A DNA stretch of 64,000 bases. Origin: Pseudomonadota bacterium. Lineage in GTDB: Bacteria; CALINM01. A program made the position numbers and the translations under genes. This document shows positions 1-64,000 of the stretch, piece after piece; positions within the stretch are counted from its first letter, which is position 1, and the number at the start of each line of letters is the position of its first letter. Where the stretch lies: the NCBI GenBank assembly GCA_026418415.1, contig JAOABK010000006.1:7688-71687 (forward strand). The letters are read 5' to 3'. The notes under the pieces were generated by a model. That model was not told the DNA's origin and made no database searches. It worked only from the letters and a program-made list of their open reading frames with translations.

Positions 1-194
1 TACAGACAAAAAAGATAAAGCCTTTTCCACTAATATTAGTAGGATCTGAATATTGGCAGGGCTTATATGATTGGATAAAAAATAACGCCCTTAAAAGAAA
101 ACTAATAGATAAACAGGATTTAGATTTAATTGAGATCCTCAATACACCTGAAGAGGTGGTAACAAAAATTCTTAGATTTCTTAAACTAAAATAG
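1..194 (+). CDS. 3' end of LOG-family (TIGR00730-like Rossmann-fold nucleotide phosphoribohydrolase) protein, partial
   Basis: Hand translation from base 3: QTKKIKPFPLILVGSEYWQGLYDWIKNNALKRKLIDKQDLDLIEILNTPEEVVTKILRFLKLK, stop TAG 192-194; resembles the LOG-family C-terminus. Not in the ORF track. Confidence 0.75.
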   Translation, partial: QTKKIKPFPLILVGSEYWQGLYDWIKNNALKRKLIDKQDLDLIEILNTPEEVVTKILRFLKLK

Positions 195-323
195 AAATAA
201 TTCTTATTGTCATTTCTACTGCTCAGTCAAAATTTATTACTATTACAAGATCTCACATAGTTTTTGGATTTTTTTAATTTTTCTGTTTTGCTGGAATTAT
301 AACACACAAAATTTTTCTTTTTC

Positions 324-352
324 TTGTAAAACAAAGTATTCAATGGTATCAT
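324..352 (+). promoter_or_regulatory. putative sigma70 promoter for the envelope gene cluster
   Basis: TTGTAA (324-329), 17 bp spacer, TGn-TATCAT (-10 at 347-352); ATG at 362 has no Shine-Dalgarno. Confidence 0.5.
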
Positions 353-361
353 TAAAAACTA

Positions 362-1279
362 ATGTCTAATTGGGTTATATATTTTTTTAAATATTATATA
401 GAAACAAAAATTAATAAAAAAAGAAAACCAATTCTTGCAGGTTATAAAATAACCTACAACTGTAATTTACAGTGTGTTCATTGTCCCTATTGGAGGAGGG
501 TATATCCAGATCCATCATATAAAGAAGCAATTGATATAATTAAAAAAATGCATGAGATGGGAGCCAGGATATTAATATTTGAAGGGGGAGAACCTCTTTT
601 ATGGAAAGATAAGGATGAAAACAAAAATATTCGTGATTTAATTTTGTTTGCAAAAAAGCTATTTTTTAGCGTTGGTATAACAACAAATGGTACTATTAAG
701 CTTGTTGATATCCCCTCAGATGTGATTTGGGTAAGCTTTGATGGATTGAAAGAAACATATAAGAAGATAAGAGGGGATTTTTTTGATAGAATTATTGAAA
801 ATATTAAAAATAGTAACCATAAAAATCTCCTTGTTAATATAACTATAAATAGAATTAATGAAAATGAATTAGAAGAAATGGTCAAATTTATATCTCCCTT
901 TGTAAAGGGTATTACTATTCAGTTTCATTATCCCTATGGAATTAAGGAAGATGATGAACTATTTATTCCATTGCATGAAAGGCCTGCAATTATAGATAAA
1001 TTGATAAATTTAAAAAAACAGGGATATCCAATATCAGATTCTTACTCAACCCTCAATGCTATGAAAGATAATAGTTGGATTTGTCATGACTGGATGCTTA
1101 TTAATGCTAATCCTGATGGAACCATAACACAAGGTTGTTATTTAAAGAGTAGGGGGGAAATTCTTTGCGACATGTGTGGTTTTGCTGCACATGTGGAAAT
1201 ATCTAAAGCATATGATCTTTCGTTGTCTTCTATTAACGTGGGAAGAAAAATTTTTAAATATAGGCAGATAGATGCATGA
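362..1279 (+). CDS. radical SAM protein with Cys-rich C-terminal (DUF3463/SPASM-like) region
   Basis: CNLQCVHC (CxxxCxxC), GGEP, TTNG motifs; extra Cys in WICH...QGCY...CDMCGF. Confidence 0.85.
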
Positions 1280-3075
1280 ATAAAGAATTTATTAGAAATT
1301 TTTCAATTATAGCCCATATAGATCATGGGAAATCTACTTTAGCAGATAGACTGCTTGAATTTACTGGAGCGATTACTAAAAGGGAGATGCAGGAGCAGTT
1401 TCTTGATAAAATGGAATTAGAGAGAGAAAGAGGTATTACAATAAAAGCCCAGACTGTGAGGTTAAATTATAAGGCAAATGATGGTAATACCTACATACTG
1501 AATCTTATTGATACACCTGGACATGTTGATTTTAGTTATGAAGTTTCAAGAAGTTTAGCTGCTTGTGAGGGTGCAATTTTAGTTGTTGATGCTTCTCAAG
1601 GAGTAGAGGCACAGACACTTGCTAATGTTTATTTGGCTCTTGAGAATAACTTGGAAATACTTCCAGTGATAAATAAGATAGATCTTCCTTCTGCAGAACC
1701 CGAAAGAATTAAAAGAGAAATAGAAGAGATCATAGGTCTTCCAGCAGATGAAGCAGTTCTAATCAGTGCAAAAGAAGGGATTGGTATAGATAAACTATTA
1801 GAGGAAATAGTTAAAAAGATACCGCCTCCAAAAGGGTCAGAAGATAATCCTTTAAAAGCACTGGTTTTTGATAGTTGGTATGATTCTTATCAAGGTGTCG
1901 TTACTCTTGTTAGGGTCATCGATGGCGTAATAAAAAAGGGGATGAAAATATATTTAATCCACACCCAAACAGTTTATGAAGTGGAAAAGATTGGAGTTTT
2001 TACCCCACATCCTGTTGAAGTAGATAAATTGGGAGTAGGAGAGGTTGGTTTTTTAATCACTGGCATGAAAAATATAAGGGATTGTCGTATAGGTGATACA
2101 ATTACAGAGGTTGATAGAAGAACAAAGGATCCCTTTCCCGGGTTTAAGGTTATGAAACCAATGGTTTTTTGTGGTTTATATCCTACAGTTAGTGATGATT
2201 TTGAAGAGTTAAGAGATGCCTTGTTAAAGCTTAGTCTTAATGATTCTTCCTTTGTCTTTGAACCAGAGACATCTCTTGCTTTGGGGTTTGGTTTTAGATG
2301 TGGATTTTTAGGGCTACTTCATATGGAAATTATTCAGGAGAGATTAGAGAGAGAGTATGGACTAAGTTTAATAACTACCGCCCCAACTGTTAAGTATAGA
2401 GTTATTACAACTAAAAATGAAGTTATAGAGGTGGACAATCCAAATAAGTTTCCTGAAACTCAATATATTGAAAGGATTGAAGAACCTTACATTTTAGCTC
2501 ATATACACACACCAGAACAGTATCTTGGAAACATTTTAACACTTTGTCAGGAAAAAAGGGGAATTCAAAGGGATATAAAATTTATTACTAAAGATAGGGT
2601 AATTGTAGAATATGAGTTGCCTCTTAATGAGATAGTTCTCGATTTTTATGATAGATTAAAATCAGTGAGCAAAGGATATGCCTCATTAGATTATGAATTT
2701 CTTGATTTTAAAGCATCTGATTTAATAAAATTAAATATTCTTGTTAACGGTGAAGTGGTAGATGCCCTTTCTATTATTGTACATAGAGATAAGGCTTACC
2801 AAAGAGGTAGGCAGTTAGTTGAAAAGTTAAAAGAGCTTATACCTAAACAGCTTTTTGAAGTAGTTATTCAGGCTGCTATTGGAAATAAGATTATAGCAAG
2901 AGAAAGTATAAGACCTCTTAAAAAGAATGTTTTGGCTAAATGTTATGGTGGAGATATCACGCGTAAGAGAAAGTTATTAGAAAAGCAAAAAGAAGGTAAA
3001 AAAAGAATGAAACAGGTAGGGAATGTAGAAATCCCACAAGAGGCTTTTTTAGCGGTATTGAAGGTTGATAAATAG
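1276..3075 (+). CDS. lepA: elongation factor 4 (LepA)
   Basis: [53 protein letters not shown]. Confidence 0.99.
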
Positions 3076-3084
3076 GAGGTTGAA

Positions 3085-3747
3085 TTGAAAGAGCAAGAAG
3101 AAAAAACCAAATCCACACAAAAAAAAGGTAAATTAAGAGAAACTATTGAATCTATTTTAGTTGCCCTTTTTTTTGCATTATTAATAAGAACTTTTGTAGT
3201 CCAGGCTTTTAAAATACCATCTGGTTCAATGGAACCAACTTTATTAGTTGGAGATTATTTGTTAGTAAATAAATTTATTTATGGTTATAAATTCCCTTTT
3301 ATTAATAAAAGGGTTCTATCTTTCAAAAAACCAGACAGGGGAGATGTTGTTGTATTCAAGTATCCTGTTGATCCTGATAAAGATTTTATAAAGAGAGTTG
3401 TTGCAATAGAGGGGGATACAGTTGAAATAAGAAATAAAAAGCTCTATATAAATAATCAATTGTTTGAGATCCCTCAAGCTGTTTATAGAGATTCAGTTAT
3501 TATTCCAAAGGAGTTAGCGCCAAGAGATAATTATGGTCCTGTTAAAGTGCCTAAGGATAGTCTTTTTGTAATGGGTGACAATAGAGACTCAAGTTTAGAT
3601 AGTAGATTTTGGGGTTTTGTTCATTTAAATGATCTACGAGGGAAGGCACTAATAATCTATTGGTCCTTTGATTCTAATAATGAATACCCCATATTTAGAT
3701 TGGATAAGAAAATACGCTTTAATAGAATTGGAAAACTTATATATTAA
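3085..3747 (+). CDS. lepB: signal peptidase I
   Basis: IPSGSMEPTL (Ser), FIKRVV (Lys), GDNRDSSLDSRFWG; follows lepA; TTG start after GGAGG. Confidence 0.97.
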   Translation: MKEQEEKTKSTQKKGKLRETIESILVALFFALLIRTFVVQAFKIPSGSMEPTLLVGDYLLVNKFIYGYKFPFINKRVLSFKKPDRGDVVVFKYPVDPDKDFIKRVVAIEGDTVEIRNKKLYINNQLFEIPQAVYRDSVIIPKELAPRDNYGPVKVPKDSLFVMGDNRDSSLDSRFWGFVHLNDLRGKALIIYWSFDSNNEYPIFRLDKKIRFNRIGKLIY

Positions 3748-3756
3748 GGAGCAGGA

Positions 3757-5247
3757 ATGGAAGAAAATATCCTCATCGAATCTAAAAAAAATAAGTTAAA
3801 GAAGATGCTTGCATTAGGTTTAAATCCCTATCCCAATGATTTTAAACCCAATATTCATACAGCGAAGATAAAAGATATGTACGAGTCTAAGAGTAAAGAA
3901 GAAATGCATAACCCATCAGATTTTCCAGAATTTTCAATTGCTGGAAGGGTAATGGGTTTGAGGAGTTTTGGTAAATCAACTTTTGCACATATAAAAGATG
4001 CTTCGGGCAAAATTCAAATTTTCTTTCAAAAAGCTACTTTAGGTGAAGAGTATGATAAAGTTTTAGAGCTTTTAGATGTTGGTGATATTTTAGGCATTAA
4101 GGGCAGACCTTTTAAAACTAAAACTGGCGAACTAACTCTCAATGTTGAGTTTTGTAAGTTTCTTTGTAAATCAATAAGACCTTTGCCAGAAAAATGGCAT
4201 GGTCTTGTTGACATTGAGACAAGATATAGACAGAGGTACCTAGATTTTATTGTAAATGAAGAGGTTAAAAAAGTTTTTGAAAAAAGAATTAAAATGATAA
4301 AACTCATAAGAAAGTTTTTTGATGATAAAGGATTTTTTGAAGTAGAAACACCAATGATGCATCAAATAGTTGGTGGTGCTACTGCAAAGCCCTTTAAAAC
4401 CTATCACAATGCTCTTGATATGGAATTATATTTAAGAATAGCGCCAGAACTTTATCTAAAGAGGCTTATTGTTGGAGGTTTTGAAAGGGTATATGAGATA
4501 AATAGAAACTTCAGAAATGAAGGAATTTCAACTCAACATAATCCTGAATTTACAATGTTAGAGTTTTACATGGCCTATGCTACATATGAAGATTTAATGA
4601 TGCTAACTGAAGAACTTTTATCTTACCTCGCATTAGAATTAAATGGTCAACTTAAAGTAGAATATGGTGATAAAATTATTGATTTTACGCCTCCATTTAA
4701 AAGATACACAATGGAAGAAGCCTTAAAAGAACTGGGAGGTGTTGATATTAATGATTTAAAAGATTTAGAGGTTTGTAAAAAGATTGCAAAATCACTTAAT
4801 ATTGAACTAAAAGGATTCGAAGGAAGAGGAAAAATTATTACTGAAATCTTTGAAAAAACTGTTGAAGATAAACTAATACAGCCAACTTTTATAACCCATT
4901 TTCCTGTAGAGGTCTCACCTCTTGCAAGGAGAAATGCTGAAAATCCGGAGGTAACAGATAGGTTCGAGTTATATATAGCGGGAAGAGAAATAGCAAATGC
5001 CTTTTCAGAGCTAAATGATCCAGAGGATCAAAAAAACCGCTTTTTACATCAACTTGAGAATAAGATGAAAGGAGATGAGGAAGCAGGGGAGTATGACTAT
5101 GATTATATTAGGGCACTTGAATATGGTATGCCACCTACAGCTGGCGAAGGGATAGGAATTGATAGATTAGCAATGCTTTTAACAAATTCTCATTCAATAA
5201 GAGACGTGATTTTATTTCCTCTATTGAAACCGGAAAAACATCCATGA
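3757..5247 (+). CDS. lysS: lysine--tRNA ligase (class II)
   Basis: RYRQRYLD, YLRIAPELYLKRL, FRNEG..HNPEF, GMPPTAGEGIGIDRL. Confidence 0.99.
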   Translation: MEENILIESKKNKLKKMLALGLNPYPNDFKPNIHTAKIKDMYESKSKEEMHNPSDFPEFSIAGRVMGLRSFGKSTFAHIKDASGKIQIFFQKATLGEEYDKVLELLDVGDILGIKGRPFKTKTGELTLNVEFCKFLCKSIRPLPEKWHGLVDIETRYRQRYLDFIVNEEVKKVFEKRIKMIKLIRKFFDDKGFFEVETPMMHQIVGGATAKPFKTYHNALDMELYLRIAPELYLKRLIVGGFERVYEINRNFRNEGISTQHNPEFTMLEFYMAYATYEDLMMLTEELLSYLALELNGQLKVEYGDKIIDFTPPFKRYTMEEALKELGGVDINDLKDLEVCKKIAKSLNIELKGFEGRGKIITEIFEKTVEDKLIQPTFITHFPVEVSPLARRNAENPEVTDRFELYIAGREIANAFSELNDPEDQKNRFLHQLENKMKGDEEAGEYDYDYIRALEYGMPPTAGEGIGIDRLAMLLTNSHSIRDVILFPLLKPEKHP

Positions 5248-6497
5248 AAATGCCCTTTGAATTTTTTATTGCTCTACGATACTTAAGAGCCAAAAGGAAG
5301 CAAACTTTTATATCCTTTATCACTTTTATTTCAATTCTTGGCGTAATTCTTGGTGTTATGGCGTTGATAGTTGTACTTTCGGTTATGTCTGGTTTTCAGA
5401 CTGCCTTGCGAGAAAAGATACTTGGAACAAATGCCCACGTAATAGTTTTAAACTATGAAGGATACTTTAAAAATTATAATGAGTTAATTGATAGTATTAA
5501 GAAAAAAGAAGATGTTGTTGATGCAGCTCCTTTTATAATTACTCAAGTTCTATTATCAAGCAAAGAAAGGGCTTACGGTGTAGTTTTAAGAGGAATTGAT
5601 GTTGAAAAACAAGCTAAAGTAACAAATTTAGAAAAGCAGATTAAAAGCGGAAGATTAGCAGATTTAAATGATAATGGGAGGGAAAATAACTTACTTATAG
5701 GCAAAGAACTCGCGCGAAACCTTAACCTCTATTTAGGGGATAATATAACTGTTATATTACCAATGGGTCAGATGACTCCGATGGGGATGATACCGAAGAT
5801 GTTGACATTCAAGGTTGTAGGAATCTTTGAGACTGGTATGTTTGAATATGATTCGAATCTTGTTTATGCAAATCTTCACTCCGTTCAGAAATTGTTAGAA
5901 ATAGGAGATACTGTTACTGGTATAGAAGTGAAGGTAAAAGACATTTTAAAGGCAGATATTATAGGCTTAGAAATTCAAAAAATGCTTGGCTTTCCATTTA
6001 AAGTTAGAAACTGGAAAGAAATGAATAAAAATCTATTTTCTGCTTTAAAGTTAGAGAAAACAGCCCTGTTTATTATTCTTCTTTTGATTGTACTTGTTGC
6101 AGCTTTTAATATCATTACAACGCTTGTAATGCTTGTAATGGAAAAAAACAAAGATATAGCAATATTGAAATCCATGGGGGCAACTCATAAGAGTATTGGT
6201 AAAATATTTATTCTTCAGGGAGTTATTATAGGAATTGTGGGCACATTTATTGGTGGTTTTTTAGGAGTATTGATATCTTTAAATCTCCATGGTATTGTAA
6301 GTTTTATAGAAAGGACCTTTAAAGTAGAATTGCTTGCAAGGGATGTTTATTTCATAGATAAATTTCCATCACAAGTAGATAGCCTTGATGTGTTTTTGGT
6401 ATGCCTTTTTTCATTTCTAATATGTTTTTTAGCAACACTTTATCCAGCAAGACAGGCTTCTAAAATGGATCCAGCTGAGGTTTTAAGATATGAATGA
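5244..6497 (+). CDS. lolE: lipoprotein-releasing ABC transporter permease (LolC/E family, single copy)
   Basis: [42 protein letters not shown]-terminus. Confidence 0.93.
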   Translation: MKMPFEFFIALRYLRAKRKQTFISFITFISILGVILGVMALIVVLSVMSGFQTALREKILGTNAHVIVLNYEGYFKNYNELIDSIKKKEDVVDAAPFIITQVLLSSKERAYGVVLRGIDVEKQAKVTNLEKQIKSGRLADLNDNGRENNLLIGKELARNLNLYLGDNITVILPMGQMTPMGMIPKMLTFKVVGIFETGMFEYDSNLVYANLHSVQKLLEIGDTVTGIEVKVKDILKADIIGLEIQKMLGFPFKVRNWKEMNKNLFSALKLEKTALFIILLLIVLVAAFNIITTLVMLVMEKNKDIAILKSMGATHKSIGKIFILQGVIIGIVGTFIGGFLGVLISLNLHGIVSFIERTFKVELLARDVYFIDKFPSQVDSLDVFLVCLFSFLICFLATLYPARQASKMDPAEVLRYE

Positions 6498-7173
6498 TAC
6501 TGTGATTGAAGTTAAAAATCTAAGAAAAATTTTTCTTTCTCCCTCAGGTGAGGATTTAGAAATACTTAAAAATATTAACTTTTCACTAAAAGCTGGGCAC
6601 ACTTGTTCAATTGTGGGTGCTTCTGGTGCGGGAAAAACTACATTTCTTCATATATTGGGCCTTCTTGATAGTCCCACAGGAGGAGAAATTCTTTACTTTG
6701 GTAGTGATGTTAGTTTATTCTCCTCCGATGAAAAGGCTGATTTTAGAAATAAAAACATAGGGTTTGTATTTCAAATGCATTATTTACTTCCCGAGTTCAC
6801 TGCATTAGAAAATGCAATAATGCCCCTGTTAATCAGAGGAGTATCAATTAAAGAAGCCTATACTCAGGCTTTAGAGCTTTTTGAAACAGTAAGTTTAACA
6901 CATAGATTAAACCATAAGCCTGGACAGCTTTCCGGTGGAGAGCAACAAAGAGTTGCACTTATACGAGCTTTTATAACTAAACCCAAAGTGATACTTGCAG
7001 ATGAACCTACTGGTAATTTAGATAAAAAAAATGCTATGATTGTCACAGAACTTTTTTTAAAGTTGAATAAAATTTATAATACCTCCATAATACTTGTAAC
7101 TCATAATGATGAATTAGCAGGAATGATGCAAGAGAAGTATAAAATAGATGATGGAGTGCTAATGACTATATGA
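6490..7173 (+). CDS. lolD: lipoprotein-releasing ABC transporter ATPase
   Basis: [26 protein letters not shown] (LolD motif), [17 protein letters not shown]. Confidence 0.95.
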
Positions 7174-9443
7174 GAAAGAAAATCTTGTTAACTATTTGTT
7201 TAATGTTTATAACCTTTTTAAACACCTATGCACAAACTGAGGTTATAAAGAAAATTAGTATAGAAGGGGTTAGAATTATTGAAAAAAGTGCTGTTTTAAA
7301 CAAGCTTGATACTAAAATAAATGAAGTTCTTGATGAGGATAAAATAAGTGATGACTTAAAAAGAATCTACAAAATGGGATTTTTTTCAGATGTTTATGTA
7401 GAGAAGGTCTACGGTGATGAGGGATTACATTTAAAATTTATTGTAAAAGAAAAACCGTATATAAGAGAAATTAGATTCAAGGGAAATAAAGAGTTTTCAG
7501 AAGATGATTTAAAAACCCAGATATCTACTAAAAGATTTAGTTTTATGGATGAAAAAAAGTTAAAAGATGACGTTGAAAAAATCATCAAACAATATAAAGA
7601 AAAGGGGTACTATTTTGTTGAAGTAAAATATTCTATTGATACCTATAAGGATAGACCGGGAGATATTGTTGTCACATTTGACATAAATGAAGGCAAAAAA
7701 GTCCGAATAGATAAGATAGTTTTTAAAGGTCTCAATAAATTTCCCGCCAGTAAATTAAAGAAGGTAATGGAGACAAAGGAGTCATGGCTTTTCTCATGGA
7801 TAACTGGAAGTGGAACTTATAAAGAAGATGTAATGAAAGATGATTATGAAAGAATCAAAGAATTTTATAGTAACGAAGGATATTTAGAAGCAAAAGTTAT
7901 AAACCATAATGTTTATCTTAATAAGAAAAAAGATGGATTAATTGTGGAAATAGAGGTTTATGAGGGAGAAAAATATTTTGTTGTTGATGTAGGGATAAGT
8001 GGTGATGCAAAGGAATATGAAAAGGAATTATTGCCTCTATTAAAACTAAAGAAAAATGAAGTCTATAAAGTTTCCAATATTAGAGATGACATTTCATTTC
8101 TTGTAGAGTATATGGGTAATAAAGGATATGCCTATGCAAACACTGAACCGCTTTTTGATGTGGATGAAAAAAATCATACAGTCAGAATAGATTATCATGT
8201 TACTAAAGGTAAACTAGTTCAAATAAATAGGATTATAATTGAGGGTAACACAAAGACGAGAGACAATGTGATAAGAAGGGAATTAAACATTATAGAAGGA
8301 GATCTCTATAATGCAAGTAGTCTAAAGAAAAGTAGAATCAAGCTTAACAGATTGGGGTATTTTGAAGACCTGAACTTCGTTCCCCAAAGAATAGAATACG
8401 AAAAACCAGAAAGTGAAGATCAAGATTTAATGGATGTGTTAATAAGAGTAAAAGAGAGACCCACAGGTTTCCTTACCTTTGGTGTAGGATATAGCTCAGT
8501 TGATCAGTTTATGGGCTCTTTACAGGTCTCACAAAATAATTTATTTGGCAAGGGACAAAAGTTATCTGCAAAGCTCCAGATAGGTAGTAAAACTCAGGAA
8601 TATGATGTCAGTTTTTTAGAGCCCTGGCTATTTGGAAAACCAGTATCAGGTGGGATTGATATTTTTAAAGTCAAGAGAAAATATACCGATTATACAAAAG
8701 AGAGTACTGGCTTTGGATTAAGAAGTGGTTATAGAATTAGTGATGATTGGAGTGTTACTGGAGGATATAGATTTGAAATTGCAGATGTAACGGATGTAAA
8801 AGTAACTGCTTCTCAAATTATTAAAGATCAAATTGGAAAAAGAACTACAAGCTCTATTTATGGAAATCTTATTAGAGATACGAGAAACGATGCCTTTTAT
8901 CCTACAGATGGTTCAAGTTTTACCTTCTATCTTGAGTTTGCAGGTGGACCTTTGGGCGGTGATAATGATTATGTAAAAAGTGTGGTTGATTACGCCAAAT
9001 ATTTTTTATTGCCCTGGCAACATACAATTTCTATTCACGGTCAATATGGAATTGTTGAATCTTATGGTAGTAAAAAACTTCCTATATATGAAAGATTCTT
9101 TCTTGGGGGTATGTATACCCTTCGTGGTTTTGAAAGTAGAAGCATTGGACCAAAAGACCCAAAGACTGGCGATGTTTTAGGTGGAGATAGAGAATTATTT
9201 GGAAATATAGAATATATATTTCCTCTTATAAAGGAAGCAGGAGTTAGAGGTGTTTTATTCTTTGATTTTGGAAATGCCTACAATTCAAATATTTTACCGC
9301 CAGAGTTAAGATATAGTGTTGGCGCTGGAATAAGATGGTATTCACCTATGGGACCACTAAGATTAGAATGGGGTAAGAACCTTAATCCCAAACGTGATGA
9401 AAAGAGCAGTAAATGGGAATTTTCAATAGGTACAATATTCTGA
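7170..9443 (+). CDS. bamA: outer membrane protein assembly factor BamA
   Basis: Signal peptide, POTRA repeats (GNTKTRDNVIRRE), LRGF motif, RWYSPMGPLRLEWG, terminal Phe. Confidence 0.97.
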   Translation: MRKKILLTICLMFITFLNTYAQTEVIKKISIEGVRIIEKSAVLNKLDTKINEVLDEDKISDDLKRIYKMGFFSDVYVEKVYGDEGLHLKFIVKEKPYIREIRFKGNKEFSEDDLKTQISTKRFSFMDEKKLKDDVEKIIKQYKEKGYYFVEVKYSIDTYKDRPGDIVVTFDINEGKKVRIDKIVFKGLNKFPASKLKKVMETKESWLFSWITGSGTYKEDVMKDDYERIKEFYSNEGYLEAKVINHNVYLNKKKDGLIVEIEVYEGEKYFVVDVGISGDAKEYEKELLPLLKLKKNEVYKVSNIRDDISFLVEYMGNKGYAYANTEPLFDVDEKNHTVRIDYHVTKGKLVQINRIIIEGNTKTRDNVIRRELNIIEGDLYNASSLKKSRIKLNRLGYFEDLNFVPQRIEYEKPESEDQDLMDVLIRVKERPTGFLTFGVGYSSVDQFMGSLQVSQNNLFGKGQKLSAKLQIGSKTQEYDVSFLEPWLFGKPVSGGIDIFKVKRKYTDYTKESTGFGLRSGYRISDDWSVTGGYRFEIADVTDVKVTASQIIKDQIGKRTTSSIYGNLIRDTRNDAFYPTDGSSFTFYLEFAGGPLGGDNDYVKSVVDYAKYFLLPWQHTISIHGQYGIVESYGSKKLPIYERFFLGGMYTLRGFESRSIGPKDPKTGDVLGGDRELFGNIEYIFPLIKEAGVRGVLFFDFGNAYNSNILPPELRYSVGAGIRWYSPMGPLRLEWGKNLNPKRDEKSSKWEFSIGTIF

Positions 9444-9472
9444 TATAATAAAAAAAAATTGGAGGAGATAGA

Positions 9473-9991
9473 ATGAAAAAAATTTTACTTTTTTTAACCT
9501 TTGTTCTTTTATTAATTGGTAGTGCCTTTGCTCAATCTGTAAAAATTGGTATAGTCGATATGCAAAGGGCACTTAATGAATCTAAAGAGGGAATGGAAGC
9601 TAAAAAGGAAATTTCTAAGAAAGCAGAAAACATGCAAAATGAGCTTAAACAATTACAGCAAGAGCTTGATAAATTAAAATCAGAAATCGAAAAACAAAGC
9701 TCTTTTATGAGCGAGGAAGCAAAAGCGGAAAAAGAAAAGGTTTTTCAGAAAAAACTCAGGGATTTTCAAAACAAATATAAAGAAGCACAAGAGGAGTTAC
9801 AACAAAAAGATGCTGAATTAACTAAAAAAATTGTTCAACGTCTTGAGAAGATTTTACAGAAAATAGGAGAGGATGAAAAATATACAATTATATTGGAAAA
9901 AAATTCAGGTGGTATATTTTATTTTGATAAAACTATTGACCTAACAGAAATATTAATTAAAAAGGCAAATGAGGAAACCACAAAGAAATGA
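9473..9991 (+). CDS. skp: periplasmic chaperone Skp/OmpH
   Basis: Signal peptide, [11 protein letters not shown], long coiled coil, IDLT; between bamA and lpxD. Confidence 0.93.
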
Positions 9992-11004
9992 AAAAATACA
10001 AGCTTTCATACATTGCTAATTTATTAAAGGGGAGCTTATTTGGTGAAGATATTGAAATAACAGGAGTGGCTTCTATACATAATGCAAGAAGGGGAGATAT
10101 TACATTCCTTTTTAATAAAAAATTCACTGAGTTGGCTGTAAAATCAGATGCTTCAGCTTTTGTTGTTTCTGAGGGTATCAAACTTGAAAATAAAAACACA
10201 ATAGTTGTCAAAAATCCATCCTATGCACAGGCTGTAATACTAAATTTGTTTTATCACCTAAGAGAATATACCCCACAAATATCTAATAAAGCTTTTGTAG
10301 CTGAGTCTGCAAAAATTGATGAGAAAGTTACAATAATGGATTTTGCTTATATTGATGAAAACGCAACTATAGAGAATGGAAGCGTTATTTATCCATTTGT
10401 TTATGTGGGTAGGAATGTTAGAATTGGCAAAAATGTAAGGATTTATCCACATGCTGTATTAATGGATGATACTATTCTTGGAGATAACGTAATAATTTCA
10501 CCTGGTGCAGTTATAGGATCTGATGGTTTTGGTTATGCCTTTGATGGAACTAAGTATATTAAAATTCCACAGGTAGGCAGGGTAGTTATAGAGGATGATG
10601 TTGAAGTAGGTGCCAATACTACGATTGATAGGGCAACTATAGATCAAACTCAAATTGGTAAGGGTACAAAGATTGATAATCTCGTCATGATCGCTCATAA
10701 TGTGAATATTGGAGAAAACTGTATTATAGTAGGTCAGGTTGGTATTGCTGGGAGTGCAAAGATTGGAAATAATGCTATTTTTGGTGGGCAGGTTGGTATA
10801 GCAGATCATGCTGAGATAGGGAATAATGTTATGATAGCTGCGCAATCTGGTGTTTCTGGTAAAGTAGAAGATGGTGCAAAATTAGCAGGAACCTATGCAA
10901 TTGATTTTAAAAAATGGTTGAAAATACAAGCGATATTAAATGATCTTCCTGAATTAAAGAAAAAGATAGAACAAATTTTAAAGGGGAGTCAAAATGGTGA
11001 TTGA
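9988..11004 (+). CDS. lpxD: UDP-3-O-acylglucosamine N-acyltransferase
   Basis: Hexapeptide repeats, [28 protein letters not shown]. Confidence 0.97.
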
Positions 11005-11425
11005 TAGTGTAGAAATTCAGAAAATATTACCCCACCGTTTTCCTTTTTTATTAGTTGATAGAGTAATTTCTTTCGAGAAAAATAAAAGGGCGGTTGGAAT
11101 TAAAAATGTTACTATTAATGAGCCATTCTTTGTAGGGCATTTTCCTATGAATCCTGTTATGCCCGGTGTTTTAATGGTAGAGGCCCTTGCGCAGGTCGCT
11201 GGTGTTCTCGTTTTAAAATCTGCAGAAAAATATGGAGTAAATGATATTTTTTTTGCGAGTATTAAAGATGTTAGATTTAGAAAAGTAGTGGTACCTGGTG
11301 ATCAACTTGTAATGGAAGTAGAATTATTAAAACAAAAAAGGAATATTTACCTATTTAGAGGCAAGATAACAGTCGATAATGTGATTGCTGTAGAAGCAGA
11401 GTTTATGGCAACAACGCAAATGTGA
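10994..11425 (+). CDS. fabZ: 3-hydroxyacyl-ACP dehydratase
   Basis: [30 protein letters not shown]. Confidence 0.98.
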
Positions 11426-11426
11426 G

Positions 11427-12212
11427 GTGAAAATGGTTAAAATTGATGATAGAGCAGTGATATGTAAGGGAGCACAGATCGGTAATGACGTTGAAATTGG
11501 TGCTTATGCTTATATAGGGGAAAATGTAATTATCGGGGATAGGTGTAAAATATATCCTCATGCAGTGATTGATGGGTGGACAACAATAGGTAATGATTGT
11601 AGTATTTTTCCCTTTGCTTCAATAGGTATGGCACCTCAAGATGTTAAATATAAAAATGAGAAAACAGAATTGATAATAGGTGATAGAAACACTATAAGAG
11701 AATACGTTACAATCAACAGAGGGACTGTTTCGGGTAAAGGAAAAACGGTAATCGGTAATGATAATTTTATAATGACCTCGTGCCATGTGGCGCATGATTG
11801 TCATCTGGCGAATGGTATAGTTATGGCTAATTTGGCAACGCTTGCAGGTCATGTGGAAGTAGAGGATTATGCAGTAATAGGAGGTTTTACTGCGGTGCAT
11901 CAATTTGTTAGGATTGGGACTCTTGCAATGGTTGGTGGTGCATCCGCTGTTGCTCAAGATGTTGCTCCATATACAATAGTTTCGGGAAACAGAGCGAAAC
12001 TCTATGGGCTAAATCTTGTAGGGATAAAGAGGAGAGGAATTGAAGGGGAAAGACTTGAAGCACTAAAAAAAGCTTATAGATTAATTTTCAAAAGTAAATT
12101 AACAATTGCAGAAGCAAAGGAAGCCATAGAAAAACAAGGTTTATTAAAGGATGAGGTTGAAATACTTCTGAACTTCATTTTAAAAAGCTCAAGAGGTGTA
12201 ATACGTTGGTAA
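11427..12212 (+). CDS. lpxA: acyl-ACP--UDP-GlcNAc (or UDP-GlcNAc3N) acyltransferase
   Basis: Hexapeptide repeats, PQDVKY, HVAHDC, LAGHV, VHQFVRIG; start may be ATG 11433. Confidence 0.97.
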   Translation: MKMVKIDDRAVICKGAQIGNDVEIGAYAYIGENVIIGDRCKIYPHAVIDGWTTIGNDCSIFPFASIGMAPQDVKYKNEKTELIIGDRNTIREYVTINRGTVSGKGKTVIGNDNFIMTSCHVAHDCHLANGIVMANLATLAGHVEVEDYAVIGGFTAVHQFVRIGTLAMVGGASAVAQDVAPYTIVSGNRAKLYGLNLVGIKRRGIEGERLEALKKAYRLIFKSKLTIAEAKEAIEKQGLLKDEVEILLNFILKSSRGVIRW

Positions 12213-13105
12213 GGGTTGGGGTGATTGGTGCTGGTTATTTAGGTAAATTTCATATACAAAAACTTACAAATATCCCTAATTGTAAATTAACAGCAATTTG
12301 TGAAGTAAGTGAGGATATATTAAGTACATATAAAGATCATGGTATTTTTTTAACAACCAATTATAGAGAATTATTGGGTTTGGTTGATGCTGTCTCTATT
12401 GTAGTTCCTACGACTTATCATTATGAAATAGCTGAGTTTTTTTTGCGAAATGGGGTTCATATTTTTCTTGAAAAACCAGCAACTTCAACATCTCTTGAAT
12501 GTGAAAAACTGTTAAACATTCAACCACAGAATTTAATTGTACAAGTTGGGCATATTGAAAGATTTAATCCAGTGTTTAATTGGATTAAAGGAAGAGCAAA
12601 TAAACCAATTATGATGAACTTCATTAGGAAATCTCCTTTTACCAATAGAGGAACTGATGTGGACATTGTATTTGATTTAATGATACATGACATTGATTTA
12701 TCGCTTAGTTTTTTTCCTGAACCTGTAAAAATTGAAAATATTATTTCCGTTGGAGCAAAGATTGTTACAAATAAAAATGATTATATGTTTGCTACAATTA
12801 ATATTGATGATGTTATTATAAATTATGAATGCTCAAGGGTTTCATCAGAAAAGGAAAGGAAAATTACTATAATAGAAAAAGGTCGGGTGTTTGAGGGTGA
12901 TTTAATAAATTTTTCAGTATTCCAAAGGGAATTTAATAAAGAAGAATTAATTCGGATTGATAATAAAGTAGATGCTTTAAATGATGAATTAAAGGTTTTT
13001 ATAAATTGTATAATTGAAAGAAAAAATCCCCCCGTAACTTTAAAAGATGGATTGCGGGCATTAAAATGTGCCGAAAACATCCTTAAAACAGCTGAAAGGC
13101 AATAG
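12206..13105 (+). CDS. gnnA: Gfo/Idh/MocA oxidoreductase, likely UDP-GlcNAc 3-dehydrogenase GnnA
   Basis: GAGYLG, EKP, VGHIERFNP, DLMIHDID; lies between lpxA and lpxB as gnnA does in characterised loci. Confidence 0.75.
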   Translation: MVRVGVIGAGYLGKFHIQKLTNIPNCKLTAICEVSEDILSTYKDHGIFLTTNYRELLGLVDAVSIVVPTTYHYEIAEFFLRNGVHIFLEKPATSTSLECEKLLNIQPQNLIVQVGHIERFNPVFNWIKGRANKPIMMNFIRKSPFTNRGTDVDIVFDLMIHDIDLSLSFFPEPVKIENIISVGAKIVTNKNDYMFATINIDDVIINYECSRVSSEKERKITIIEKGRVFEGDLINFSVFQREFNKEELIRIDNKVDALNDELKVFINCIIERKNPPVTLKDGLRALKCAENILKTAERQ

Positions 13106-13109
13106 ATAA

Positions 13110-14243
13110 ATGAAAAAAATTTTTGTTGTTTCTGCTGAACCATCAGCTGAAATGTATGCAAGTTTCATTATTAAAGAACTTAAAAAAACAACAGATATAG
13201 AAGTTACAGGAATAGGAGATGCTAAACTTGAGGAAATTGGTGTAACACTTATTGGAAGAGCAAGGGAAATTGCTGTCGTTGGCGCGATCGAGGTATTAAA
13301 TCATTTTTTTAAGATTAAGCAAGTATTGAAAAAATCAATAAAATGGATTAAAGATAACTCACCAGAGATGGTATTACTATTTGATTTTCCCGATTTTAAT
13401 TTTTTATTAATTAAAAGGATTAGAAAATTTTACAAAGGGAAGATTGTTTACATAATTAGCCCTCAAATATGGGCATGGAGGAAAAAAAGGAAGTATTTCA
13501 TTAAAAAAAATGTGGATAAAATGATTGTAATTTTGCCATTTGAAAAGGATATTTACAAAGAAATCGGCTATGAAGTAGATTATTTGGGGCATCCACTTGT
13601 TGACGTTGTTAGAGTAGATAAATCCCCTCAAGATTTTAAATCAGAAATAGGGATTAAATCTGATAAAAAGCTTATTACTATCTTCCCCGGTAGTAGGATA
13701 AAAGAAATTAAAAATCATATGAGCGTCTTAAACGAATCAATTAATTATTTAAAAAAGAAGTATGCCGACATAGAGTTTTTATTCGTTCTTGCAAATGAAC
13801 ATTTTATTGATTATGTAAATAGTTCTCTTACAAATAAATCTAGGGTTCATGTTATAGCAGGTCAAAATTATAATGCAATCAATGCTTCTTATCTAATAAT
13901 TGCTAAATCTGGAACAGTGACATTAGAAACAGCAATACTTGAAAAACCAGCGGTAGTTTTTTATAAGGTAAGTAAGTTAAGCTACCTCTTTGCCAAACTG
14001 TTGGTTGATGTAAAATTTATATCCCTTCCAAATATTTTAATGAATGAGTGTGTTTATCCTGAATTTATTCAGAATGATTTTAATGTTGGTAATATTACAT
14101 CATCAGTGGAAAGATTAATCGAAGATACAGATTTTTATATTTCTACTATTGAAAGACTTCAAAAGATAAAAAGTGTTCTTGGTGAACAGGGGTTTTTCTT
14201 AAGAGCTGCAAAAAAAATAGAGGAATGGCTTAATGAAAGGTGA
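13110..14243 (+). CDS. lpxB: lipid-A-disaccharide synthase
   Basis: EPSA, DFPDFN, SPQIWAWR, ILPFE, GHPL, PGSR, KSGTVTLE. Confidence 0.97.
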   Translation: MKKIFVVSAEPSAEMYASFIIKELKKTTDIEVTGIGDAKLEEIGVTLIGRAREIAVVGAIEVLNHFFKIKQVLKKSIKWIKDNSPEMVLLFDFPDFNFLLIKRIRKFYKGKIVYIISPQIWAWRKKRKYFIKKNVDKMIVILPFEKDIYKEIGYEVDYLGHPLVDVVRVDKSPQDFKSEIGIKSDKKLITIFPGSRIKEIKNHMSVLNESINYLKKKYADIEFLFVLANEHFIDYVNSSLTNKSRVHVIAGQNYNAINASYLIIAKSGTVTLETAILEKPAVVFYKVSKLSYLFAKLLVDVKFISLPNILMNECVYPEFIQNDFNVGNITSSVERLIEDTDFYISTIERLQKIKSVLGEQGFFLRAAKKIEEWLNER

Positions 14244-15987
14244 ATCAATAGAGATATATAAAAAGGTATTGCATTTTGTAAGACCCTATTGGAAATTATT
14301 ACTAATTTCAATGCTATTTATGTTGGGAGTAGCAGGTTGTACATCTCTTTTAGCCTACTTAGTTAAACCTGCACTAAACGGTATTTTTTTCCAGAAAAAT
14401 GCAGAGTTATTAAATCTCCTTCCCCTTGCGATTCTTTTTACTTATGTTTTTAGAGGAATTTTTAATTTTTCTCAGGATTATTTAATGAATTATGTTGGTC
14501 AGAAGGTTATAATGGATATAAGACAAAAGCTCTTTGAGCATATTCAAAAACTTCCACTTTCACATTTTTTAACACTTCCAGTAGGTGATCTTGTATCAAG
14601 GGCTACAAACGATGTTTTTATATTACAATCTTCTGTATCAAGATCTATTACAAGCTTGATAAAAGACTTTTTTACTGCTTTAGGTTTAATAGGAGTTGTG
14701 TTTTACAACGACTATAAGCTGGCAATCATAGCATTTATAGGTATACCTTTTATATTTGTACCCATATTGAGGTTTGGACTAAAGGCAAAAAAATATAGTT
14801 ATCGTGGTCAAGGAATAATGGGAAATATGCTCTCCTTTTTAAAGGAATATTTTTCAAGTATGAGAATAGTAAAAATCTTCAGTCTTGAAAATATGGGAAA
14901 AAAGAGATTTTTTGAAGAAAATCAAAGATATTTCAAAAATTATATGAAACAAATTAAGGTGAGAGCAATATCTGCTCCTGTCATAGATTTACTTGCAGCA
15001 GTAGCAATATCTTTCATAATCTGGTATGGTGGGAAACAGGTAATTTCAGGTAATAAAACTCCTGGAGATTTCTTTTCTTTTATTACAGCACTTGTTTTGA
15101 TGTATGAACCGATAAAAAAGATAAACGCATCATTAAACTCTATACAAGAAGGAATTGGTGCCTCAAAAAGAATATTTGAGATTTTAAGCCTACCAGTAGA
15201 AGAGCCAAAAGAGGGACAACTAATAGAAATGAAGGGGCTATTTAATGAAATTACCTTTAAAAATGTTTCCTTTAAATATAATACAAAATATGTTTTAAAG
15301 GATATAAGTTTTACTGTTAAAAAGGGAGAGAAGGTAGGAATAGTTGGACATAGTGGAGAGGGTAAAAGCACTTTATTAAACCTTATTCCAAGATTCTATG
15401 AAATAAATGAAGGTTCAATAATGATTGATGGAATTGATATAAGAAATTTTACCTTAGAGTCGTTAAGATCTCATATTGCTATGGTAACTCAAGAAGTAAT
15501 ACTTTTTAATTCAACTATAAAAGAAAACATAAGATATGGAAAACAAAATGCAACTGAAAATGAAATAATAGAAGCAGCAAGACATGCCTATGCACACGAT
15601 TTTATTATGAAAACACCAGAAGGATATGAAACTAATGTTGGAGAAATGGGAGAACTGCTTTCTGGTGGGGAAAGGCAGAGAATTGCTATAGCGAGAGCAT
15701 TTATAAAAGATGCTCCTATTTTATTACTTGATGAGGCAACATCTGCACTGGACTCTAAATCGGAAAGGGAAGTTCAAAATGCTCTAAATGAACTGATGGA
15801 AGGAAGAACCTGTTTTATTGTTGCCCATCGTTTATCAACATTATCAAATGTAGATAAATTAATAGTTCTTAAGAGGGGTAAAATAGTCGAGATGGGTTCA
15901 CCAAAAGAACTATACGAAAAAAAGGGAGAATATTTCAAACTATGTAAACTTCAACATCAAGGAGTAAATTTTGAAGTTTCTGAGTAA
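14233..15987 (+). CDS. msbA: lipid A ABC flippase MsbA
   Basis: TM domain plus NBD (GHSGEGKST, LSGGERQR, LDEATSALD); lipid A context. Confidence 0.9.
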   Translation: MKGESIEIYKKVLHFVRPYWKLLLISMLFMLGVAGCTSLLAYLVKPALNGIFFQKNAELLNLLPLAILFTYVFRGIFNFSQDYLMNYVGQKVIMDIRQKLFEHIQKLPLSHFLTLPVGDLVSRATNDVFILQSSVSRSITSLIKDFFTALGLIGVVFYNDYKLAIIAFIGIPFIFVPILRFGLKAKKYSYRGQGIMGNMLSFLKEYFSSMRIVKIFSLENMGKKRFFEENQRYFKNYMKQIKVRAISAPVIDLLAAVAISFIIWYGGKQVISGNKTPGDFFSFITALVLMYEPIKKINASLNSIQEGIGASKRIFEILSLPVEEPKEGQLIEMKGLFNEITFKNVSFKYNTKYVLKDISFTVKKGEKVGIVGHSGEGKSTLLNLIPRFYEINEGSIMIDGIDIRNFTLESLRSHIAMVTQEVILFNSTIKENIRYGKQNATENEIIEAARHAYAHDFIMKTPEGYETNVGEMGELLSGGERQRIAIARAFIKDAPILLLDEATSALDSKSEREVQNALNELMEGRTCFIVAHRLSTLSNVDKLIVLKRGKIVEMGSPKELYEKKGEYFKLCKLQHQGVNFEVSE

Positions 15988-16642
15988 GGAAAAAAAAAGG
16001 GCTTTAATTATTAGGTTTTTGCCAAATATTCTAAGTAAATTTCAAAAACTTTTATTTAAAACCATATCCTGGAAAACTGAAGGGTTAGAAGAGGGCAATA
16101 AAATCGAGACACCTGTAATAATTGCATTTTTTCATGGTAGAATGATGATGTTACCCTTTTTCTATAAACTCTTAAGACCGAATAGAAAGATAAAAATGAT
16201 AGTCAGCAGTCATTTTGATGGAGACTTAGTAGGCAAAATAGTCTCTTATCATGGAATTGGTACCCTGAAAGGTTCAAGTACAAGGGGTGGAGTAAAACTT
16301 CTAAAAGAAATAATAGGACTAAAAGATTTTGACATAGGTATTACCCCTGATGGACCTAAAGGACCAGCAGAAAAAGTAAAAGATGGGGTTATATTTATAA
16401 GTAAGTTAACAGGCTTTCCCATTCTTCCTGTTACATATAGTGTTAAAAAAAAGAAGATCTTAAATACCTGGGACAGTTTTATTGTGCCAAAACCTTTCAC
16501 AAAAGGGTTATTTATTTGTGGTGAACCAATTTATGTTCCAAAAGATATTAGTGATGAAAAATTTAAATATATGTCTCAAATGCTTGAAGATAGGTTAAAG
16601 GGATTAAATACTTTGGCAGATGAATTGGTAAAAAAAATATGA
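15971..16642 (+). CDS. DUF374 lysophospholipid-acyltransferase family protein (LpxJ-like secondary acyltransferase)
   Basis: FFHGR, SSHFDG, KGSSTRGG, TPDGPKGP, TWDSFIVPKPF motifs; precedes waaA. Confidence 0.85.
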   Translation: MKFLSKEKKRALIIRFLPNILSKFQKLLFKTISWKTEGLEEGNKIETPVIIAFFHGRMMMLPFFYKLLRPNRKIKMIVSSHFDGDLVGKIVSYHGIGTLKGSSTRGGVKLLKEIIGLKDFDIGITPDGPKGPAEKVKDGVIFISKLTGFPILPVTYSVKKKKILNTWDSFIVPKPFTKGLFICGEPIYVPKDISDEKFKYMSQMLEDRLKGLNTLADELVKKI

Positions 16643-17904
16643 TCATAATTTTTTTATATAATTTTCTTTTGTTATTTTTATGTCCCTTGGTTGTTATTTA
16701 CTTCTTATTTCAATCTATATTTATTAACAAAAGACGCGGAGGATTGCTTAGAAAATTAGGCTTTTATTCAAAAAATGATCAGTTTGAAAATACCATAGTT
16801 ATTCATTGTGTATCGGTTGGTGAAATTTTATCTGCTATCCCTTTTATAAACAAAATTTCACAAATGTTTAAAAAAAATATTATTTTAACAACCACTACGC
16901 AAACAGGTTGGAAGATCGCTAATGAAAAATTGAAAAACACTGTAAAGAAAATAGAATTTTTCCCTTTTGATTTTCCCTTTGCTGTTTTAAGTTTTATTAA
17001 TATATATTCGCCTAGGTGCATTATAATTACAGAAACTGAGTTATGGCCAAATGTAATTTTTTTTTCTAAATTAAAAAAAATACCACTTTTTGTAATTAAT
17101 GGAAGGATATCTGACAGATCATTTCCAAGATATAAAAAATTAAGGTGGTTTTTTAGAAAATTTCTTGATTATCCATTCTTTTTAATGCAAGGAGAATTAG
17201 ACAAAGAGAGAATTATTGAGATAGGCGCTATTCAAGAGAAAGTCATAGTTACTGGTAATATTAAATATGATTTTATGCTTGAAGATCAAAAGTTTAAAAG
17301 GGAAGATTTTGGATTGTCTAACAACGATTTGGTAGTTATAGCAGGAAGCACTCATAATGGTGAAGAAGAGATCATATTACAGACTTTTAAAGAGCTTAAA
17401 AATAATTTCAAAAACCTGAAATTGATTATAGCTCCTCGTCATCCAGAAAGATTTGGAATAGTAGAGAATCTGATGAAAGAGAAAGGCTTTAAATATACAT
17501 TAAGAATTGAAAATAAATTTACAGAAGAGGTTATGTTATTAAATACTATTGGTGAACTTAAAATTTTCTATTCTTTATGCGATATCGCTTTTGTTGGTGG
17601 TAGTCTTGTGAATATTGGTGGTCATAATATAATTGAGCCAGCTGTATTTGAAAAACCTGTAATTTTTGGACCCTATATGCATAATTTTAGAGACATTTCT
17701 GAATCTTTCCTTAAAAATGGTGGAGCCCTTCAAGTTAATGAGGAAACAATTTCAAAAAAATTATTAGAACTTTTATCAAATTCTGAATTAAGAAAGGCTA
17801 TGGGAAAAAAGGCGAAGGAAATAGTTTTAAAAAATTCTGGAAGTTTAGAAAAAACTTTGAACTTTATTTTGGATAAGTTAGATGTTAGAGAGAATAATCA
17901 ATAA
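16639..17904 (+). CDS. waaA: Kdo transferase
   Basis: HCVSVGE, ETELWPN, GNIKYD, AGSTH, APRHPERF, GGHNIIEPA. Confidence 0.97.
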   Translation: MIIIFLYNFLLLFLCPLVVIYFLFQSIFINKRRGGLLRKLGFYSKNDQFENTIVIHCVSVGEILSAIPFINKISQMFKKNIILTTTTQTGWKIANEKLKNTVKKIEFFPFDFPFAVLSFINIYSPRCIIITETELWPNVIFFSKLKKIPLFVINGRISDRSFPRYKKLRWFFRKFLDYPFFLMQGELDKERIIEIGAIQEKVIVTGNIKYDFMLEDQKFKREDFGLSNNDLVVIAGSTHNGEEEIILQTFKELKNNFKNLKLIIAPRHPERFGIVENLMKEKGFKYTLRIENKFTEEVMLLNTIGELKIFYSLCDIAFVGGSLVNIGGHNIIEPAVFEKPVIFGPYMHNFRDISESFLKNGGALQVNEETISKKLLELLSNSELRKAMGKKAKEIVLKNSGSLEKTLNFILDKLDVRENNQ

Positions 17905-18895
17905 AATTTGGTATAAGAAAGAATACTTTTTCTTATCTATAATTTTATTGCCTCTATCTTTGATTTATTACATTTTTTGGAAAATTGCCGATCTTTATTA
18001 TAACTTTTTACATAAGCCGAAAAAGCTTAACTGTCCAGTAATCAGTGTAGGTAATATATCTCTTGGAGGGACTGGTAAGACCCCTTTTATAATTTTTTTA
18101 ATTCAATATTTTTTAAATAAAGGAATTAAGGATTTAACCATACTTACAAGAGGATACAAAGGGAAGAAGTTAGGTGTTATAGAAGATAAAGAGGGCGAGC
18201 CAGATGAGGCAAGATTGTTAAAAAAATTATTTCCAGAAATAGTTGTTTTAGCTAATCCTAAAAGGCATGAAGCTTTTTTGAATTATTATTCTAATAAGAA
18301 GTTACCTCAAATTGTAATTTTAGATGATGGTTTTCAGCATAGAAGGTTGTTTAGAGATTTAGATATTTTAATGATTGACGGTTATTTAAATTTTGGTAAT
18401 GGATATTTATTTCCCGCTGGTCCTCTTAGGGAACCTAGAAAATCTATGAAAAGAGCAGACATAATAATAATTAAAAGACTTGATGGAGAAGATAAATTAA
18501 TTTTTGAAAAACCGATGTTTTACTTTAATATTCAGGACGTAATAATTAAAAATAAAGAAGATATAAAAATATCAAAGGAGCTACTAAAAAACAAAAAAAT
18601 TACAGCCTTTTGTGGAATTGCAAATCCAGAAGGTTTCAAGAAGACAATTATAATGACTGAATTATCTATTGAAAATTTTTTTGCCTTTCCAGACCATTAC
18701 AATTATACTAAAAAAGATATTGATACCCTTTTGGGTACTGACTGTGATGCATATATAACAACACAGAAGGACTGGGTCAAAGTTTCATATCTTTGGCCTG
18801 AAAAAAAAGAACTTTATGTTTTAATTCCAGAATTTACTATTAATGATAGAGATGGTTTTGAAAGGATTTTAAATGAAAAAATATGTTTTTCTTGA
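17882..18895 (+). CDS. lpxK: tetraacyldisaccharide 4'-kinase
   Basis: VGNISLGGTGKTP, LDDGFQH, PAGPLRE, FPDHY, TTQKD. Confidence 0.97.
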   Translation: MLERIINKIWYKKEYFFLSIILLPLSLIYYIFWKIADLYYNFLHKPKKLNCPVISVGNISLGGTGKTPFIIFLIQYFLNKGIKDLTILTRGYKGKKLGVIEDKEGEPDEARLLKKLFPEIVVLANPKRHEAFLNYYSNKKLPQIVILDDGFQHRRLFRDLDILMIDGYLNFGNGYLFPAGPLREPRKSMKRADIIIIKRLDGEDKLIFEKPMFYFNIQDVIIKNKEDIKISKELLKNKKITAFCGIANPEGFKKTIIMTELSIENFFAFPDHYNYTKKDIDTLLGTDCDAYITTQKDWVKVSYLWPEKKELYVLIPEFTINDRDGFERILNEKICFS

Positions 18896-19430
18896 TAGAG
18901 ATGGAACTGTTTGTGTAGAAAAAGAGTATTTAGATGATTATAAAAAGATGGAATTTATTGATGGTGTAGAGAAAGCATTGAAAATGATAAAACAGAAAGG
19001 ATATTTAGTGATTATAATTACAAACCAGTCTGGGGTTGCAAGAGGTAAATTTTCTATAGAGGAAGCAGAAAATCAAAAAAGATACTTTATCGATTATTTT
19101 CTAAAAAAGGGAATTAAAATAGATGGATATTATTATTGTCCCCATCATCCAGAGGGAATTATAAAGGAGTTTGCAATAGATTGTGATTGTAGAAAACCTA
19201 AAGCTGGGCTCATTTACAAAGCAATATCTGATAATAATATTGACTTATCTAATTCATATGTTGTGGGAGATAAGAAAATAGATATAGAGTTGGCGTTAAA
19301 TATAGGCGCCAAACCAGTTTTAGTGCGAACTGGTTATGGCATTGAGGAGGAAAAAAAAGTTTTAGTGAAAGACAAAATCCAAATTTTTGATAATCTATAC
19401 AAATTTGCTTTAAGCCTAAAGGAGGTGTAA
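18873..19430 (+). CDS. gmhB: D-glycero-D-manno-heptose 1,7-bisphosphate phosphatase
   Basis: FLDRDGT, TNQSG, CPHHP...CDCRKP zinc motif, VGD. Confidence 0.93.
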   Translation: MKKYVFLDRDGTVCVEKEYLDDYKKMEFIDGVEKALKMIKQKGYLVIIITNQSGVARGKFSIEEAENQKRYFIDYFLKKGIKIDGYYYCPHHPEGIIKEFAIDCDCRKPKAGLIYKAISDNNIDLSNSYVVGDKKIDIELALNIGAKPVLVRTGYGIEEEKKVLVKDKIQIFDNLYKFALSLKEV

Positions 19431-19436
19431 ATATCT

Positions 19437-19610
19437 ATGAGTTTATCAAAGGAATTATTAGAAATTTTAGCCTGTCCAAAGTGCAAACAGGAAATAAAGA
19501 TATCAGATGATGAAAAATGGTTAATTTGTAACTTTTGTAAACTTAAGTATCCAATTAGAGAAGACATTCCAGTAATGCTTGTGGAAGAGGCTGAAAAATT
19601 AGATGAGTAA
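19437..19610 (+). CDS. Trm112/YcaR-family small zinc-finger protein (57 aa, missed by ORF track)
   Basis: MSLSKELLEILACPKCKQEIKISDDEKWLICNFCKLKYPIREDIPVMLVEEAEKLDE; GGAGG RBS upstream; family commonly neighbours lpxK. Confidence 0.92.
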   Translation: MSLSKELLEILACPKCKQEIKISDDEKWLICNFCKLKYPIREDIPVMLVEEAEKLDE

Positions 19611-20610
19611 TAGAATTTTTATAAGATGTCCCAACTGGTTGGGTGACATTATAATGTCAATTCCAGCAATAAGTGCTATAAAAAAAATTTTTCCAGATCA
19701 TAAACTTTATTGTTATGCTAGAAAAGAATATGTCTCAATTCTAAAAAGAGTTGAAAATGTTACTGAAATTATTGGCTTTGAAAAAAAAACTGTTCTATCA
19801 GAAATTTATAATAATGTTAATAATATTAAAAAATACAACTTTGAAAAAGCGATAGTCTTTCCAAATTCTTGGACATCAGCATTAATACCCTTTTTAGCAC
19901 AAATTCCTGAAAGATATGGTTATAATGTGAGAGGTAGAGGAATTTTATTTACTAACTCTATTGAGTTGCCCCACCATATACATGAACTTCACCATGTTTA
20001 TTATTATCTTGGATTGGTTAGGGGAATAAAGAATATGGATTTTAATGATATGCCAAAACTAAATGTATCTGATGAGGAGGTTTATGAATTTAAAAAGGGA
20101 TTTAGCCTTTTAGATAAGAAAACATGTTGCTTTGTTCCAGGTGCTGCTTATGGACCAGCTAAATGTTGGTTTAAAGAGAGGTATATGGAATTAGGCAAAA
20201 AATTAGTCCAAAGGGGGTATACAATTATTCTTGTTGGAGGTAAAGATGATGAAGTAATTTGTGAGGACATAAAAATAGGGATACAGGATTGCGTAATTAG
20301 TTTAGCAGGAAAAACTAAAATTGATGAGCTACCGGTTGTTTTAAAAAGCTGTAATTTCACAATCTCAAATGATTCAGGGCCAATGCATGTCTCAGCAGCA
20401 GTAGGTACTCCAGTAATTGGTATCTTTGGGTCTACCAATCCAAAAACTACATACCCCTTTGGTTATAGAGATCTTGTCATACATAAAGAGTTAGAGTGCT
20501 CCTATTGTTTAGATAGAGAATGTAAATTGAAAGTAAATAGGATGAAGTGTATGGAACTGATTACTGTTACAGACGTAATAAATAAATTAGAAGAAAAAGG
20601 GCTAATATAG
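19603..20610 (+). CDS. waaF: LPS heptosyltransferase II (GT9)
   Basis: PNWLGDIIM, PGAAYGPAKCW, SNDSGPMH. Confidence 0.9.
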   Translation: MSNRIFIRCPNWLGDIIMSIPAISAIKKIFPDHKLYCYARKEYVSILKRVENVTEIIGFEKKTVLSEIYNNVNNIKKYNFEKAIVFPNSWTSALIPFLAQIPERYGYNVRGRGILFTNSIELPHHIHELHHVYYYLGLVRGIKNMDFNDMPKLNVSDEEVYEFKKGFSLLDKKTCCFVPGAAYGPAKCWFKERYMELGKKLVQRGYTIILVGGKDDEVICEDIKIGIQDCVISLAGKTKIDELPVVLKSCNFTISNDSGPMHVSAAVGTPVIGIFGSTNPKTTYPFGYRDLVIHKELECSYCLDRECKLKVNRMKCMELITVTDVINKLEEKGLI

Positions 20611-22623
20611 ATGTTAGAGATTTTAGATTTGATAAATAAAATTGATTTGAAGTTACTATATTTTTTTAATATAACCCTTAAAAATCCAATAACTGATTTT
20701 TTGATGCCCCTTTTATCAAGATATGGTTATTTATTTTTTATTCCCTTTTTATTATTAGCTTTCAATGAAAAAAGAAAAGATCTCAATATTTTTATTTTTT
20801 TTGTTTTAACCTTTATTTTTTCAGATTTTATCTCTAATACTCTCAAAAACATAATAATGAGACCCAGACCTTTTGTAGAACATGCAATTATAAATTTGGA
20901 AGGGAGAGGGCTTTCTTATTCTATGCCATCTAATCATGCTACTAATGCCTTTGCTGTAGCTTTCTTTCTTAAAAATTATATTAAAAAAATCTTTCCTCTA
21001 TTCATACTTGCTTCTTTAATTGCTATTAGCAGAGTTATTATAGGAGTTCATTATCCCTCTGATGTTTTAATGGGAATTCTTTTAGGTGCCATTGTAGGAA
21101 TTACTTTTAATAAATTTCTATTGAGTTTTAATAACCTGGTAATAAAGGATAAAAATAAGGCTATCCTGATTATTATTTTAGTCTTCCTGTCTATATTCAG
21201 AATTTTATATATCAAATACTCTCCTATTGATCTTAGTGGAGATGAAGCCCATTATTGGGAATGGTCAAGAAATCTTGATATGAGTTATTATTCCAAGGGG
21301 CCTTTAATTTCTTATATTATCTTCATAGGAACAAAAATATTTGGAGATACGGAATTAGGGGTCAAATTTTTTGCTGTATTTTTTTCCTTTTTCTCAAGCC
21401 TATTAATGTACGAAATTACTGATATGCTTACTAAAAATAAAAAAACATCTTTTTTTAGTGGACTTACTTTACAAGTATTACCTCTCTTCTCATATCTTGG
21501 CATACTCATGACAATAGATAGCCCGTTTCTTTACTTTTGGCTTTTAGGGCTCTATTTAGTTTGTAAAATGACTGTTTTTGATGAGTTTAATTTTTTAAAA
21601 AACTGGTTATATCTGGGAGTGGTAGTTGGTTTAGGAATGCTTTCAAAATATACAATGGTATTCTTTTATCCTTCCTTAGTACTCTTTATATTTTTAGAAA
21701 AAAAATTTTATGTTTTTAAAAAACCAGGATTTTATATTTGTATTTTAACTTCACTTTTGATATTTCTTCCTGTATTGATATGGAATGATACATATGGGTG
21801 GGTCACTCTTAAGCATACAGCTTATCATGCAAGAATAGATAAGGGATTAACATTATCATGGTATGATTTTTTTGAATTTATAATATCTCAAATAGGATTA
21901 CTCACGCCTTTTATATTTTTACTAATGATTTATTCCTTTATTAAATTAACGGGTTTCCAAAGAAACTTTACAATCAGTTTTTTCATAGTTCTATTTAGCT
22001 TTTTTACCTTAAAAAGTATACAGGGCAAAGTAGAGGCAAACTGGCCACTTGTTGCATATCCTTCAGGCATTTTATCTATGAATGTTTTTTGGAATGAGAG
22101 AAAACCGAACTTTTTAATAATCTCTTTCTTGGTTGCTGGAATAATTACCCTTTTTGGATATTTAACCCCCTATTTAAATGTTCCTGAAAAATATAACCCC
22201 TCTTTAAGAATTTTGGGCTGGCAGGAACTTGGGAAAAAGGTTGATTTATTAAAAAATAGTATGGAAAATCCTAAAAAAACAATTATATTTACTGACGACT
22301 ATCAGTTATCAAGCTTAATTTCCTTTTACAGTAAAGATAAGCCTTTTGTCTTTTGTGTTAATTTTACTGGAAGAAGAATGAATCAATATGACATATGGGC
22401 ATATAATGAAAAATTTAATATCAATAATTACCGAAACTACAATGCAATTTTTATAACTAAAAATGACACACCATTTATTGAGTTCCTTATACGTCTTAGT
22501 TGTAATTCCTATGAAAAAAATAAGGAAGTGTTTTATAATAGGAAAATAAAGGTAAGAGAAATATCTTTTTACAGATGCTTTGGACTAAAAAGGATTGTAG
22601 AATTGCCAATTAGGAGTTATTGA
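20611..22623 (+). CDS. fusion of PAP2 lipid phosphatase (N-term) and ArnT/PMT_2-like GT-C glycosyltransferase (C-term)
   Basis: PAP2 motifs KNIIMRPRP, MPSNH, SRVIIGVHYPSDV; GT-C motifs DEAHYWEW..YYSKGP, MTIDSP, SKYT; many TM segments; one uninterrupted frame. Confidence 0.85.
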   Translation: MLEILDLINKIDLKLLYFFNITLKNPITDFLMPLLSRYGYLFFIPFLLLAFNEKRKDLNIFIFFVLTFIFSDFISNTLKNIIMRPRPFVEHAIINLEGRGLSYSMPSNHATNAFAVAFFLKNYIKKIFPLFILASLIAISRVIIGVHYPSDVLMGILLGAIVGITFNKFLLSFNNLVIKDKNKAILIIILVFLSIFRILYIKYSPIDLSGDEAHYWEWSRNLDMSYYSKGPLISYIIFIGTKIFGDTELGVKFFAVFFSFFSSLLMYEITDMLTKNKKTSFFSGLTLQVLPLFSYLGILMTIDSPFLYFWLLGLYLVCKMTVFDEFNFLKNWLYLGVVVGLGMLSKYTMVFFYPSLVLFIFLEKKFYVFKKPGFYICILTSLLIFLPVLIWNDTYGWVTLKHTAYHARIDKGLTLSWYDFFEFIISQIGLLTPFIFLLMIYSFIKLTGFQRNFTISFFIVLFSFFTLKSIQGKVEANWPLVAYPSGILSMNVFWNERKPNFLIISFLVAGIITLFGYLTPYLNVPEKYNPSLRILGWQELGKKVDLLKNSMENPKKTIIFTDDYQLSSLISFYSKDKPFVFCVNFTGRRMNQYDIWAYNEKFNINNYRNYNAIFITKNDTPFIEFLIRLSCNSYEKNKEVFYNRKIKVREISFYRCFGLKRIVELPIRSY

Positions 22624-23573
22624 TGAAAGTATCTATTGTCATTCCTATTTTTAATGAAGAAGAAAATATTAATCTGTTATATGAGAGAATAAAATTCGTC
22701 ATGGATAATACTAAAAATCCTTATGAAATAATATTCGTAGACGATGGAAGTAAAGATAATAGTTTGAATATACTTAAGAAGATACAAGAAAATGATGAAA
22801 AAATTATAGTAATATCTTTAAGAAAAAACTTTGGCCAAACCTCTGCCTTTGCTGCAGGGTTTGATTATGCAACAGGTGATGTGATAATAACAATGGATGG
22901 TGATCTACAAAATGATCCGGATGATATTCCAAAGTTGATTGAACTTTCCAAAGAATATGATATTGTAAGTGGATGGAGAAAGAATAGGAAAGATCCGTTT
23001 ATATCAAGAAGATTACCATCAATTATTGCTAACTGGCTTATTTCTAAAGTAACAGGAGTTAAATTACATGATTATGGATGTAGTTTGAAAGCTTATAGAA
23101 GAGATGTTTTGCAAAATATAAATTTATATGGAGAGATGCATAGATTTATTCCAGCGGTTGCCAGTCAGTATGGAGTTAAAATTACTGAAGTTGAAACAAA
23201 GCACCATCCAAGAAAATACGGTAAATCAAAGTATGGAATTTCAAGAACTTTTAAAGTAATTCTCGATTTAATAATGATAAAATTCTTTCAATCCTTCTTT
23301 TCCAAGCCATTGAGGGCTTTTGGCCCAATTGGGTTAGCAAGTTTTTTTGCAGGATTAATAATATCACTAAAACTTACTTTTGAGAAGTTCTATTACCATA
23401 AGGACATTGGGGGAAGACCTTTATTAATATTAGGTGTAATGCTAATTATAGTTGGCGTTCAGATGCTTGCTATGGGGATTTTAGGTGAATATCTTGTAAG
23501 GATTTATTATGAAACGCAGAAAAAGCCTATTTATTATATAAGAGAAATATATACTTCTAAAAGGGAAAACTAA
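22620..23573 (+). CDS. polyprenyl-phosphate glycosyltransferase (GT2, ArnC/GtrB-like)
   Basis: SIVIPIFNEEE, VDDGSKD, DGDLQNDP, YGEMHRFIP, two C-terminal TMs, GEYLVRIY. Confidence 0.9.
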   Translation: MMKVSIVIPIFNEEENINLLYERIKFVMDNTKNPYEIIFVDDGSKDNSLNILKKIQENDEKIIVISLRKNFGQTSAFAAGFDYATGDVIITMDGDLQNDPDDIPKLIELSKEYDIVSGWRKNRKDPFISRRLPSIIANWLISKVTGVKLHDYGCSLKAYRRDVLQNINLYGEMHRFIPAVASQYGVKITEVETKHHPRKYGKSKYGISRTFKVILDLIMIKFFQSFFSKPLRAFGPIGLASFFAGLIISLKLTFEKFYYHKDIGGRPLLILGVMLIIVGVQMLAMGILGEYLVRIYYETQKKPIYYIREIYTSKREN

Positions 23574-24482
23574 TTGAAAAGATATATCAAATTTTTAGGA
23601 AAGGCATTAATAAGCTTTTTTTTTCTATTTCTTGTTTTTAAAAAACTTGATTTTAATACCATCATCATTGAACTTAAACAAATAAACATAATAATGCTTT
23701 TTTTATCTATTATACTTTATCTAAGCACAATGATTTTTTCTACAATTAGATGGTCTTATTTTGTGAAAACAAAAAAATCTATAAAAGAATTATTCCAACT
23801 ATATATGATTGGCACCTTCTTTAATCTCTTTATGCCTGGTACTGTTGGAGGAGATGTTATAAAAGCATATTATTTATACAAAGAAGATAGAAAAAAAACT
23901 AATCCCCTTGTCTCTGTTTTTATGGAAAGATATATGGGGCTTTGTGCTCTAATAACCATAGCTTTAATTGGATTCTTTTTTGGTTATGATTACATTAAAG
24001 ACAGCTTAATCGACAAATTATTTTATCTAATATGTGCATTATTTATTCTCGGGACACTTTTCGTTTTATTTTTTCCCTATGAAAAATTTTATCATAAATT
24101 AGATAGAGCTCGAGAATCTATTAAAAATTATATGTTTAATCCCTCAATATTTTTTAGGACCTACATATTATCATTAATTGTTCAAGGTATTGGTGTTTTA
24201 GTAGTTTATTTCCTTGGAATTGGCTTATCTATTCCTCTCCAATTTAAGTTTTATCTGATTTTTATACCCATAATAACTGTCATATCCATGATACCTATAT
24301 CCCTTTCAGGCTTCGGTGTTAGAGAGTATGGTTTTTTATATCTCTTAAGCATCTTTGGTATATCAAAGGAGAAAGCAGTAGGACTCTCTTTAATGTGGTT
24401 TTTTACTATGCTCATGACAGGCCTTGTTGGAATGTTTTTTTATTTGAATAAAAAAGTTAATACAAATGTTGACATTAGTTAA
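23574..24482 (+). CDS. LPG-synthase TM / flippase-like membrane protein
   Basis: FFNLFMPGTVGGDVIKA, SVFMER, PISLSGFGVRE; highly hydrophobic; TTG start. Confidence 0.85.
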   Translation: MKRYIKFLGKALISFFFLFLVFKKLDFNTIIIELKQINIIMLFLSIILYLSTMIFSTIRWSYFVKTKKSIKELFQLYMIGTFFNLFMPGTVGGDVIKAYYLYKEDRKKTNPLVSVFMERYMGLCALITIALIGFFFGYDYIKDSLIDKLFYLICALFILGTLFVLFFPYEKFYHKLDRARESIKNYMFNPSIFFRTYILSLIVQGIGVLVVYFLGIGLSIPLQFKFYLIFIPIITVISMIPISLSGFGVREYGFLYLLSIFGISKEKAVGLSLMWFFTMLMTGLVGMFFYLNKKVNTNVDIS

Positions 24483-24496
24483 TTATATGATTTAAT
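24469..24496 (+). promoter_or_regulatory. putative sigma70 promoter of the major pilin
   Basis: Perfect TTGACA (24469-24474), 16 bp spacer, TGn-TTTAAT (24491-24496); GGAGG RBS before ATG 24524. Confidence 0.5.
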
Positions 24497-24523
24497 ATTA
24501 TTATAAAAAGTTGGAGGTAAACT

Positions 24524-24964
24524 ATGAAAAATCAAAAAGGTTTTACTCTAATTGAGTTGGTTATTGTTTTAATTCTTCTTGGTATTTTAGCCGCTGTTGC
24601 TGTACCTAAATTTATGAATCTTCAAGAGGAAGCAAAGAAGTCTGGTGTTAAAGGTGCTGTTGCAAGTGTAAGAAGTGCTATTAATATTTATTATGCTAAT
24701 GCTAATTTGAAGGGAAAAACAACCGTATTCCCACCAAGTGAAACTGTATTAAAGAATATATTGAATGGTCCTATCCCAGATAATGCAGCAGTAATAAATC
24801 CAGGTGCAGACAAGAAGGCAATAGATGTAACTACAACTGCAACACCACCAGCGGTTACAGCAGCAGACAGTACAACTGCAACAAAACCAGCATGGAGATA
24901 TAATTCTAATACAGGGCAGTTCTGGTCAAACTGGGGTGGTGGATTTAAAGCTAATACTTACTAA
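24524..24964 (+). CDS. type IV major pilin, MshA-like
   Basis: Class III signal QKG|FTLIE (E5), GILAAVAVPKF, own promoter, strong RBS and terminator; no Cys; Thr/Ala/Pro-rich insert. Confidence 0.88.
   Translation: MKNQKGFTLIELVIVLILLGILAAVAVPKFMNLQEEAKKSGVKGAVASVRSAINIYYANANLKGKTTVFPPSETVLKNILNGPIPDNAAVINPGADKKAIDVTTTATPPAVTAADSTTATKPAWRYNSNTGQFWSNWGGGFKANTY
24832..24891 (+). repeat. 21-bp imperfect direct repeat within the pilin (TTATPPA / TTATKPA)
   Basis: TACAACTGCAACACCACCAGC (24832-24852) vs TACAACTGCAACAAAACCAGC (24871-24891); 19/21 identical, 39 bp apart. Confidence 0.85.
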
Positions 24965-24967
24965 TTT

Positions 24968-24998
24968 TTTAAAGGCTGCCAAATCGGCAGCCTTTAAA
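24968..24998 (+). terminator. hairpin/intrinsic terminator after the major pilin
   Basis: Perfect 13-bp stem TTTAAAGGCTGCC-aaatc-GGCAGCCTTTAAA, 3 bp after the stop. Confidence 0.85.
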
Positions 24999-25040
24999 CT
25001 TCAATTTGTTTTATTAATCTATTTTTCCAAGGAATAGGAT

Positions 25041-27002
25041 ATAAAAAATAAAAAAGTTTTATTATCCTTCATATTAACATTTTCATTCCTATTTTCAATC
25101 ATCAAGATTAGAAGTTATGATTTATTTATTTATCTTAAAGTTGCTGATTTTGATAGTTTCTTAAATCCTATAAAAACTAATCTTTTTTCCTTTTCCCATT
25201 CCAATTATGGCTACACAAATTATTCAATCATTTTTTCTGAGATAGCTAATTTACTTAATAATTTGTTTGGAATTAGCTCTCTTATTTTTTTTCAATCCCT
25301 TATAATCTCGGTAAGCTTTGGATTGCTAACGCTCATATATAAAAAGAAAAATAATTACATTTTTATTATGATCTTTTTCCTGCTCTCCCTTTTTACTTTG
25401 AGAGAGAGACTTTTATTTAGACCCCATAATTTAAGTTATTTATTTTTTGCAATAAATCTATATCTGTTAGTTAATGACCTGAAAGGTAGATTGTTATTTT
25501 TGTTTTTAAATCAGATCTTTTGGGTAAATACTCATAATAGTTTTATATTAGGAATAATTAATCCCTTTTTATTGTATCCCTTTATACCGAATAGAAGTTA
25601 CAAAAGTTTATTGTTAGTCTTTGCAACAAGTACCTTAGGAAGTTTATTTTCAATACATTTCTTAAAACCCTTTATAGAAATTTTTAACCCCTTTTTAGGA
25701 GAAACGAAAGAACTCTTTAAAATTCTACCAATACATGAATGGCAAACAATAGATTTAAATTTAATTTTATCTTTTTATGGATTACTTGTAATTTTTTCTA
25801 TTTTGCTAATTTTAAAAACAAGGTTCTACAAAATAATCCCCTTTTTTGCATTTTATTTATTTATATCTATAAAATTTGTCAGATTTATAGACTATTTTGC
25901 ATTGTCAGCTTTTTTTACTATGATTATTTTACTTAACAATAATAGTGAGATAGAAGAAAGTCTTAAATTTGTAATTTTAAAATATGCTTTGTTTTTCGTG
26001 ATATTTTTATGGTGTATTATTAGTTATTTTAATAATCCTCTTATACCCTATGGTTTAGGCATGGCTGACTTCTTTTATCCCCAAAATGCTATAGATTTTA
26101 TGAAAAAAAATAAAATAAAGGGAAATATTTATAACAGTTATCCCTTTGGTGGATATATTATTTATAATCTTTTTCCCGATTCTAAACCAATCATTGATGG
26201 CAGGCTTTGTTACCCCTTGGATTTTATAAAATTATATTCAGATTCTCTTGAAGATCCTTATGCATTTAAAAATCTTTTGATTAAGTATAAACCAGAGATT
26301 TTTCTTCTCGATTATAACCACCCTAATATAATAATTTTTCTTGATATTATGAGAGATAGATATAAGCTTGTATATTTTGATGATAATTCAATGATTTTTT
26401 TGGAAAAATCAAATAAGTTTGAGGATATTATAAGAAATCATGAGTATAAGCATATTTCTCCTCAATATGTAATGGGCATAGATATTGAGAAAAAACATGA
26501 TATGGAAAGGGTAATTGAAGAAATACAAAGAAATATTAAGGAAACAAATAGTGTGAGAAGCAATATTATGTTTGGTAATATTCAACTTAATATGGGAAGA
26601 AAAGATAAAGCTAAAGAAATATTCAAACAAGTAATTAAAAGGGAAAGTCCTATTGGCAAAGCAGAGGCTTATAATAATCTTGGAATATTATATCTTGAAA
26701 ACAATGATATAAGTAATGCTATTAAAATGTTTAAAAAAGCGATCTTTTTTAACCAAGATTTTGATATAGCATATTACAATTTAGCTTTAATTTATAGAGA
26801 AAGAAATGATTTTGTTAGTTCCTTTTACCATCTATTTAGATATTTAATTATTCAAAAAAGTAAAGGCGAAGTAAAAGATGATTTAAAGACTGAATTCATT
26901 GAGGTATTTAAGCAAGCAATTAAAAGTGTAATTAAGTACACAGGTCTAATGTTGGCTATTTTTGGTATTCTTTACATATTGTTTATAAAAAAAAGAGGGT
27001 AG
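25041..27002 (+). CDS. multi-TM GT-C-like membrane protein with C-terminal TPRs (candidate pilin glycosyltransferase); apparent ATA start
   Basis: Frame is open from TAG 25035-25037; extension (M)KNKKVLLSFILTFSFLFSIIKIRSYDLFIYLK...NLFSF; motifs RPH..S, WVNTH, IHEW, NSYPFGGY, IDGR; TPRs AEAYNNLG / AYYNLA. ORF track starts at TTG 25263. Function is inferred. Confidence 0.65.
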   Translation: MKNKKVLLSFILTFSFLFSIIKIRSYDLFIYLKVADFDSFLNPIKTNLFSFSHSNYGYTNYSIIFSEIANLLNNLFGISSLIFFQSLIISVSFGLLTLIYKKKNNYIFIMIFFLLSLFTLRERLLFRPHNLSYLFFAINLYLLVNDLKGRLLFLFLNQIFWVNTHNSFILGIINPFLLYPFIPNRSYKSLLLVFATSTLGSLFSIHFLKPFIEIFNPFLGETKELFKILPIHEWQTIDLNLILSFYGLLVIFSILLILKTRFYKIIPFFAFYLFISIKFVRFIDYFALSAFFTMIILLNNNSEIEESLKFVILKYALFFVIFLWCIISYFNNPLIPYGLGMADFFYPQNAIDFMKKNKIKGNIYNSYPFGGYIIYNLFPDSKPIIDGRLCYPLDFIKLYSDSLEDPYAFKNLLIKYKPEIFLLDYNHPNIIIFLDIMRDRYKLVYFDDNSMIFLEKSNKFEDIIRNHEYKHISPQYVMGIDIEKKHDMERVIEEIQRNIKETNSVRSNIMFGNIQLNMGRKDKAKEIFKQVIKRESPIGKAEAYNNLGILYLENNDISNAIKMFKKAIFFNQDFDIAYYNLALIYRERNDFVSSFYHLFRYLIIQKSKGEVKDDLKTEFIEVFKQAIKSVIKYTGLMLAIFGILYILFIKKRG

Positions 27003-27010
27003 CTCCTTTA

Positions 27011-27038
27011 TTGAATTACCTTTATTTTATGTTAAAAT
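27011..27038 (+). promoter_or_regulatory. putative promoter of the minor-pilin operon (probably leaderless)
   Basis: TTGAAT, 16 bp spacer, TGn-TAAAAT (27033-27038); 7 nt to ATG 27046; no SD. Confidence 0.45.
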
Positions 27039-27045
27039 AAAGTAG

Positions 27046-27489
27046 ATGAAGGGACTTACATTAATTGAGTTTGTGATGACACTTATTGTACTGTCAATCA
27101 TATTCGTAGTAGTCATTTTAGGCATGAGAAAACCTCTTGATGTAAATTTAGACTTAGCAACAAAAAAAGTTTATGGTGACCTTTCATTTATAAGAGAGAA
27201 AGCAATTTCTACAAATAAAAGATATAAAATTTATTTACAAACTCCAGATATATTTATGGCTGGGTTTGGCAATTATACGCTAATTATTAATCCCGATGAT
27301 CAATCTAAATTAAGATATAAATTGGGAGATAAATATCCTAAAGTCTCATTTTTCAAAAATTATTCTGTTGCTTTTGATGGTTTAGGGAGGAATATTTTTA
27401 GAACTCAGACTTCGATTATAATCAAGACCAGTACTAATCAAAAGATAATTAAAATAAACCCTGAACATGGCAGAGTTTATGTATATTAG
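27046..27489 (+). CDS. minor pilin, FimT/GspH/MshC-like
   Basis: MKG|LTLIE prepilin motif; VAFDGLGR and IKINPEHGRV GspH-like C-terminus. Confidence 0.82.
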   Translation: MKGLTLIEFVMTLIVLSIIFVVVILGMRKPLDVNLDLATKKVYGDLSFIREKAISTNKRYKIYLQTPDIFMAGFGNYTLIINPDDQSKLRYKLGDKYPKVSFFKNYSVAFDGLGRNIFRTQTSIIIKTSTNQKIIKINPEHGRVYVY

Positions 27490-27862
27490 TATTACAAAAG
27501 GATTTACATTAATAGAAGTTGTAATTGTAATACTTCTAATAGCAATAGCAGTACCAGCTATTATTTTTCCTGTTTTTGAATCTTCGAAACAAAGCTATCG
27601 AAGTGAAGAATATCTTAACGGCTTGTTTCTAGCAGAAGGAAAAATGGAAGAGATAACACGATTTAAAAATATTTCGGGTCTTGATAGAACAATTAATAGA
27701 ACATTAACCAATAAATTTGATGATACTTTGGTTGGATTTAATAGAAAAGTTACTTATTTCCCATATTCCAGCTGGAGAGGGGTTTTTACCGTGACTGTTA
27801 GTAAGCAAAATGTGGGATCAATTAAAATTACAACATGGTTTACTAGATATTCCTCACTATGA
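27467..27862 (+). CDS. minor pilin, PilV/MshD-like
   Basis: KG|FTLIE, LAEGKMEEI; start may be ATG 27479. Confidence 0.82.
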   Translation: MAEFMYISITKGFTLIEVVIVILLIAIAVPAIIFPVFESSKQSYRSEEYLNGLFLAEGKMEEITRFKNISGLDRTINRTLTNKFDDTLVGFNRKVTYFPYSSWRGVFTVTVSKQNVGSIKITTWFTRYSSL

Positions 27863-28335
27863 AGAAAGCTGAAAGAGGTTTTACACTTATTGAAATAGTA
27901 TTAGCAGTAGTTTTAATAGGTATAATTGCTGGCTTTGTTGGTAGAATATTATTTCAAGAAATAAATTTTTATAGATTAATATTACCTCGGAAAGAAGTAA
28001 AAGTAGAAAACAAGCTTGTTTTTGAGAGAATTATAAAAGAAGCAAAAGATGCATATAAAAATAGTTATAATTCAGGAAATAATGTAAGGTTTAAAGTTCC
28101 TTATAATACTTTTAAAGGATACACGTCAGTTAGAATTTATCTAAGTAGTAATAAACTATATTTCTCAACTGATAGTAAACCAGCCAGTATCATAGGGGAA
28201 CAAATTGCTTTTTTCAATATAACATCTATTAGATGGATACCTAAAAGGGATTTAATAAAAGTAAAGCTTATTTCAAATGTTAATAATACTTTAATTAACC
28301 AGGAAACTGAGATTTATTTGAGGAATCAAAGGTGA
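27859..28335 (+). CDS. minor pilin, PilW/MshO-like
   Basis: RG|FTLIE, C-terminal IYLRN. Confidence 0.82.
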   Translation: MKKAERGFTLIEIVLAVVLIGIIAGFVGRILFQEINFYRLILPRKEVKVENKLVFERIIKEAKDAYKNSYNSGNNVRFKVPYNTFKGYTSVRIYLSSNKLYFSTDSKPASIIGEQIAFFNITSIRWIPKRDLIKVKLISNVNNTLINQETEIYLRNQR

Positions 28336-29123
28336 ATAATAGAGGCTTTGCCTTAGTAAATGTGGTTGTAGCTTTAATAATTATCTCATTAGTTGCTCTA
28401 CTTTTTACTAATTTAATCTCTATCGAATCAAACATTGCAATGGATAAATTTTTCAGTACTAAAGCTTACTATTCTGCCCAATCTGGTATAGAGAATGCTC
28501 AAAGAATTTTATCATTAAACTATAATTGGTATTATATGCAAGAGGGAATTTTAGAAAGCAGAAGCGACAATTTGGATGGAGCATCATATATTACTAACGT
28601 ATATCTACCCGCAACTGCATTAAAAAAGGATATAAATAAAAATAAAACAACAATTGATGTTTTTGACACATCAAGGTTTCCATCCTCAAATATACTTCTT
28701 CTAATCAATAGTGAGCAAATTCTTTGTTCTGGGAAGACCAGTTCTACATTTACAAATTGTCAAAGAGGATATAATGGTACAACCAAAGACAAACATGATG
28801 CAGGTTCCTTTGTATTTCAGGTTGCCACCTTGATTTCTGTTGACAATGCAAAAAGAACAATCACAGTTAATAATAATGAGAAATTTATAACATCTGGATT
28901 ACTTTTGATAGATTCAGATCCCACTTTCCCAGATCCAGTTGAAGTAACTTATACTGATAAAAGTAACAATATTTTTTGGGGATGTGATGATCTAAGCTGG
29001 TATACACCGGGAACTTATTATGTTATAAACTCTGGATTGGATTTAAGAGAACAGATTGAAATTATCTCAGAAGGTAGATATAAGGGCATAGTAAAGAAAA
29101 TTAATAGCACAATATTTAGGTAA
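28332..29123 (+). CDS. minor pilin, PilX/MshP-like, with two inserted beta-rich modules
   Basis: RG|FALVN (no E5, as in PilX), KAYYSAQSGIE PilX N-terminal motif; insert at about aa 94-232. Confidence 0.8.
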   Translation: MNNRGFALVNVVVALIIISLVALLFTNLISIESNIAMDKFFSTKAYYSAQSGIENAQRILSLNYNWYYMQEGILESRSDNLDGASYITNVYLPATALKKDINKNKTTIDVFDTSRFPSSNILLLINSEQILCSGKTSSTFTNCQRGYNGTTKDKHDAGSFVFQVATLISVDNAKRTITVNNNEKFITSGLLLIDSDPTFPDPVEVTYTDKSNNIFWGCDDLSWYTPGTYYVINSGLDLREQIEIISEGRYKGIVKKINSTIFR

Positions 29124-29133
29124 GGGGTTGTTT

Positions 29134-30816
29134 ATGAAAAAATTATTTATAGTGTTATTTATAATCTTTTTATCATCAACAACTTCATATGCTGCGAGAA
29201 GTTTTACAGTTGCTAATTTAGCTGGAGCTACAGTTGATTTTTATATGCGCGATACTGTAGCTATGACCCTACGTGTTACAAATACGAACACAGGTGCTGA
29301 TATTAATGATGGTATAAGACAGGTCAGATTTACTTTTCCCGCTGGAATGAAAGTTAACACAACAGGTAATATTGCACCATCAGGCTGGACTGTATCAAAT
29401 GTAGACTCAGTAAGAAATAGGATAACTTTTGATGCAAACAATAGTTCTTATTACTTTACTGCTAATAATTATAGGGATTTTATTATTAGTTTGACAGTTC
29501 AACCTTCAACTAATGATATTATGTCTGAGAATTTATCATCAGTTCGAGTGGTGTATGCTTCATCAAATAGGACGACATTAAATAATTTGGGTGTTTCTTG
29601 GAATAGGCGAGGACTCAAGATTCAAAGTATAGTTGCCTCTCCAGATCTTCTTGTCTCAGGAGATCCTTTTACTCTTACAATTACCGTTCAAAATGTTTCC
29701 TCTGCAACTCAGACAAATATTACTGCGAACCCAAACCCACCAAGTGAGACTTCAACTGGTGGTTTCAATCCATCTACAACAAGTAATCCCGTAATTGGAA
29801 CTTTAGGATTCCTCCAAACAGGAACACTCGTGTACAACTATACAACCCTAACAACCGATGAAGGTAGTGTATATTTTTCTTGTAATGTAAGAAATGGAGC
29901 AAGCAATACATCAGGCATTTCAGTAAATTCTAATACTGTTTATATCGGAAGATTCACTGCAAGTATAAGTTACTCTCCAGAATGTCCATTAAGCGGAGAA
30001 ACAATAAATGTAACCATGACAGTAACAAATAATAATGTCTTTAGCCTTACAAATGTAACACCTACTTTAACACCTTCTGGTACTGCAACATTAGTAAAAT
30101 TGTCTGGACCTACTCCAGCATCAGTTGCTACTTTAAATAGTGGTAGTAGCGCTTCATTTACTTACACTTATCAAATAACTGGTGCTTTTGATTCAAATTT
30201 CTATTTTTCTGGTTATGCTATAGGAACTAAAAACACGCCTCCAGTTGGTACAAGACAAACGCCTACTTATAATACACCAATGAGATATGTTAGGGAATAT
30301 TCTTTAGATATTTCTCCTGATTTTGTATTAAGTGGAGTGAAAAGTTACTACTTAAAATTTACATTAAATAATAGAGTCAATAATGTTTGTGCTACAGATA
30401 ATAACTATAATATAAAAAGAGTTACAATCACTATGCCTTCGGGATTTAGTTACTCTTTAAGTAATTTCTCCTATATAATTGGAAATAACATAACAGATAT
30501 CAATGATCCTAATTATGAATATTACACCGATAATTGGAATATATTGGATAATTCTGGTCAAATATCTTTTGTGTCAAATAATTCAACCTATGATTTGCCC
30601 GTTAAAAGAGATGGTTATTTTTCTTTGTTTATAACGAGTACTCCTGTAGTTTCAACAAATACAATTTATACCTTCCAAACTACTATAGAAAACGTTAAAG
30701 GTGGTCTTATAAATTATAGTGGGAGTAATGTACAGCTTAATGTAAGTCCAACACCAGCAGGGATTACTAATAAACCAACACCATCTAAAGGGGGGATCAG
30801 AGAAAGGCATGAATAA
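29134..30816 (+). CDS. secreted Thr/Ser/Asn-rich Ig-like repeat protein, putative pilus tip adhesin (PilY1/MshQ position)
   Basis: Sec signal (SYA|ARS), repeats SPxxxxSG..F/I.lTiTVxN...TNxT, beta-strand-rich; directly after the PilX-like gene. Confidence 0.7.
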   Translation: MKKLFIVLFIIFLSSTTSYAARSFTVANLAGATVDFYMRDTVAMTLRVTNTNTGADINDGIRQVRFTFPAGMKVNTTGNIAPSGWTVSNVDSVRNRITFDANNSSYYFTANNYRDFIISLTVQPSTNDIMSENLSSVRVVYASSNRTTLNNLGVSWNRRGLKIQSIVASPDLLVSGDPFTLTITVQNVSSATQTNITANPNPPSETSTGGFNPSTTSNPVIGTLGFLQTGTLVYNYTTLTTDEGSVYFSCNVRNGASNTSGISVNSNTVYIGRFTASISYSPECPLSGETINVTMTVTNNNVFSLTNVTPTLTPSGTATLVKLSGPTPASVATLNSGSSASFTYTYQITGAFDSNFYFSGYAIGTKNTPPVGTRQTPTYNTPMRYVREYSLDISPDFVLSGVKSYYLKFTLNNRVNNVCATDNNYNIKRVTITMPSGFSYSLSNFSYIIGNNITDINDPNYEYYTDNWNILDNSGQISFVSNNSTYDLPVKRDGYFSLFITSTPVVSTNTIYTFQTTIENVKGGLINYSGSNVQLNVSPTPAGITNKPTPSKGGIRERHE

Positions 30817-30867
30817 ATAAATATTGACTAAGAGGTTTATTTTTAGATATTTTATTCTAAGCAAAAT

Positions 30868-31731
30868 ATGAGCAATTTTATAGAATACTTTAAATTAAGA
30901 ACTGATCCCTTTAGTTTAACACCTAATTTTCATTTTTTTTATGGTTCTAAAAAACATATTGAGGTTTTAAAATCTCTATATGGAGGCATAATTAATAACA
31001 AAGGAGTTTTTGTCCTTACAGGTGAAGTGGGTACTGGAAAAACAATTACAAGTAGGGTCCTAATAGAAAAGCTGATAAATTATTATAATATTGCTTATAT
31101 AGTGAATCCCTTCTTATCAAAAGAAGGCATCGTAAAACAGATAGCAGAAGAATTCAAAATTCCATCAACAAATAAGAGATATGATGCATTAATAACTGAT
31201 ATACACATGTTTTTAATTGAACAGTTAAAAAAGGGTAGGGGAGCGCTTGTTTTTATAGATGAAGCGCAACATTTATCTGATGATACATTAGAAATGGTTA
31301 GAATGCTTTCTAATTTAGAAACGAAACAGACAAAACTTTTACAGTTCATTCTAATTGGTCAACAGGAATTAATAAAAAAACTATCAAAAAGAAATTTGAG
31401 GCAGATCGCTCAAAGAGTGTCGATTAAGTGTGAGTTAACGCCATTAAATCATATAGAAACCCATAATTATATTCTTCATCGTCTGAAAATAGCTGGTGGG
31501 CTTGGTAAGGTAGAATTTAGCAAACTTGCAATTTATAATATTTATAAGCTAACAAAGGGCTTTCCAAGAACTTTGAATATTTTAATGTATCACATACTTT
31601 CTAAAGCAGCTGAAAAAGAACAACATATTATTGACGTAAATTTAGTCAAGGAAGCCTATAAAAATACTCTTCCTCTTCCCCTTAGGGTTTTGCCTTTTTC
31701 TTTAGCTAAAGCAATTAGAGGTTGGTTATGA
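30868..31731 (+). CDS. ExeA/MshM-family AAA ATPase (no peptidoglycan-binding C-terminal domain)
   Basis: PFSLTP, LTGEVGTGKT, IDEAQHL, LIGQQEL, YILHRL, GFPRTLN. Confidence 0.9.
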   Translation: MSNFIEYFKLRTDPFSLTPNFHFFYGSKKHIEVLKSLYGGIINNKGVFVLTGEVGTGKTITSRVLIEKLINYYNIAYIVNPFLSKEGIVKQIAEEFKIPSTNKRYDALITDIHMFLIEQLKKGRGALVFIDEAQHLSDDTLEMVRMLSNLETKQTKLLQFILIGQQELIKKLSKRNLRQIAQRVSIKCELTPLNHIETHNYILHRLKIAGGLGKVEFSKLAIYNIYKLTKGFPRTLNILMYHILSKAAEKEQHIIDVNLVKEAYKNTLPLPLRVLPFSLAKAIRGWL

Positions 31732-32450
31732 GCAAAACCTATGAAGAAATCAAAGATATAGAAATTAATCATAATAAGAATGGCGAAGAAGAATTAGATG
31801 AGATTGATATAATTGATGGTAAAGAAGAAAAAAAACCCTTATATTCTAAAACAGTTAAGGTCCTTATTTTATTAATTGCATTAATTGCCGCAATTTATGT
31901 GGGTTATTATTTGGGCGGGCTTTATAAAAAGAGAGCCAATATTTCAATCAAACAAGAATCTGGCTTAATAACTAATTTTAAAAAAGATGAAGAAATGAAG
32001 CATATAACTAAATTTGAATTTATAGCTATTGAAGGGACAAAGAGAGAGTTAGAAAAAAAATTAGAAGAACTAATTAGTATAAAAAACAAAGATAATTTAA
32101 CAAATAACAATATAGCTTTGATTTTAGCTGAATTAGGAAACTATAATGAAGCTCTTACCTACGCTGAAAAATTAATTATTACAGAACCCAATAATCCCTA
32201 TTTTTGGAACACCTTCGGTATTATTTTAACCTATCTAAATCTATTTGATGATGCTGAGAAATCATTTAAAAAAGCAATAAACTTAAAGGGTGATGAAGGT
32301 GTTTTTTACTATAATTTAGGCAATCTTTATGAAAGAGAAGGCAAATATGATTTAGCTAAAGAGCAGTATTTATATTATCTTTCAAAAGGTGATAAATATA
32401 ATTCAAATAATGAAAGAAGAATTAAACAAAAAATTTCAAAGGGAATATGA
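31728..32450 (+). CDS. membrane-anchored TPR protein (MshN-like)
   Basis: MSKTYEEIK N-terminus, one TM, TPRs (FWNTFGIIL, FYYNLGNLYE); follows the ExeA-like ATPase. Confidence 0.7.
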   Translation: MSKTYEEIKDIEINHNKNGEEELDEIDIIDGKEEKKPLYSKTVKVLILLIALIAAIYVGYYLGGLYKKRANISIKQESGLITNFKKDEEMKHITKFEFIAIEGTKRELEKKLEELISIKNKDNLTNNNIALILAELGNYNEALTYAEKLIITEPNNPYFWNTFGIILTYLNLFDDAEKSFKKAINLKGDEGVFYYNLGNLYEREGKYDLAKEQYLYYLSKGDKYNSNNERRIKQKISKGI

Positions 32451-33424
32451 AATTTTTCATGAAAAGAAAAGTAACTGGAATTGATTTTGGAAGCAAGACC
32501 ATAAAAATTGTTTCCACTAAATTTATTAAAAATAGAATTTCTGTAGATAAAGCCCTAATAATTGAAAAACCAAAGCAAATTGGAAATGAAAAAGATTATA
32601 AAGTAAACTTTAGTTTAGTAAATGAATCTGCTCGTAGAAAAGGTATTTCTCTGAATAATGTTGCTATTTGTTGTCCTAATAACTTGTATACCTCAGTAAA
32701 TTTAGTATTACCAAAAATGAAAAAACAACAAGATATTAAATCTGCCATATTGTGGGAATTAAAAGATAGATATGGAATGGAACCTACAGAAATAAATTTT
32801 GATTACTTTATTAATGATATATCTGAAGATCAAAAGATAGAGTATCAAATATATTTTGTAGACAAGAAATCTATTGAAGAAATTCAAAAGGAGGCCCAAA
32901 AATTTAACATAAATATCAAGTATATAAATATCGATCATGTAGCATATGCTATATGTTTTAACAATTTGTATACACAGGATGAGAATATAAAAGTTTTACT
33001 TGATATAGGATACCAAAAAAGTATTATTATTTTTCTATCCAAAGATAAAATTTTGTTCATGCGCGAACTTGGATTGGGATTAATAAATATAATAAATCAA
33101 CTAACTGAAGAAGAAATTAGAAATATGAAGATAAAAGGAATATCAGGTTATGATAATGAAAACATAAAAAATTATATTACAGAGGTTTTATTTGAAATAT
33201 CAAAAACTATAGATTATTTCATAAATGGACTTAAATATCCTGGACCAACTTCGATATTTTGTAATGGTGGTTTTTTTTCAATACCAGGCATTTTTCAGTT
33301 TTTTAAAGATAATTTGCCTTATCCAGTAATTTTGAATAATGTTTTAAAACTTGCAAATTACGAAGGTGAATATAAAAATTTTGGATATATTTTTCATTTA
33401 GCATTAGGTGTTTCTATTTTATGA
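32447..33424 (+). CDS. pilM: PilM/MshI-like actin-fold assembly protein
   Basis: GIDFGSKTIKIV, LLDIG, NGGFFSIPG, ALGVSI. Confidence 0.8.
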   Translation: MKFFMKRKVTGIDFGSKTIKIVSTKFIKNRISVDKALIIEKPKQIGNEKDYKVNFSLVNESARRKGISLNNVAICCPNNLYTSVNLVLPKMKKQQDIKSAILWELKDRYGMEPTEINFDYFINDISEDQKIEYQIYFVDKKSIEEIQKEAQKFNINIKYINIDHVAYAICFNNLYTQDENIKVLLDIGYQKSIIIFLSKDKILFMRELGLGLINIINQLTEEEIRNMKIKGISGYDNENIKNYITEVLFEISKTIDYFINGLKYPGPTSIFCNGGFFSIPGIFQFFKDNLPYPVILNNVLKLANYEGEYKNFGYIFHLALGVSIL

Positions 33425-33951
33425 GACCTATAAATCTTGCAACTAAACCAAAATTATATCCCTTAACCCAAAAAATTCAATCAAGGCTTTCTGTATTGAT
33501 TTTTTTGCTACTGATTGTATATTTCTCTTTAAAAATTTTATTCCTAAACTATAAACAAAAAGAGCTGGCAAAAGATATAGATTTAATTAATAAAGAGTTA
33601 ATACAAATTAGAGAAATGATTAGTCAAAGACAACAGGTTTTAGAATTAAAAAAAAGTATTGAAAAAGAATTTTCTATTAACATAGATAAAAATATGATTA
33701 CCAATAATTCATTTATATCCCAATTATTTAACTCTCTTTCACAAATTACCCCAGAAAACATTTGGATTACTTCTTTAGAATTGAAATATGGAGATGAAAA
33801 GTTTATCAGGATTTCAGGGAAGAGTAAAATCAAAGGTGATATTTTTATCTTTATGGATAATTTAAAAAAGATATACAGGGATGTTAATTTAATTAGTATG
33901 CAGAATACAGAGAATAGTATATACAATTTCCAATTGAGGCTCGACATCTGA
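33421..33951 (+). CDS. pilN: PilN-like assembly protein
   Basis: INL N-terminal motif, TM, coiled coil, TPENIWITSL. Confidence 0.82.
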   Translation: MRPINLATKPKLYPLTQKIQSRLSVLIFLLLIVYFSLKILFLNYKQKELAKDIDLINKELIQIREMISQRQQVLELKKSIEKEFSINIDKNMITNNSFISQLFNSLSQITPENIWITSLELKYGDEKFIRISGKSKIKGDIFIFMDNLKKIYRDVNLISMQNTENSIYNFQLRLDI

Positions 33952-34496
33952 TGAAAAAATATTTAGATTTTATAAAAAATCATAGAATATTAATTTACTC
34001 AATCTTGTTAGGAGGTTTTTTATTTTTTGCAATAAACAAATTTTATATCAATAAAATTGAAGAAAAGAATATTAAAATGCTTACAGAAAGAGAAAATCTA
34101 ATTAAACAAAAAAATGAATTACTTAATTTAATTGCCAGTTTGAAAAAAGAAAATGAAGCATTAGAAAAAGAAAATATAACATTAAAGGATATTTTACTAT
34201 TTAAAACAAAAATTTTAGATATGAAAAACAAGGCTATTTTTTTTAATCACATAAGTAATTTTAATGGTATATTACTCGAAAGCATAGTGCCAGGAAACAT
34301 AGATAAAAGTTCTCCAAATTTATTCAAGTGGACAATTAATATAAGTATAAGAGGTAGCTATAGAGAAATAAAAAATTACATTGATTATTTAAATAAACTT
34401 CCCTATTTAATTATTATTAACAGATTAGAAATGAGCAAAAACCCCCAAAAGCCAATAAATTCTGCTCAAATAACACTGGAGGTGTTATGCAGATAA
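33951..34496 (+). CDS. pilO: PilO/MshJ-like assembly protein
   Basis: TM, coiled coil, ISIRGSYREIKNYIDYLNKLP. Confidence 0.8.
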   Translation: MKKYLDFIKNHRILIYSILLGGFLFFAINKFYINKIEEKNIKMLTERENLIKQKNELLNLIASLKKENEALEKENITLKDILLFKTKILDMKNKAIFFNHISNFNGILLESIVPGNIDKSSPNLFKWTINISIRGSYREIKNYIDYLNKLPYLIIINRLEMSKNPQKPINSAQITLEVLCR

Positions 34497-34855
34497 AAAA
34501 ATTATCTTTCCTTATCATAATAATGATTTTATATCCCTATTTACTTAGGAGCGAGAATAGAGTTATGTATATTGGTTACTTAAAACCCTATGAGAGAGGA
34601 GAGGCGAAAAAGAGTTTTCGGTTAGATCCAACGGAGGAACCCAAGATAAAAATTGGTATAGAAAAGGAACCCATTAAGCCAGATAATCTCGATTTAAAGG
34701 GGATATTATATAATCCAAAGGAAAAAAGAGCTTTTATTAATGAAGAGCTTTATAAAGAAGGTGAAATAGTAGAGGGTTATAGGGTTAATAAGATACTTCC
34801 AGACAAAGTTATAATGATTAAAAATAATACCCAATTTGAACTTAAAATTGAATAA
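34487..34855 (+). CDS. PilP/MshK/GspB-like periplasmic assembly protein
   Basis: RLDPT..P, LKGILY...AFIN....EG..V.G..V.KI..D.V motif; precedes the secretin. Confidence 0.7.
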   Translation: MQIKKLSFLIIIMILYPYLLRSENRVMYIGYLKPYERGEAKKSFRLDPTEEPKIKIGIEKEPIKPDNLDLKGILYNPKEKRAFINEELYKEGEIVEGYRVNKILPDKVIMIKNNTQFELKIE

Positions 34856-34868
34856 AAGGGGCTTTTTC

Positions 34869-36164
34869 ATGAAAAGGTTAATTATAATTTTTTTAATTAT
34901 AACAAGCATAAACCAATCATTAGCTAACACAGATACCAATACTATACTTAATGAAACAGAAAAAAAATACACACTCAACTTCAAAACTCAACCCATATCA
35001 GAGGTTTTGAGAGCATTGGCAAAGCAAGCGTCATTAAATATCATATTACCAGATAACATGCCAGAAAATATTAGTATTTCTCTTAACAATGTAACTTTAA
35101 AAAGCGCTATTGAGTCAATTCTTTTGTCAAGAGGTTATAATTACAAAATAGAAAACAACATCTTGAGAGTTTATAAAGATGAATATAAACCAAAAGTTGT
35201 CATGGAAGTTATTAATTTGCAGTATGCAAATGCTAATACAATAGCAGGAACCCTTTCAAAAATGTTTAGCTCAGCTTCCATACAACATGATGTCTCTACA
35301 AACTCCTTAATAATTAAAGATGAGGAGAGTGTTGTTTCTGAGATAAAAAAAATTATACAAAGACTTGATGTTAGAACAAAACAGGTTCTAATAGAAGCAA
35401 AGATAGTAAATGCTACTGAATCCTTTAGTAGAGATTTGGGGATTCAGTGGGGTGGTTTTTTTAGTAATAGCTCTCAGTCAAATAAAATTTTTGGGATAAG
35501 TCCGAACACCTCAGGCACCACAACAACCTTTGGAACTTCGAATCCGGGAGATAATTTCGTTATAAATGCTCCAATACAAACAACTCCAATAGGAAACTTA
35601 GGGATTATTATAGGAAGCCTACATAAAAACTTAAGAATAGACCTGGCTCTACAGTTAGCGGAACAAAAAGGACAGGCAAAGATTGTATCTTCGCCAAAGA
35701 TACTAACGCTTGATAATAAAAGAGCAACTATCCGAAGTGGGGCAACCCTTAGAATTCGTTCTATACCACTCGGATCTTCCGTAACATCAGGTGTAACAGC
35801 TACAGTTGAGACAATTAATACTGGTGTAGAGTTAGGTGTTACTCCACAAATAACAGGAGATGATAACATTACTCTAACAGTTGATGTAGGACAAAGCGAA
35901 CCCAATTTTGATAGAAAGGTTGAAAATATTCCAGAGGTCCAGGATCAAAGAGCCTCAACATCTATACTCCTTAAAGATGGAGAAACAGTAGTAATAGGTG
36001 GACTATATAGAGTTATAGAAGGAGAAACAGTTACAGGAATCCCATTCCTTTCTGATTTGCCTTTTATTGGTTGGTTATTTAAATCTAAAAGCAAAGAAAA
36101 AAGAAATGAGGAGTTAATGATTTTCTTGACTCCTAGAATTATCAAAGAAACAGCAAAAAATTAA
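34869..36164 (+). CDS. short type IV pilus secretin (PilQ/MshL-like)
   Basis: Signal peptide, N-domain, QVLIEAKIV, LGIQWG, SSPKILTLDN, GETVVIGGL, IPFLSDLPFIGWLF, ELMIFLTPRII. Confidence 0.92.
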   Translation: MKRLIIIFLIITSINQSLANTDTNTILNETEKKYTLNFKTQPISEVLRALAKQASLNIILPDNMPENISISLNNVTLKSAIESILLSRGYNYKIENNILRVYKDEYKPKVVMEVINLQYANANTIAGTLSKMFSSASIQHDVSTNSLIIKDEESVVSEIKKIIQRLDVRTKQVLIEAKIVNATESFSRDLGIQWGGFFSNSSQSNKIFGISPNTSGTTTTFGTSNPGDNFVINAPIQTTPIGNLGIIIGSLHKNLRIDLALQLAEQKGQAKIVSSPKILTLDNKRATIRSGATLRIRSIPLGSSVTSGVTATVETINTGVELGVTPQITGDDNITLTVDVGQSEPNFDRKVENIPEVQDQRASTSILLKDGETVVIGGLYRVIEGETVTGIPFLSDLPFIGWLFKSKSKEKRNEELMIFLTPRIIKETAKN

Positions 36165-36880
36165 CCGCCAAGGTAGGCTTTTATAATTTGAGGATCATTT
36201 TCTATCTGTTCTGATTCACCACTTAAAACTATTTTTCCTGTTTCCATGACGAATGCTTTATTTGAATATTTAAGAGCTAATTTTGCATTTTGTTCAACTA
36301 GAATAATGGTAATCTTTTTATCATTATTTATGTTTTTTATTAATTCAAAGATTTCATTAGTTATTTTAGGAGATAGCCCCATGGATGGTTCGTCAAGAAG
36401 AAGTAATTTAGGATTACTCATAAGTGCACGTCCTATTGCTAACATCTGCTGCTCACCACCAGAAAGTGTACCTGCAAATTGTTTTATGCGTTCTTTTAAC
36501 CTTGGAAAAAGTTTTAAAACAAAGTCATAAAGTTCAGAAAATATTTTTTTATTTTTCAATGAATATCCACCAATATCCAAATTTTCTTTAACCGTGAGAT
36601 TGGGAAAGATTCTTCTACCTTCGGGAACCATAGTTATTCCATGCTTAACTATTAAATCAGTAGATAGTCTAAGCAAATTAATACCTTTAAAATTAATTTT
36701 CCCTTTCAAAGGTTTTATAAAACCACATATAGTTTTTAATAATGTACTTTTCCCTGCACCATTTGCACCAATAAGGGAAATAATCTCTCCCTCTGTTGCG
36801 CTTAAGGATATATCTTCAAGTGCTTTTATTGCTCCATAATTAACGTATAGATTTCTTACTTCAAAGAATTTCTCAGACAT
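36161..36880 (-). CDS. livF: branched-chain amino acid ABC ATPase
   Basis: GANGAGKST, VPEGRRIF, LSGGEQQMLAIGRAL, VEQNA, AYLGG. Confidence 0.95.
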   Translation of the reverse strand: MSEKFFEVRNLYVNYGAIKALEDISLSATEGEIISLIGANGAGKSTLLKTICGFIKPLKGKINFKGINLLRLSTDLIVKHGITMVPEGRRIFPNLTVKENLDIGGYSLKNKKIFSELYDFVLKLFPRLKERIKQFAGTLSGGEQQMLAIGRALMSNPKLLLLDEPSMGLSPKITNEIFELIKNINNDKKITIILVEQNAKLALKYSNKAFVMETGKIVLSGESEQIENDPQIIKAYLGG

Positions 36881-37641
36881 TATAGAGCTCCTAAGTAAGC
36901 TTCTATTACTTTAGGGTTACTTTTAATTTCTTTAGGAGTACCCTCTGCAATTTTCTCACCAAAGTCCATAACAATAATCCTTTCTGAAATATTCATAACA
37001 AGTTCCATTTGATGTTCAATAAGCAATATAGTAATGTCAAAAGTATTTCTTATTTTCTTTAAAGTCTCCATTAGATCGTTTATTTCTGTTAGATTCATAC
37101 CCGCCGCTGGTTCATCAATAAGTAATATTTTTGGTTCAGTTGCAAGTGCTCTTGCAAGTTCTAATTTTCTTTGTTCACCATAGGGTAGATTACCAGCATA
37201 AAAATGTTCTTTATTTAATAGGCCAAAAAAATCAAGAAAACCTCTGGCGCTTTCTTTTGCTTTTTTTGTGATTTCTGCGTATTTTCTTGTTCTAAATACG
37301 CTATCAATGATTCCATATTCATGCTTGCTCAAAAAGGCAACTATTACATTTTCTAAAACTGTTAAATTTTTAAAAAGTCTTAAATTTTGAAAGGTCCTAC
37401 CAATGCCTAATCTGCTTAATTTATGAGACTTAAAACCAGTTATATCTTGACTATTAAAAAATATTTTTCCCTCATTGGGTATATAAAATCCAGAAATCAG
37501 GTTAAAAACTGTTGTTTTACCTGCGCCATTTGGACCTATAATACTTAGAATTTCTCCTTTTTTTACAATAAAAGATAAATTATTTACTGCCTTAATACCA
37601 CCGAAATACTTTGAGACATTTTTTAGCTCTAATAAATTCAC
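36880..37641 (-). CDS. livG: branched-chain amino acid ABC ATPase
   Basis: [36 protein letters not shown]; GTG start. Confidence 0.95.
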
Positions 37642-37642
37642 A

Positions 37643-38584
37643 TTAGTATCCTTCTTTTTTTACCATTAAACCATATGGTCTTATCATCATAATTAAAATC
37701 AAAATTATTGGTATTAAGACCCATCTATATTCGAGAATTTCTGAAGGCAGAATTATCCTTAAACCTTCTATGAAGAAAACCCAAAAAAGTCCTGCTATGA
37801 TAGTACCACTAATACTACCCATGCCACCTATAATAACTATTATCAAAAAATCTATTGACTTTAAAATATCAAAATTAGAGGGATGTAAAAAAGTATAAAG
37901 ATGAGCATACAAACCACCTGCAATACCTGCAAGAAAACAGCCATAAATAAAGGCAATTAGTTTTGCAATAAATGTATTAACTCCAATACTACTTGCAGCG
38001 AGCTCATCATTTTTAATGGCTCTCCAAAAAAGCCCAAAACGAGAGTCTATAAGATTTTTTGTAATAATTATAAAAAAAACTGTTATGAAAAAAGATAATT
38101 CTAAATTCGTGATTTTGTTTATTCCTACAAATCCCCGAGAGCCACCGAGTACTTCAGAAATTCTGTCAGAATTATCTAATATAACCCTTACAAGTATTCC
38201 AAAACCTAAAGTCGCAATGGCTAAAAAATCATCCTTAAGCCTTAAAATAGGACCACCAATAATATAAGCAATAAATGCAGTAAAAATTCCAGCTAAGAAT
38301 ATAACTGGTATCAAACCATAATAACTTTCAATTTCTAAAACTTTTGATAGGTAAGCAGAAGTGTATGCACCTATGCCATAAAAAGCTGCATGCCCTAATG
38401 AAAACTGCCCTGTAAAGCCATATATTACATTTAGTCCTAAAGAACTTAGAACAATTATAAAAGAGTATAGAGTTATTTGAATCATGTAATCGGTTGGTAG
38501 CCCAGAAAAAATAACAAGTTTTATAATTAAATAAATAAAAAGAGCCAGAAAAATTAATTTTCTTAATTCTAAAAAAAATCTCAT
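37643..38584 (-). CDS. livM: branched-chain amino acid ABC permease
   Basis: [29 protein letters not shown]. Confidence 0.93.
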
Positions 38585-39471
38585 ACTTTCTCTATATTTT
38601 TCCCAAATATTCCATTTGGTCGGAATAATAGAAAAATAAATAAAATTATAAAAATAACTCCATCACGATAAGTAGAAGATAAAAAAGCAGAAACAAATAC
38701 CTCTGATATTCCAATAATAAATCCCCCAAGTACAGCACCATGTATGATACCAATGCCACCTAATACTGCGGCAATAAAAGATTTTATCCCTGGCATGATG
38801 CCCATAAAAACATTTATTTGAGGATAAGCCATTGAATAAAGTAGCCCACCTATTCCAGCTAATGCACCGCCGATACCAAAAGTGAAAGAAATTATATTAT
38901 CCGTCCTAATTCCCATCAGGCGTGTAATTTCTAAGTCGTGAGATGCAGCTCTCATGGCTATTCCATACTTTGATTTATAAATTAACAGATAAAGAAGGGC
39001 AAGTGAGATTATAGTAACAGAAAATATTATAAGATGAATATTATTTATTGAAAACATACCAATATCATAGCTTCTAATCTCAAAGGGACGCGGAAATCCT
39101 ATATAATTGGGAGTGAAAAAAGCATTTAGGCTCAAAGTATATTCAAGAAAAAGTGAAACACCTACAGCAGTAATAAGAAGAGAAATTTTTGGTGCATTTC
39201 TTAACGGCTTATAAGCTATCTTCTCAATCAGTATTGCTATAACAGCAGTTAAAAGGGAGGTGCTTAAAATTAGGATAGGAAAGGGAAGATTAAATTTTGT
39301 AATACCATAATAAGATATAAATGCACCTAACATGAAAATATCGCCATGGGCAAAGTTAATCATTCTTAAGACACCATAAACCATAGTATAACCCAAAGCA
39401 ATAAGGGCATAAACAGCGCCTAATTGTATCCCATTTATAAATTGTTGGGTTAGATATATTAAAATTTCCAT
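38581..39471 (-). CDS. livH: branched-chain amino acid ABC permease
   Basis: YALIALGYTMVYG..INFAHG, AAVLGGIG; start moved to MEILIY (39471) because the track start lies across the upstream hairpin. Confidence 0.95.
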   Translation of the reverse strand: MEILIYLTQQFINGIQLGAVYALIALGYTMVYGVLRMINFAHGDIFMLGAFISYYGITKFNLPFPILILSTSLLTAVIAILIEKIAYKPLRNAPKISLLITAVGVSLFLEYTLSLNAFFTPNYIGFPRPFEIRSYDIGMFSINNIHLIIFSVTIISLALLYLLIYKSKYGIAMRAASHDLEITRLMGIRTDNIISFTFGIGGALAGIGGLLYSMAYPQINVFMGIMPGIKSFIAAVLGGIGIIHGAVLGGFIIGISEVFVSAFLSSTYRDGVIFIILFIFLLFRPNGIFGKNIEKV

Positions 39472-39481
39472 ATTTAAAATT

Positions 39482-39508
39482 AAAAAGGGAAGGGGATAGA
39501 CCCTTCCC
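39482..39508 (-). terminator. intrinsic terminator/stabiliser hairpin after livK
   Basis: GGGAAGGG/CCCTTCCC 8-bp stem followed by a U-tract on the minus strand. Confidence 0.75.
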
Positions 39509-39513
39509 AATTT

Positions 39514-40635
39514 TCATGGATTAACAGTAGTAATGTATTTTGGGCCAGTTTTTTCGATCTTTATAATGACTGTTGATTTTACTGCATCTCCATTATTGTC
39601 AAAGCTAATTGTTCCTGTTGCTCCCTTGTGATTTTTTGTTTTTTCTATTTCTTTTAAAATTTCTTCGGGAGTAGGCTTTACAGCTCTATCAAGAGCATTT
39701 AATAAAATCCATGTTGCATCATAAGCAAGAGCTCCTAAAGCATCGGGAACGTTTCCGTGTTTTTGCTTATACTTTTGAATAAATGAATCAGCAATGGGAT
39801 CTTTTCTATCTGGAGAATAGTGGTTTGTGAAATAGCTACCTACTACTGCATCACCACCAATCTTTAAAAGTTCTGGAGAATCCCAGCCATCTCCACCAAG
39901 TAATGTAGATTTTAAACCTTTCTCTCTAATTTGTTTAGCTATCAAAGCAACCTTATTATAGTAATCGGGAATAAAGATTACATCAGGCTTTTTAATTGCA
40001 ATTTTTGTTATTAAAGCAGAAAAGTCTACATCATCTTTCTGATAGGATTCGAAAGCGACTATTGTTCCTTTATTTTTTTCGAAGGTGTTTTTGAAAAATT
40101 CAGCCAAACCTTTTGAATAGTCATTCCCCACATCATAAAGAACTGCTGCAGTTTTTGCCTTGAGATCTTTTAAAGCAAAATTGGCTGCAACTTGACCTTG
40201 AAAGGGATCTATAAAACATGCCCTAAATACATATTTTTTTCTTTTGCCATCACTGACAGTTACTTTTGGATTTGTAGCAGTTCCAGTTATCATTGGAATT
40301 TTATTTGTATTTACTAATTCACTTACTGGAATAGCTACCTTTGATGTTAGAGGACCGATAATTGCAACAACCTTATCTTGAGTTACAAGCTTTAATGCGG
40401 CATTTGTTCCTTCTGTAGGATCATTTTTGTCATCAGCTATTATAGGCTTAATTTCATATTTACCTTTTTTTGCATATTCTTCTAAAGCAATGAAAAATGA
40501 ATTTTTTGTAGATTCACCAAAAGTTTTAATGTCGCCGGTCAAAGGGGTTATTAGTCCAATTTTAACAACTTCCTTTGAAAATAATTGAGTTGAGTAAAGA
40601 AGTAGGAAACATAAAATCAAAGATATCTTTTTCAT
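39514..40635 (-). CDS. livK: branched-chain amino acid ABC substrate-binding protein (LivJ/K)
   Basis: Signal peptide, KIGLITPLTG, FRACFIDPFQG, GGDGWDS, YDA. Confidence 0.9.
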   Translation of the reverse strand: MKKISLILCFLLLYSTQLFSKEVVKIGLITPLTGDIKTFGESTKNSFFIALEEYAKKGKYEIKPIIADDKNDPTEGTNAALKLVTQDKVVAIIGPLTSKVAIPVSELVNTNKIPMITGTATNPKVTVSDGKRKKYVFRACFIDPFQGQVAANFALKDLKAKTAAVLYDVGNDYSKGLAEFFKNTFEKNKGTIVAFESYQKDDVDFSALITKIAIKKPDVIFIPDYYNKVALIAKQIREKGLKSTLLGGDGWDSPELLKIGGDAVVGSYFTNHYSPDRKDPIADSFIQKYKQKHGNVPDALGALAYDATWILLNALDRAVKPTPEEILKEIEKTKNHKGATGTISFDNNGDAVKSTVIIKIEKTGPKYITTVNP

Positions 40636-40649
40636 ATTTACCTCCTACT

Positions 40650-42392
40650 TTAAAATTTTTTATATATTTTATTAACTGCAGCCTTAAAAATAAAGAATAG
40701 AATTTTAAAAAATTTAAACTTATAAAAACTTACAGGCCAGTTCAGCTCTTCTTTATAACAAATAGTATGAATATTGATATCAGATATTTCAGGGGTTATT
40801 TTTTCTAATTCTTTTTTTCCTTCCTCACCTAACTTTAAAATCTCATCAATTTTTTCCATGTACTTAATTGCAGTTTTTGCTCTTTTTTCGACGAGTTTTG
40901 CAGTTTTTTCTGGTATTAAACCATATTTAAGCTTTAATTCATTAAGACGTATGCCAGCTTCATATGTACTCATAACTATTTCATGTCGGGACATCCAATT
41001 TGTTTCATAATCAAGAAAATATTTCCAACTTAAGGCATTTTCCATCATTTGTCGATGCTCTTCGAGGGTTCTTGCAAAAAGTTTATATCCATGTGCATCT
41101 GGATTTTCAAATACCTCACTGCCAGGATCAACGAAAGGTGCCAATGGAGATATAAATGGATATACAGTTTTATCTTTACCAAATTTTTTCAAGATATAAT
41201 CACAGTATTCTATTGTTTCCATAACCGATTTATATGTTTGCTTAGGAAGACCTGTCATAAAGAATAAATCTACTCTACGGCAGTTATTTTTTACACATGC
41301 ATCAATCGCTCTTTCTAACTGTTCATTGTCAAAGGGCCTTCCAAAGGCTCTTCTAACAACCTCGTCATGTGATTCAGGGGACATCTCAACATTATATTTA
41401 TTAAAAGAATTTTTTAACTTTTTTATAAAATCTTCACTTGGTGGAACAAAAAATTCAAAGGCTATATCATTTTTAAAATTAACTTTACTCATCTCATCAA
41501 CAACATGGTAAGCATATTCTTTTCCGTTTTGTAAAATATCACCTATTATGAATGCTGGACCATTTATATATTTATCAATATTCCTCAACTCTTCAGCCAC
41601 TTTTTGTGGAGACTTACAAGCTAATTTTTTTCTGTTAAAGGTATTTTCACATGTAAATTTCGAACCACCGCAGGTCCTACAGCTATGGATGCATCCTCTA
41701 TAAAGAAAAATTGCTGTTACAGGATACTTCATCCAGGTTTGAAAAGGTATATATCCATTCAAATCAAAATATTTTACAGTTTTCTTTATTGGTAATGTGT
41801 ATTCGGTCAAAACATGATCAGTAGTATCAGGAACATAGGTAATTGGGTTAACGTTAACCTTACCATTTTTATCTTTATAGGTCAAATTGGGAATATTGTC
41901 AAAATTACCATTTTCTTTTATAGCCTTTATTAACATTACCATTGGAAGTTCTGTGGAATCTCCCTTTAAAACAAAATCAACGAAAGGATAATTAATAAGC
42001 TCTTCGTGGAAATAGGTTGATGAATAACCACCAAAAATTACAGGTATATTAGGATGATGTTTTTTCACAATCTCAGCTATTTTAAGGCTACCTTGAACAT
42101 GTGGAAGCCAATGCAGATCAATTGCAAAAGCAAGGGGTTTAAGCCTTTTTATCTCTTCTTCGGGATTGTATGATAGCGAATTTAACATTTTATTTGCTAT
42201 GTTGATAATTCTTGTTGAAACCCCCGCTTTTTCTAAATGGCCCGATAAGCTAAGAAAACCAACTGGATACATTTCAAAAATCGGTCCAGAAGGGACAACA
42301 TCACTTATGGGCCCGTGGATAACAGGCTTCTTTCTGAAATCATAAATACTTGGGGCATGTAAAAAAATTACATCAGCATTTTTAATAAACAT
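40650..42392 (-). CDS. B12-binding-domain radical SAM protein (TIGR04190-like)
   Basis: FLHAPSIYDFR...FEMYPVG, IDLHWLPH, FGGYSST, RGCIHSCRTCGGS (CxxxCxxC); start moved to MFIKNAD to avoid overlapping lptC. Confidence 0.85.
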   Translation of the reverse strand: MFIKNADVIFLHAPSIYDFRKKPVIHGPISDVVPSGPIFEMYPVGFLSLSGHLEKAGVSTRIINIANKMLNSLSYNPEEEIKRLKPLAFAIDLHWLPHVQGSLKIAEIVKKHHPNIPVIFGGYSSTYFHEELINYPFVDFVLKGDSTELPMVMLIKAIKENGNFDNIPNLTYKDKNGKVNVNPITYVPDTTDHVLTEYTLPIKKTVKYFDLNGYIPFQTWMKYPVTAIFLYRGCIHSCRTCGGSKFTCENTFNRKKLACKSPQKVAEELRNIDKYINGPAFIIGDILQNGKEYAYHVVDEMSKVNFKNDIAFEFFVPPSEDFIKKLKNSFNKYNVEMSPESHDEVVRRAFGRPFDNEQLERAIDACVKNNCRRVDLFFMTGLPKQTYKSVMETIEYCDYILKKFGKDKTVYPFISPLAPFVDPGSEVFENPDAHGYKLFARTLEEHRQMMENALSWKYFLDYETNWMSRHEIVMSTYEAGIRLNELKLKYGLIPEKTAKLVEKRAKTAIKYMEKIDEILKLGEEGKKELEKITPEISDINIHTICYKEELNWPVSFYKFKFFKILFFIFKAAVNKIYKKF

Positions 42393-42439
42393 ATACAATT
42401 TGGATATATTATCATAAAGAAATAAAAACTCAAAGAAGA

Positions 42440-42468
42440 TTGTATTTTCAATAATTCTATGATATATT
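42440..42468 (+). promoter_or_regulatory. putative promoter of lptCAB-rpoN
   Basis: TTGTAT, 17 bp spacer, TGn-TATATT; 9 nt to ATG 42478. Confidence 0.4.
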
Positions 42469-42477
42469 TTTATTGGT

Positions 42478-43005
42478 ATGAAAAATGCTAATGTTTTTAT
42501 TGCTTTTATTCTCATAATTTTTTTGATATATCCAATATCGGTCTATTCTTATAACAAATCTAAACAGAATAACCTTGCGTATTTCCCGGTGATTATAAAT
42601 GGCTTTTCTTATAAAATCATTAGCGACAATGGAGATGAGATTTTTTTTGAGGGAGATAGCTTGATAAAGCAAATTGATAAAATAACTATTGAAAATCCTA
42701 AAGGTTATCATATTAATAAAGAAAACAGAAAGATATCTTTTATGGCTAATACAGCAATTAGTAGCTCAGCTGACGAATCAATTGAATTGACTGACAATAT
42801 TAAAATCTCTCAGAATAATACTTATATTGAAGCTAAAAGAATAATTTATAATAGAAAACAAAAGAAATTATTTTCTCCTGATAGAATCAGAATCAATTTT
42901 AATGACAGTTTAATTGAAGGAATAGATTTAGTTTATGATTTAGAAGAGAAAAGGGCAGTCTTAAAAAACATTAGAGGAAGATTATGGCTATCAAACATCT
43001 TTTAA
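42478..43005 (+). CDS. lptC: LPS export protein LptC
   Basis: N-terminal TM, beta-jellyroll-like sequence; precedes lptA-lptB. Confidence 0.75.
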   Translation: MKNANVFIAFILIIFLIYPISVYSYNKSKQNNLAYFPVIINGFSYKIISDNGDEIFFEGDSLIKQIDKITIENPKGYHINKENRKISFMANTAISSSADESIELTDNIKISQNNTYIEAKRIIYNRKQKKLFSPDRIRINFNDSLIEGIDLVYDLEEKRAVLKNIRGRLWLSNIF

Positions 43006-43454
43006 TTCTTATTTTTTGTTTATTATTAACAAATAATTCCTTCTCACAGGATAAAAACATTGTTGACATTAATGCAAATTTAATGGAGTTGATGGAAGAC
43101 AAAAAAATGATAATTTTCACTGGTGATGTTGTTGCAAAAAAAGCTGATATGACTTTATACTGCTCAAAGTTAGAAGTTTTTTATAAAGAGGATGAAAAGA
43201 CAAAGAAAAAAGACATTGATTATATGATTGCCAAAGGCGATGTAAAGGTTGTGCAAAAGGATAGAGTTGCTAAGGGAGACATAGGTAAATACTTGCATAG
43301 AGAAGATATAGTTATTTTGGAGGGTAATCCCGTAACTGTCACAGAAAGGGGAGAAAATCAAATTACAGCAAATAAAATAACCTTTTACATGAAAGAAAAT
43401 AAAAGTGTAGTTGAAGGTAATAGACCAAGAGTTATTTTTAAGTTGGGGGAGTAA
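42984..43454 (+). CDS. lptA: LPS transport periplasmic protein LptA
   Basis: Signal peptide, FTGDVVA, AKGDVKV, LEGNP, RPRVIF. Confidence 0.9.
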   Translation: MAIKHLLILIFCLLLTNNSFSQDKNIVDINANLMELMEDKKMIIFTGDVVAKKADMTLYCSKLEVFYKEDEKTKKKDIDYMIAKGDVKVVQKDRVAKGDIGKYLHREDIVILEGNPVTVTERGENQITANKITFYMKENKSVVEGNRPRVIFKLGE

Positions 43455-44171
43455 TTGTTAAAAATTGAGAATATCGAAAAAAATTATGGCAAAAAAAAAG
43501 CAGTTGATAACATAACTTTATATGTCAATTCAGGAGAAATAGTCGGATTATTAGGACCAAATGGCGCAGGGAAAACAACAACTTTTTATATAATCGCAGG
43601 AATTATAAATGCAGATAGCGGAAAGGTTTTATTAGATCAAGAAGAAATAACAAAATTTCCAATACATATGCGTGCAAAAAAAGGAATTGCCTATCTTTCA
43701 CAAGAACAATCAATCTTTAGACATCTTACGGTAGAGGATAATATTAAGCTGGTACTTGAAGAAAATAATTATTCGAGAGATGAGATTGAAACAATAACAA
43801 ACCAACTGCTTAAAGAATTTCAGATTGAAAATTTAAGAAATCAACGGGCATCTTTGTTATCTGGTGGTGAAAAAAGGAGGCTTGAAATAGCACGGACTCT
43901 CAGTTTATCTCCAAGGTTTATTTTATTAGATGAACCATTTGCAGGTGTTGATCCAATACTTGTTGCCGATATACAAAACATGATTATAAAGCTTAAAGAA
44001 AAGGGTATAGGTATTATAATTACAGACCATAATGTTCGAGAAGCATTAAGAATATGCGATAGAGCTTATGTAATAAGCAATGGTAAAATACTATCTCAAG
44101 GGACTCCAGATGAAATAGCTAAAGACGAATTAGTAATAAAATCATATCTTGGTGAGAGGTATGTTATATAA
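43455..44171 (+). CDS. lptB: LPS export ABC ATPase
   Basis: [44 protein letters not shown]. Confidence 0.97.
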   Translation: MLKIENIEKNYGKKKAVDNITLYVNSGEIVGLLGPNGAGKTTTFYIIAGIINADSGKVLLDQEEITKFPIHMRAKKGIAYLSQEQSIFRHLTVEDNIKLVLEENNYSRDEIETITNQLLKEFQIENLRNQRASLLSGGEKRRLEIARTLSLSPRFILLDEPFAGVDPILVADIQNMIIKLKEKGIGIIITDHNVREALRICDRAYVISNGKILSQGTPDEIAKDELVIKSYLGERYVI

Positions 44172-45577
44172 TGTCGATTAATCTGAAATTACAAACTAAA
44201 TTGACACAACAGCTTGTTTTAACACCACAACTACAGCTTTCTATAAAAGTACTTCAGTTAAATCACCTTGAACTCAAAGAATCAATAGAGCTTGAGGTTC
44301 AAGAAAATCCGGTTTTAGAAATTGATGAAAAAAATACTGAGAATGAATTGTTTGAAACATCAAATGATGTAGATGTAGAAAAAATATTAGAAAATTATTC
44401 AAAATTAAGAGAAGACTTTGAGTCTAAAAATAGAACTTACCAACAAAAAAAATATGATGAAGACGATGAGAATCTTTGGGAAAACTTTGCCACAAAAAAA
44501 CCAGGACTTTATGATCATCTTTTGTGGCAACTTAATCTGAGTCATCTATCACCAGAAGAGCTTAGAATTGGTGAAGAAATAATTGGAGATATAGATCCTG
44601 ACGGTTATTTAAGAGTAACTATTGAGGAAATTGCTCAAAAACTAAATGTTACAACAGATAAAGTAGAGAGTGTCTTGAAGCAAATTCAACAGTTTGATCC
44701 AATAGGTGTTGGTTCAAGAACTTTATCTGAATGTTTACTTGTTCAAGTAGAGGTTTTTGATGGAGAAAAAAAGGATTTACTAAGAAGCATTATAACAAAT
44801 CATTTAGAAGACCTATCTAAGAAAAATTTTAAAAAAATAGCTCAGTGTTTATCTGTATCAATTGAAGAAGTAGAATATGCATTTGAAATTATTAAAACTC
44901 TTAATCCTAAGCCTGGACAGGGATTTGGGTTTTCTGAATATGATAATCAGTACATAGAACCAGATGTATTTGTTTTCAAAGATGGAGATGAATATAAGGT
45001 AGTCTTAAATAGGGAAGGGATCCCTTCTTTAAAAATAAATAGGCAATATGAAATAATGCTAAAAAATAAACAATTAGATGAAAATACAAGGAATTTTCTC
45101 CAGGAAAAGATAAAAAACGCCCACTGGTTTGTAAAGAGTATTCACCAAAGGGGGAGCACGATTCTAAGGGTTGCTAAAGCCATAGTTGAATATCAAAGAG
45201 ATTTCTTTGATAAAGGTATAAACTATATGAAACCTCTTACTTTAAAAGATCTTTCATCAATGTTAGACCTGCATGAATCAACAATTAGTAGAGTAACAAG
45301 CAATAAATATATGTTAACACCTAATGGATTATTTGAGATGAAATACTTTTTTAGTACTGGTATTAGAAAAGTTGGCTCAGAAGATGTTGCATCAATAAGT
45401 GTAAAACAGATTATAAAAGAGCTTATTGACAATGAAGATCCAAAGTCACCATTAAGTGATCAGGAAATATCAGATATTCTAAAAGCAAAGGGATATAATA
45501 TTGCTCGAAGAACAGTAACAAAATACAGAGAAAGTCTGGGCATTCTCTCTTCAAGTATGAGAAAAACTCACAAATAA
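44171..45577 (+). CDS. rpoN: RNA polymerase sigma-54 factor
   Basis: TPQLQLSIKVLQL, LHESTISR, RpoN box ARRTVTKYRE. Confidence 0.98.
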   Translation: MSINLKLQTKLTQQLVLTPQLQLSIKVLQLNHLELKESIELEVQENPVLEIDEKNTENELFETSNDVDVEKILENYSKLREDFESKNRTYQQKKYDEDDENLWENFATKKPGLYDHLLWQLNLSHLSPEELRIGEEIIGDIDPDGYLRVTIEEIAQKLNVTTDKVESVLKQIQQFDPIGVGSRTLSECLLVQVEVFDGEKKDLLRSIITNHLEDLSKKNFKKIAQCLSVSIEEVEYAFEIIKTLNPKPGQGFGFSEYDNQYIEPDVFVFKDGDEYKVVLNREGIPSLKINRQYEIMLKNKQLDENTRNFLQEKIKNAHWFVKSIHQRGSTILRVAKAIVEYQRDFFDKGINYMKPLTLKDLSSMLDLHESTISRVTSNKYMLTPNGLFEMKYFFSTGIRKVGSEDVASISVKQIIKELIDNEDPKSPLSDQEISDILKAKGYNIARRTVTKYRESLGILSSSMRKTHK

Positions 45578-45587
45578 AAAAATTTTT

Positions 45588-45629
45588 ATAGGGGCAAGAG
45601 TTAAGATTAACTTAATCTCTTACCCCTAT
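45588..45629. terminator. long hairpin between convergent rpoN and ppdK
   Basis: ATAGGGGCAAGAGTTAAG-attaa-CTTAA(t)CTCTTACCCCTAT; ~18-bp stem with one bulge and one mismatch. Confidence 0.8.
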
Positions 45630-45639
45630 TACATTATCT

Positions 45640-48363
45640 CTATTTTTTTCTTGGGAATTTTATTGCAGCCTGTGCTGCAGCAAGTCTTGCAACTGGAACT
45701 CTATAGGGTGAGCAACTTACATAATCCATACCTGCCTTATGGCAGAATTCTATAGATTTTGGCTCTCCGCCATGTTCACCGCAAATGCCAACTTTAAGAT
45801 TTGGCCTTGTTTTTCTACCCCTTTCTATACCTATTGTTATCAATTCACCAATACCTTCTTGATCCAAGGTCTGAAAAGGGTCAGCTGGTAGTATCTTATT
45901 ATCAAGATAATCTGCTAAGAAAGAACCTATATCATCTCTTGAGAAGCCAAATCCCATCTGAGTTAGGTCATTAGTACCAAAGGAGAAAAATTCAGCGGTC
46001 TCAGCCAACTTATTAGCTGTCAATGCTGCTCTTGGTATTTCAATCATAGTGCCAAACAGATAATCGATCTTTTTAATCTTATACTTTTTGCAAACCTCAT
46101 TATAAACCCTATCAACAATGGTCTTTTGTTGATCTAATTCATTTTTTGTAACTACTACGGGAATCATAATTTCAGGGATAACATTTTTACCTACTTTATT
46201 AAGCTCAGCTGTTGCTTCAAGAATTGCTCTAACCTGCATTTCTGTTATTTCAGGATAGGTAATTCCTAAGCGTACACCTCTATGACCCATCATGGGATTA
46301 GTTTCATGTAGTTCATCTGCTCTTTTATTAAATTCTTCCAAAGAGATATTTAAGCTTTTTGCTAATTTTTTTCTTTCTTCAGGATTATTTGGAACAAACT
46401 CATGCAAGGGTGGATCAAGAAGCCTTATCGTAACTGGTAATCCCTTCATTACTGATAGAGTATCTTTTATATCTTTTTTAACATAGGGGAATAACTCATT
46501 TAGTGCTTTTCTTCTCTCAGTTTCATTAGTAGCAACAATCATTTTTCTTAAATAAAATAGGGGTTTTTCTGAGTTTTTACCATAAAACATATGTTCTGTT
46601 CTAAAAAGTCCAATTCCTTCCGCTCCAAACTCAAGAGCTGTTTTAGCATCTTCTGGAGTATCAGCATTTGTCCTGACTTTTAGAGTCCTATATTTATCAA
46701 CAAGCTTCATGAAGGATTTGAATCTTGGGTTTTCAGTAGAATCTACCATTTTTACCTTACCTTCATAAACGTAACCTTTGGTTCCATTTAGCGTTAAATA
46801 ATCACCTTCTTTAAATATTTTATCGCCTACTTTAAGCTGTTTTTTTGCTACATCAATCTTAAGTGCGCTACAACCTACTATACAGCATTTTCCCCAGCCC
46901 CTTGCTACCAGCGCTGCATGGCTTGTCATACCACCACGAGCAGTCAGTATTCCAACTGCTGCTCTCATACCCTCAACATCTTCAGGATTTGTCTCTTCCC
47001 TTACAAGAATTACATGTTTACCCTTCTTGGTTTCTTCAACCGCATCTTTAGCAGTAAATACGATAGAGCCACATGCTCCACCAGGTCCAGCAGGAAGTCC
47101 TTTAGCTAAGGGAGTCAAATTTTTCTCAGCATCTGGATCAACTATAGGATGGAGGAGTTCATCTAACTGGGTTGGAGAAACTCTTAAAATTGCCTCTTTT
47201 TCTGTAATAAGTTTCTCTTTGAGCATGTCCATTGCCATATTTAGTGCAGCTGTACCTGTTCTTTTTCCTACTCGACATTGAAGCATCCATAACCTACCTT
47301 CTTGAATCGTAAATTCAATGTCCTGCATATCTCTATAGTGTTTTTCTAAAGTTTCTCTTATTTTTAATAGTTCTTTATAAACCTTAGGCATTGCCTTTTC
47401 TAAAGAGGGTAGGTGTTTATTATGTTCATTTTTTGTGGCTTCATTAAGGGGATTGGGTGTACGAATTCCAGCAACAACATCTTCACCCTGTGCATTGGGT
47501 AGCCACTCACCATAAAATACATTTTCTCCAGTAGCTGGATTTCTTGTAAATGCTACACCAGTGGCAGAAGTATCTCCCATATTCCCAAATACCATTGCTT
47601 GAACATTAACTGCCGTTCCCCAGTCATCGGGAATTCCCTCTATTCTTCTATAAGATACCGCTCTTTTTCCATTCCAAGATGCAAAAACTGCACCTATACC
47701 ACCCCATAATTGTTCATAGGCATCGTCTGGAAATGGCTTCTTTAATACATCTTTTACTTTTTTCTTAAACTTTTCACAAAGTTCCTTCAATTCTTCTGCA
47801 GTGAGATCAGCATCGCTTTTGTAATTTTTTTTATGTTTCAACTCTTCAAGCATTCTATCAAGTTGCATTCTTATCCCATGGCCATCTTTTGGTTCTATAC
47901 CAGCAGCCTTCTCCATTACCACATCTGAATACATCATTATTAATCTTCTGTATGCATCATAAACAAAGCGGGGATTGTTAGTTTTCTTTATTAAACCAGG
48001 AATGGTTTTAGAACATAGACCTATGTTTAAAACTGTCTCCATCATACCTGGCATGGAGCTTCTTGCACCTGAACGAACTGATACAAGTAGTGGATTTTCT
48101 GGATCACCAAATTTCATCTTCATGATCTTTTCAACCTTTGATAAAGCCTCTTTAACTTGCTTCTCCAATTCTTTAGGATAGGTACGTCCATGTTTGTAAT
48201 AGTATGTACATACCTCTGTAGTAATTGTAAATCCAGGTGGAACAGGAATCTTTAAGTGGCACATCTCTGCTAAGTTGGCTCCTTTACCTCCCAAAAGCTC
48301 TTTCATGTCAGCTTTTCCATCTGCTTTGCCTTCACCAAAAAAATAAACATATTTCTTGCTCAT
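45640..48363 (-). CDS. ppdK: pyruvate, phosphate dikinase
   Basis: LGGKGANLAEM, SVRSGA..SMPGMM, GGMTSHAA, GIGLFRTEHMF, GICGEHGG. Confidence 0.99.
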   Translation of the reverse strand: MSKKYVYFFGEGKADGKADMKELLGGKGANLAEMCHLKIPVPPGFTITTEVCTYYYKHGRTYPKELEKQVKEALSKVEKIMKMKFGDPENPLLVSVRSGARSSMPGMMETVLNIGLCSKTIPGLIKKTNNPRFVYDAYRRLIMMYSDVVMEKAAGIEPKDGHGIRMQLDRMLEELKHKKNYKSDADLTAEELKELCEKFKKKVKDVLKKPFPDDAYEQLWGGIGAVFASWNGKRAVSYRRIEGIPDDWGTAVNVQAMVFGNMGDTSATGVAFTRNPATGENVFYGEWLPNAQGEDVVAGIRTPNPLNEATKNEHNKHLPSLEKAMPKVYKELLKIRETLEKHYRDMQDIEFTIQEGRLWMLQCRVGKRTGTAALNMAMDMLKEKLITEKEAILRVSPTQLDELLHPIVDPDAEKNLTPLAKGLPAGPGGACGSIVFTAKDAVEETKKGKHVILVREETNPEDVEGMRAAVGILTARGGMTSHAALVARGWGKCCIVGCSALKIDVAKKQLKVGDKIFKEGDYLTLNGTKGYVYEGKVKMVDSTENPRFKSFMKLVDKYRTLKVRTNADTPEDAKTALEFGAEGIGLFRTEHMFYGKNSEKPLFYLRKMIVATNETERRKALNELFPYVKKDIKDTLSVMKGLPVTIRLLDPPLHEFVPNNPEERKKLAKSLNISLEEFNKRADELHETNPMMGHRGVRLGITYPEITEMQVRAILEATAELNKVGKNVIPEIMIPVVVTKNELDQQKTIVDRVYNEVCKKYKIKKIDYLFGTMIEIPRAALTANKLAETAEFFSFGTNDLTQMGFGFSRDDIGSFLADYLDNKILPADPFQTLDQEGIGELITIGIERGRKTRPNLKVGICGEHGGEPKSIEFCHKAGMDYVSCSPYRVPVARLAAAQAAIKFPRKK

Positions 48364-48377
48364 TTTACCTCCATCTA

Positions 48378-50447
48378 TTATTGCTGAATTTTAGTAAAAT
48401 CCATAAGTTCACTAAAAACTTTTCTTAATGCCACTAAGAATGCAAGCCTATTGTTTTTAACAATCTCGTCTTTATCCATTACAAGAACACTTTCAAAATA
48501 CTCATCAATGACTGGTTTTAAATTAGCTAAGACAACTGGAATTTCGTCAAATAATTTCTTTTCTATAATTTTATTTATTGATTCCTTAGCCTTTAAGTAA
48601 CTGTTATATAATTTGTTTTCTACCTCTTCTTTGAATAAAGAAACATCAAATTTTTCGTTTTCCATACCCCTTGTAATGTTTGCGACTCTTTTAAAACCTA
48701 AAATTAGGTCATTAAAAAGCTCGGAGCGGGATTCTTTATCCATTACTTCAATAATTTTCTTTGCATTACAAAGATCTACAGGATGTGTAGAAATTACACT
48801 CTCTACGATATCAACTCTATAACCAGAAAGTTGCATTTGGTAATAAAATCTATTTTCGATAAACTCAATGAGATTTTTTATTATTTCATCATAACCCTTT
48901 GTTAACTTACTTTTTAGATTTTCATATGCGAACCTGATTATTTGTGTGTAGTCAATATTGACATCCATTTCTGTGATTAATCTGATTATTCCAATAGCCA
49001 TTCTTCTTAACCCATAGGGATCTGATGCTCCTTTGGGCATTATTCCCAAACCAAAAAAACCTGTTAGACTATCGACTTTATCTGCTAAACTTAAAATTCT
49101 GCCTACTGGGTTTAAAGGTATTGGATCATCTGGTGACTGTGGTAGATAATGCTCATATATTGCTACTGCCACATCGGGATCTTCATTTTGAAGTCTTGCA
49201 AGCTCACCTCCAATTATGCCTTGTAACGCAGGGAACTCATAAACCATACCGGTTACTAAATCAGCTTTGCTTAATAATGCTGATCTTTTTGCTTTATCTT
49301 TTAAACTTGGATCTATCATTGATGTAAGAAAATCACATAACTCTATCAGTCTTTGTGTTTTCTCAAAATAGGTGCCTAATTTTTCTTGGAACATAACATT
49401 TTTTAAACTTTCTACTCTTGAAACTAATGGGATTTTTTTATCCTTTTCAAAGTAATACTCAGCATCTGAAAATCTTGCTTTTATAACTTTACTATTACCA
49501 TCTATAATTGTTTTTGGATTATTCACCATTGTATTAGATACTATAATAAAATGAGGTAAAAGCTCCCCTTTATTATTAAAAATAGGAATATATTTTTGAT
49601 GTTTTTTCATTGTTGTTATAAGGATTTCTTTTGGAAGTGATAGAAATTTACTGTCAAAAGAACCAAGCATTGGGAATGGATATTCACATAGATTTGCTAC
49701 TGTTTCTATAAGTTCCATATCTTCATCAATAATTCCATTCACTTCATCGGCAATTTTTTTTGCTTCTCTTAAAATTAGCTCAATCCTTTGATCAATATCG
49801 ATCATTACAAAGCTATCTGTTAGTTTCTTTTTATATTCATCAAACGAATTAACAATTATTTTATTATAAGCCATGAAGCGGTGCCCAACAGTATAATTAG
49901 AAGAATTAATACCTGTAATACTAAAAGGAATTACCTCACTTCCAAACAATGCTAATATCCAATGAATAGGTCTAACAAATTTAATTTCACCAGATGCCCA
50001 TCTCATGCTCTTCGGGAAGGGAAGTGAAAGAATTAGATCTGGCAAATAGTTACTTAATAGAGTCGCTGTTTTTTCACCATCCTTTTTTCTGTTAAAACCA
50101 ATATATTCTTTTTTATCTTTCGTTATAATCTTTAATTCATCAATTGAAACATTTTGTGAAGTTGCAAACCCTATAGCAGACTTCGTATAGTTTCCATTTT
50201 CATCAATAGCAACCTTTTTTGGAGGACCTAATACTTCTTCATCAATATCAGGTTGCTTGACATCGACTGCTTCTATATATATTGTCATTCTTCGTGGGGT
50301 TCCAAAAACTTTCACTTCCGAATGTTCTATCTTTAATTCTCCAAAAAGTGTTACAAGCCTATCTTTTAAGGCTTCTAAAGCAGGTCTTAAGAATCCAGCA
50401 GGAATCTCTTCTGTACCTATTTCAATTAAAAGCTCTTTTTTCATCAT
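48378..50447 (-). CDS. glyS: glycine--tRNA ligase beta subunit
   Basis: [37 protein letters not shown]. Confidence 0.98.
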
Positions 50448-51322
50448 ATTTTTTCCTTTTTAAGTAGTGGATACCCTAACTCTTCGCGTTGTTTAAGGTA
50501 AATTTCTGCACACCCCTTTGCTAAAACTCTTATTCTTGATATTAATCCTGCTCTTTCTGCAACTGAGATAGCATTTCTTGCGTCAAGTAGATTAAAAGTA
50601 TGAGAGCATTTTAGACAATAATCATAAGCAGGCAAAACCAAACCTTTTTCTATTAGTCTTAATGATTCTTTTTCATAAAGGTCAAACATTTTATATAAAG
50701 AATCGATATCTGCAATTTCAAAATTGTAGTGTGACCATTCGACTTCTCCTTTGTAATGAACATCACCATATGTGACTGTCTCGTTCCATTTTAAATCATA
50801 GACACTTTCTACACCTTGAAGATACATTGCTATTCTTTCCAATCCATAAGTGATTTCACCGGAGATAGGCTTTAAATCTATTCCACCAGCTTGCTGGAAG
50901 TATGTAAATTGTGTTATCTCCATCCCATCAAGCCAAACCTCCCACCCAAGTCCCCAGGCACCTAAAGTAGGCGATTCCCAATCATCTTCAACAAACCTTA
51001 TATCATGTTCTAAGGGATTAATACCAATGTATCTTAAACTATCCAAATAAATATCCTGAATATCAATTGGAGATGGTTTAAGAATTACTTGAAATTGATA
51101 ATAATGTTGTAAACGATTAGGATTTTCACCATATCTGCCATCAGTTGGCCTCCTCGATGGTTCAACATAAGCAACATTCCATGGTTCAGGCCCTAAAACT
51201 CTAAGAAAAGTATGAGGATTTGAAGTTCCCGCACCCACTTCAATGTCATAGGGTTGACCAATCACACAACCCCTTTCTGCCCAGAAATTTTGTAGTTTTA
51301 AAATTAAATCCTGAAATGTCAT
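50444..51322 (-). CDS. glyQ: glycine--tRNA ligase alpha subunit
   Basis: [33 protein letters not shown]; start at 51322 after a GGGGG RBS. Confidence 0.99.
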
Positions 51323-51345
51323 ATAACCCCCTGAAAAGTGTAAGA

Positions 51346-51375
51346 AAAATACCATAAAAAAACAAGAAAAGTCAA
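51346..51375 (-). promoter_or_regulatory. putative promoter for glyQS-ppdK
   Basis: Minus strand TTGACT, 18 bp spacer, TGn-TATTTT. Confidence 0.4.
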
Positions 51376-51405
51376 GTATTTGCTTAAAATTAGTTTAAAT
51401 TTTGT

Positions 51406-52113
51406 TTATATTTCCTTTAAAGGGATTCTAAAATTATCGATAATATAGAGGAGCAATTTCTTCTCTATTTGTTTATATATAGAATTGTCATAATTTGTTT
51501 TTTCGAACCCCTTGCTTCCTTCAATACATATTCTCACAAATTCTGCTTCTTCATCCATAAGTGGAATAGAATTATCATCTTCACATTTTTGACATAAAAA
51601 ATAGATTAGCTCTTTAATCATCATGAATTTTATATTTCTGTTATCACATGAAAAACATTTAAATGGTGCTAATAATCCTTCTTTTTTTAAAAAATATAAA
51701 AGAAAAAAAATATAATATTTAAAAAAATCTGAATTTACGTGTTCTTCTAATTTAAACAATAGTTTATAAAGAGCTCTATATATATTTTTAGAAATATTCA
51801 TCGAAGTCTTGGTTAATAACATGGAAATATTTAATAGTATATTTATGGTTTGTATATTTTTTTTTATCTCTGAAAAAATATTTCTCACCGATACTTCTTT
51901 TAAATAATATCCATTTCTATTTTCTTGAATTTCAAAAAATGAAATATTGAAGGGGTCCAAATTCCCACCAAATCTTCTTTTACTTCTTTTTGCGCCAAAA
52001 GCAACAACTGAAATGACTCCATTATTCGCAAGAAATATAATCAATTTCTTATCATATTCTCTAAAGTTTTCGACTTTTAAAATTATGCCTTCATCTTTTA
52101 TGTTACTTAACAT
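51406..52113 (-). CDS. recO: DNA repair protein RecO
   Basis: EGIILK...E.DK, GAKRSKRRFGGNL, CxxC...CxxC zinc finger; adjacent to glyQ. Confidence 0.9.
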   Translation of the reverse strand: MLSNIKDEGIILKVENFREYDKKLIIFLANNGVISVVAFGAKRSKRRFGGNLDPFNISFFEIQENRNGYYLKEVSVRNIFSEIKKNIQTINILLNISMLLTKTSMNISKNIYRALYKLLFKLEEHVNSDFFKYYIFFLLYFLKKEGLLAPFKCFSCDNRNIKFMMIKELIYFLCQKCEDDNSIPLMDEEAEFVRICIEGSKGFEKTNYDNSIYKQIEKKLLLYIIDNFRIPLKEI

Positions 52114-53359
52114 ACTTATCTAAAGAAAACATTTTAATCATTTTTGAGAGATACCTTTCAGACACACCTATGATTTCAGAAGTTTTTTTTATGTTTCCTG
52201 ATGTCTCAATTAGCTTGTATTTTATGAATTCTCTCTCAAATGTCCTTTTTGCTTCTTTTAAGAGATTATGATGAAAAAGTTGATCTAATATTATGCTCAA
52301 TTTACCATTCATTAAAATATATTCAGGTAGATCTTTCTGTAATATTGTATTTGTTTTAGAAGTCATATACATTTGTTCAACGAAATTTTTTAGTTCTTTA
52401 ATGTTTCCAGGCCAGCTGTATTTCTCAAGAGTTTCAAGACTTTGTCTTGAAAAATTGAGCCTCTTATTATAATTTTCTGAAAAGTATTCAACAAAATGGA
52501 TCAATAGCGGTTTTATATCTTCTTTTCTTTCCCTTAGAGGAGGTATGTTTAGAATAATATTACTAACATTATGTAGTATTTTTATTGGAGTATTTTTAGG
52601 ATTTACATGAAAATCTGTACAAGAAAGAATCAGCCTTAAATCATCTATATGATTAAGTATTATCTCTTGAGCCTCTTGTGTTAAATTTTTGAAATCTTTT
52701 ATATATAATGTTCCATTTTTAGCAAGATATATCTTTTCCATAAGATTATTTGGTTTAAGATGCCACTGATTAAAACAATTTATTTCTACAAAATTCCCCT
52801 CTCTTTTAGAAGCATTATGAACCATTTTAGCCAAGAATTCCTTGCCTGTTCCTTCTTCTCCTAAAAATACAATGGTCAAGTTTGTGTTAATTATGGAATT
52901 TAATTCATCTAAAAGTTTTTTCATCTTTGGAGATTCGGCTATTATGATGAAATCTTTCTTTAATTGTTCTTTTAAATACCTGTTTTCGTAAAGCAGTTTT
53001 TGATATTTAATTGCATTTTCTATTAATAATGTTAGCCTGTCTAAAGAAATTGGTTTTTCGATAAAATCATATGACCCAATCTTTGTTGTTTTAACAGCTG
53101 TTTCAATCGTGCCATGCCCTGACATCATAATTACAGGTATCTGAGGTAGTTCATCCTTTATTTCTTTTAAAGCTTCAACCCCATCCTTGCCAGGCATCCA
53201 AATATCCAAAAGAACTACATCAGGGATAACTTCTCTAACTAATTTAACTCCACTTATCCCATCTTCAGCAGTATATACCTGATAGCCTTCATCTTCGAGA
53301 ACGCCCTTTAAAGAATCCCTAATTGGTTTTTCATCATCAATAACCAAAACTTTATACAT
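52103..53359 (-). CDS. ntrX: NtrX-like response regulator with degenerate sigma54-activator AAA+ domain
   Basis: Receiver (VIDDE, LDIWMP, SGHG, EKP); GEEGTGKE; PPLRERKEDI; WPGNIKELKN; HTH; no GAFTGA. Confidence 0.8.
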   Translation of the reverse strand: MYKVLVIDDEKPIRDSLKGVLEDEGYQVYTAEDGISGVKLVREVIPDVVLLDIWMPGKDGVEALKEIKDELPQIPVIMMSGHGTIETAVKTTKIGSYDFIEKPISLDRLTLLIENAIKYQKLLYENRYLKEQLKKDFIIIAESPKMKKLLDELNSIINTNLTIVFLGEEGTGKEFLAKMVHNASKREGNFVEINCFNQWHLKPNNLMEKIYLAKNGTLYIKDFKNLTQEAQEIILNHIDDLRLILSCTDFHVNPKNTPIKILHNVSNIILNIPPLRERKEDIKPLLIHFVEYFSENYNKRLNFSRQSLETLEKYSWPGNIKELKNFVEQMYMTSKTNTILQKDLPEYILMNGKLSIILDQLFHHNLLKEAKRTFEREFIKYKLIETSGNIKKTSEIIGVSERYLSKMIKMFSLDKYVK

Positions 53360-55529
53360 CCTTTCCCCTTTCTATAGGTAAATATATAATAAACTCGCTT
53401 CCTTTTGGTTTGACATCGCTTACTTTAATGAAGCCACCGTGTTCGGTTACTATATTATTGACAATATAAAGACCTAATCCAGTGCCACCCTGTTTTCTTG
53501 AAAAATAGGGTTCGAAAAGTCTTTCCTTATACTCATCTTTTATACCCTTTCCATTGTCTGATATTGAAATTAAAACTCGCTTTTCGTTCTCATCAAAATA
53601 TGTTTTTATTACAATTTTTCCATCATTAGATTGTTCAATGGCTTCAACAGCATTTTTCATTATGTTAATAAATGCCCTTTTTAATTGTTCTCTATCACAA
53701 TAAACCTCTGGCAAGGCCTCATCAGGAAAAAACTTTATATCTACATTTTTATGAGCTTCCTTGAAAAGCAAATAGACTTCATTTAGTATGTTGTTTATAT
53801 TTTCATTGTTAAATTTCAAAACTGGCATTCTACCAAAATTAGAGAACTCATTTATAAGGTTTTTAATATCTTCAACTTGGGTAATTATCACGTCAATACA
53901 ATCATTAAAGGTTTTTCTTTCCTCTTCATTGGGAATTAATTTTTCATATTTTTTCTTTAATCTATTTGCTGATAGTTGGATTGGTGTTAAAGGGTTTTTA
54001 ATCTCATGGGCAACTTTTCTTGCTACCTCTCTCCATGCTAACATTTTTTGAAATCTTATATTTTCAGTAATATCATCAAATACTCCAACGATACTCAAAA
54101 GTCTTTGTTGTTCATCATACATTGGGTATATATCCACCTTGAGATATTTTTCTTTTCCCTTAAGGTTAAAAGTAAGTATCCTTTCAAAATAGTGACCTTT
54201 CAACGCCTCTGAAAATATTTTTATTAATTCAAGAGAATTATCTATGTTTGAGAAAATAGTTTTTAGATCTGAAGGAACATTATCTTTGATTTCGAAAATA
54301 TTTTTAAAAGCCTCATTAATAGTTAACACTTTGAAATCAGGAGAGAATGAAATTATACCGGTGGAAACTTTATTCATCAATATTCTCAAATAATTTGATT
54401 GAGACTCTATAATTTCATTTTTTTGCTTAAGGTCTGCAAGCATTTTATTAAATGCCATTGCCAATTGTCCAATTTCATCTTTTGTTGTAACTGGAACTTG
54501 TATACTTAAATTTCCCGAGGAGACATTAATAGAAGCTTCTGTCATATAATCAAGGGGTTCTATGATACGGTTTGCCATATGTATACCAAAGGAAATAGAA
54601 ATAAAAATTACAATTAAAGTTGTAATTAATAGCATCACGACTAAGCCAGATTTAAGAGGTTTTTTAAACATAAGCAATTTAGAATACTTTTCATAGGTTT
54701 CTGTAATAAATTGCATCTTACTAACCATACTATGGGGAATGTAATAACTAACTACCACTACTCCTACTGGTTCGTTCGTCATAAATGTGGAATATATAGG
54801 TACAGATGCCCTTATTATGTCTCCAGTAGCGGATTCCTCAACCATTATTGTTTCCTTATTGTTTAAAGCATCTTGAATTATGCTTGATTGTGGATCTGTT
54901 GGTTTTGCAAAATCTGGTATCTCTTTAACTAATGGCTCTTTTAGTGAAGAAAAAACTTCAACAGATTCTAAGTTGTATTCTCTTTTTTTATTACCCACAT
55001 ATTTAGCAAGAAACCTTAAATTTTCTTGATTAAGCAATTTGTTTTCTTTAATAAAATTGCTTAAACTTCTTGCATAAAAAAGTGCATTATCTGAAGAATT
55101 TTTATAAAAAGTTTTTGCTACTTTTAAAGATTCATCAAGTGATTTTTCTAATTGAATATTAAACCACCTTTCAATACTTGTAGTAATAAATGTCGATGCT
55201 ATTGTAAAGAGGAGGAATCCTGGAAGTATTGAAAGAATTAAGTTTGAAAGAACAAGCTTATATTTTATTTTAGAACCAATGCCTTTATATTCGAAAAGAA
55301 CTTTCAAAAAATTTCGAATTATTAAATAAACAAGCACTAGTAAAAGAATTAGGTTAATGTTAATTAGCACCACTACTACAATTTCAGCAGGAAAGGGTAG
55401 AACACCAGTTTGTCGCGAAATTACCAACTGTAAAGAGAATAAGATTATTAGCAGAACCGCTACTATTAAAATATATATTCTTTCCCTTTTTCTTTTTCTT
55501 TCTTCATATATTTTTTTGTTTTCTAACAT
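53352..55529 (-). CDS. ntrY: NtrY-like sensor histidine kinase (TM-periplasmic-HAMP-PAS-HK)
   Basis: AWREVARKVAHEIKNPLTPIQL, N box NIMKNA, DNGKG, GTGLGL. Confidence 0.9.
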   Translation of the reverse strand: MLENKKIYEERKRKRERIYILIVAVLLIILFSLQLVISRQTGVLPFPAEIVVVVLININLILLLVLVYLIIRNFLKVLFEYKGIGSKIKYKLVLSNLILSILPGFLLFTIASTFITTSIERWFNIQLEKSLDESLKVAKTFYKNSSDNALFYARSLSNFIKENKLLNQENLRFLAKYVGNKKREYNLESVEVFSSLKEPLVKEIPDFAKPTDPQSSIIQDALNNKETIMVEESATGDIIRASVPIYSTFMTNEPVGVVVVSYYIPHSMVSKMQFITETYEKYSKLLMFKKPLKSGLVVMLLITTLIVIFISISFGIHMANRIIEPLDYMTEASINVSSGNLSIQVPVTTKDEIGQLAMAFNKMLADLKQKNEIIESQSNYLRILMNKVSTGIISFSPDFKVLTINEAFKNIFEIKDNVPSDLKTIFSNIDNSLELIKIFSEALKGHYFERILTFNLKGKEKYLKVDIYPMYDEQQRLLSIVGVFDDITENIRFQKMLAWREVARKVAHEIKNPLTPIQLSANRLKKKYEKLIPNEEERKTFNDCIDVIITQVEDIKNLINEFSNFGRMPVLKFNNENINNILNEVYLLFKEAHKNVDIKFFPDEALPEVYCDREQLKRAFINIMKNAVEAIEQSNDGKIVIKTYFDENEKRVLISISDNGKGIKDEYKERLFEPYFSRKQGGTGLGLYIVNNIVTEHGGFIKVSDVKPKGSEFIIYLPIERGKDV

Positions 55530-55574
55530 TGTAGTTTTATGATACATTTTTTTAAAAACACAAACAACACAAAC

Positions 55575-56957
55575 ATGAGGATAATTGCATACGGTGCAGT
55601 CGAAGGTGTAACTGGTTCTTGCTTTTTATTAGAGCATGAAGAATGTAAGATTCTCGTAGATTGCGGCCTTTTTCAGGGAGATTTTGATAGTACAGATCAA
55701 GAATTTCCTTTTAATGCCAGTAAAATAGATTTTGTTATTATCACACACGCACATTTAGACCATATTGGCAGAATACCCCTTCTCATTAAAAGAGGCTTTA
55801 AAGGTAAAATAATCTGTACAAAAGCAACTTTTGAGTTAGGCAGGCTTATGCTAATTGATGCTGCAAAAGTAATGTATGAAGATTATTTGGTAAAATCAAG
55901 AAAAGCTGAAAGAAGAGGGGAATCTGTCAATCCACCTTTATATACAGAAGATGATATTATTGAAAGTTACGATTATTTTAAAACTGTTGAGTATAAAGAA
56001 ACCATGCGCTTAAATAAAAACATTACCTTTACATTGAAAGATGCTGGACATATACTTGGTTCATCTTATATTCAGTTTTCAATCCATGAAGGAGGTAAAG
56101 AAAAGAAAATAATTTTCTCAGGTGATCTTGGTAACAGAAATAAACCCATTGTTAGAAATCCTTCACCACCTGATGATGGAGAAACAGTTTTTATCGAAGC
56201 AACTTATGGAGATAGAGAACATAAGAAATTTGACGAATCTAAAAGAGAGCTTAAGGAAGCTATAGATTATGCTTTTAAAAATAATGGAAATGTGATAATT
56301 CCTACTTTTGCGCTTGAAAGGGCTCAAGAGCTTTTATATCTCTTAAGAGAAATGTACGAAGAAAAACTATTACCCCCTTGTAAGGTTTTTTTAGATAGCC
56401 CTCTTGCAATATCTGCAACAGAACTTTTTAAAAGACACATAGAATATTTTGATAAAGAAGCCTGTGATATGATTAAGAAGGGTAGGGATCCATTTTCTTT
56501 TCCCTATCTTATATATACAAGAAGTGTTGAAGAATCAAAATCGATTAACTACTATAGAGGAAATTCTATAATAATTGCTGGCTCAGGAATGTGTAATGGT
56601 GGAAGAATATTACATCATCTAAAACACAACCTATGGAATCCAAATAATAGTATTGTTTTTATAGGGTTTCAAGCAAAAGGAACTTTAGGACGTAAGATTG
56701 TTGACGGTGAAAGGTTTGTGAACATTTATGGTGAGCAAATCAAAGTAAATGCCCGTGTATTTACAATAAATGGTTTTTCTTCTCACGCTGATAAGTTAAT
56801 ACTAAAAAACTGGTTATCACAAATAAAATCATTGAAGAATATATATCTGATACACGGAGAAAAGGATATTATGGAAAAATTTTCACAGTATTTAAAGGAA
56901 AGTTTTTCTGAAGTTAATGTTTGTATACCAAAATTTGGAGAAGCAATTGAAATCTGA
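55575..56957 (+). CDS. metallo-beta-lactamase / beta-CASP RNA-processing nuclease
   Basis: VTGSC, THAHLDHIG, AGHILGS, SGDLG, EATYGDR, GMCNGGRI, GFSSHAD, IHGE. Confidence 0.92.
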   Translation: MRIIAYGAVEGVTGSCFLLEHEECKILVDCGLFQGDFDSTDQEFPFNASKIDFVIITHAHLDHIGRIPLLIKRGFKGKIICTKATFELGRLMLIDAAKVMYEDYLVKSRKAERRGESVNPPLYTEDDIIESYDYFKTVEYKETMRLNKNITFTLKDAGHILGSSYIQFSIHEGGKEKKIIFSGDLGNRNKPIVRNPSPPDDGETVFIEATYGDREHKKFDESKRELKEAIDYAFKNNGNVIIPTFALERAQELLYLLREMYEEKLLPPCKVFLDSPLAISATELFKRHIEYFDKEACDMIKKGRDPFSFPYLIYTRSVEESKSINYYRGNSIIIAGSGMCNGGRILHHLKHNLWNPNNSIVFIGFQAKGTLGRKIVDGERFVNIYGEQIKVNARVFTINGFSSHADKLILKNWLSQIKSLKNIYLIHGEKDIMEKFSQYLKESFSEVNVCIPKFGEAIEI

Positions 56958-57000
56958 CGCTTAGTTAATTAATAAAATTAAAGTTTTTGGATAGTTAATC

Positions 57001-58086
57001 ATGATAAAAAGAAAAATTACAAAAAAGATATGGTTGGGTAATGTTGCAATTGGTGGAGGTGAACCTGTAATTATTCAGTCAATGACTAACACATTGACAA
57101 AGGATGTAAAATCTACGATAAGACAGATAAAAGCTCTTTGGAAGTTAGGTTGTGAAGTAATTAGAGTAGCCATACCTGATGAAGAATCAACATACAGTTT
57201 AAAAGAAATTACAAAAAAAAGCCCTATGCCTGTCATTGCTGACATTCATTTTGATTACAAATTAGCCATAGAATCAATAAAACAAGGCGCCCATGGTATT
57301 AGAATAAACCCTGGCAACATAAAAAATAGAGAAAAAATTAAAGAAATACTAAATATTGCAAAAGAATATAATACATGTATAAGAATTGGTGTTAATTCTG
57401 GTTCATTAGATTATGATTTAAGAAGAAAATATAAAGAAAATATCCATTTGGGACTTGTTGAAAGTGCTATCAATTACATTAAATTTTTTGAAGATAATGA
57501 TTTCACTAATATAAAAGTTTCATTAAAATCAGCTGATGTTATAACAACTATACTTGCATACGAAAAATTTTCCGAAATAAGTGACTACCCCTTACATTTA
57601 GGTATAACTGAAGCAGGTACTGAACTACCTGGTACAATTCGTTCATCAATTGGTATAGGTTATCTTTTATTAAAAGGTATTGGTGATACAATAAGAGTAT
57701 CCTTAACCGCTCCTCCATCAAAAGAGATAATAGTGGCAAAAGAAATACTAAAAAATGTTGGTCTTAGAAAATTAGGTCCAATATTAATATCATGTCCTAC
57801 TTGTGCTAGAAGAGATATAGATGTAATTTTGCTTGCCCATAAAGTAGAAAAACTATTATCATTTGTTAAATCCCCTATTAAGGTTGCTGTTATGGGATGT
57901 GCAGTAAACGGACCTGGTGAAGCGATGGATGCAGATATTGGCATAGCAGGATCAAAGGAAGGCGGTATAATCTTTAAAAAAGGCAGGGTATTTAAAAAAA
58001 TAAAAAATGATAACGAACTTTTAAAAGAATTTTTAAAGGAGATCAAAATGTTAGATAAGGAATGGCAAAATAAGGAGGAGTCGTAA
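57001..58086 (+). CDS. ispG: HMBPP synthase (MEP pathway)
   Basis: IQSMTNT, ADIHF, RINPGN, CPTCAR, MGCAVNGPGE. Confidence 0.98.
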   Translation: MIKRKITKKIWLGNVAIGGGEPVIIQSMTNTLTKDVKSTIRQIKALWKLGCEVIRVAIPDEESTYSLKEITKKSPMPVIADIHFDYKLAIESIKQGAHGIRINPGNIKNREKIKEILNIAKEYNTCIRIGVNSGSLDYDLRRKYKENIHLGLVESAINYIKFFEDNDFTNIKVSLKSADVITTILAYEKFSEISDYPLHLGITEAGTELPGTIRSSIGIGYLLLKGIGDTIRVSLTAPPSKEIIVAKEILKNVGLRKLGPILISCPTCARRDIDVILLAHKVEKLLSFVKSPIKVAVMGCAVNGPGEAMDADIGIAGSKEGGIIFKKGRVFKKIKNDNELLKEFLKEIKMLDKEWQNKEES

Positions 58087-58088
58087 CT

Positions 58089-59795
58089 ATGAAATTATCT
58101 GAATATTTTTTGCCCACATTAAAAGAAGATCCTTCTGATGCAGAAGTTGTTAGTCATAAATTGATGATTAGAGCTGGCATGATAAGAAAACTTGCCAGTG
58201 GGATATATAGCTACTTACCTTATGGACTAAAGGCTATACAGAAAGTTGAAAAAATAATAAGAGAAGAAATGGAGAAAGCAGGGGCAATAGAAGTACTAAT
58301 GCCATCAGTTCAACCTAAGGAATTATGGGAAGAAAGTGGCAGATGGAACTATTATGGCAAAGAATTACTGAGGTTTGTTGATAGGGCAGGGCGAGAGTTT
58401 TGTTATGGTCCTACCCATGAAGAAGTAATAACTGATCTGGTAAGAAATAATATAAGGTCTTACCGTGACTTACCTAAAAATCTATTTCAAATACAAACAA
58501 AATTTAGAGACGAAATAAGACCGCGTTTTGGAGTTATGAGAGCAAGAGAATTTATAATGAAAGACGGTTATAGCTTTGACATTGACGAAGAAAGTGCAGA
58601 GAGAACATACATGAAAATGTATGAAGCCTATTGTAATATTTTTAAAAGGTGTGATCTTGACTTTAGGGCTGTGGAAGCAGATACTGGTAATATTGGTGGT
58701 AGTTTTTCCCATGAGTTTATGGTTATTGCCGAAAGTGGCGAAGATACAATATTTTTATGTAGACATTGCAACTACTCTGCAAACAAAGAAAAAACTGAGG
58801 TAGGAGAAAAGGTCTGTAATATAAATATTAATGAAGAATTAAAACCCTTAGAAAAAATTCACACACCCAATAAAAAAACAATAGAAGAAGTATCGGGTTT
58901 TCTAAATGTACCACCTACAAAATTAGTTAAAACAGTTATTTATTTAGTTGACTCAGTCTTGCACATGGTACTAATACGAGGAGATAGAGAAGCAAATGAG
59001 ATAAAAGTGAAAAATTATCTTAAAGCAAATGAAATTAGACTGGCTACAAATGAGGAGATTGAAAATACCTTGGGTATACCTGTCGGTTTTATGGGACCCT
59101 ATAAATTAAAAAATATTCGAATTATTGCTGATATATCACTTAAAGGTTTAAAAAATTTTGTTACAGGAGCAAATGAGACTGATTACCATTTAGTTAATGC
59201 AAACTTTGAAAGGGATATTCATGTTAATGAGTATGCTGATATTTCAGAAGCAAAAGATGGAGACCCCTGCCCAAGATGTGATAATGGGGAGTTATATAGC
59301 AAAAAAGGAATTGAAGTTGGACATATATTCAAGTTAGGTACAAAATATAGCCTTGCTATGAATGCTTTCTATCTTGATGAAAAGGGGCAAGAAAAACCAA
59401 TGATTATGGGTTGTTATGGAATAGGGGTAGGAAGAACGGTTGCAGCATCAATTGAACAAAATCATGATCAAGATGGAATTATTTTTCCAATTCCCTTGGC
59501 TCCTTTTCAAGTTATAATTGTACCTTTAGACATTAAAAATCATGAAATTATTGAAGTTTCAAATAACTTATATAAAAAATTTAGAGAAATTGGTATCGAA
59601 GTTCTAATTGATGATCGAGATGAAAGACCTGGGGTTAAATTTAAAGATGCAGACCTTATTGGAGTTCCTTTTAGAATAAATATAGGTAATACTTACAAAA
59701 AGGAAAACAAATTAGAAGTGTTTTATAGAAAAACTAAAGAGAAAAATTTGATGAATTTTCAAGAAGTTATAGAGTTTTTTAAAAATAAATTTTAA
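58089..59795 (+). CDS. proS: proline--tRNA ligase with editing domain
   Basis: GPTHEE, KFRDEIRPRFG..RAREF, IEVGHIFKLG, MGCYGIG. Confidence 0.99.
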   Translation: MKLSEYFLPTLKEDPSDAEVVSHKLMIRAGMIRKLASGIYSYLPYGLKAIQKVEKIIREEMEKAGAIEVLMPSVQPKELWEESGRWNYYGKELLRFVDRAGREFCYGPTHEEVITDLVRNNIRSYRDLPKNLFQIQTKFRDEIRPRFGVMRAREFIMKDGYSFDIDEESAERTYMKMYEAYCNIFKRCDLDFRAVEADTGNIGGSFSHEFMVIAESGEDTIFLCRHCNYSANKEKTEVGEKVCNININEELKPLEKIHTPNKKTIEEVSGFLNVPPTKLVKTVIYLVDSVLHMVLIRGDREANEIKVKNYLKANEIRLATNEEIENTLGIPVGFMGPYKLKNIRIIADISLKGLKNFVTGANETDYHLVNANFERDIHVNEYADISEAKDGDPCPRCDNGELYSKKGIEVGHIFKLGTKYSLAMNAFYLDEKGQEKPMIMGCYGIGVGRTVAASIEQNHDQDGIIFPIPLAPFQVIIVPLDIKNHEIIEVSNNLYKKFREIGIEVLIDDRDERPGVKFKDADLIGVPFRINIGNTYKKENKLEVFYRKTKEKNLMNFQEVIEFFKNKF

Positions 59796-59830
59796 AAATA
59801 TTTTATAAGTAATTAAAATTTAAGGACAAA

Positions 59831-60511
59831 ATGAAAAAATATTCAAAAAAAGTTATCTTAGCATTAGATACAACGGATACTCAAAAAATTAATTTTCTAT
59901 TTAAAGAGCTTAGCGGTATCATCGAAATTATAAAAATAGGTTATCAATCTTTTATCCATTTTGGACCAGATATTGTACAAAAGGCAATAGGTGCTGGATT
60001 TAAAGTTTTTTTAGACTTGAAACTACATGACATACCAAACACCATCGAAAAGGCTATAGAATCATGCATTAAGCACAGAATTCATATGGTTACTCTCCAC
60101 GTCTCTGGTGGAAGGGAAATGATAGAAAAGGCAATTTCAGCAAAGCAACAGTTCAAAAGTGATATAAAGCTTTTAGGTGTAACAGTTTTAACATCCTTCG
60201 ATGATATCGGTTTTAAAGAATTAAATTATAGATTACCTCTTAAGGAAATGGTTAAATTTTTTGCAGTTAAAGCAAAAATGTGGGGAATGGATGGAATAAT
60301 ATGCTCTCCTATGGAGATAAAAGATTTAAGACAGGAGATCGGTAAGAATTTATTAATTATTACACCGGGTATAAGATTTGATAAAGGACAAGATGATCAA
60401 AAAAGAACTTTGTCTCCAAATGAAGCTTTTGAAGCTGGTGCGGACTATATTGTTGTCGGTAGGCCCATTTTAAAATCAGACAATCCAAAAAATTTTTTTG
60501 AAAATATATAA
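59831..60511 (+). CDS. pyrF: orotidine-5'-phosphate decarboxylase
   Basis: LALD, DLKLHDIPNT, VTVLTS, TPGIR, VVGRPI. Confidence 0.98.
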   Translation: MKKYSKKVILALDTTDTQKINFLFKELSGIIEIIKIGYQSFIHFGPDIVQKAIGAGFKVFLDLKLHDIPNTIEKAIESCIKHRIHMVTLHVSGGREMIEKAISAKQQFKSDIKLLGVTVLTSFDDIGFKELNYRLPLKEMVKFFAVKAKMWGMDGIICSPMEIKDLRQEIGKNLLIITPGIRFDKGQDDQKRTLSPNEAFEAGADYIVVGRPILKSDNPKNFFENI

Positions 60512-60514
60512 TTT

Positions 60515-61210
60515 ATGCTTATATATGGTCTGCATCCTGTAATTAATTTTTTGAAATATAAAAAAAATGTTGTAAAAAAAGTTTACTGCAATAGTGATGT
60601 CTATAAAAAATATGTAAGAGATCTTTGGTCACAACCAATAATCCTTGAAAATAGAGAATTAAGAAAGCTTCTAAACATTGATGAACACCAAGGTATAGTT
60701 GCTGATATTAGTCACTTTCCTTATGTTAATTTTGAAGAGGCATCTAAAAAATCTAAAATTATATGTATTTTAGATCATATTGAAGATCCGAGAAATTTAG
60801 GAGCGATAATTAGGAATGCCCTTGCTTTTAATATAGATTTATTAGTTATACCTAATAAGAGAGCCTGTGAGGTAAATAGTACAGTAATTAAAACATCTGC
60901 TGGAGCATCTGCAATAGTTCCAGTTTCAATGGTTCCTAATATAAATAATGCTATAAGGGATCTTAAAAATAATGGTTTCTGGATATATGGATTAGAATCT
61001 CAAGGTAGTATAGCATTAAAGGATATAAAGTTTGATGGTAAAGTAGTAATAGTTTTAGGAAGTGAAGGAAAAGGTATCCATAATCTTACAAAAAAACTTT
61101 GTGATTATTTAGTTTATATTGAAACCGATAAAAAAGTCTCATCGTTAAATGTATCTTCAGCATCAGCCATTGCTTTCTATAAAATATATTCTGAACTTTA
61201 CGTCGCATAA
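60515..61210 (+). CDS. rlmB: 23S rRNA Gm2251 methyltransferase (SPOUT)
   Basis: YGLHPV, HQGIVA, DPRNLGAIIR, GSEGKG, SLNVS. Confidence 0.92.
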   Translation: MLIYGLHPVINFLKYKKNVVKKVYCNSDVYKKYVRDLWSQPIILENRELRKLLNIDEHQGIVADISHFPYVNFEEASKKSKIICILDHIEDPRNLGAIIRNALAFNIDLLVIPNKRACEVNSTVIKTSAGASAIVPVSMVPNINNAIRDLKNNGFWIYGLESQGSIALKDIKFDGKVVIVLGSEGKGIHNLTKKLCDYLVYIETDKKVSSLNVSSASAIAFYKIYSELYVA

Positions 61211-61236
61211 GATATATTATGTAAACAAACATATAC

Positions 61237-61265
61237 TTGAGATTTTTGCATCTTGAGTTTAGAAT
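61237..61265 (+). promoter_or_regulatory. putative leaderless promoter
   Basis: TTGAGA, 17 bp spacer, TAGAAT; 6 nt to ATG 61272. Confidence 0.5.
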
Positions 61266-61271
61266 TATAAC

Positions 61272-61583
61272 ATGAATTTTAACATTGCTGATTTCATAGA
61301 GTTTATAAAAAGTATTCTATTCAAATTTCCAACAAATACAGAGCAGTTAAAAGAAAATCCATTACCACCTTTTATAGCTATTATTCTGTTGTATCTTCTT
61401 TTAAGAAGAAAGTTTAAAAAATTTCTTAATGTAATTTTTATTTTGTTTATATTTTTATTTGGCTATTTTTATGGCATAGTACATCCTCTTGAAAATGAGA
61501 CGGTAAGTATTGCTATTTTTGCATTTTCTTCCCTTATTTCCTTAGTACTTTTAATATTTTATTTTTTTGTAAAGGATGAATAA
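61272..61583 (+). CDS. small hypothetical membrane protein (~3 TM)
   Basis: Three hydrophobic segments; TAATG translational coupling to the next gene. Confidence 0.7.
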   Translation: MNFNIADFIEFIKSILFKFPTNTEQLKENPLPPFIAIILLYLLLRRKFKKFLNVIFILFIFLFGYFYGIVHPLENETVSIAIFAFSSLISLVLLIFYFFVKDE

Positions 61584-61816
61584 TGAAATTAAAAAAATGG
61601 GACTTATTATTTATAATTATTGGTGTTTTAGTGGTTTTTGTGTTAGCAGTTGCTCCGAGACAGACAACACCACGTATACCATTAGATGAAATTCATTCAA
61701 ATCTTACTGATGAGAAGACCTGTAAAAATTGCCACGGTCCTGGAACAGATAGACCTTTACCTCCAAAACATCCAAATAAAGAAAGGTGCTTATTGTGTCA
61801 TAAAAGGAAGAAATAA
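61583..61816 (+). CDS. small membrane-anchored diheme cytochrome c
   Basis: N-terminal TM; CKNCH and CLLCH heme motifs; extra His (DEIH, KHP) as candidate distal ligands. Confidence 0.85.
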   Translation: MKLKKWDLLFIIIGVLVVFVLAVAPRQTTPRIPLDEIHSNLTDEKTCKNCHGPGTDRPLPPKHPNKERCLLCHKRKK

Positions 61817-61823
61817 TAGTAGT

Positions 61824-62591
61824 TTAGGATTGCATATTTTTCCAAATTTCTTCAAGGGCTAATCTTAAAGATTCAGACATGTCGTATGCAGATTTACCTA
61901 CTTTATCTGACTCTATTATAAGAGGATCATAGGGCATAAATCCAAGAATTTTAAAATCCGCAAGTTCCTTTTTAATTAACTCTTTATCATTTTCATTTTG
62001 TATTTTATTACCAACAACCCAGACATCTTTAATTAATAATTCGTTGGCTAATTCTTTTATCTGTCTCGCAGTTTGAAAACTTCTTAATCCTGGTTCCACA
62101 ACAACTATAAACTTATTAACATAACCAGTAGTACCACGACCTAAATGTTCAAGACCAGCTTCCATATCTACAATTACAACTTCATTCCTCGCTACAAATA
62201 AATGCCTAAGCAAAGCTTTTAATAATGCATTTTCTGGACAAAAACATCCACTGCCAGCTGATTGAAAGGTTCCTAATAACATAAATTTAACACCTTTATA
62301 TTCGATGCTAAATTTTTCTGGTATATCATCAACCTTTGGATTTAATATGAACATTCCTCCATAAGTTCCTGGTTGTACACCTGTTCTTTCAGCGATTAAA
62401 TCTTTCATTTCTGATATAGGTTTCAATTGATCAATCAGCTCTTTTGGAGCACCTATAGCAGAAGCTAAGTTTGCATCAGGATCTGCATCTATTGCTAAAA
62501 CTTTGAAATTCCTATCTGCCAAAAATCTTGCTAAAGTACCCGCTAATGTTGTTTTTCCAACTCCGCCTTTACCTGTTATTGCAATTTTCAT
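61824..62591 (-). CDS. cooC: CO dehydrogenase/ACS nickel-insertion ATPase (CooC/AcsF family)
   Basis: MKIAITGKGGVGKTT, DADPD, GSGCFCPEN (CxC), DMEAGLEHLGRG; GAGGTG RBS before ATG 62591. Confidence 0.92.
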   Translation of the reverse strand: MKIAITGKGGVGKTTLAGTLARFLADRNFKVLAIDADPDANLASAIGAPKELIDQLKPISEMKDLIAERTGVQPGTYGGMFILNPKVDDIPEKFSIEYKGVKFMLLGTFQSAGSGCFCPENALLKALLRHLFVARNEVVIVDMEAGLEHLGRGTTGYVNKFIVVVEPGLRSFQTARQIKELANELLIKDVWVVGNKIQNENDKELIKKELADFKILGFMPYDPLIIESDKVGKSAYDMSESLRLALEEIWKNMQS

Positions 62592-62609
62592 TTTAAACAC
62601 CTCTAATAT

Positions 62610-62634
62610 AAAAAGAGCCCTCGAATGAGGGCTC
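62610..62634 (-). terminator. intrinsic terminator after rpoC
   Basis: GAGCCCTC-4 nt loop-GAGGGCTC stem followed by TTTTT on the minus strand. Confidence 0.85.
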
Positions 62635-62641
62635 CTAATTT

Positions 62642-64000
62642 TTATGCAGTTTTTAGATTACTACTATTATGTTCCTCACCTTCTATTTCAAAATCAATAT
62701 TTCTATATCTTGGTAAACCAGTACCAGCAGGTATTAATCTTCCAACTATAACATTTTCTTTTAAACCTCTTAAGAAATCAATTTTCCCTTCTACTGCTGC
62801 CTGTGTTAATACTTTAGTTGTTTCCTGGAATGAGGCGGCGGAAATAAAGCTGTCTGTACTTAAAGATGCTTTAGTAATACCATAAAATACAGGTTCAGCT
62901 GTTGCAGGTTTACCACCTTTCTCAATAACTTTAAAGTTTTCTTCTTTAAACACAAATTTATCAACAATATCTCCCTCAAGGAACTTAGTATCGCCAGGAT
63001 TTTTAATTTTAACTTTTCTTAACATTTGACGTACAATTATTTCAAAATGTTTGTCATTAATTTTAACACCCTGTAATCTATAAACATTCTGTATCTCATC
63101 AACTAAAAACTTTGCTAAAGCTTCAATACCCAAAACTCTTAAAATATCATGAGGGTTTGGAGATCCTTCTATCAACTTTTCACCAGCCTTTATAAATTCT
63201 CCTTCACGAACTATAATATATTTACCCTTTGGTATAATATATTCCCTTGGTTCTCCTACCTCTGGTGTTATAATGACCTTTCTTTTACCTTTGCTATCCT
63301 TTCCAAAGGAAACAAATCCATCGATCTCAGAGATAATCGCATATTTCTTTGGTTTTCTTGCCTCAAAAAGTTCGGCAACCCTTGGTAGACCTCCTGTGAT
63401 GTCATGCTGTTTAGAGATTTCTCTTGGAAATTTAGCAATTATATCACCCGCTTTTACTTCCTGGCCCTCAACAACAGTTATCATTGCCTCAACTGGCAGA
63501 TGATACCTCGCTTCCATGTTACTGCCAGGTATTTTTAATGTTTTGCCACCCGGGCCTTTTATAGAAATTCTTGGTCTTAAATTAGTATCTTTGTGTTCGA
63601 GAATTATTTTTTGTGACATACCTGTAACTTCATCAACCTGCTCTTTCATTGTAACGCCTTCAATTATATCACCAAACTTAACAATACCTGATACCTCAGT
63701 AATTATTGGTATGAAATAGGGATCCCATTCTGCTACCTTCTGATTTGCAGAAACACTGTCTCCATCTTTTACAAGGAGTTTAGCTCCATAGATTATAGAG
63801 TATTTCTCACGTTCTCTACCAAACTTATCTAAAACCGCTATTTCACCATGTCGATTAATTACAACAAGATTCCCTTCACTATCTGTTACTGTAGATACGT
63901 TATAAAACTTTATTTTACCCTCATTTCTTACTTCTAATGTATTTTTCTCAGCTTTAGCACCTGCAGTACCACCAAGGTGGAATGTTCTCATTGTAAGCTG
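62642..64000 (-). CDS. rpoC: RNA polymerase beta' subunit, 3' part (partial)
   Basis: QLTMRTFH, DITGGLPRVAELFEAR, INDKHFEIIVRQM, SFISAASFQETT, LKENVIVGRLIPAGTG; frame runs off the window end. Confidence 0.99.
   Translation of the reverse strand, partial: QLTMRTFHLGGTAGAKAEKNTLEVRNEGKIKFYNVSTVTDSEGNLVVINRHGEIAVLDKFGREREKYSIIYGAKLLVKDGDSVSANQKVAEWDPYFIPIITEVSGIVKFGDIIEGVTMKEQVDEVTGMSQKIILEHKDTNLRPRISIKGPGGKTLKIPGSNMEARYHLPVEAMITVVEGQEVKAGDIIAKFPREISKQHDITGGLPRVAELFEARKPKKYAIISEIDGFVSFGKDSKGKRKVIITPEVGEPREYIIPKGKYIIVREGEFIKAGEKLIEGSPNPHDILRVLGIEALAKFLVDEIQNVYRLQGVKINDKHFEIIVRQMLRKVKIKNPGDTKFLEGDIVDKFVFKEENFKVIEKGGKPATAEPVFYGITKASLSTDSFISAASFQETTKVLTQAAVEGKIDFLRGLKENVIVGRLIPAGTGLPRYRNIDFEIEGEEHNSSNLKTA

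Follow-up and report, generated by a model that had tools for sequence, protein, structure and literature searches.

The 653-aa polytopic protein encoded directly 3' of a major type IV pilin gene (25041..27002, + strand, of the window, i.e. the whole 64,000-nucleotide stretch of DNA that was analysed) is very probably an inner-membrane glycosyltransferase of the GT-C fold, with a periplasm-facing active site (Asp27) and a flipped, polyprenyl-phosphate-carried sugar as its presumed donor. A link of this enzyme to the pilin is plausible, and we tentatively propose (probability about 0.4) that it glycosylates the major pilin in a role like that of TfpW. If so, the pilus would be sugar-coated, as it is by the known Pseudomonas enzyme. 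An earlier note on this DNA had described a candidate pilin O-glycosylation system here. Its observation is confirmed, as reading frames and Pfam/NCBIfam matches place four genes at 22620-27002, whose products are a GT2 resembling ArnC, a flippase-like protein of PF03706, a type IV pilin of 146 aa and the 653-aa TPR protein; its interpretation is partly supported.

The AF2 model of the 653-aa protein (pLDDT 93, pTM 0.89) comprises a polytopic transmembrane core (residues 1-335, 25041..26045; also delimited by hydropathy and alignment), a periplasmic α/β domain (residues 336-470, 26046..26450; alignment and AF2), a domain of about three to four TPRs (26451..26870) and, up to the stop codon, a last transmembrane helix whose cytoplasmic tail is basic (…FIKKRG; 26871..27002). 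The TPR part matches Pfam TPR_1 (E 2.6e-13), TPR_8 and TPR_2, forms helices at 488-607 in the model and has TPR matches at VIA Z values of 11-13. Its position, with the periplasmic domain on one side and the final transmembrane helix (helix 613-652, hydropathy peak 631-649) on the other, predicts a periplasmic location. The multi-TM architecture that had been described from the sequence, with an Asp-containing loop after TM1, a soluble domain and TPRs, is thus recovered in the model, the invariant Asp27 and the TPR_1 match.

No Pfam or NCBIfam model matches the catalytic part. Among 48,161 chains compared by VIA, the best match was STT3B (Z 19.6, rmsd 3.7), with 436 residues aligned and therefore most of the periplasmic domain included, followed by DPY19 (17.0), Pmt4 (16.8), PglB (16.7), Pmt1/2 (16.4) and AglB (14.9); ALG12 (14.4), AftB (13.9), ALG9 (13.7), AftA (12.2), ArnT (12.0) and AftD (11.4) scored lower. 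Foldseek agreed with the GT-C fold that the earlier note had suggested checking in this way, the top non-TPR matches all being chains of oligosaccharyltransferases (OST) or of DPY19, at E values between 1e-5 and 7e-4.

The motifs SYDLF, NSYPFGGY and IDGR lie at residues 25-29, 365-372 and 385-388. Across 36 sequences, down to about 20% identity, D27, W161, N163, G171, R281, N365, G370, D386 and R388 are invariant, and 90% or more of the sequences also keep R123, R127 and H165. The conserved residues of the core include Asp27 (codon 25119-25121), R123/R127, W161-x-N163-x-H165 and R281, while N365, G370, D386 and R388 are located in the periplasmic α/β domain. No other part of the protein is conserved as well as this domain, judged by sequence identity (65% between the window and locus L097, vs 50% for the transmembrane core and 45% for the TPRs).

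The STT3/PglB/AglB oligosaccharyltransferases (CAZy family GT66) provide the best structural matches, over residues 1-458, and share the acidic residue after TM1. Nonetheless, the protein has no WWD(YG) motif anywhere in its 653 residues, no STT3 or AglB Pfam match and no hhalign match to the AglB-like protein of the same genome (probability 1.9), and its TPRs and C-terminal anchor are not OST features. A flexible periplasmic loop of the core at about 220-245 (pLDDT 66-78 for residues 221-240) presumably stands in place of OST external loop 5 (EL5). A GT-C core plus lumenal TPRs is the architecture of the TMTC proteins. Animal TMTC1-4 are described in the accessible part of PMC7801869 as having the GT-C core followed by the TPRs, the same order as here, and the comparison with TMTC and the fungal and animal PMT O-mannosyltransferases (GT-C/PMT clan) extends to the Pmt4 and Pmt1/2 matches, to Ser/Thr residues of proteins as acceptors and to a lipid-P-monosaccharide donor, the last two features being presumed for the present protein. 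Unlike those enzymes, it lacks a MIR domain, has a loop 1 without an Asp-Glu pair and matches neither PMT nor PMT_2 in Pfam.

The gene upstream (24524..24964, +) encodes a major MshA/GspG-like prepilin of 146 aa (N_methyl, E 3.5e-10) with orthologues in all five other genomes of the phylum; its model (pLDDT 77) shows a long N-terminal helix and a small sheet. Residues 101-124 (24824..24895, +), DVTTTATPPAVTAADSTTATKPAW, contain eight Thr among 24 residues and form a loop (pLDDT 60-72) between strands 100-103 and 124-127 that is a candidate O-glycosylation region. This stretch had been taken for an insert, a reading we reject: loop length is equal within about three residues in five orthologous pilins, except in the G004 pilin, where it is shorter. 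What distinguishes the loop in this genus from the orthologues is enrichment in Thr, Ala and Pro, and the G004 pilin lacks the Thr-rich composition. Just 5' of the pilin gene, a σ70-like promoter match (TTGACA-18-TAATAT, 24469..24498, +) fits 10 of 12 consensus positions and is a consensus match only; σ70-like sites in the region are not more numerous than in shuffled sequences. A strong GC-rich, terminator- or attenuator-like hairpin of 13 bp follows the pilin gene (24968..24998, +), and alignment shows comparable hairpin sequences after the L097 and L098 pilin genes.

The gene for the 653-aa protein begins 76 nt after the pilin gene, and this adjacency recurs in the lineage. Of the 11 orthologue loci with sequence available on the upstream side, five (the window, G001, L097, L098 and G004) have a pilin gene immediately upstream on the same strand, at a gap of 68-81 nt, and these pilin-linked loci cover divergence of the GT-C protein down to 45-50% identity. 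The G004 pair lies outside any pilus operon and hence represents a second genomic context, although it is carried by a single contig covered about 1.4x, so that a mis-join is possible. At L104, where the upstream side is cut off, the GT-C gene is followed by minor pilins. The other six loci (G002/L001, L099, G005/L002, G003/L004, L102 and L101) lack the adjacency; in G003, 82 kb separate the two genes. Linkage of homologues to pilins, which the earlier note had made a test of its proposal, therefore holds for about half of the orthologue loci and essentially fails for remote homologues: type IV pilin-like genes occur within 1.5 kb in one of 34 distinct remote loci (L127) and TadE-like genes nearby in one (L076), the neighbours elsewhere being PMT_2, GT2, Wzy_C, GT4, epimerase, GT87 and unrelated genes. 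Since remote members are almost never beside pilins, the family overall is not pilin-dedicated. It is very large and unnamed, occurs in 54 of 301 sampled genomes, and we found no biochemical data on any member in the literature. The window protein has 21 close homologues (43-63% identity); its gene is present in all six genomes of the phylum and single-copy in five, the G001 copy being a contig-end fragment. Among 40 family representatives scanned, one had a sub-threshold PMT_2 match (21.8 bits vs a cutoff of 26.1).

The genes 5' of the pilin gene, all on the + strand, begin with a 670-aa fusion of a PAP2 phosphatase to a PMT_2/ArnT-like GT-C (20611..22623; Pfam PAP2 E 3.8e-22, PMT_2 E 4e-30; sub-threshold NCBIfam matches to ArnT, E 3.4e-9, and to LpxE, E 1.9e-4). 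This fusion was seen in the g1 lineage alone, full-length in L097 and L098 and as a C-terminal fragment in G001. The fusion gene is followed by that of an ArnC/GtrB-type GT2 of 317 aa (22620..23573), a putative polyprenyl-phosphate glycosyltransferase (Glycos_transf_2 E 6e-37; best NCBIfam match ArnC, PRK10714, E 7.7e-73, at 245 bits below the 529-bit cutoff), and that of a 302-aa polytopic protein (23574..24482; PF03706, LPG_synthase_TM, E 3.6e-44; TIGR00374, 'flippase-like domain', E 1.2e-20), which we infer to be a flippase for a lipid-linked sugar. The GT2 and flippase-like genes are paired in G001, G002, G003, G004, L097 and L098. This pair had been read as supplying the pilin, but in G002, G003 and G004 the GT2 orthologues (68-73% identity) stand beside a PMT_2 GT-C gene (the G004 contig ends inside it), with no pilin gene near the pair. 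LPS-core genes also adjoin the set in G002 and G003. We conclude that the pair primarily provides the donor for the neighbouring PMT_2-type GT-C in an LPS/lipid A module, that the PAP2/PMT_2 protein is likely its partner modifying lipid A or another lipid-linked acceptor, and that the pilin gene beside the pair looks like two modules meeting.

If the 653-aa enzyme acts on the pilin, the donor sugar would be built on polyprenyl phosphate, flipped from the cytoplasm and used at the periplasmic face; the lipid-linked sugar of the GT2/flippase-like genes may also feed it. A donor of this type is favoured by GT2 genes that flank two of 15 remote homologues and by the GT2 to GT-C fusion P0147 described below. 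The α/β domain and the TPRs, held by the last transmembrane helix, would form an arrangement suited to recognising an acceptor that is a protein. The major pilin encoded just upstream would be the likeliest candidate. Before it is assembled, this pilin would share the membrane with the enzyme and expose its globular head, and with it the Thr-rich loop, to the periplasm. Fold, conserved residues and the gene order with its distribution are results of the analysis, while catalysis, donor type, topology and acceptor are deductions.

It is also conceivable, though rather unlikely, that the enzyme is a periplasmic protein glycosyltransferase with other envelope acceptors and that its post-pilin position is uninformative. 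The acceptors might then be minor pilins (three, encoded with a PilX-like protein at 27046..29123, +; N_methyl/TIGR02532 and PilX_N matches), many proteins, as in general O-glycosylation, or the 562-aa secreted Ser/Thr-rich protein of the pilus operon (29128..30816, +; orthologues in L097 and L098), an alternative candidate at 25% Ser+Thr. The GT-C gene is core in the phylum irrespective of its neighbours and is apart from the pilin in G002, G003 and G005, the broader family is not pilin-linked (one of 34 loci), and a TPR domain suits general protein recognition, but the same order, strand and spacing in two contexts would be unlikely by chance in genomes of about 2 Mb, and G002 retains the GT-C gene although its pilus operon has no counterpart of the 562-aa protein. 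A lipid or glycan acceptor (lipid A, LPS core, exopolysaccharide or a peptidoglycan-linked polymer) appears improbable; in this genus the enzyme would then act together with the LPS genes directly 5', and the pilin gene would merely lie in between. The window gene does lie two genes 3' of the PAP2-ArnT-like, GT2 and flippase-like set and the KdtA, LpxK and heptosyltransferase genes, remote homologues are found near PMT_2 (four loci), Wzy_C (two), GT2 (two), GT4, epimerase and GT87 genes, and many GT-C enzymes (ArnT, Aft, Emb) have lipid or glycan acceptors. However, the GT2, flippase-like and PMT_2 set of G002, G003 and G004 lacks this GT-C gene, which in G004 accompanies the pilin and not LPS genes; the pilin gene has its own promoter-like site and hairpin; and the best structural matches are protein-modifying (STT3, DPY19, PMT and PglB, Z 16-20, vs 11-14 for ArnT, Aft and AftD).

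We also doubt the full model of the earlier note, in which the GT2/flippase supply is dedicated to both systems, such that one polyprenyl-P-sugar pool feeds the ArnT-like enzyme (20611) and a pilin-decorating GT-C. In the window, G001, L097 and L098 the five genes do lie side by side on one strand, and since the genome has just two ArnC-like GT2 genes, the second on contig C66, against at least three GT-C enzymes, donors would have to be shared to some extent. One family member (P0147, one of the 40 representatives; among the best 150, it alone has a match beginning some 240 residues into the protein) fuses an AglJ/ArnC-like GT2 to this GT-C core and a TPR. Against such a shared pool, the pair is kept beside a PMT_2 GT-C without a pilin in three genomes, the pilin/GT-C and GT2/flippase-like pairs of G004 are on separate contigs (C42 and C28), and the pilin gene has a promoter-like signal before it and a terminator-like one after it. 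It is highly improbable that the protein is a non-enzymatic, membrane-anchored TPR scaffold for pilus biogenesis (in the manner of PilF/PilW/Tgl) on a degenerate GT-C chassis. Its gene is within a pilus operon that continues with assembly genes identified by Pfam (MshM/ExeA-like AAA, TPR protein, PilM, PilN, PilO, T2SSB-like and secretin; 30868..36164, +), a canonical start codon is missing from the window copy, and in NCBIfam the TPR part comes closest to TPR proteins of the PilW, Tgl and MamA type, with scores that stay far under the cutoffs. Such TPR cross-matches are unspecific, however, the nine invariant residues, including the loop-1 Asp and the periplasmic Asp/Arg, form an active-site-like pattern, and the TPRs are among the least conserved parts.

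The closest known counterpart for glycosylation of the pilin is TfpW. The earlier note knew of no characterised GT-C/TPR member, but the accessible part of bioRxiv 10.1101/2020.04.19.049825 describes TfpW of Pseudomonas aeruginosa/paraeruginosa group IV as a pilin D-arabinofuranosyl transferase, a 646-aa GT-C protein whose large C-terminal region in the periplasm contains a TPR domain. Its gene directly follows pilA, and the enzyme is needed for pilin glycosylation and uses a polyprenyl-phosphate sugar; its first periplasmic loop carries an essential acidic motif, DDX, and its best modelling template was ArnT. Compared by that description, the two proteins share post-pilin gene position, length (646 vs 653 aa), an acidic site in loop 1, periplasmic TPRs and, presumably, a polyprenyl-phosphate sugar donor. 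They differ in that loop 1 here reads S-Y-D-L-F with a single invariant Asp, that ArnT is matched at Z 12.0 vs 16-20 for STT3, DPY19, PMT and PglB, and that the window protein has an extra α/β domain in the periplasm and continues beyond the TPRs into a C-terminal TM anchor. PglL/TfpO/PilO (Wzy_C family) also glycosylate pilins and in some species are encoded right after the pilin (for TfpO, the accessible part of the same preprint), but they belong to another fold and family; the window protein has no Wzy_C match, and its structural matches are GT-C rather than ligase-like. The accessible part of PMC11127046 outlines three-component periplasmic glycosylation by a polyprenyl-P-sugar synthase, a flippase and a GT-C. 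As in the ArnC/ArnT, GtrA/B/V and GT136 systems, an ArnC-type GT2, a flippase-like protein and GT-C enzymes occur together in the window. Here, however, the conserved partner of the pair is the PMT_2-type GT-C and not the 653-aa protein, the flippase candidate is PF03706 and not GtrA or MATE, and a protein acceptor is proposed in place of glycans or lipid A.

The reading frame of the GT-C gene is open from 25038, but TM1 is preceded by no ATG, GTG or TTG. A canonical start codon appears first at TTG 25263, and the gene caller predicted just 463 aa (P0001). Homologues align over 98-100% of the 653-aa reading, and a genus-mate has TTG at the site of the window's TAG (25035-25037). We therefore take ATA 25041 as the probable start, the alternative being a start codon that is damaged or mis-sequenced.

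The window carries two co-oriented gene sets on the + strand, as read from Pfam and NCBIfam matches: an LPS set and, after it, a pilus set. The LPS set encodes KdtA (16639), LpxK (17882), a GmhB-like HAD protein (18873), a GT9 heptosyltransferase (19603), a 670-aa PAP2-PMT_2 fusion (20611-22623), an ArnC-like GT2 (22620) and a PF03706 flippase-like protein (23574). The pilus set opens with the pilin gene (24524) and the gene for a 653-aa GT-C/TPR protein (25041), continues with three minor pilins, a PilX-like protein and a 562-aa Ser/Thr-rich secreted protein, and extends distally to an MshM/ExeA-like AAA protein, a TPR protein, PilM, PilN, PilO and a secretin. The pilin gene stands between a promoter-like site upstream (24469-24498) and, downstream, a GC-rich hairpin of 13 bp (24968-24998). 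All elements that an earlier note had quoted in proposing a pilin O-glycosylation system here are present where it had placed them. The 562-aa protein (29128-30816, between the PilX-like and MshM-like genes) has a signal peptide, 25% Ser+Thr and a weak DUF7507 match only; it is kept in two metagenome loci of the same lineage, L097 and L098, and the pilus operon of the related genome G002 has a 510-aa PilX-like protein instead, with no counterpart of it.

The reading frame of the GT-C/TPR gene is open from 25038, and its first ATG/GTG/TTG lies at 25263, past the first transmembrane helix (TM1) and past a conserved Asp, and the automatic gene call (P0001) comprises the last 463 aa only and loses the catalytic loop. 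Alignments to 21 close homologues (43-63% identity) extend over 87-100% of the 653-aa reading, N-terminus included, and 18 of the 21 over at least 95%. In G001, a second genome of the window's genus, a TTG start stands at the site of the window's TAG (25035-25037), and in L097 and L098 a TTG start stands four codons further on. Given this N-terminal coverage and these three starts, the probable start of the window copy is ATA 25041, with AAGGA six bases ahead of it; the alternative is a damaged or mis-sequenced start.

We modelled the 653-aa protein with AlphaFold2 from an alignment of 36 sequences (pLDDT 93, pTM 0.89). Model and hydropathy together give a basic N-terminus, TM1 and a periplasmic loop with Asp27, followed by about eleven TM helices, among which a loop at 220-245 is modelled with low confidence. 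Behind them come an alpha/beta domain (residues 336-470), the TPRs (488-607) and a final TM helix with a basic tail. From the number of helices and the basic character of both termini, the TPR domain is predicted to be periplasmic. An exhaustive VIA structure search returned GT-C enzymes alone at the top, twelve different ones: STT3B (Z 19.6, 436 residues aligned), DPY19 (17.0), Pmt4 (16.8), PglB (16.7), Pmt1/2 (16.4), AglB (14.9), ALG12 (14.4), AftB (13.9), ALG9 (13.7), AftA (12.2), ArnT (12.0) and AftD (11.4). These rows outrank every non-GT-C, non-TPR row, and the TPR proteins match residues 469-630. As the membrane core comprises only about 335 residues, most of the periplasmic domain must superpose on STT3B too. 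Foldseek agreed, with OST and DPY19 chains at probability 1.00.

Asp27, directly behind TM1, is invariant in 36/36 aligned sequences and is followed in the close family by an acidic-x-acidic pair at positions 36-38. Across homologues as distant as about 20% identity, nine residues never change (D27, W161, N163, G171, R281, N365, G370, D386 and R388). A predicted structure lacking a GT-C fold, which the earlier note had named as a refuting outcome, is thus not what was obtained. We put the probability that this is a real GT-C enzyme, of an unnamed and very large family, at about 90%.

The WWDYG motif is the hallmark of the periplasmic domain of STT3, PglB and AglB, whereas the 653 residues contain neither WW nor WWD; at a comparable place stands a conserved motif, N-x-[YF]-x-x-G-x-[YF]. 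The STT3 and AglB models of Pfam and NCBIfam gave no match at E up to 0.01, and with hhalign the family alignment had no usable similarity to the genome's own AglB-like protein (probability 1.9) or to the window's own PAP2-PMT_2 protein (0.1). Unlike PMT and TMTC enzymes, the protein has no PMT or PMT_2 match and no DE anywhere, and unlike PglL/TfpO it lacks a Wzy_C match in Pfam.

A pilin-linked GT-C/TPR theme is already known from TfpW, of which the window protein would, by analogy, be a TfpW-like variant. According to its description (bioRxiv 10.1101/2020.04.19.049825), TfpW is encoded immediately after pilA, has a periplasmic C-terminal TPR domain and an essential DDX motif in loop 1, is best modelled on ArnT, and is necessary and sufficient for pilin arabinosylation once donor genes are supplied. 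Compared by that description, the window protein resembles TfpW in position after the pilin, size, GT-C fold class and TPRs. It differs in loop 1, which reads R-S-Y-D-L-F and has no Asp-Asp in residues 19-62 and so no DDX; in being closer to OST, DPY19 and PMT enzymes than to ArnT; in an extra conserved periplasmic domain; and in a C-terminal anchor. The name TfpW is absent among 50 homologue matches, and none of the literature covered describes a GT-C/TPR pilin enzyme besides TfpW.

No Pfam or NCBIfam model covers the catalytic part of the protein. An exhaustive profile search gave 14,973 cluster representatives at E <= 1e-30, a count to which multi-TPR proteins may contribute; each of the best 150 matches extends across the core, and the 150th still reaches E 5.8e-110. 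Among 40 of these 150 scanned against Pfam, 38 had no family at all and one had a sub-threshold PMT_2 match. One representative, P0147 (875 aa), is a natural fusion of a GT2 domain (4-160), the GT-C core (243-798) and a TPR, and is the sole match among the best 150 that starts far from the N-terminus (residue 243); its GT2 domain is most similar to AglJ and ArnC, both polyprenyl-phosphate glycosyltransferases, below cutoff. Together with the GT2 neighbours at 2 of 15 remote loci, this fusion is indirect evidence that the enzyme may draw on a lipid-phosphate-linked sugar. Of 301 genomes sampled broadly, 54 had a match at E <= 1e-50, several with 2-4 copies. In a language-model atlas the nearest annotated clusters were Dpy19, PMT_2 and STT3 (0.93), which we take as a lead only. 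The GTDB phylum of the window genome is represented in the genome collection searched by six species genomes in one family and three genera. Five of the six have one copy of the gene, and G001 has its first ~100 residues only, at a contig end. These genomes measure about 1.6-2.2 Mb, the window has about 30% G+C, and the lineage of its genome is uncultured; the public records of the six vary in label between Proteobacteria and Deltaproteobacteria.

In the window 76 nt separate the pilin gene from the GT-C/TPR gene. Related loci were sought with 20 close sequences. Over all comparisons a pilin gene lies immediately upstream, in the same orientation and with gaps of 68-81 nt, at 5 of the 11 loci whose upstream side is visible. 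Synteny is full from the ArnT-like gene onwards in the window genome and G001, and is full as well in the metagenome contigs L097 and L098. In a further genome of the phylum, G004 (contig coverage about 1.4x), the pair is not part of a pilus operon and follows a response-regulator/kinase gene and a HAD-like gene. At another locus, L104, the GT-C gene is followed by minor pilins and its upstream side lies beyond the contig. The remaining loci have no pilin upstream: in G002 and L099 the place is taken by an oppositely oriented transaldolase-like gene and in G003/L102 and G005 by cytochrome c biogenesis-like genes, and L101 likewise lacks the pilin there. Conversely, the pilin orthologues in the pilus operon of G002 and after a HAD-like gene in G003 and G005 have no GT-C/TPR-like gene beside them. 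That pilin and GT-C were joined twice in one and the same arrangement would be improbable in 2-Mb genomes, and we therefore take the adjacency to be ancient, with later loss in places. This reading is tempered by a quick tree in which three basal groups do not separate, and on which we base no ancestral states, and by the low coverage of the G004 contig.

Beyond the close family the picture is different. A type IV pilin gene adjoins none of 15 remote homologues, in 14 loci, with TadE-like genes at one, and in a second set of 25 loci, six of them common to the first set, a single locus has two pilin-like genes within 1.5 kb. Neighbours of remote homologues include PMT_2 (4 loci), GT2 (2/15 loci), Wzy_C (2), GT4, epimerases, GT87, YfhO and unrelated genes, and 11 of the 15 homologues have TPRs. 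The remote homologues give no support for a general pilin link. An absence of linkage between homologues and pilins, which the earlier note had named as evidence against its proposal, is therefore found among remote homologues, essentially throughout, but not among orthologues, which are linked at 5/11 loci. At L076 (4090-9714, contig C7 of G019), a TPR-less remote homologue of 520 aa directly follows TadE-like pseudopilin genes and precedes a gene for a GT87-family membrane glycosyltransferase. At L127 (29-3051, contig C2 of G154), two pilin-like genes in tandem, whose N-termini are identical (MKKGFTLIELL…), come after the gene for a 514-aa remote homologue in the same orientation; of the 25 loci it alone shows this.

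The earlier note had described the Thr-rich stretch of the pilin as an insert. It is not an insertion, as it aligns to a loop of nearly equal length in orthologous pilins. It is conserved within the window's lineage, and a moderate model of the pilin (pLDDT 77) places it in a loop between two strands (pLDDT 60-72), which makes it a reasonable candidate O-glycosylation site. The pilin of G004, which is also GT-C-adjacent, does not have the Thr-rich composition. A complex prediction of the GT-C protein with the mature pilin (residues 7-146), run without controls, scored 0.00, which weighs neither for nor against an interaction. That the pilin is the acceptor of the enzyme is a reading we hold tentatively, at a little under even odds.

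Between the window (25041-27002) and L097 (4983-6977), the GT-C/TPR protein is 49% identical, the pilin 92% and other neighbours 59-83%, making the GT-C/TPR gene the fastest-evolving of the locus; inside the protein, conservation is highest in the periplasmic domain (65%) and lowest in the C-terminal anchor (28%). Similarly, G004 compared with G003/G005 gives 49-50% for the GT-C and 78-84% for housekeeping neighbours. We considered a swapping of GT-C alleles independent of the pilin and rejected it as the simplest reading, because the gene diverges fast everywhere. The pilin gene of L098 (4443-4902) is frameshifted after about residue 35, which may be an assembly error or mark a pseudogene.

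The GT2 and flippase-like genes before the pilin had been taken as the sugar supply of the pilin enzyme. Within the window's lineage (window, G001, L097 and L098), and there only, they are coupled to the GT-C/TPR gene. Orthologues of both (68-73% identity for the GT2, 52-61% for the flippase-like protein) stay together in G002, G003 and G004, back-to-back with a PMT_2-type GT-C (518 aa in G002, 513 aa in G003, truncated at the end of the contig in G004), with LPS-core genes adjoining in G002 and G003 and no pilin nearby in any of the three. In the window's genus the PAP2-PMT_2 fusion occupies the PMT_2 place. This conserved company tells against the supply reading, and a dedicated supply of the GT-C/TPR enzyme by the two genes seems to us improbable. 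Judged by gene order, they are instead the putative donor genes of a three-component set of the classical type, in which the GT-C is a PMT_2 enzyme, and their place before the pilin in the window's genus is explained most simply as the point where two modules adjoin. The PMT_2 genes of G002 and G003 lie on the opposite strand, and their products are unrelated by BLAST to the window fusion (20611-22623, compared with L092 8001-9557); in G002 an epimerase gene lies between the GT2 and flippase-like genes.

On a wider reading, bacteria would have in this family a class of their own of periplasmic enzymes that glycosylate proteins, distinct from PglB, PglL/TfpO and the ArnT/PMT_2-like TfpW. Its members combine a core resembling that of OSTs with a conserved periplasmic domain particular to the family and mostly TPRs as well, and it occurs in about one-sixth of sampled bacterial genomes, often in several copies. 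MshA-like pilin would be its substrate in this candidate phylum and the window protein its first member with a readable acceptor clue. We consider this whole rather unlikely. To our knowledge, pilin-glycosylating enzymes outside a few proteobacteria are largely unknown, and the gene is a concrete candidate that can be put to the test, in a candidate phylum for which only six species genomes are known; even one assigned acceptor would open a way into thousands of membrane proteins that lack annotation. Pilin glycosylation alters the surface chemistry of pili. In Pseudomonas it shields them from pilus-specific phages, according to one study (bioRxiv 10.1101/150227). Should the acceptor be something other than the pilin, what remains is a GT-C without annotation beside a pilus operon.

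Outside the window, contig C66 of the same genome carries a second ArnC-like GT2 beside an AglB-like protein. In this cluster (locus L095, 6726-11752) the AglB-like protein, of 704 aa, looks like an archaeal-type oligosaccharyltransferase and carries AglB_L1 and AglB_core-like domains; the GT2 is 47% identical to the window's, and a DUF2304 protein and two further GT2 genes accompany them. The same set occurs in G003 (L096), with the OST-like gene present twice.
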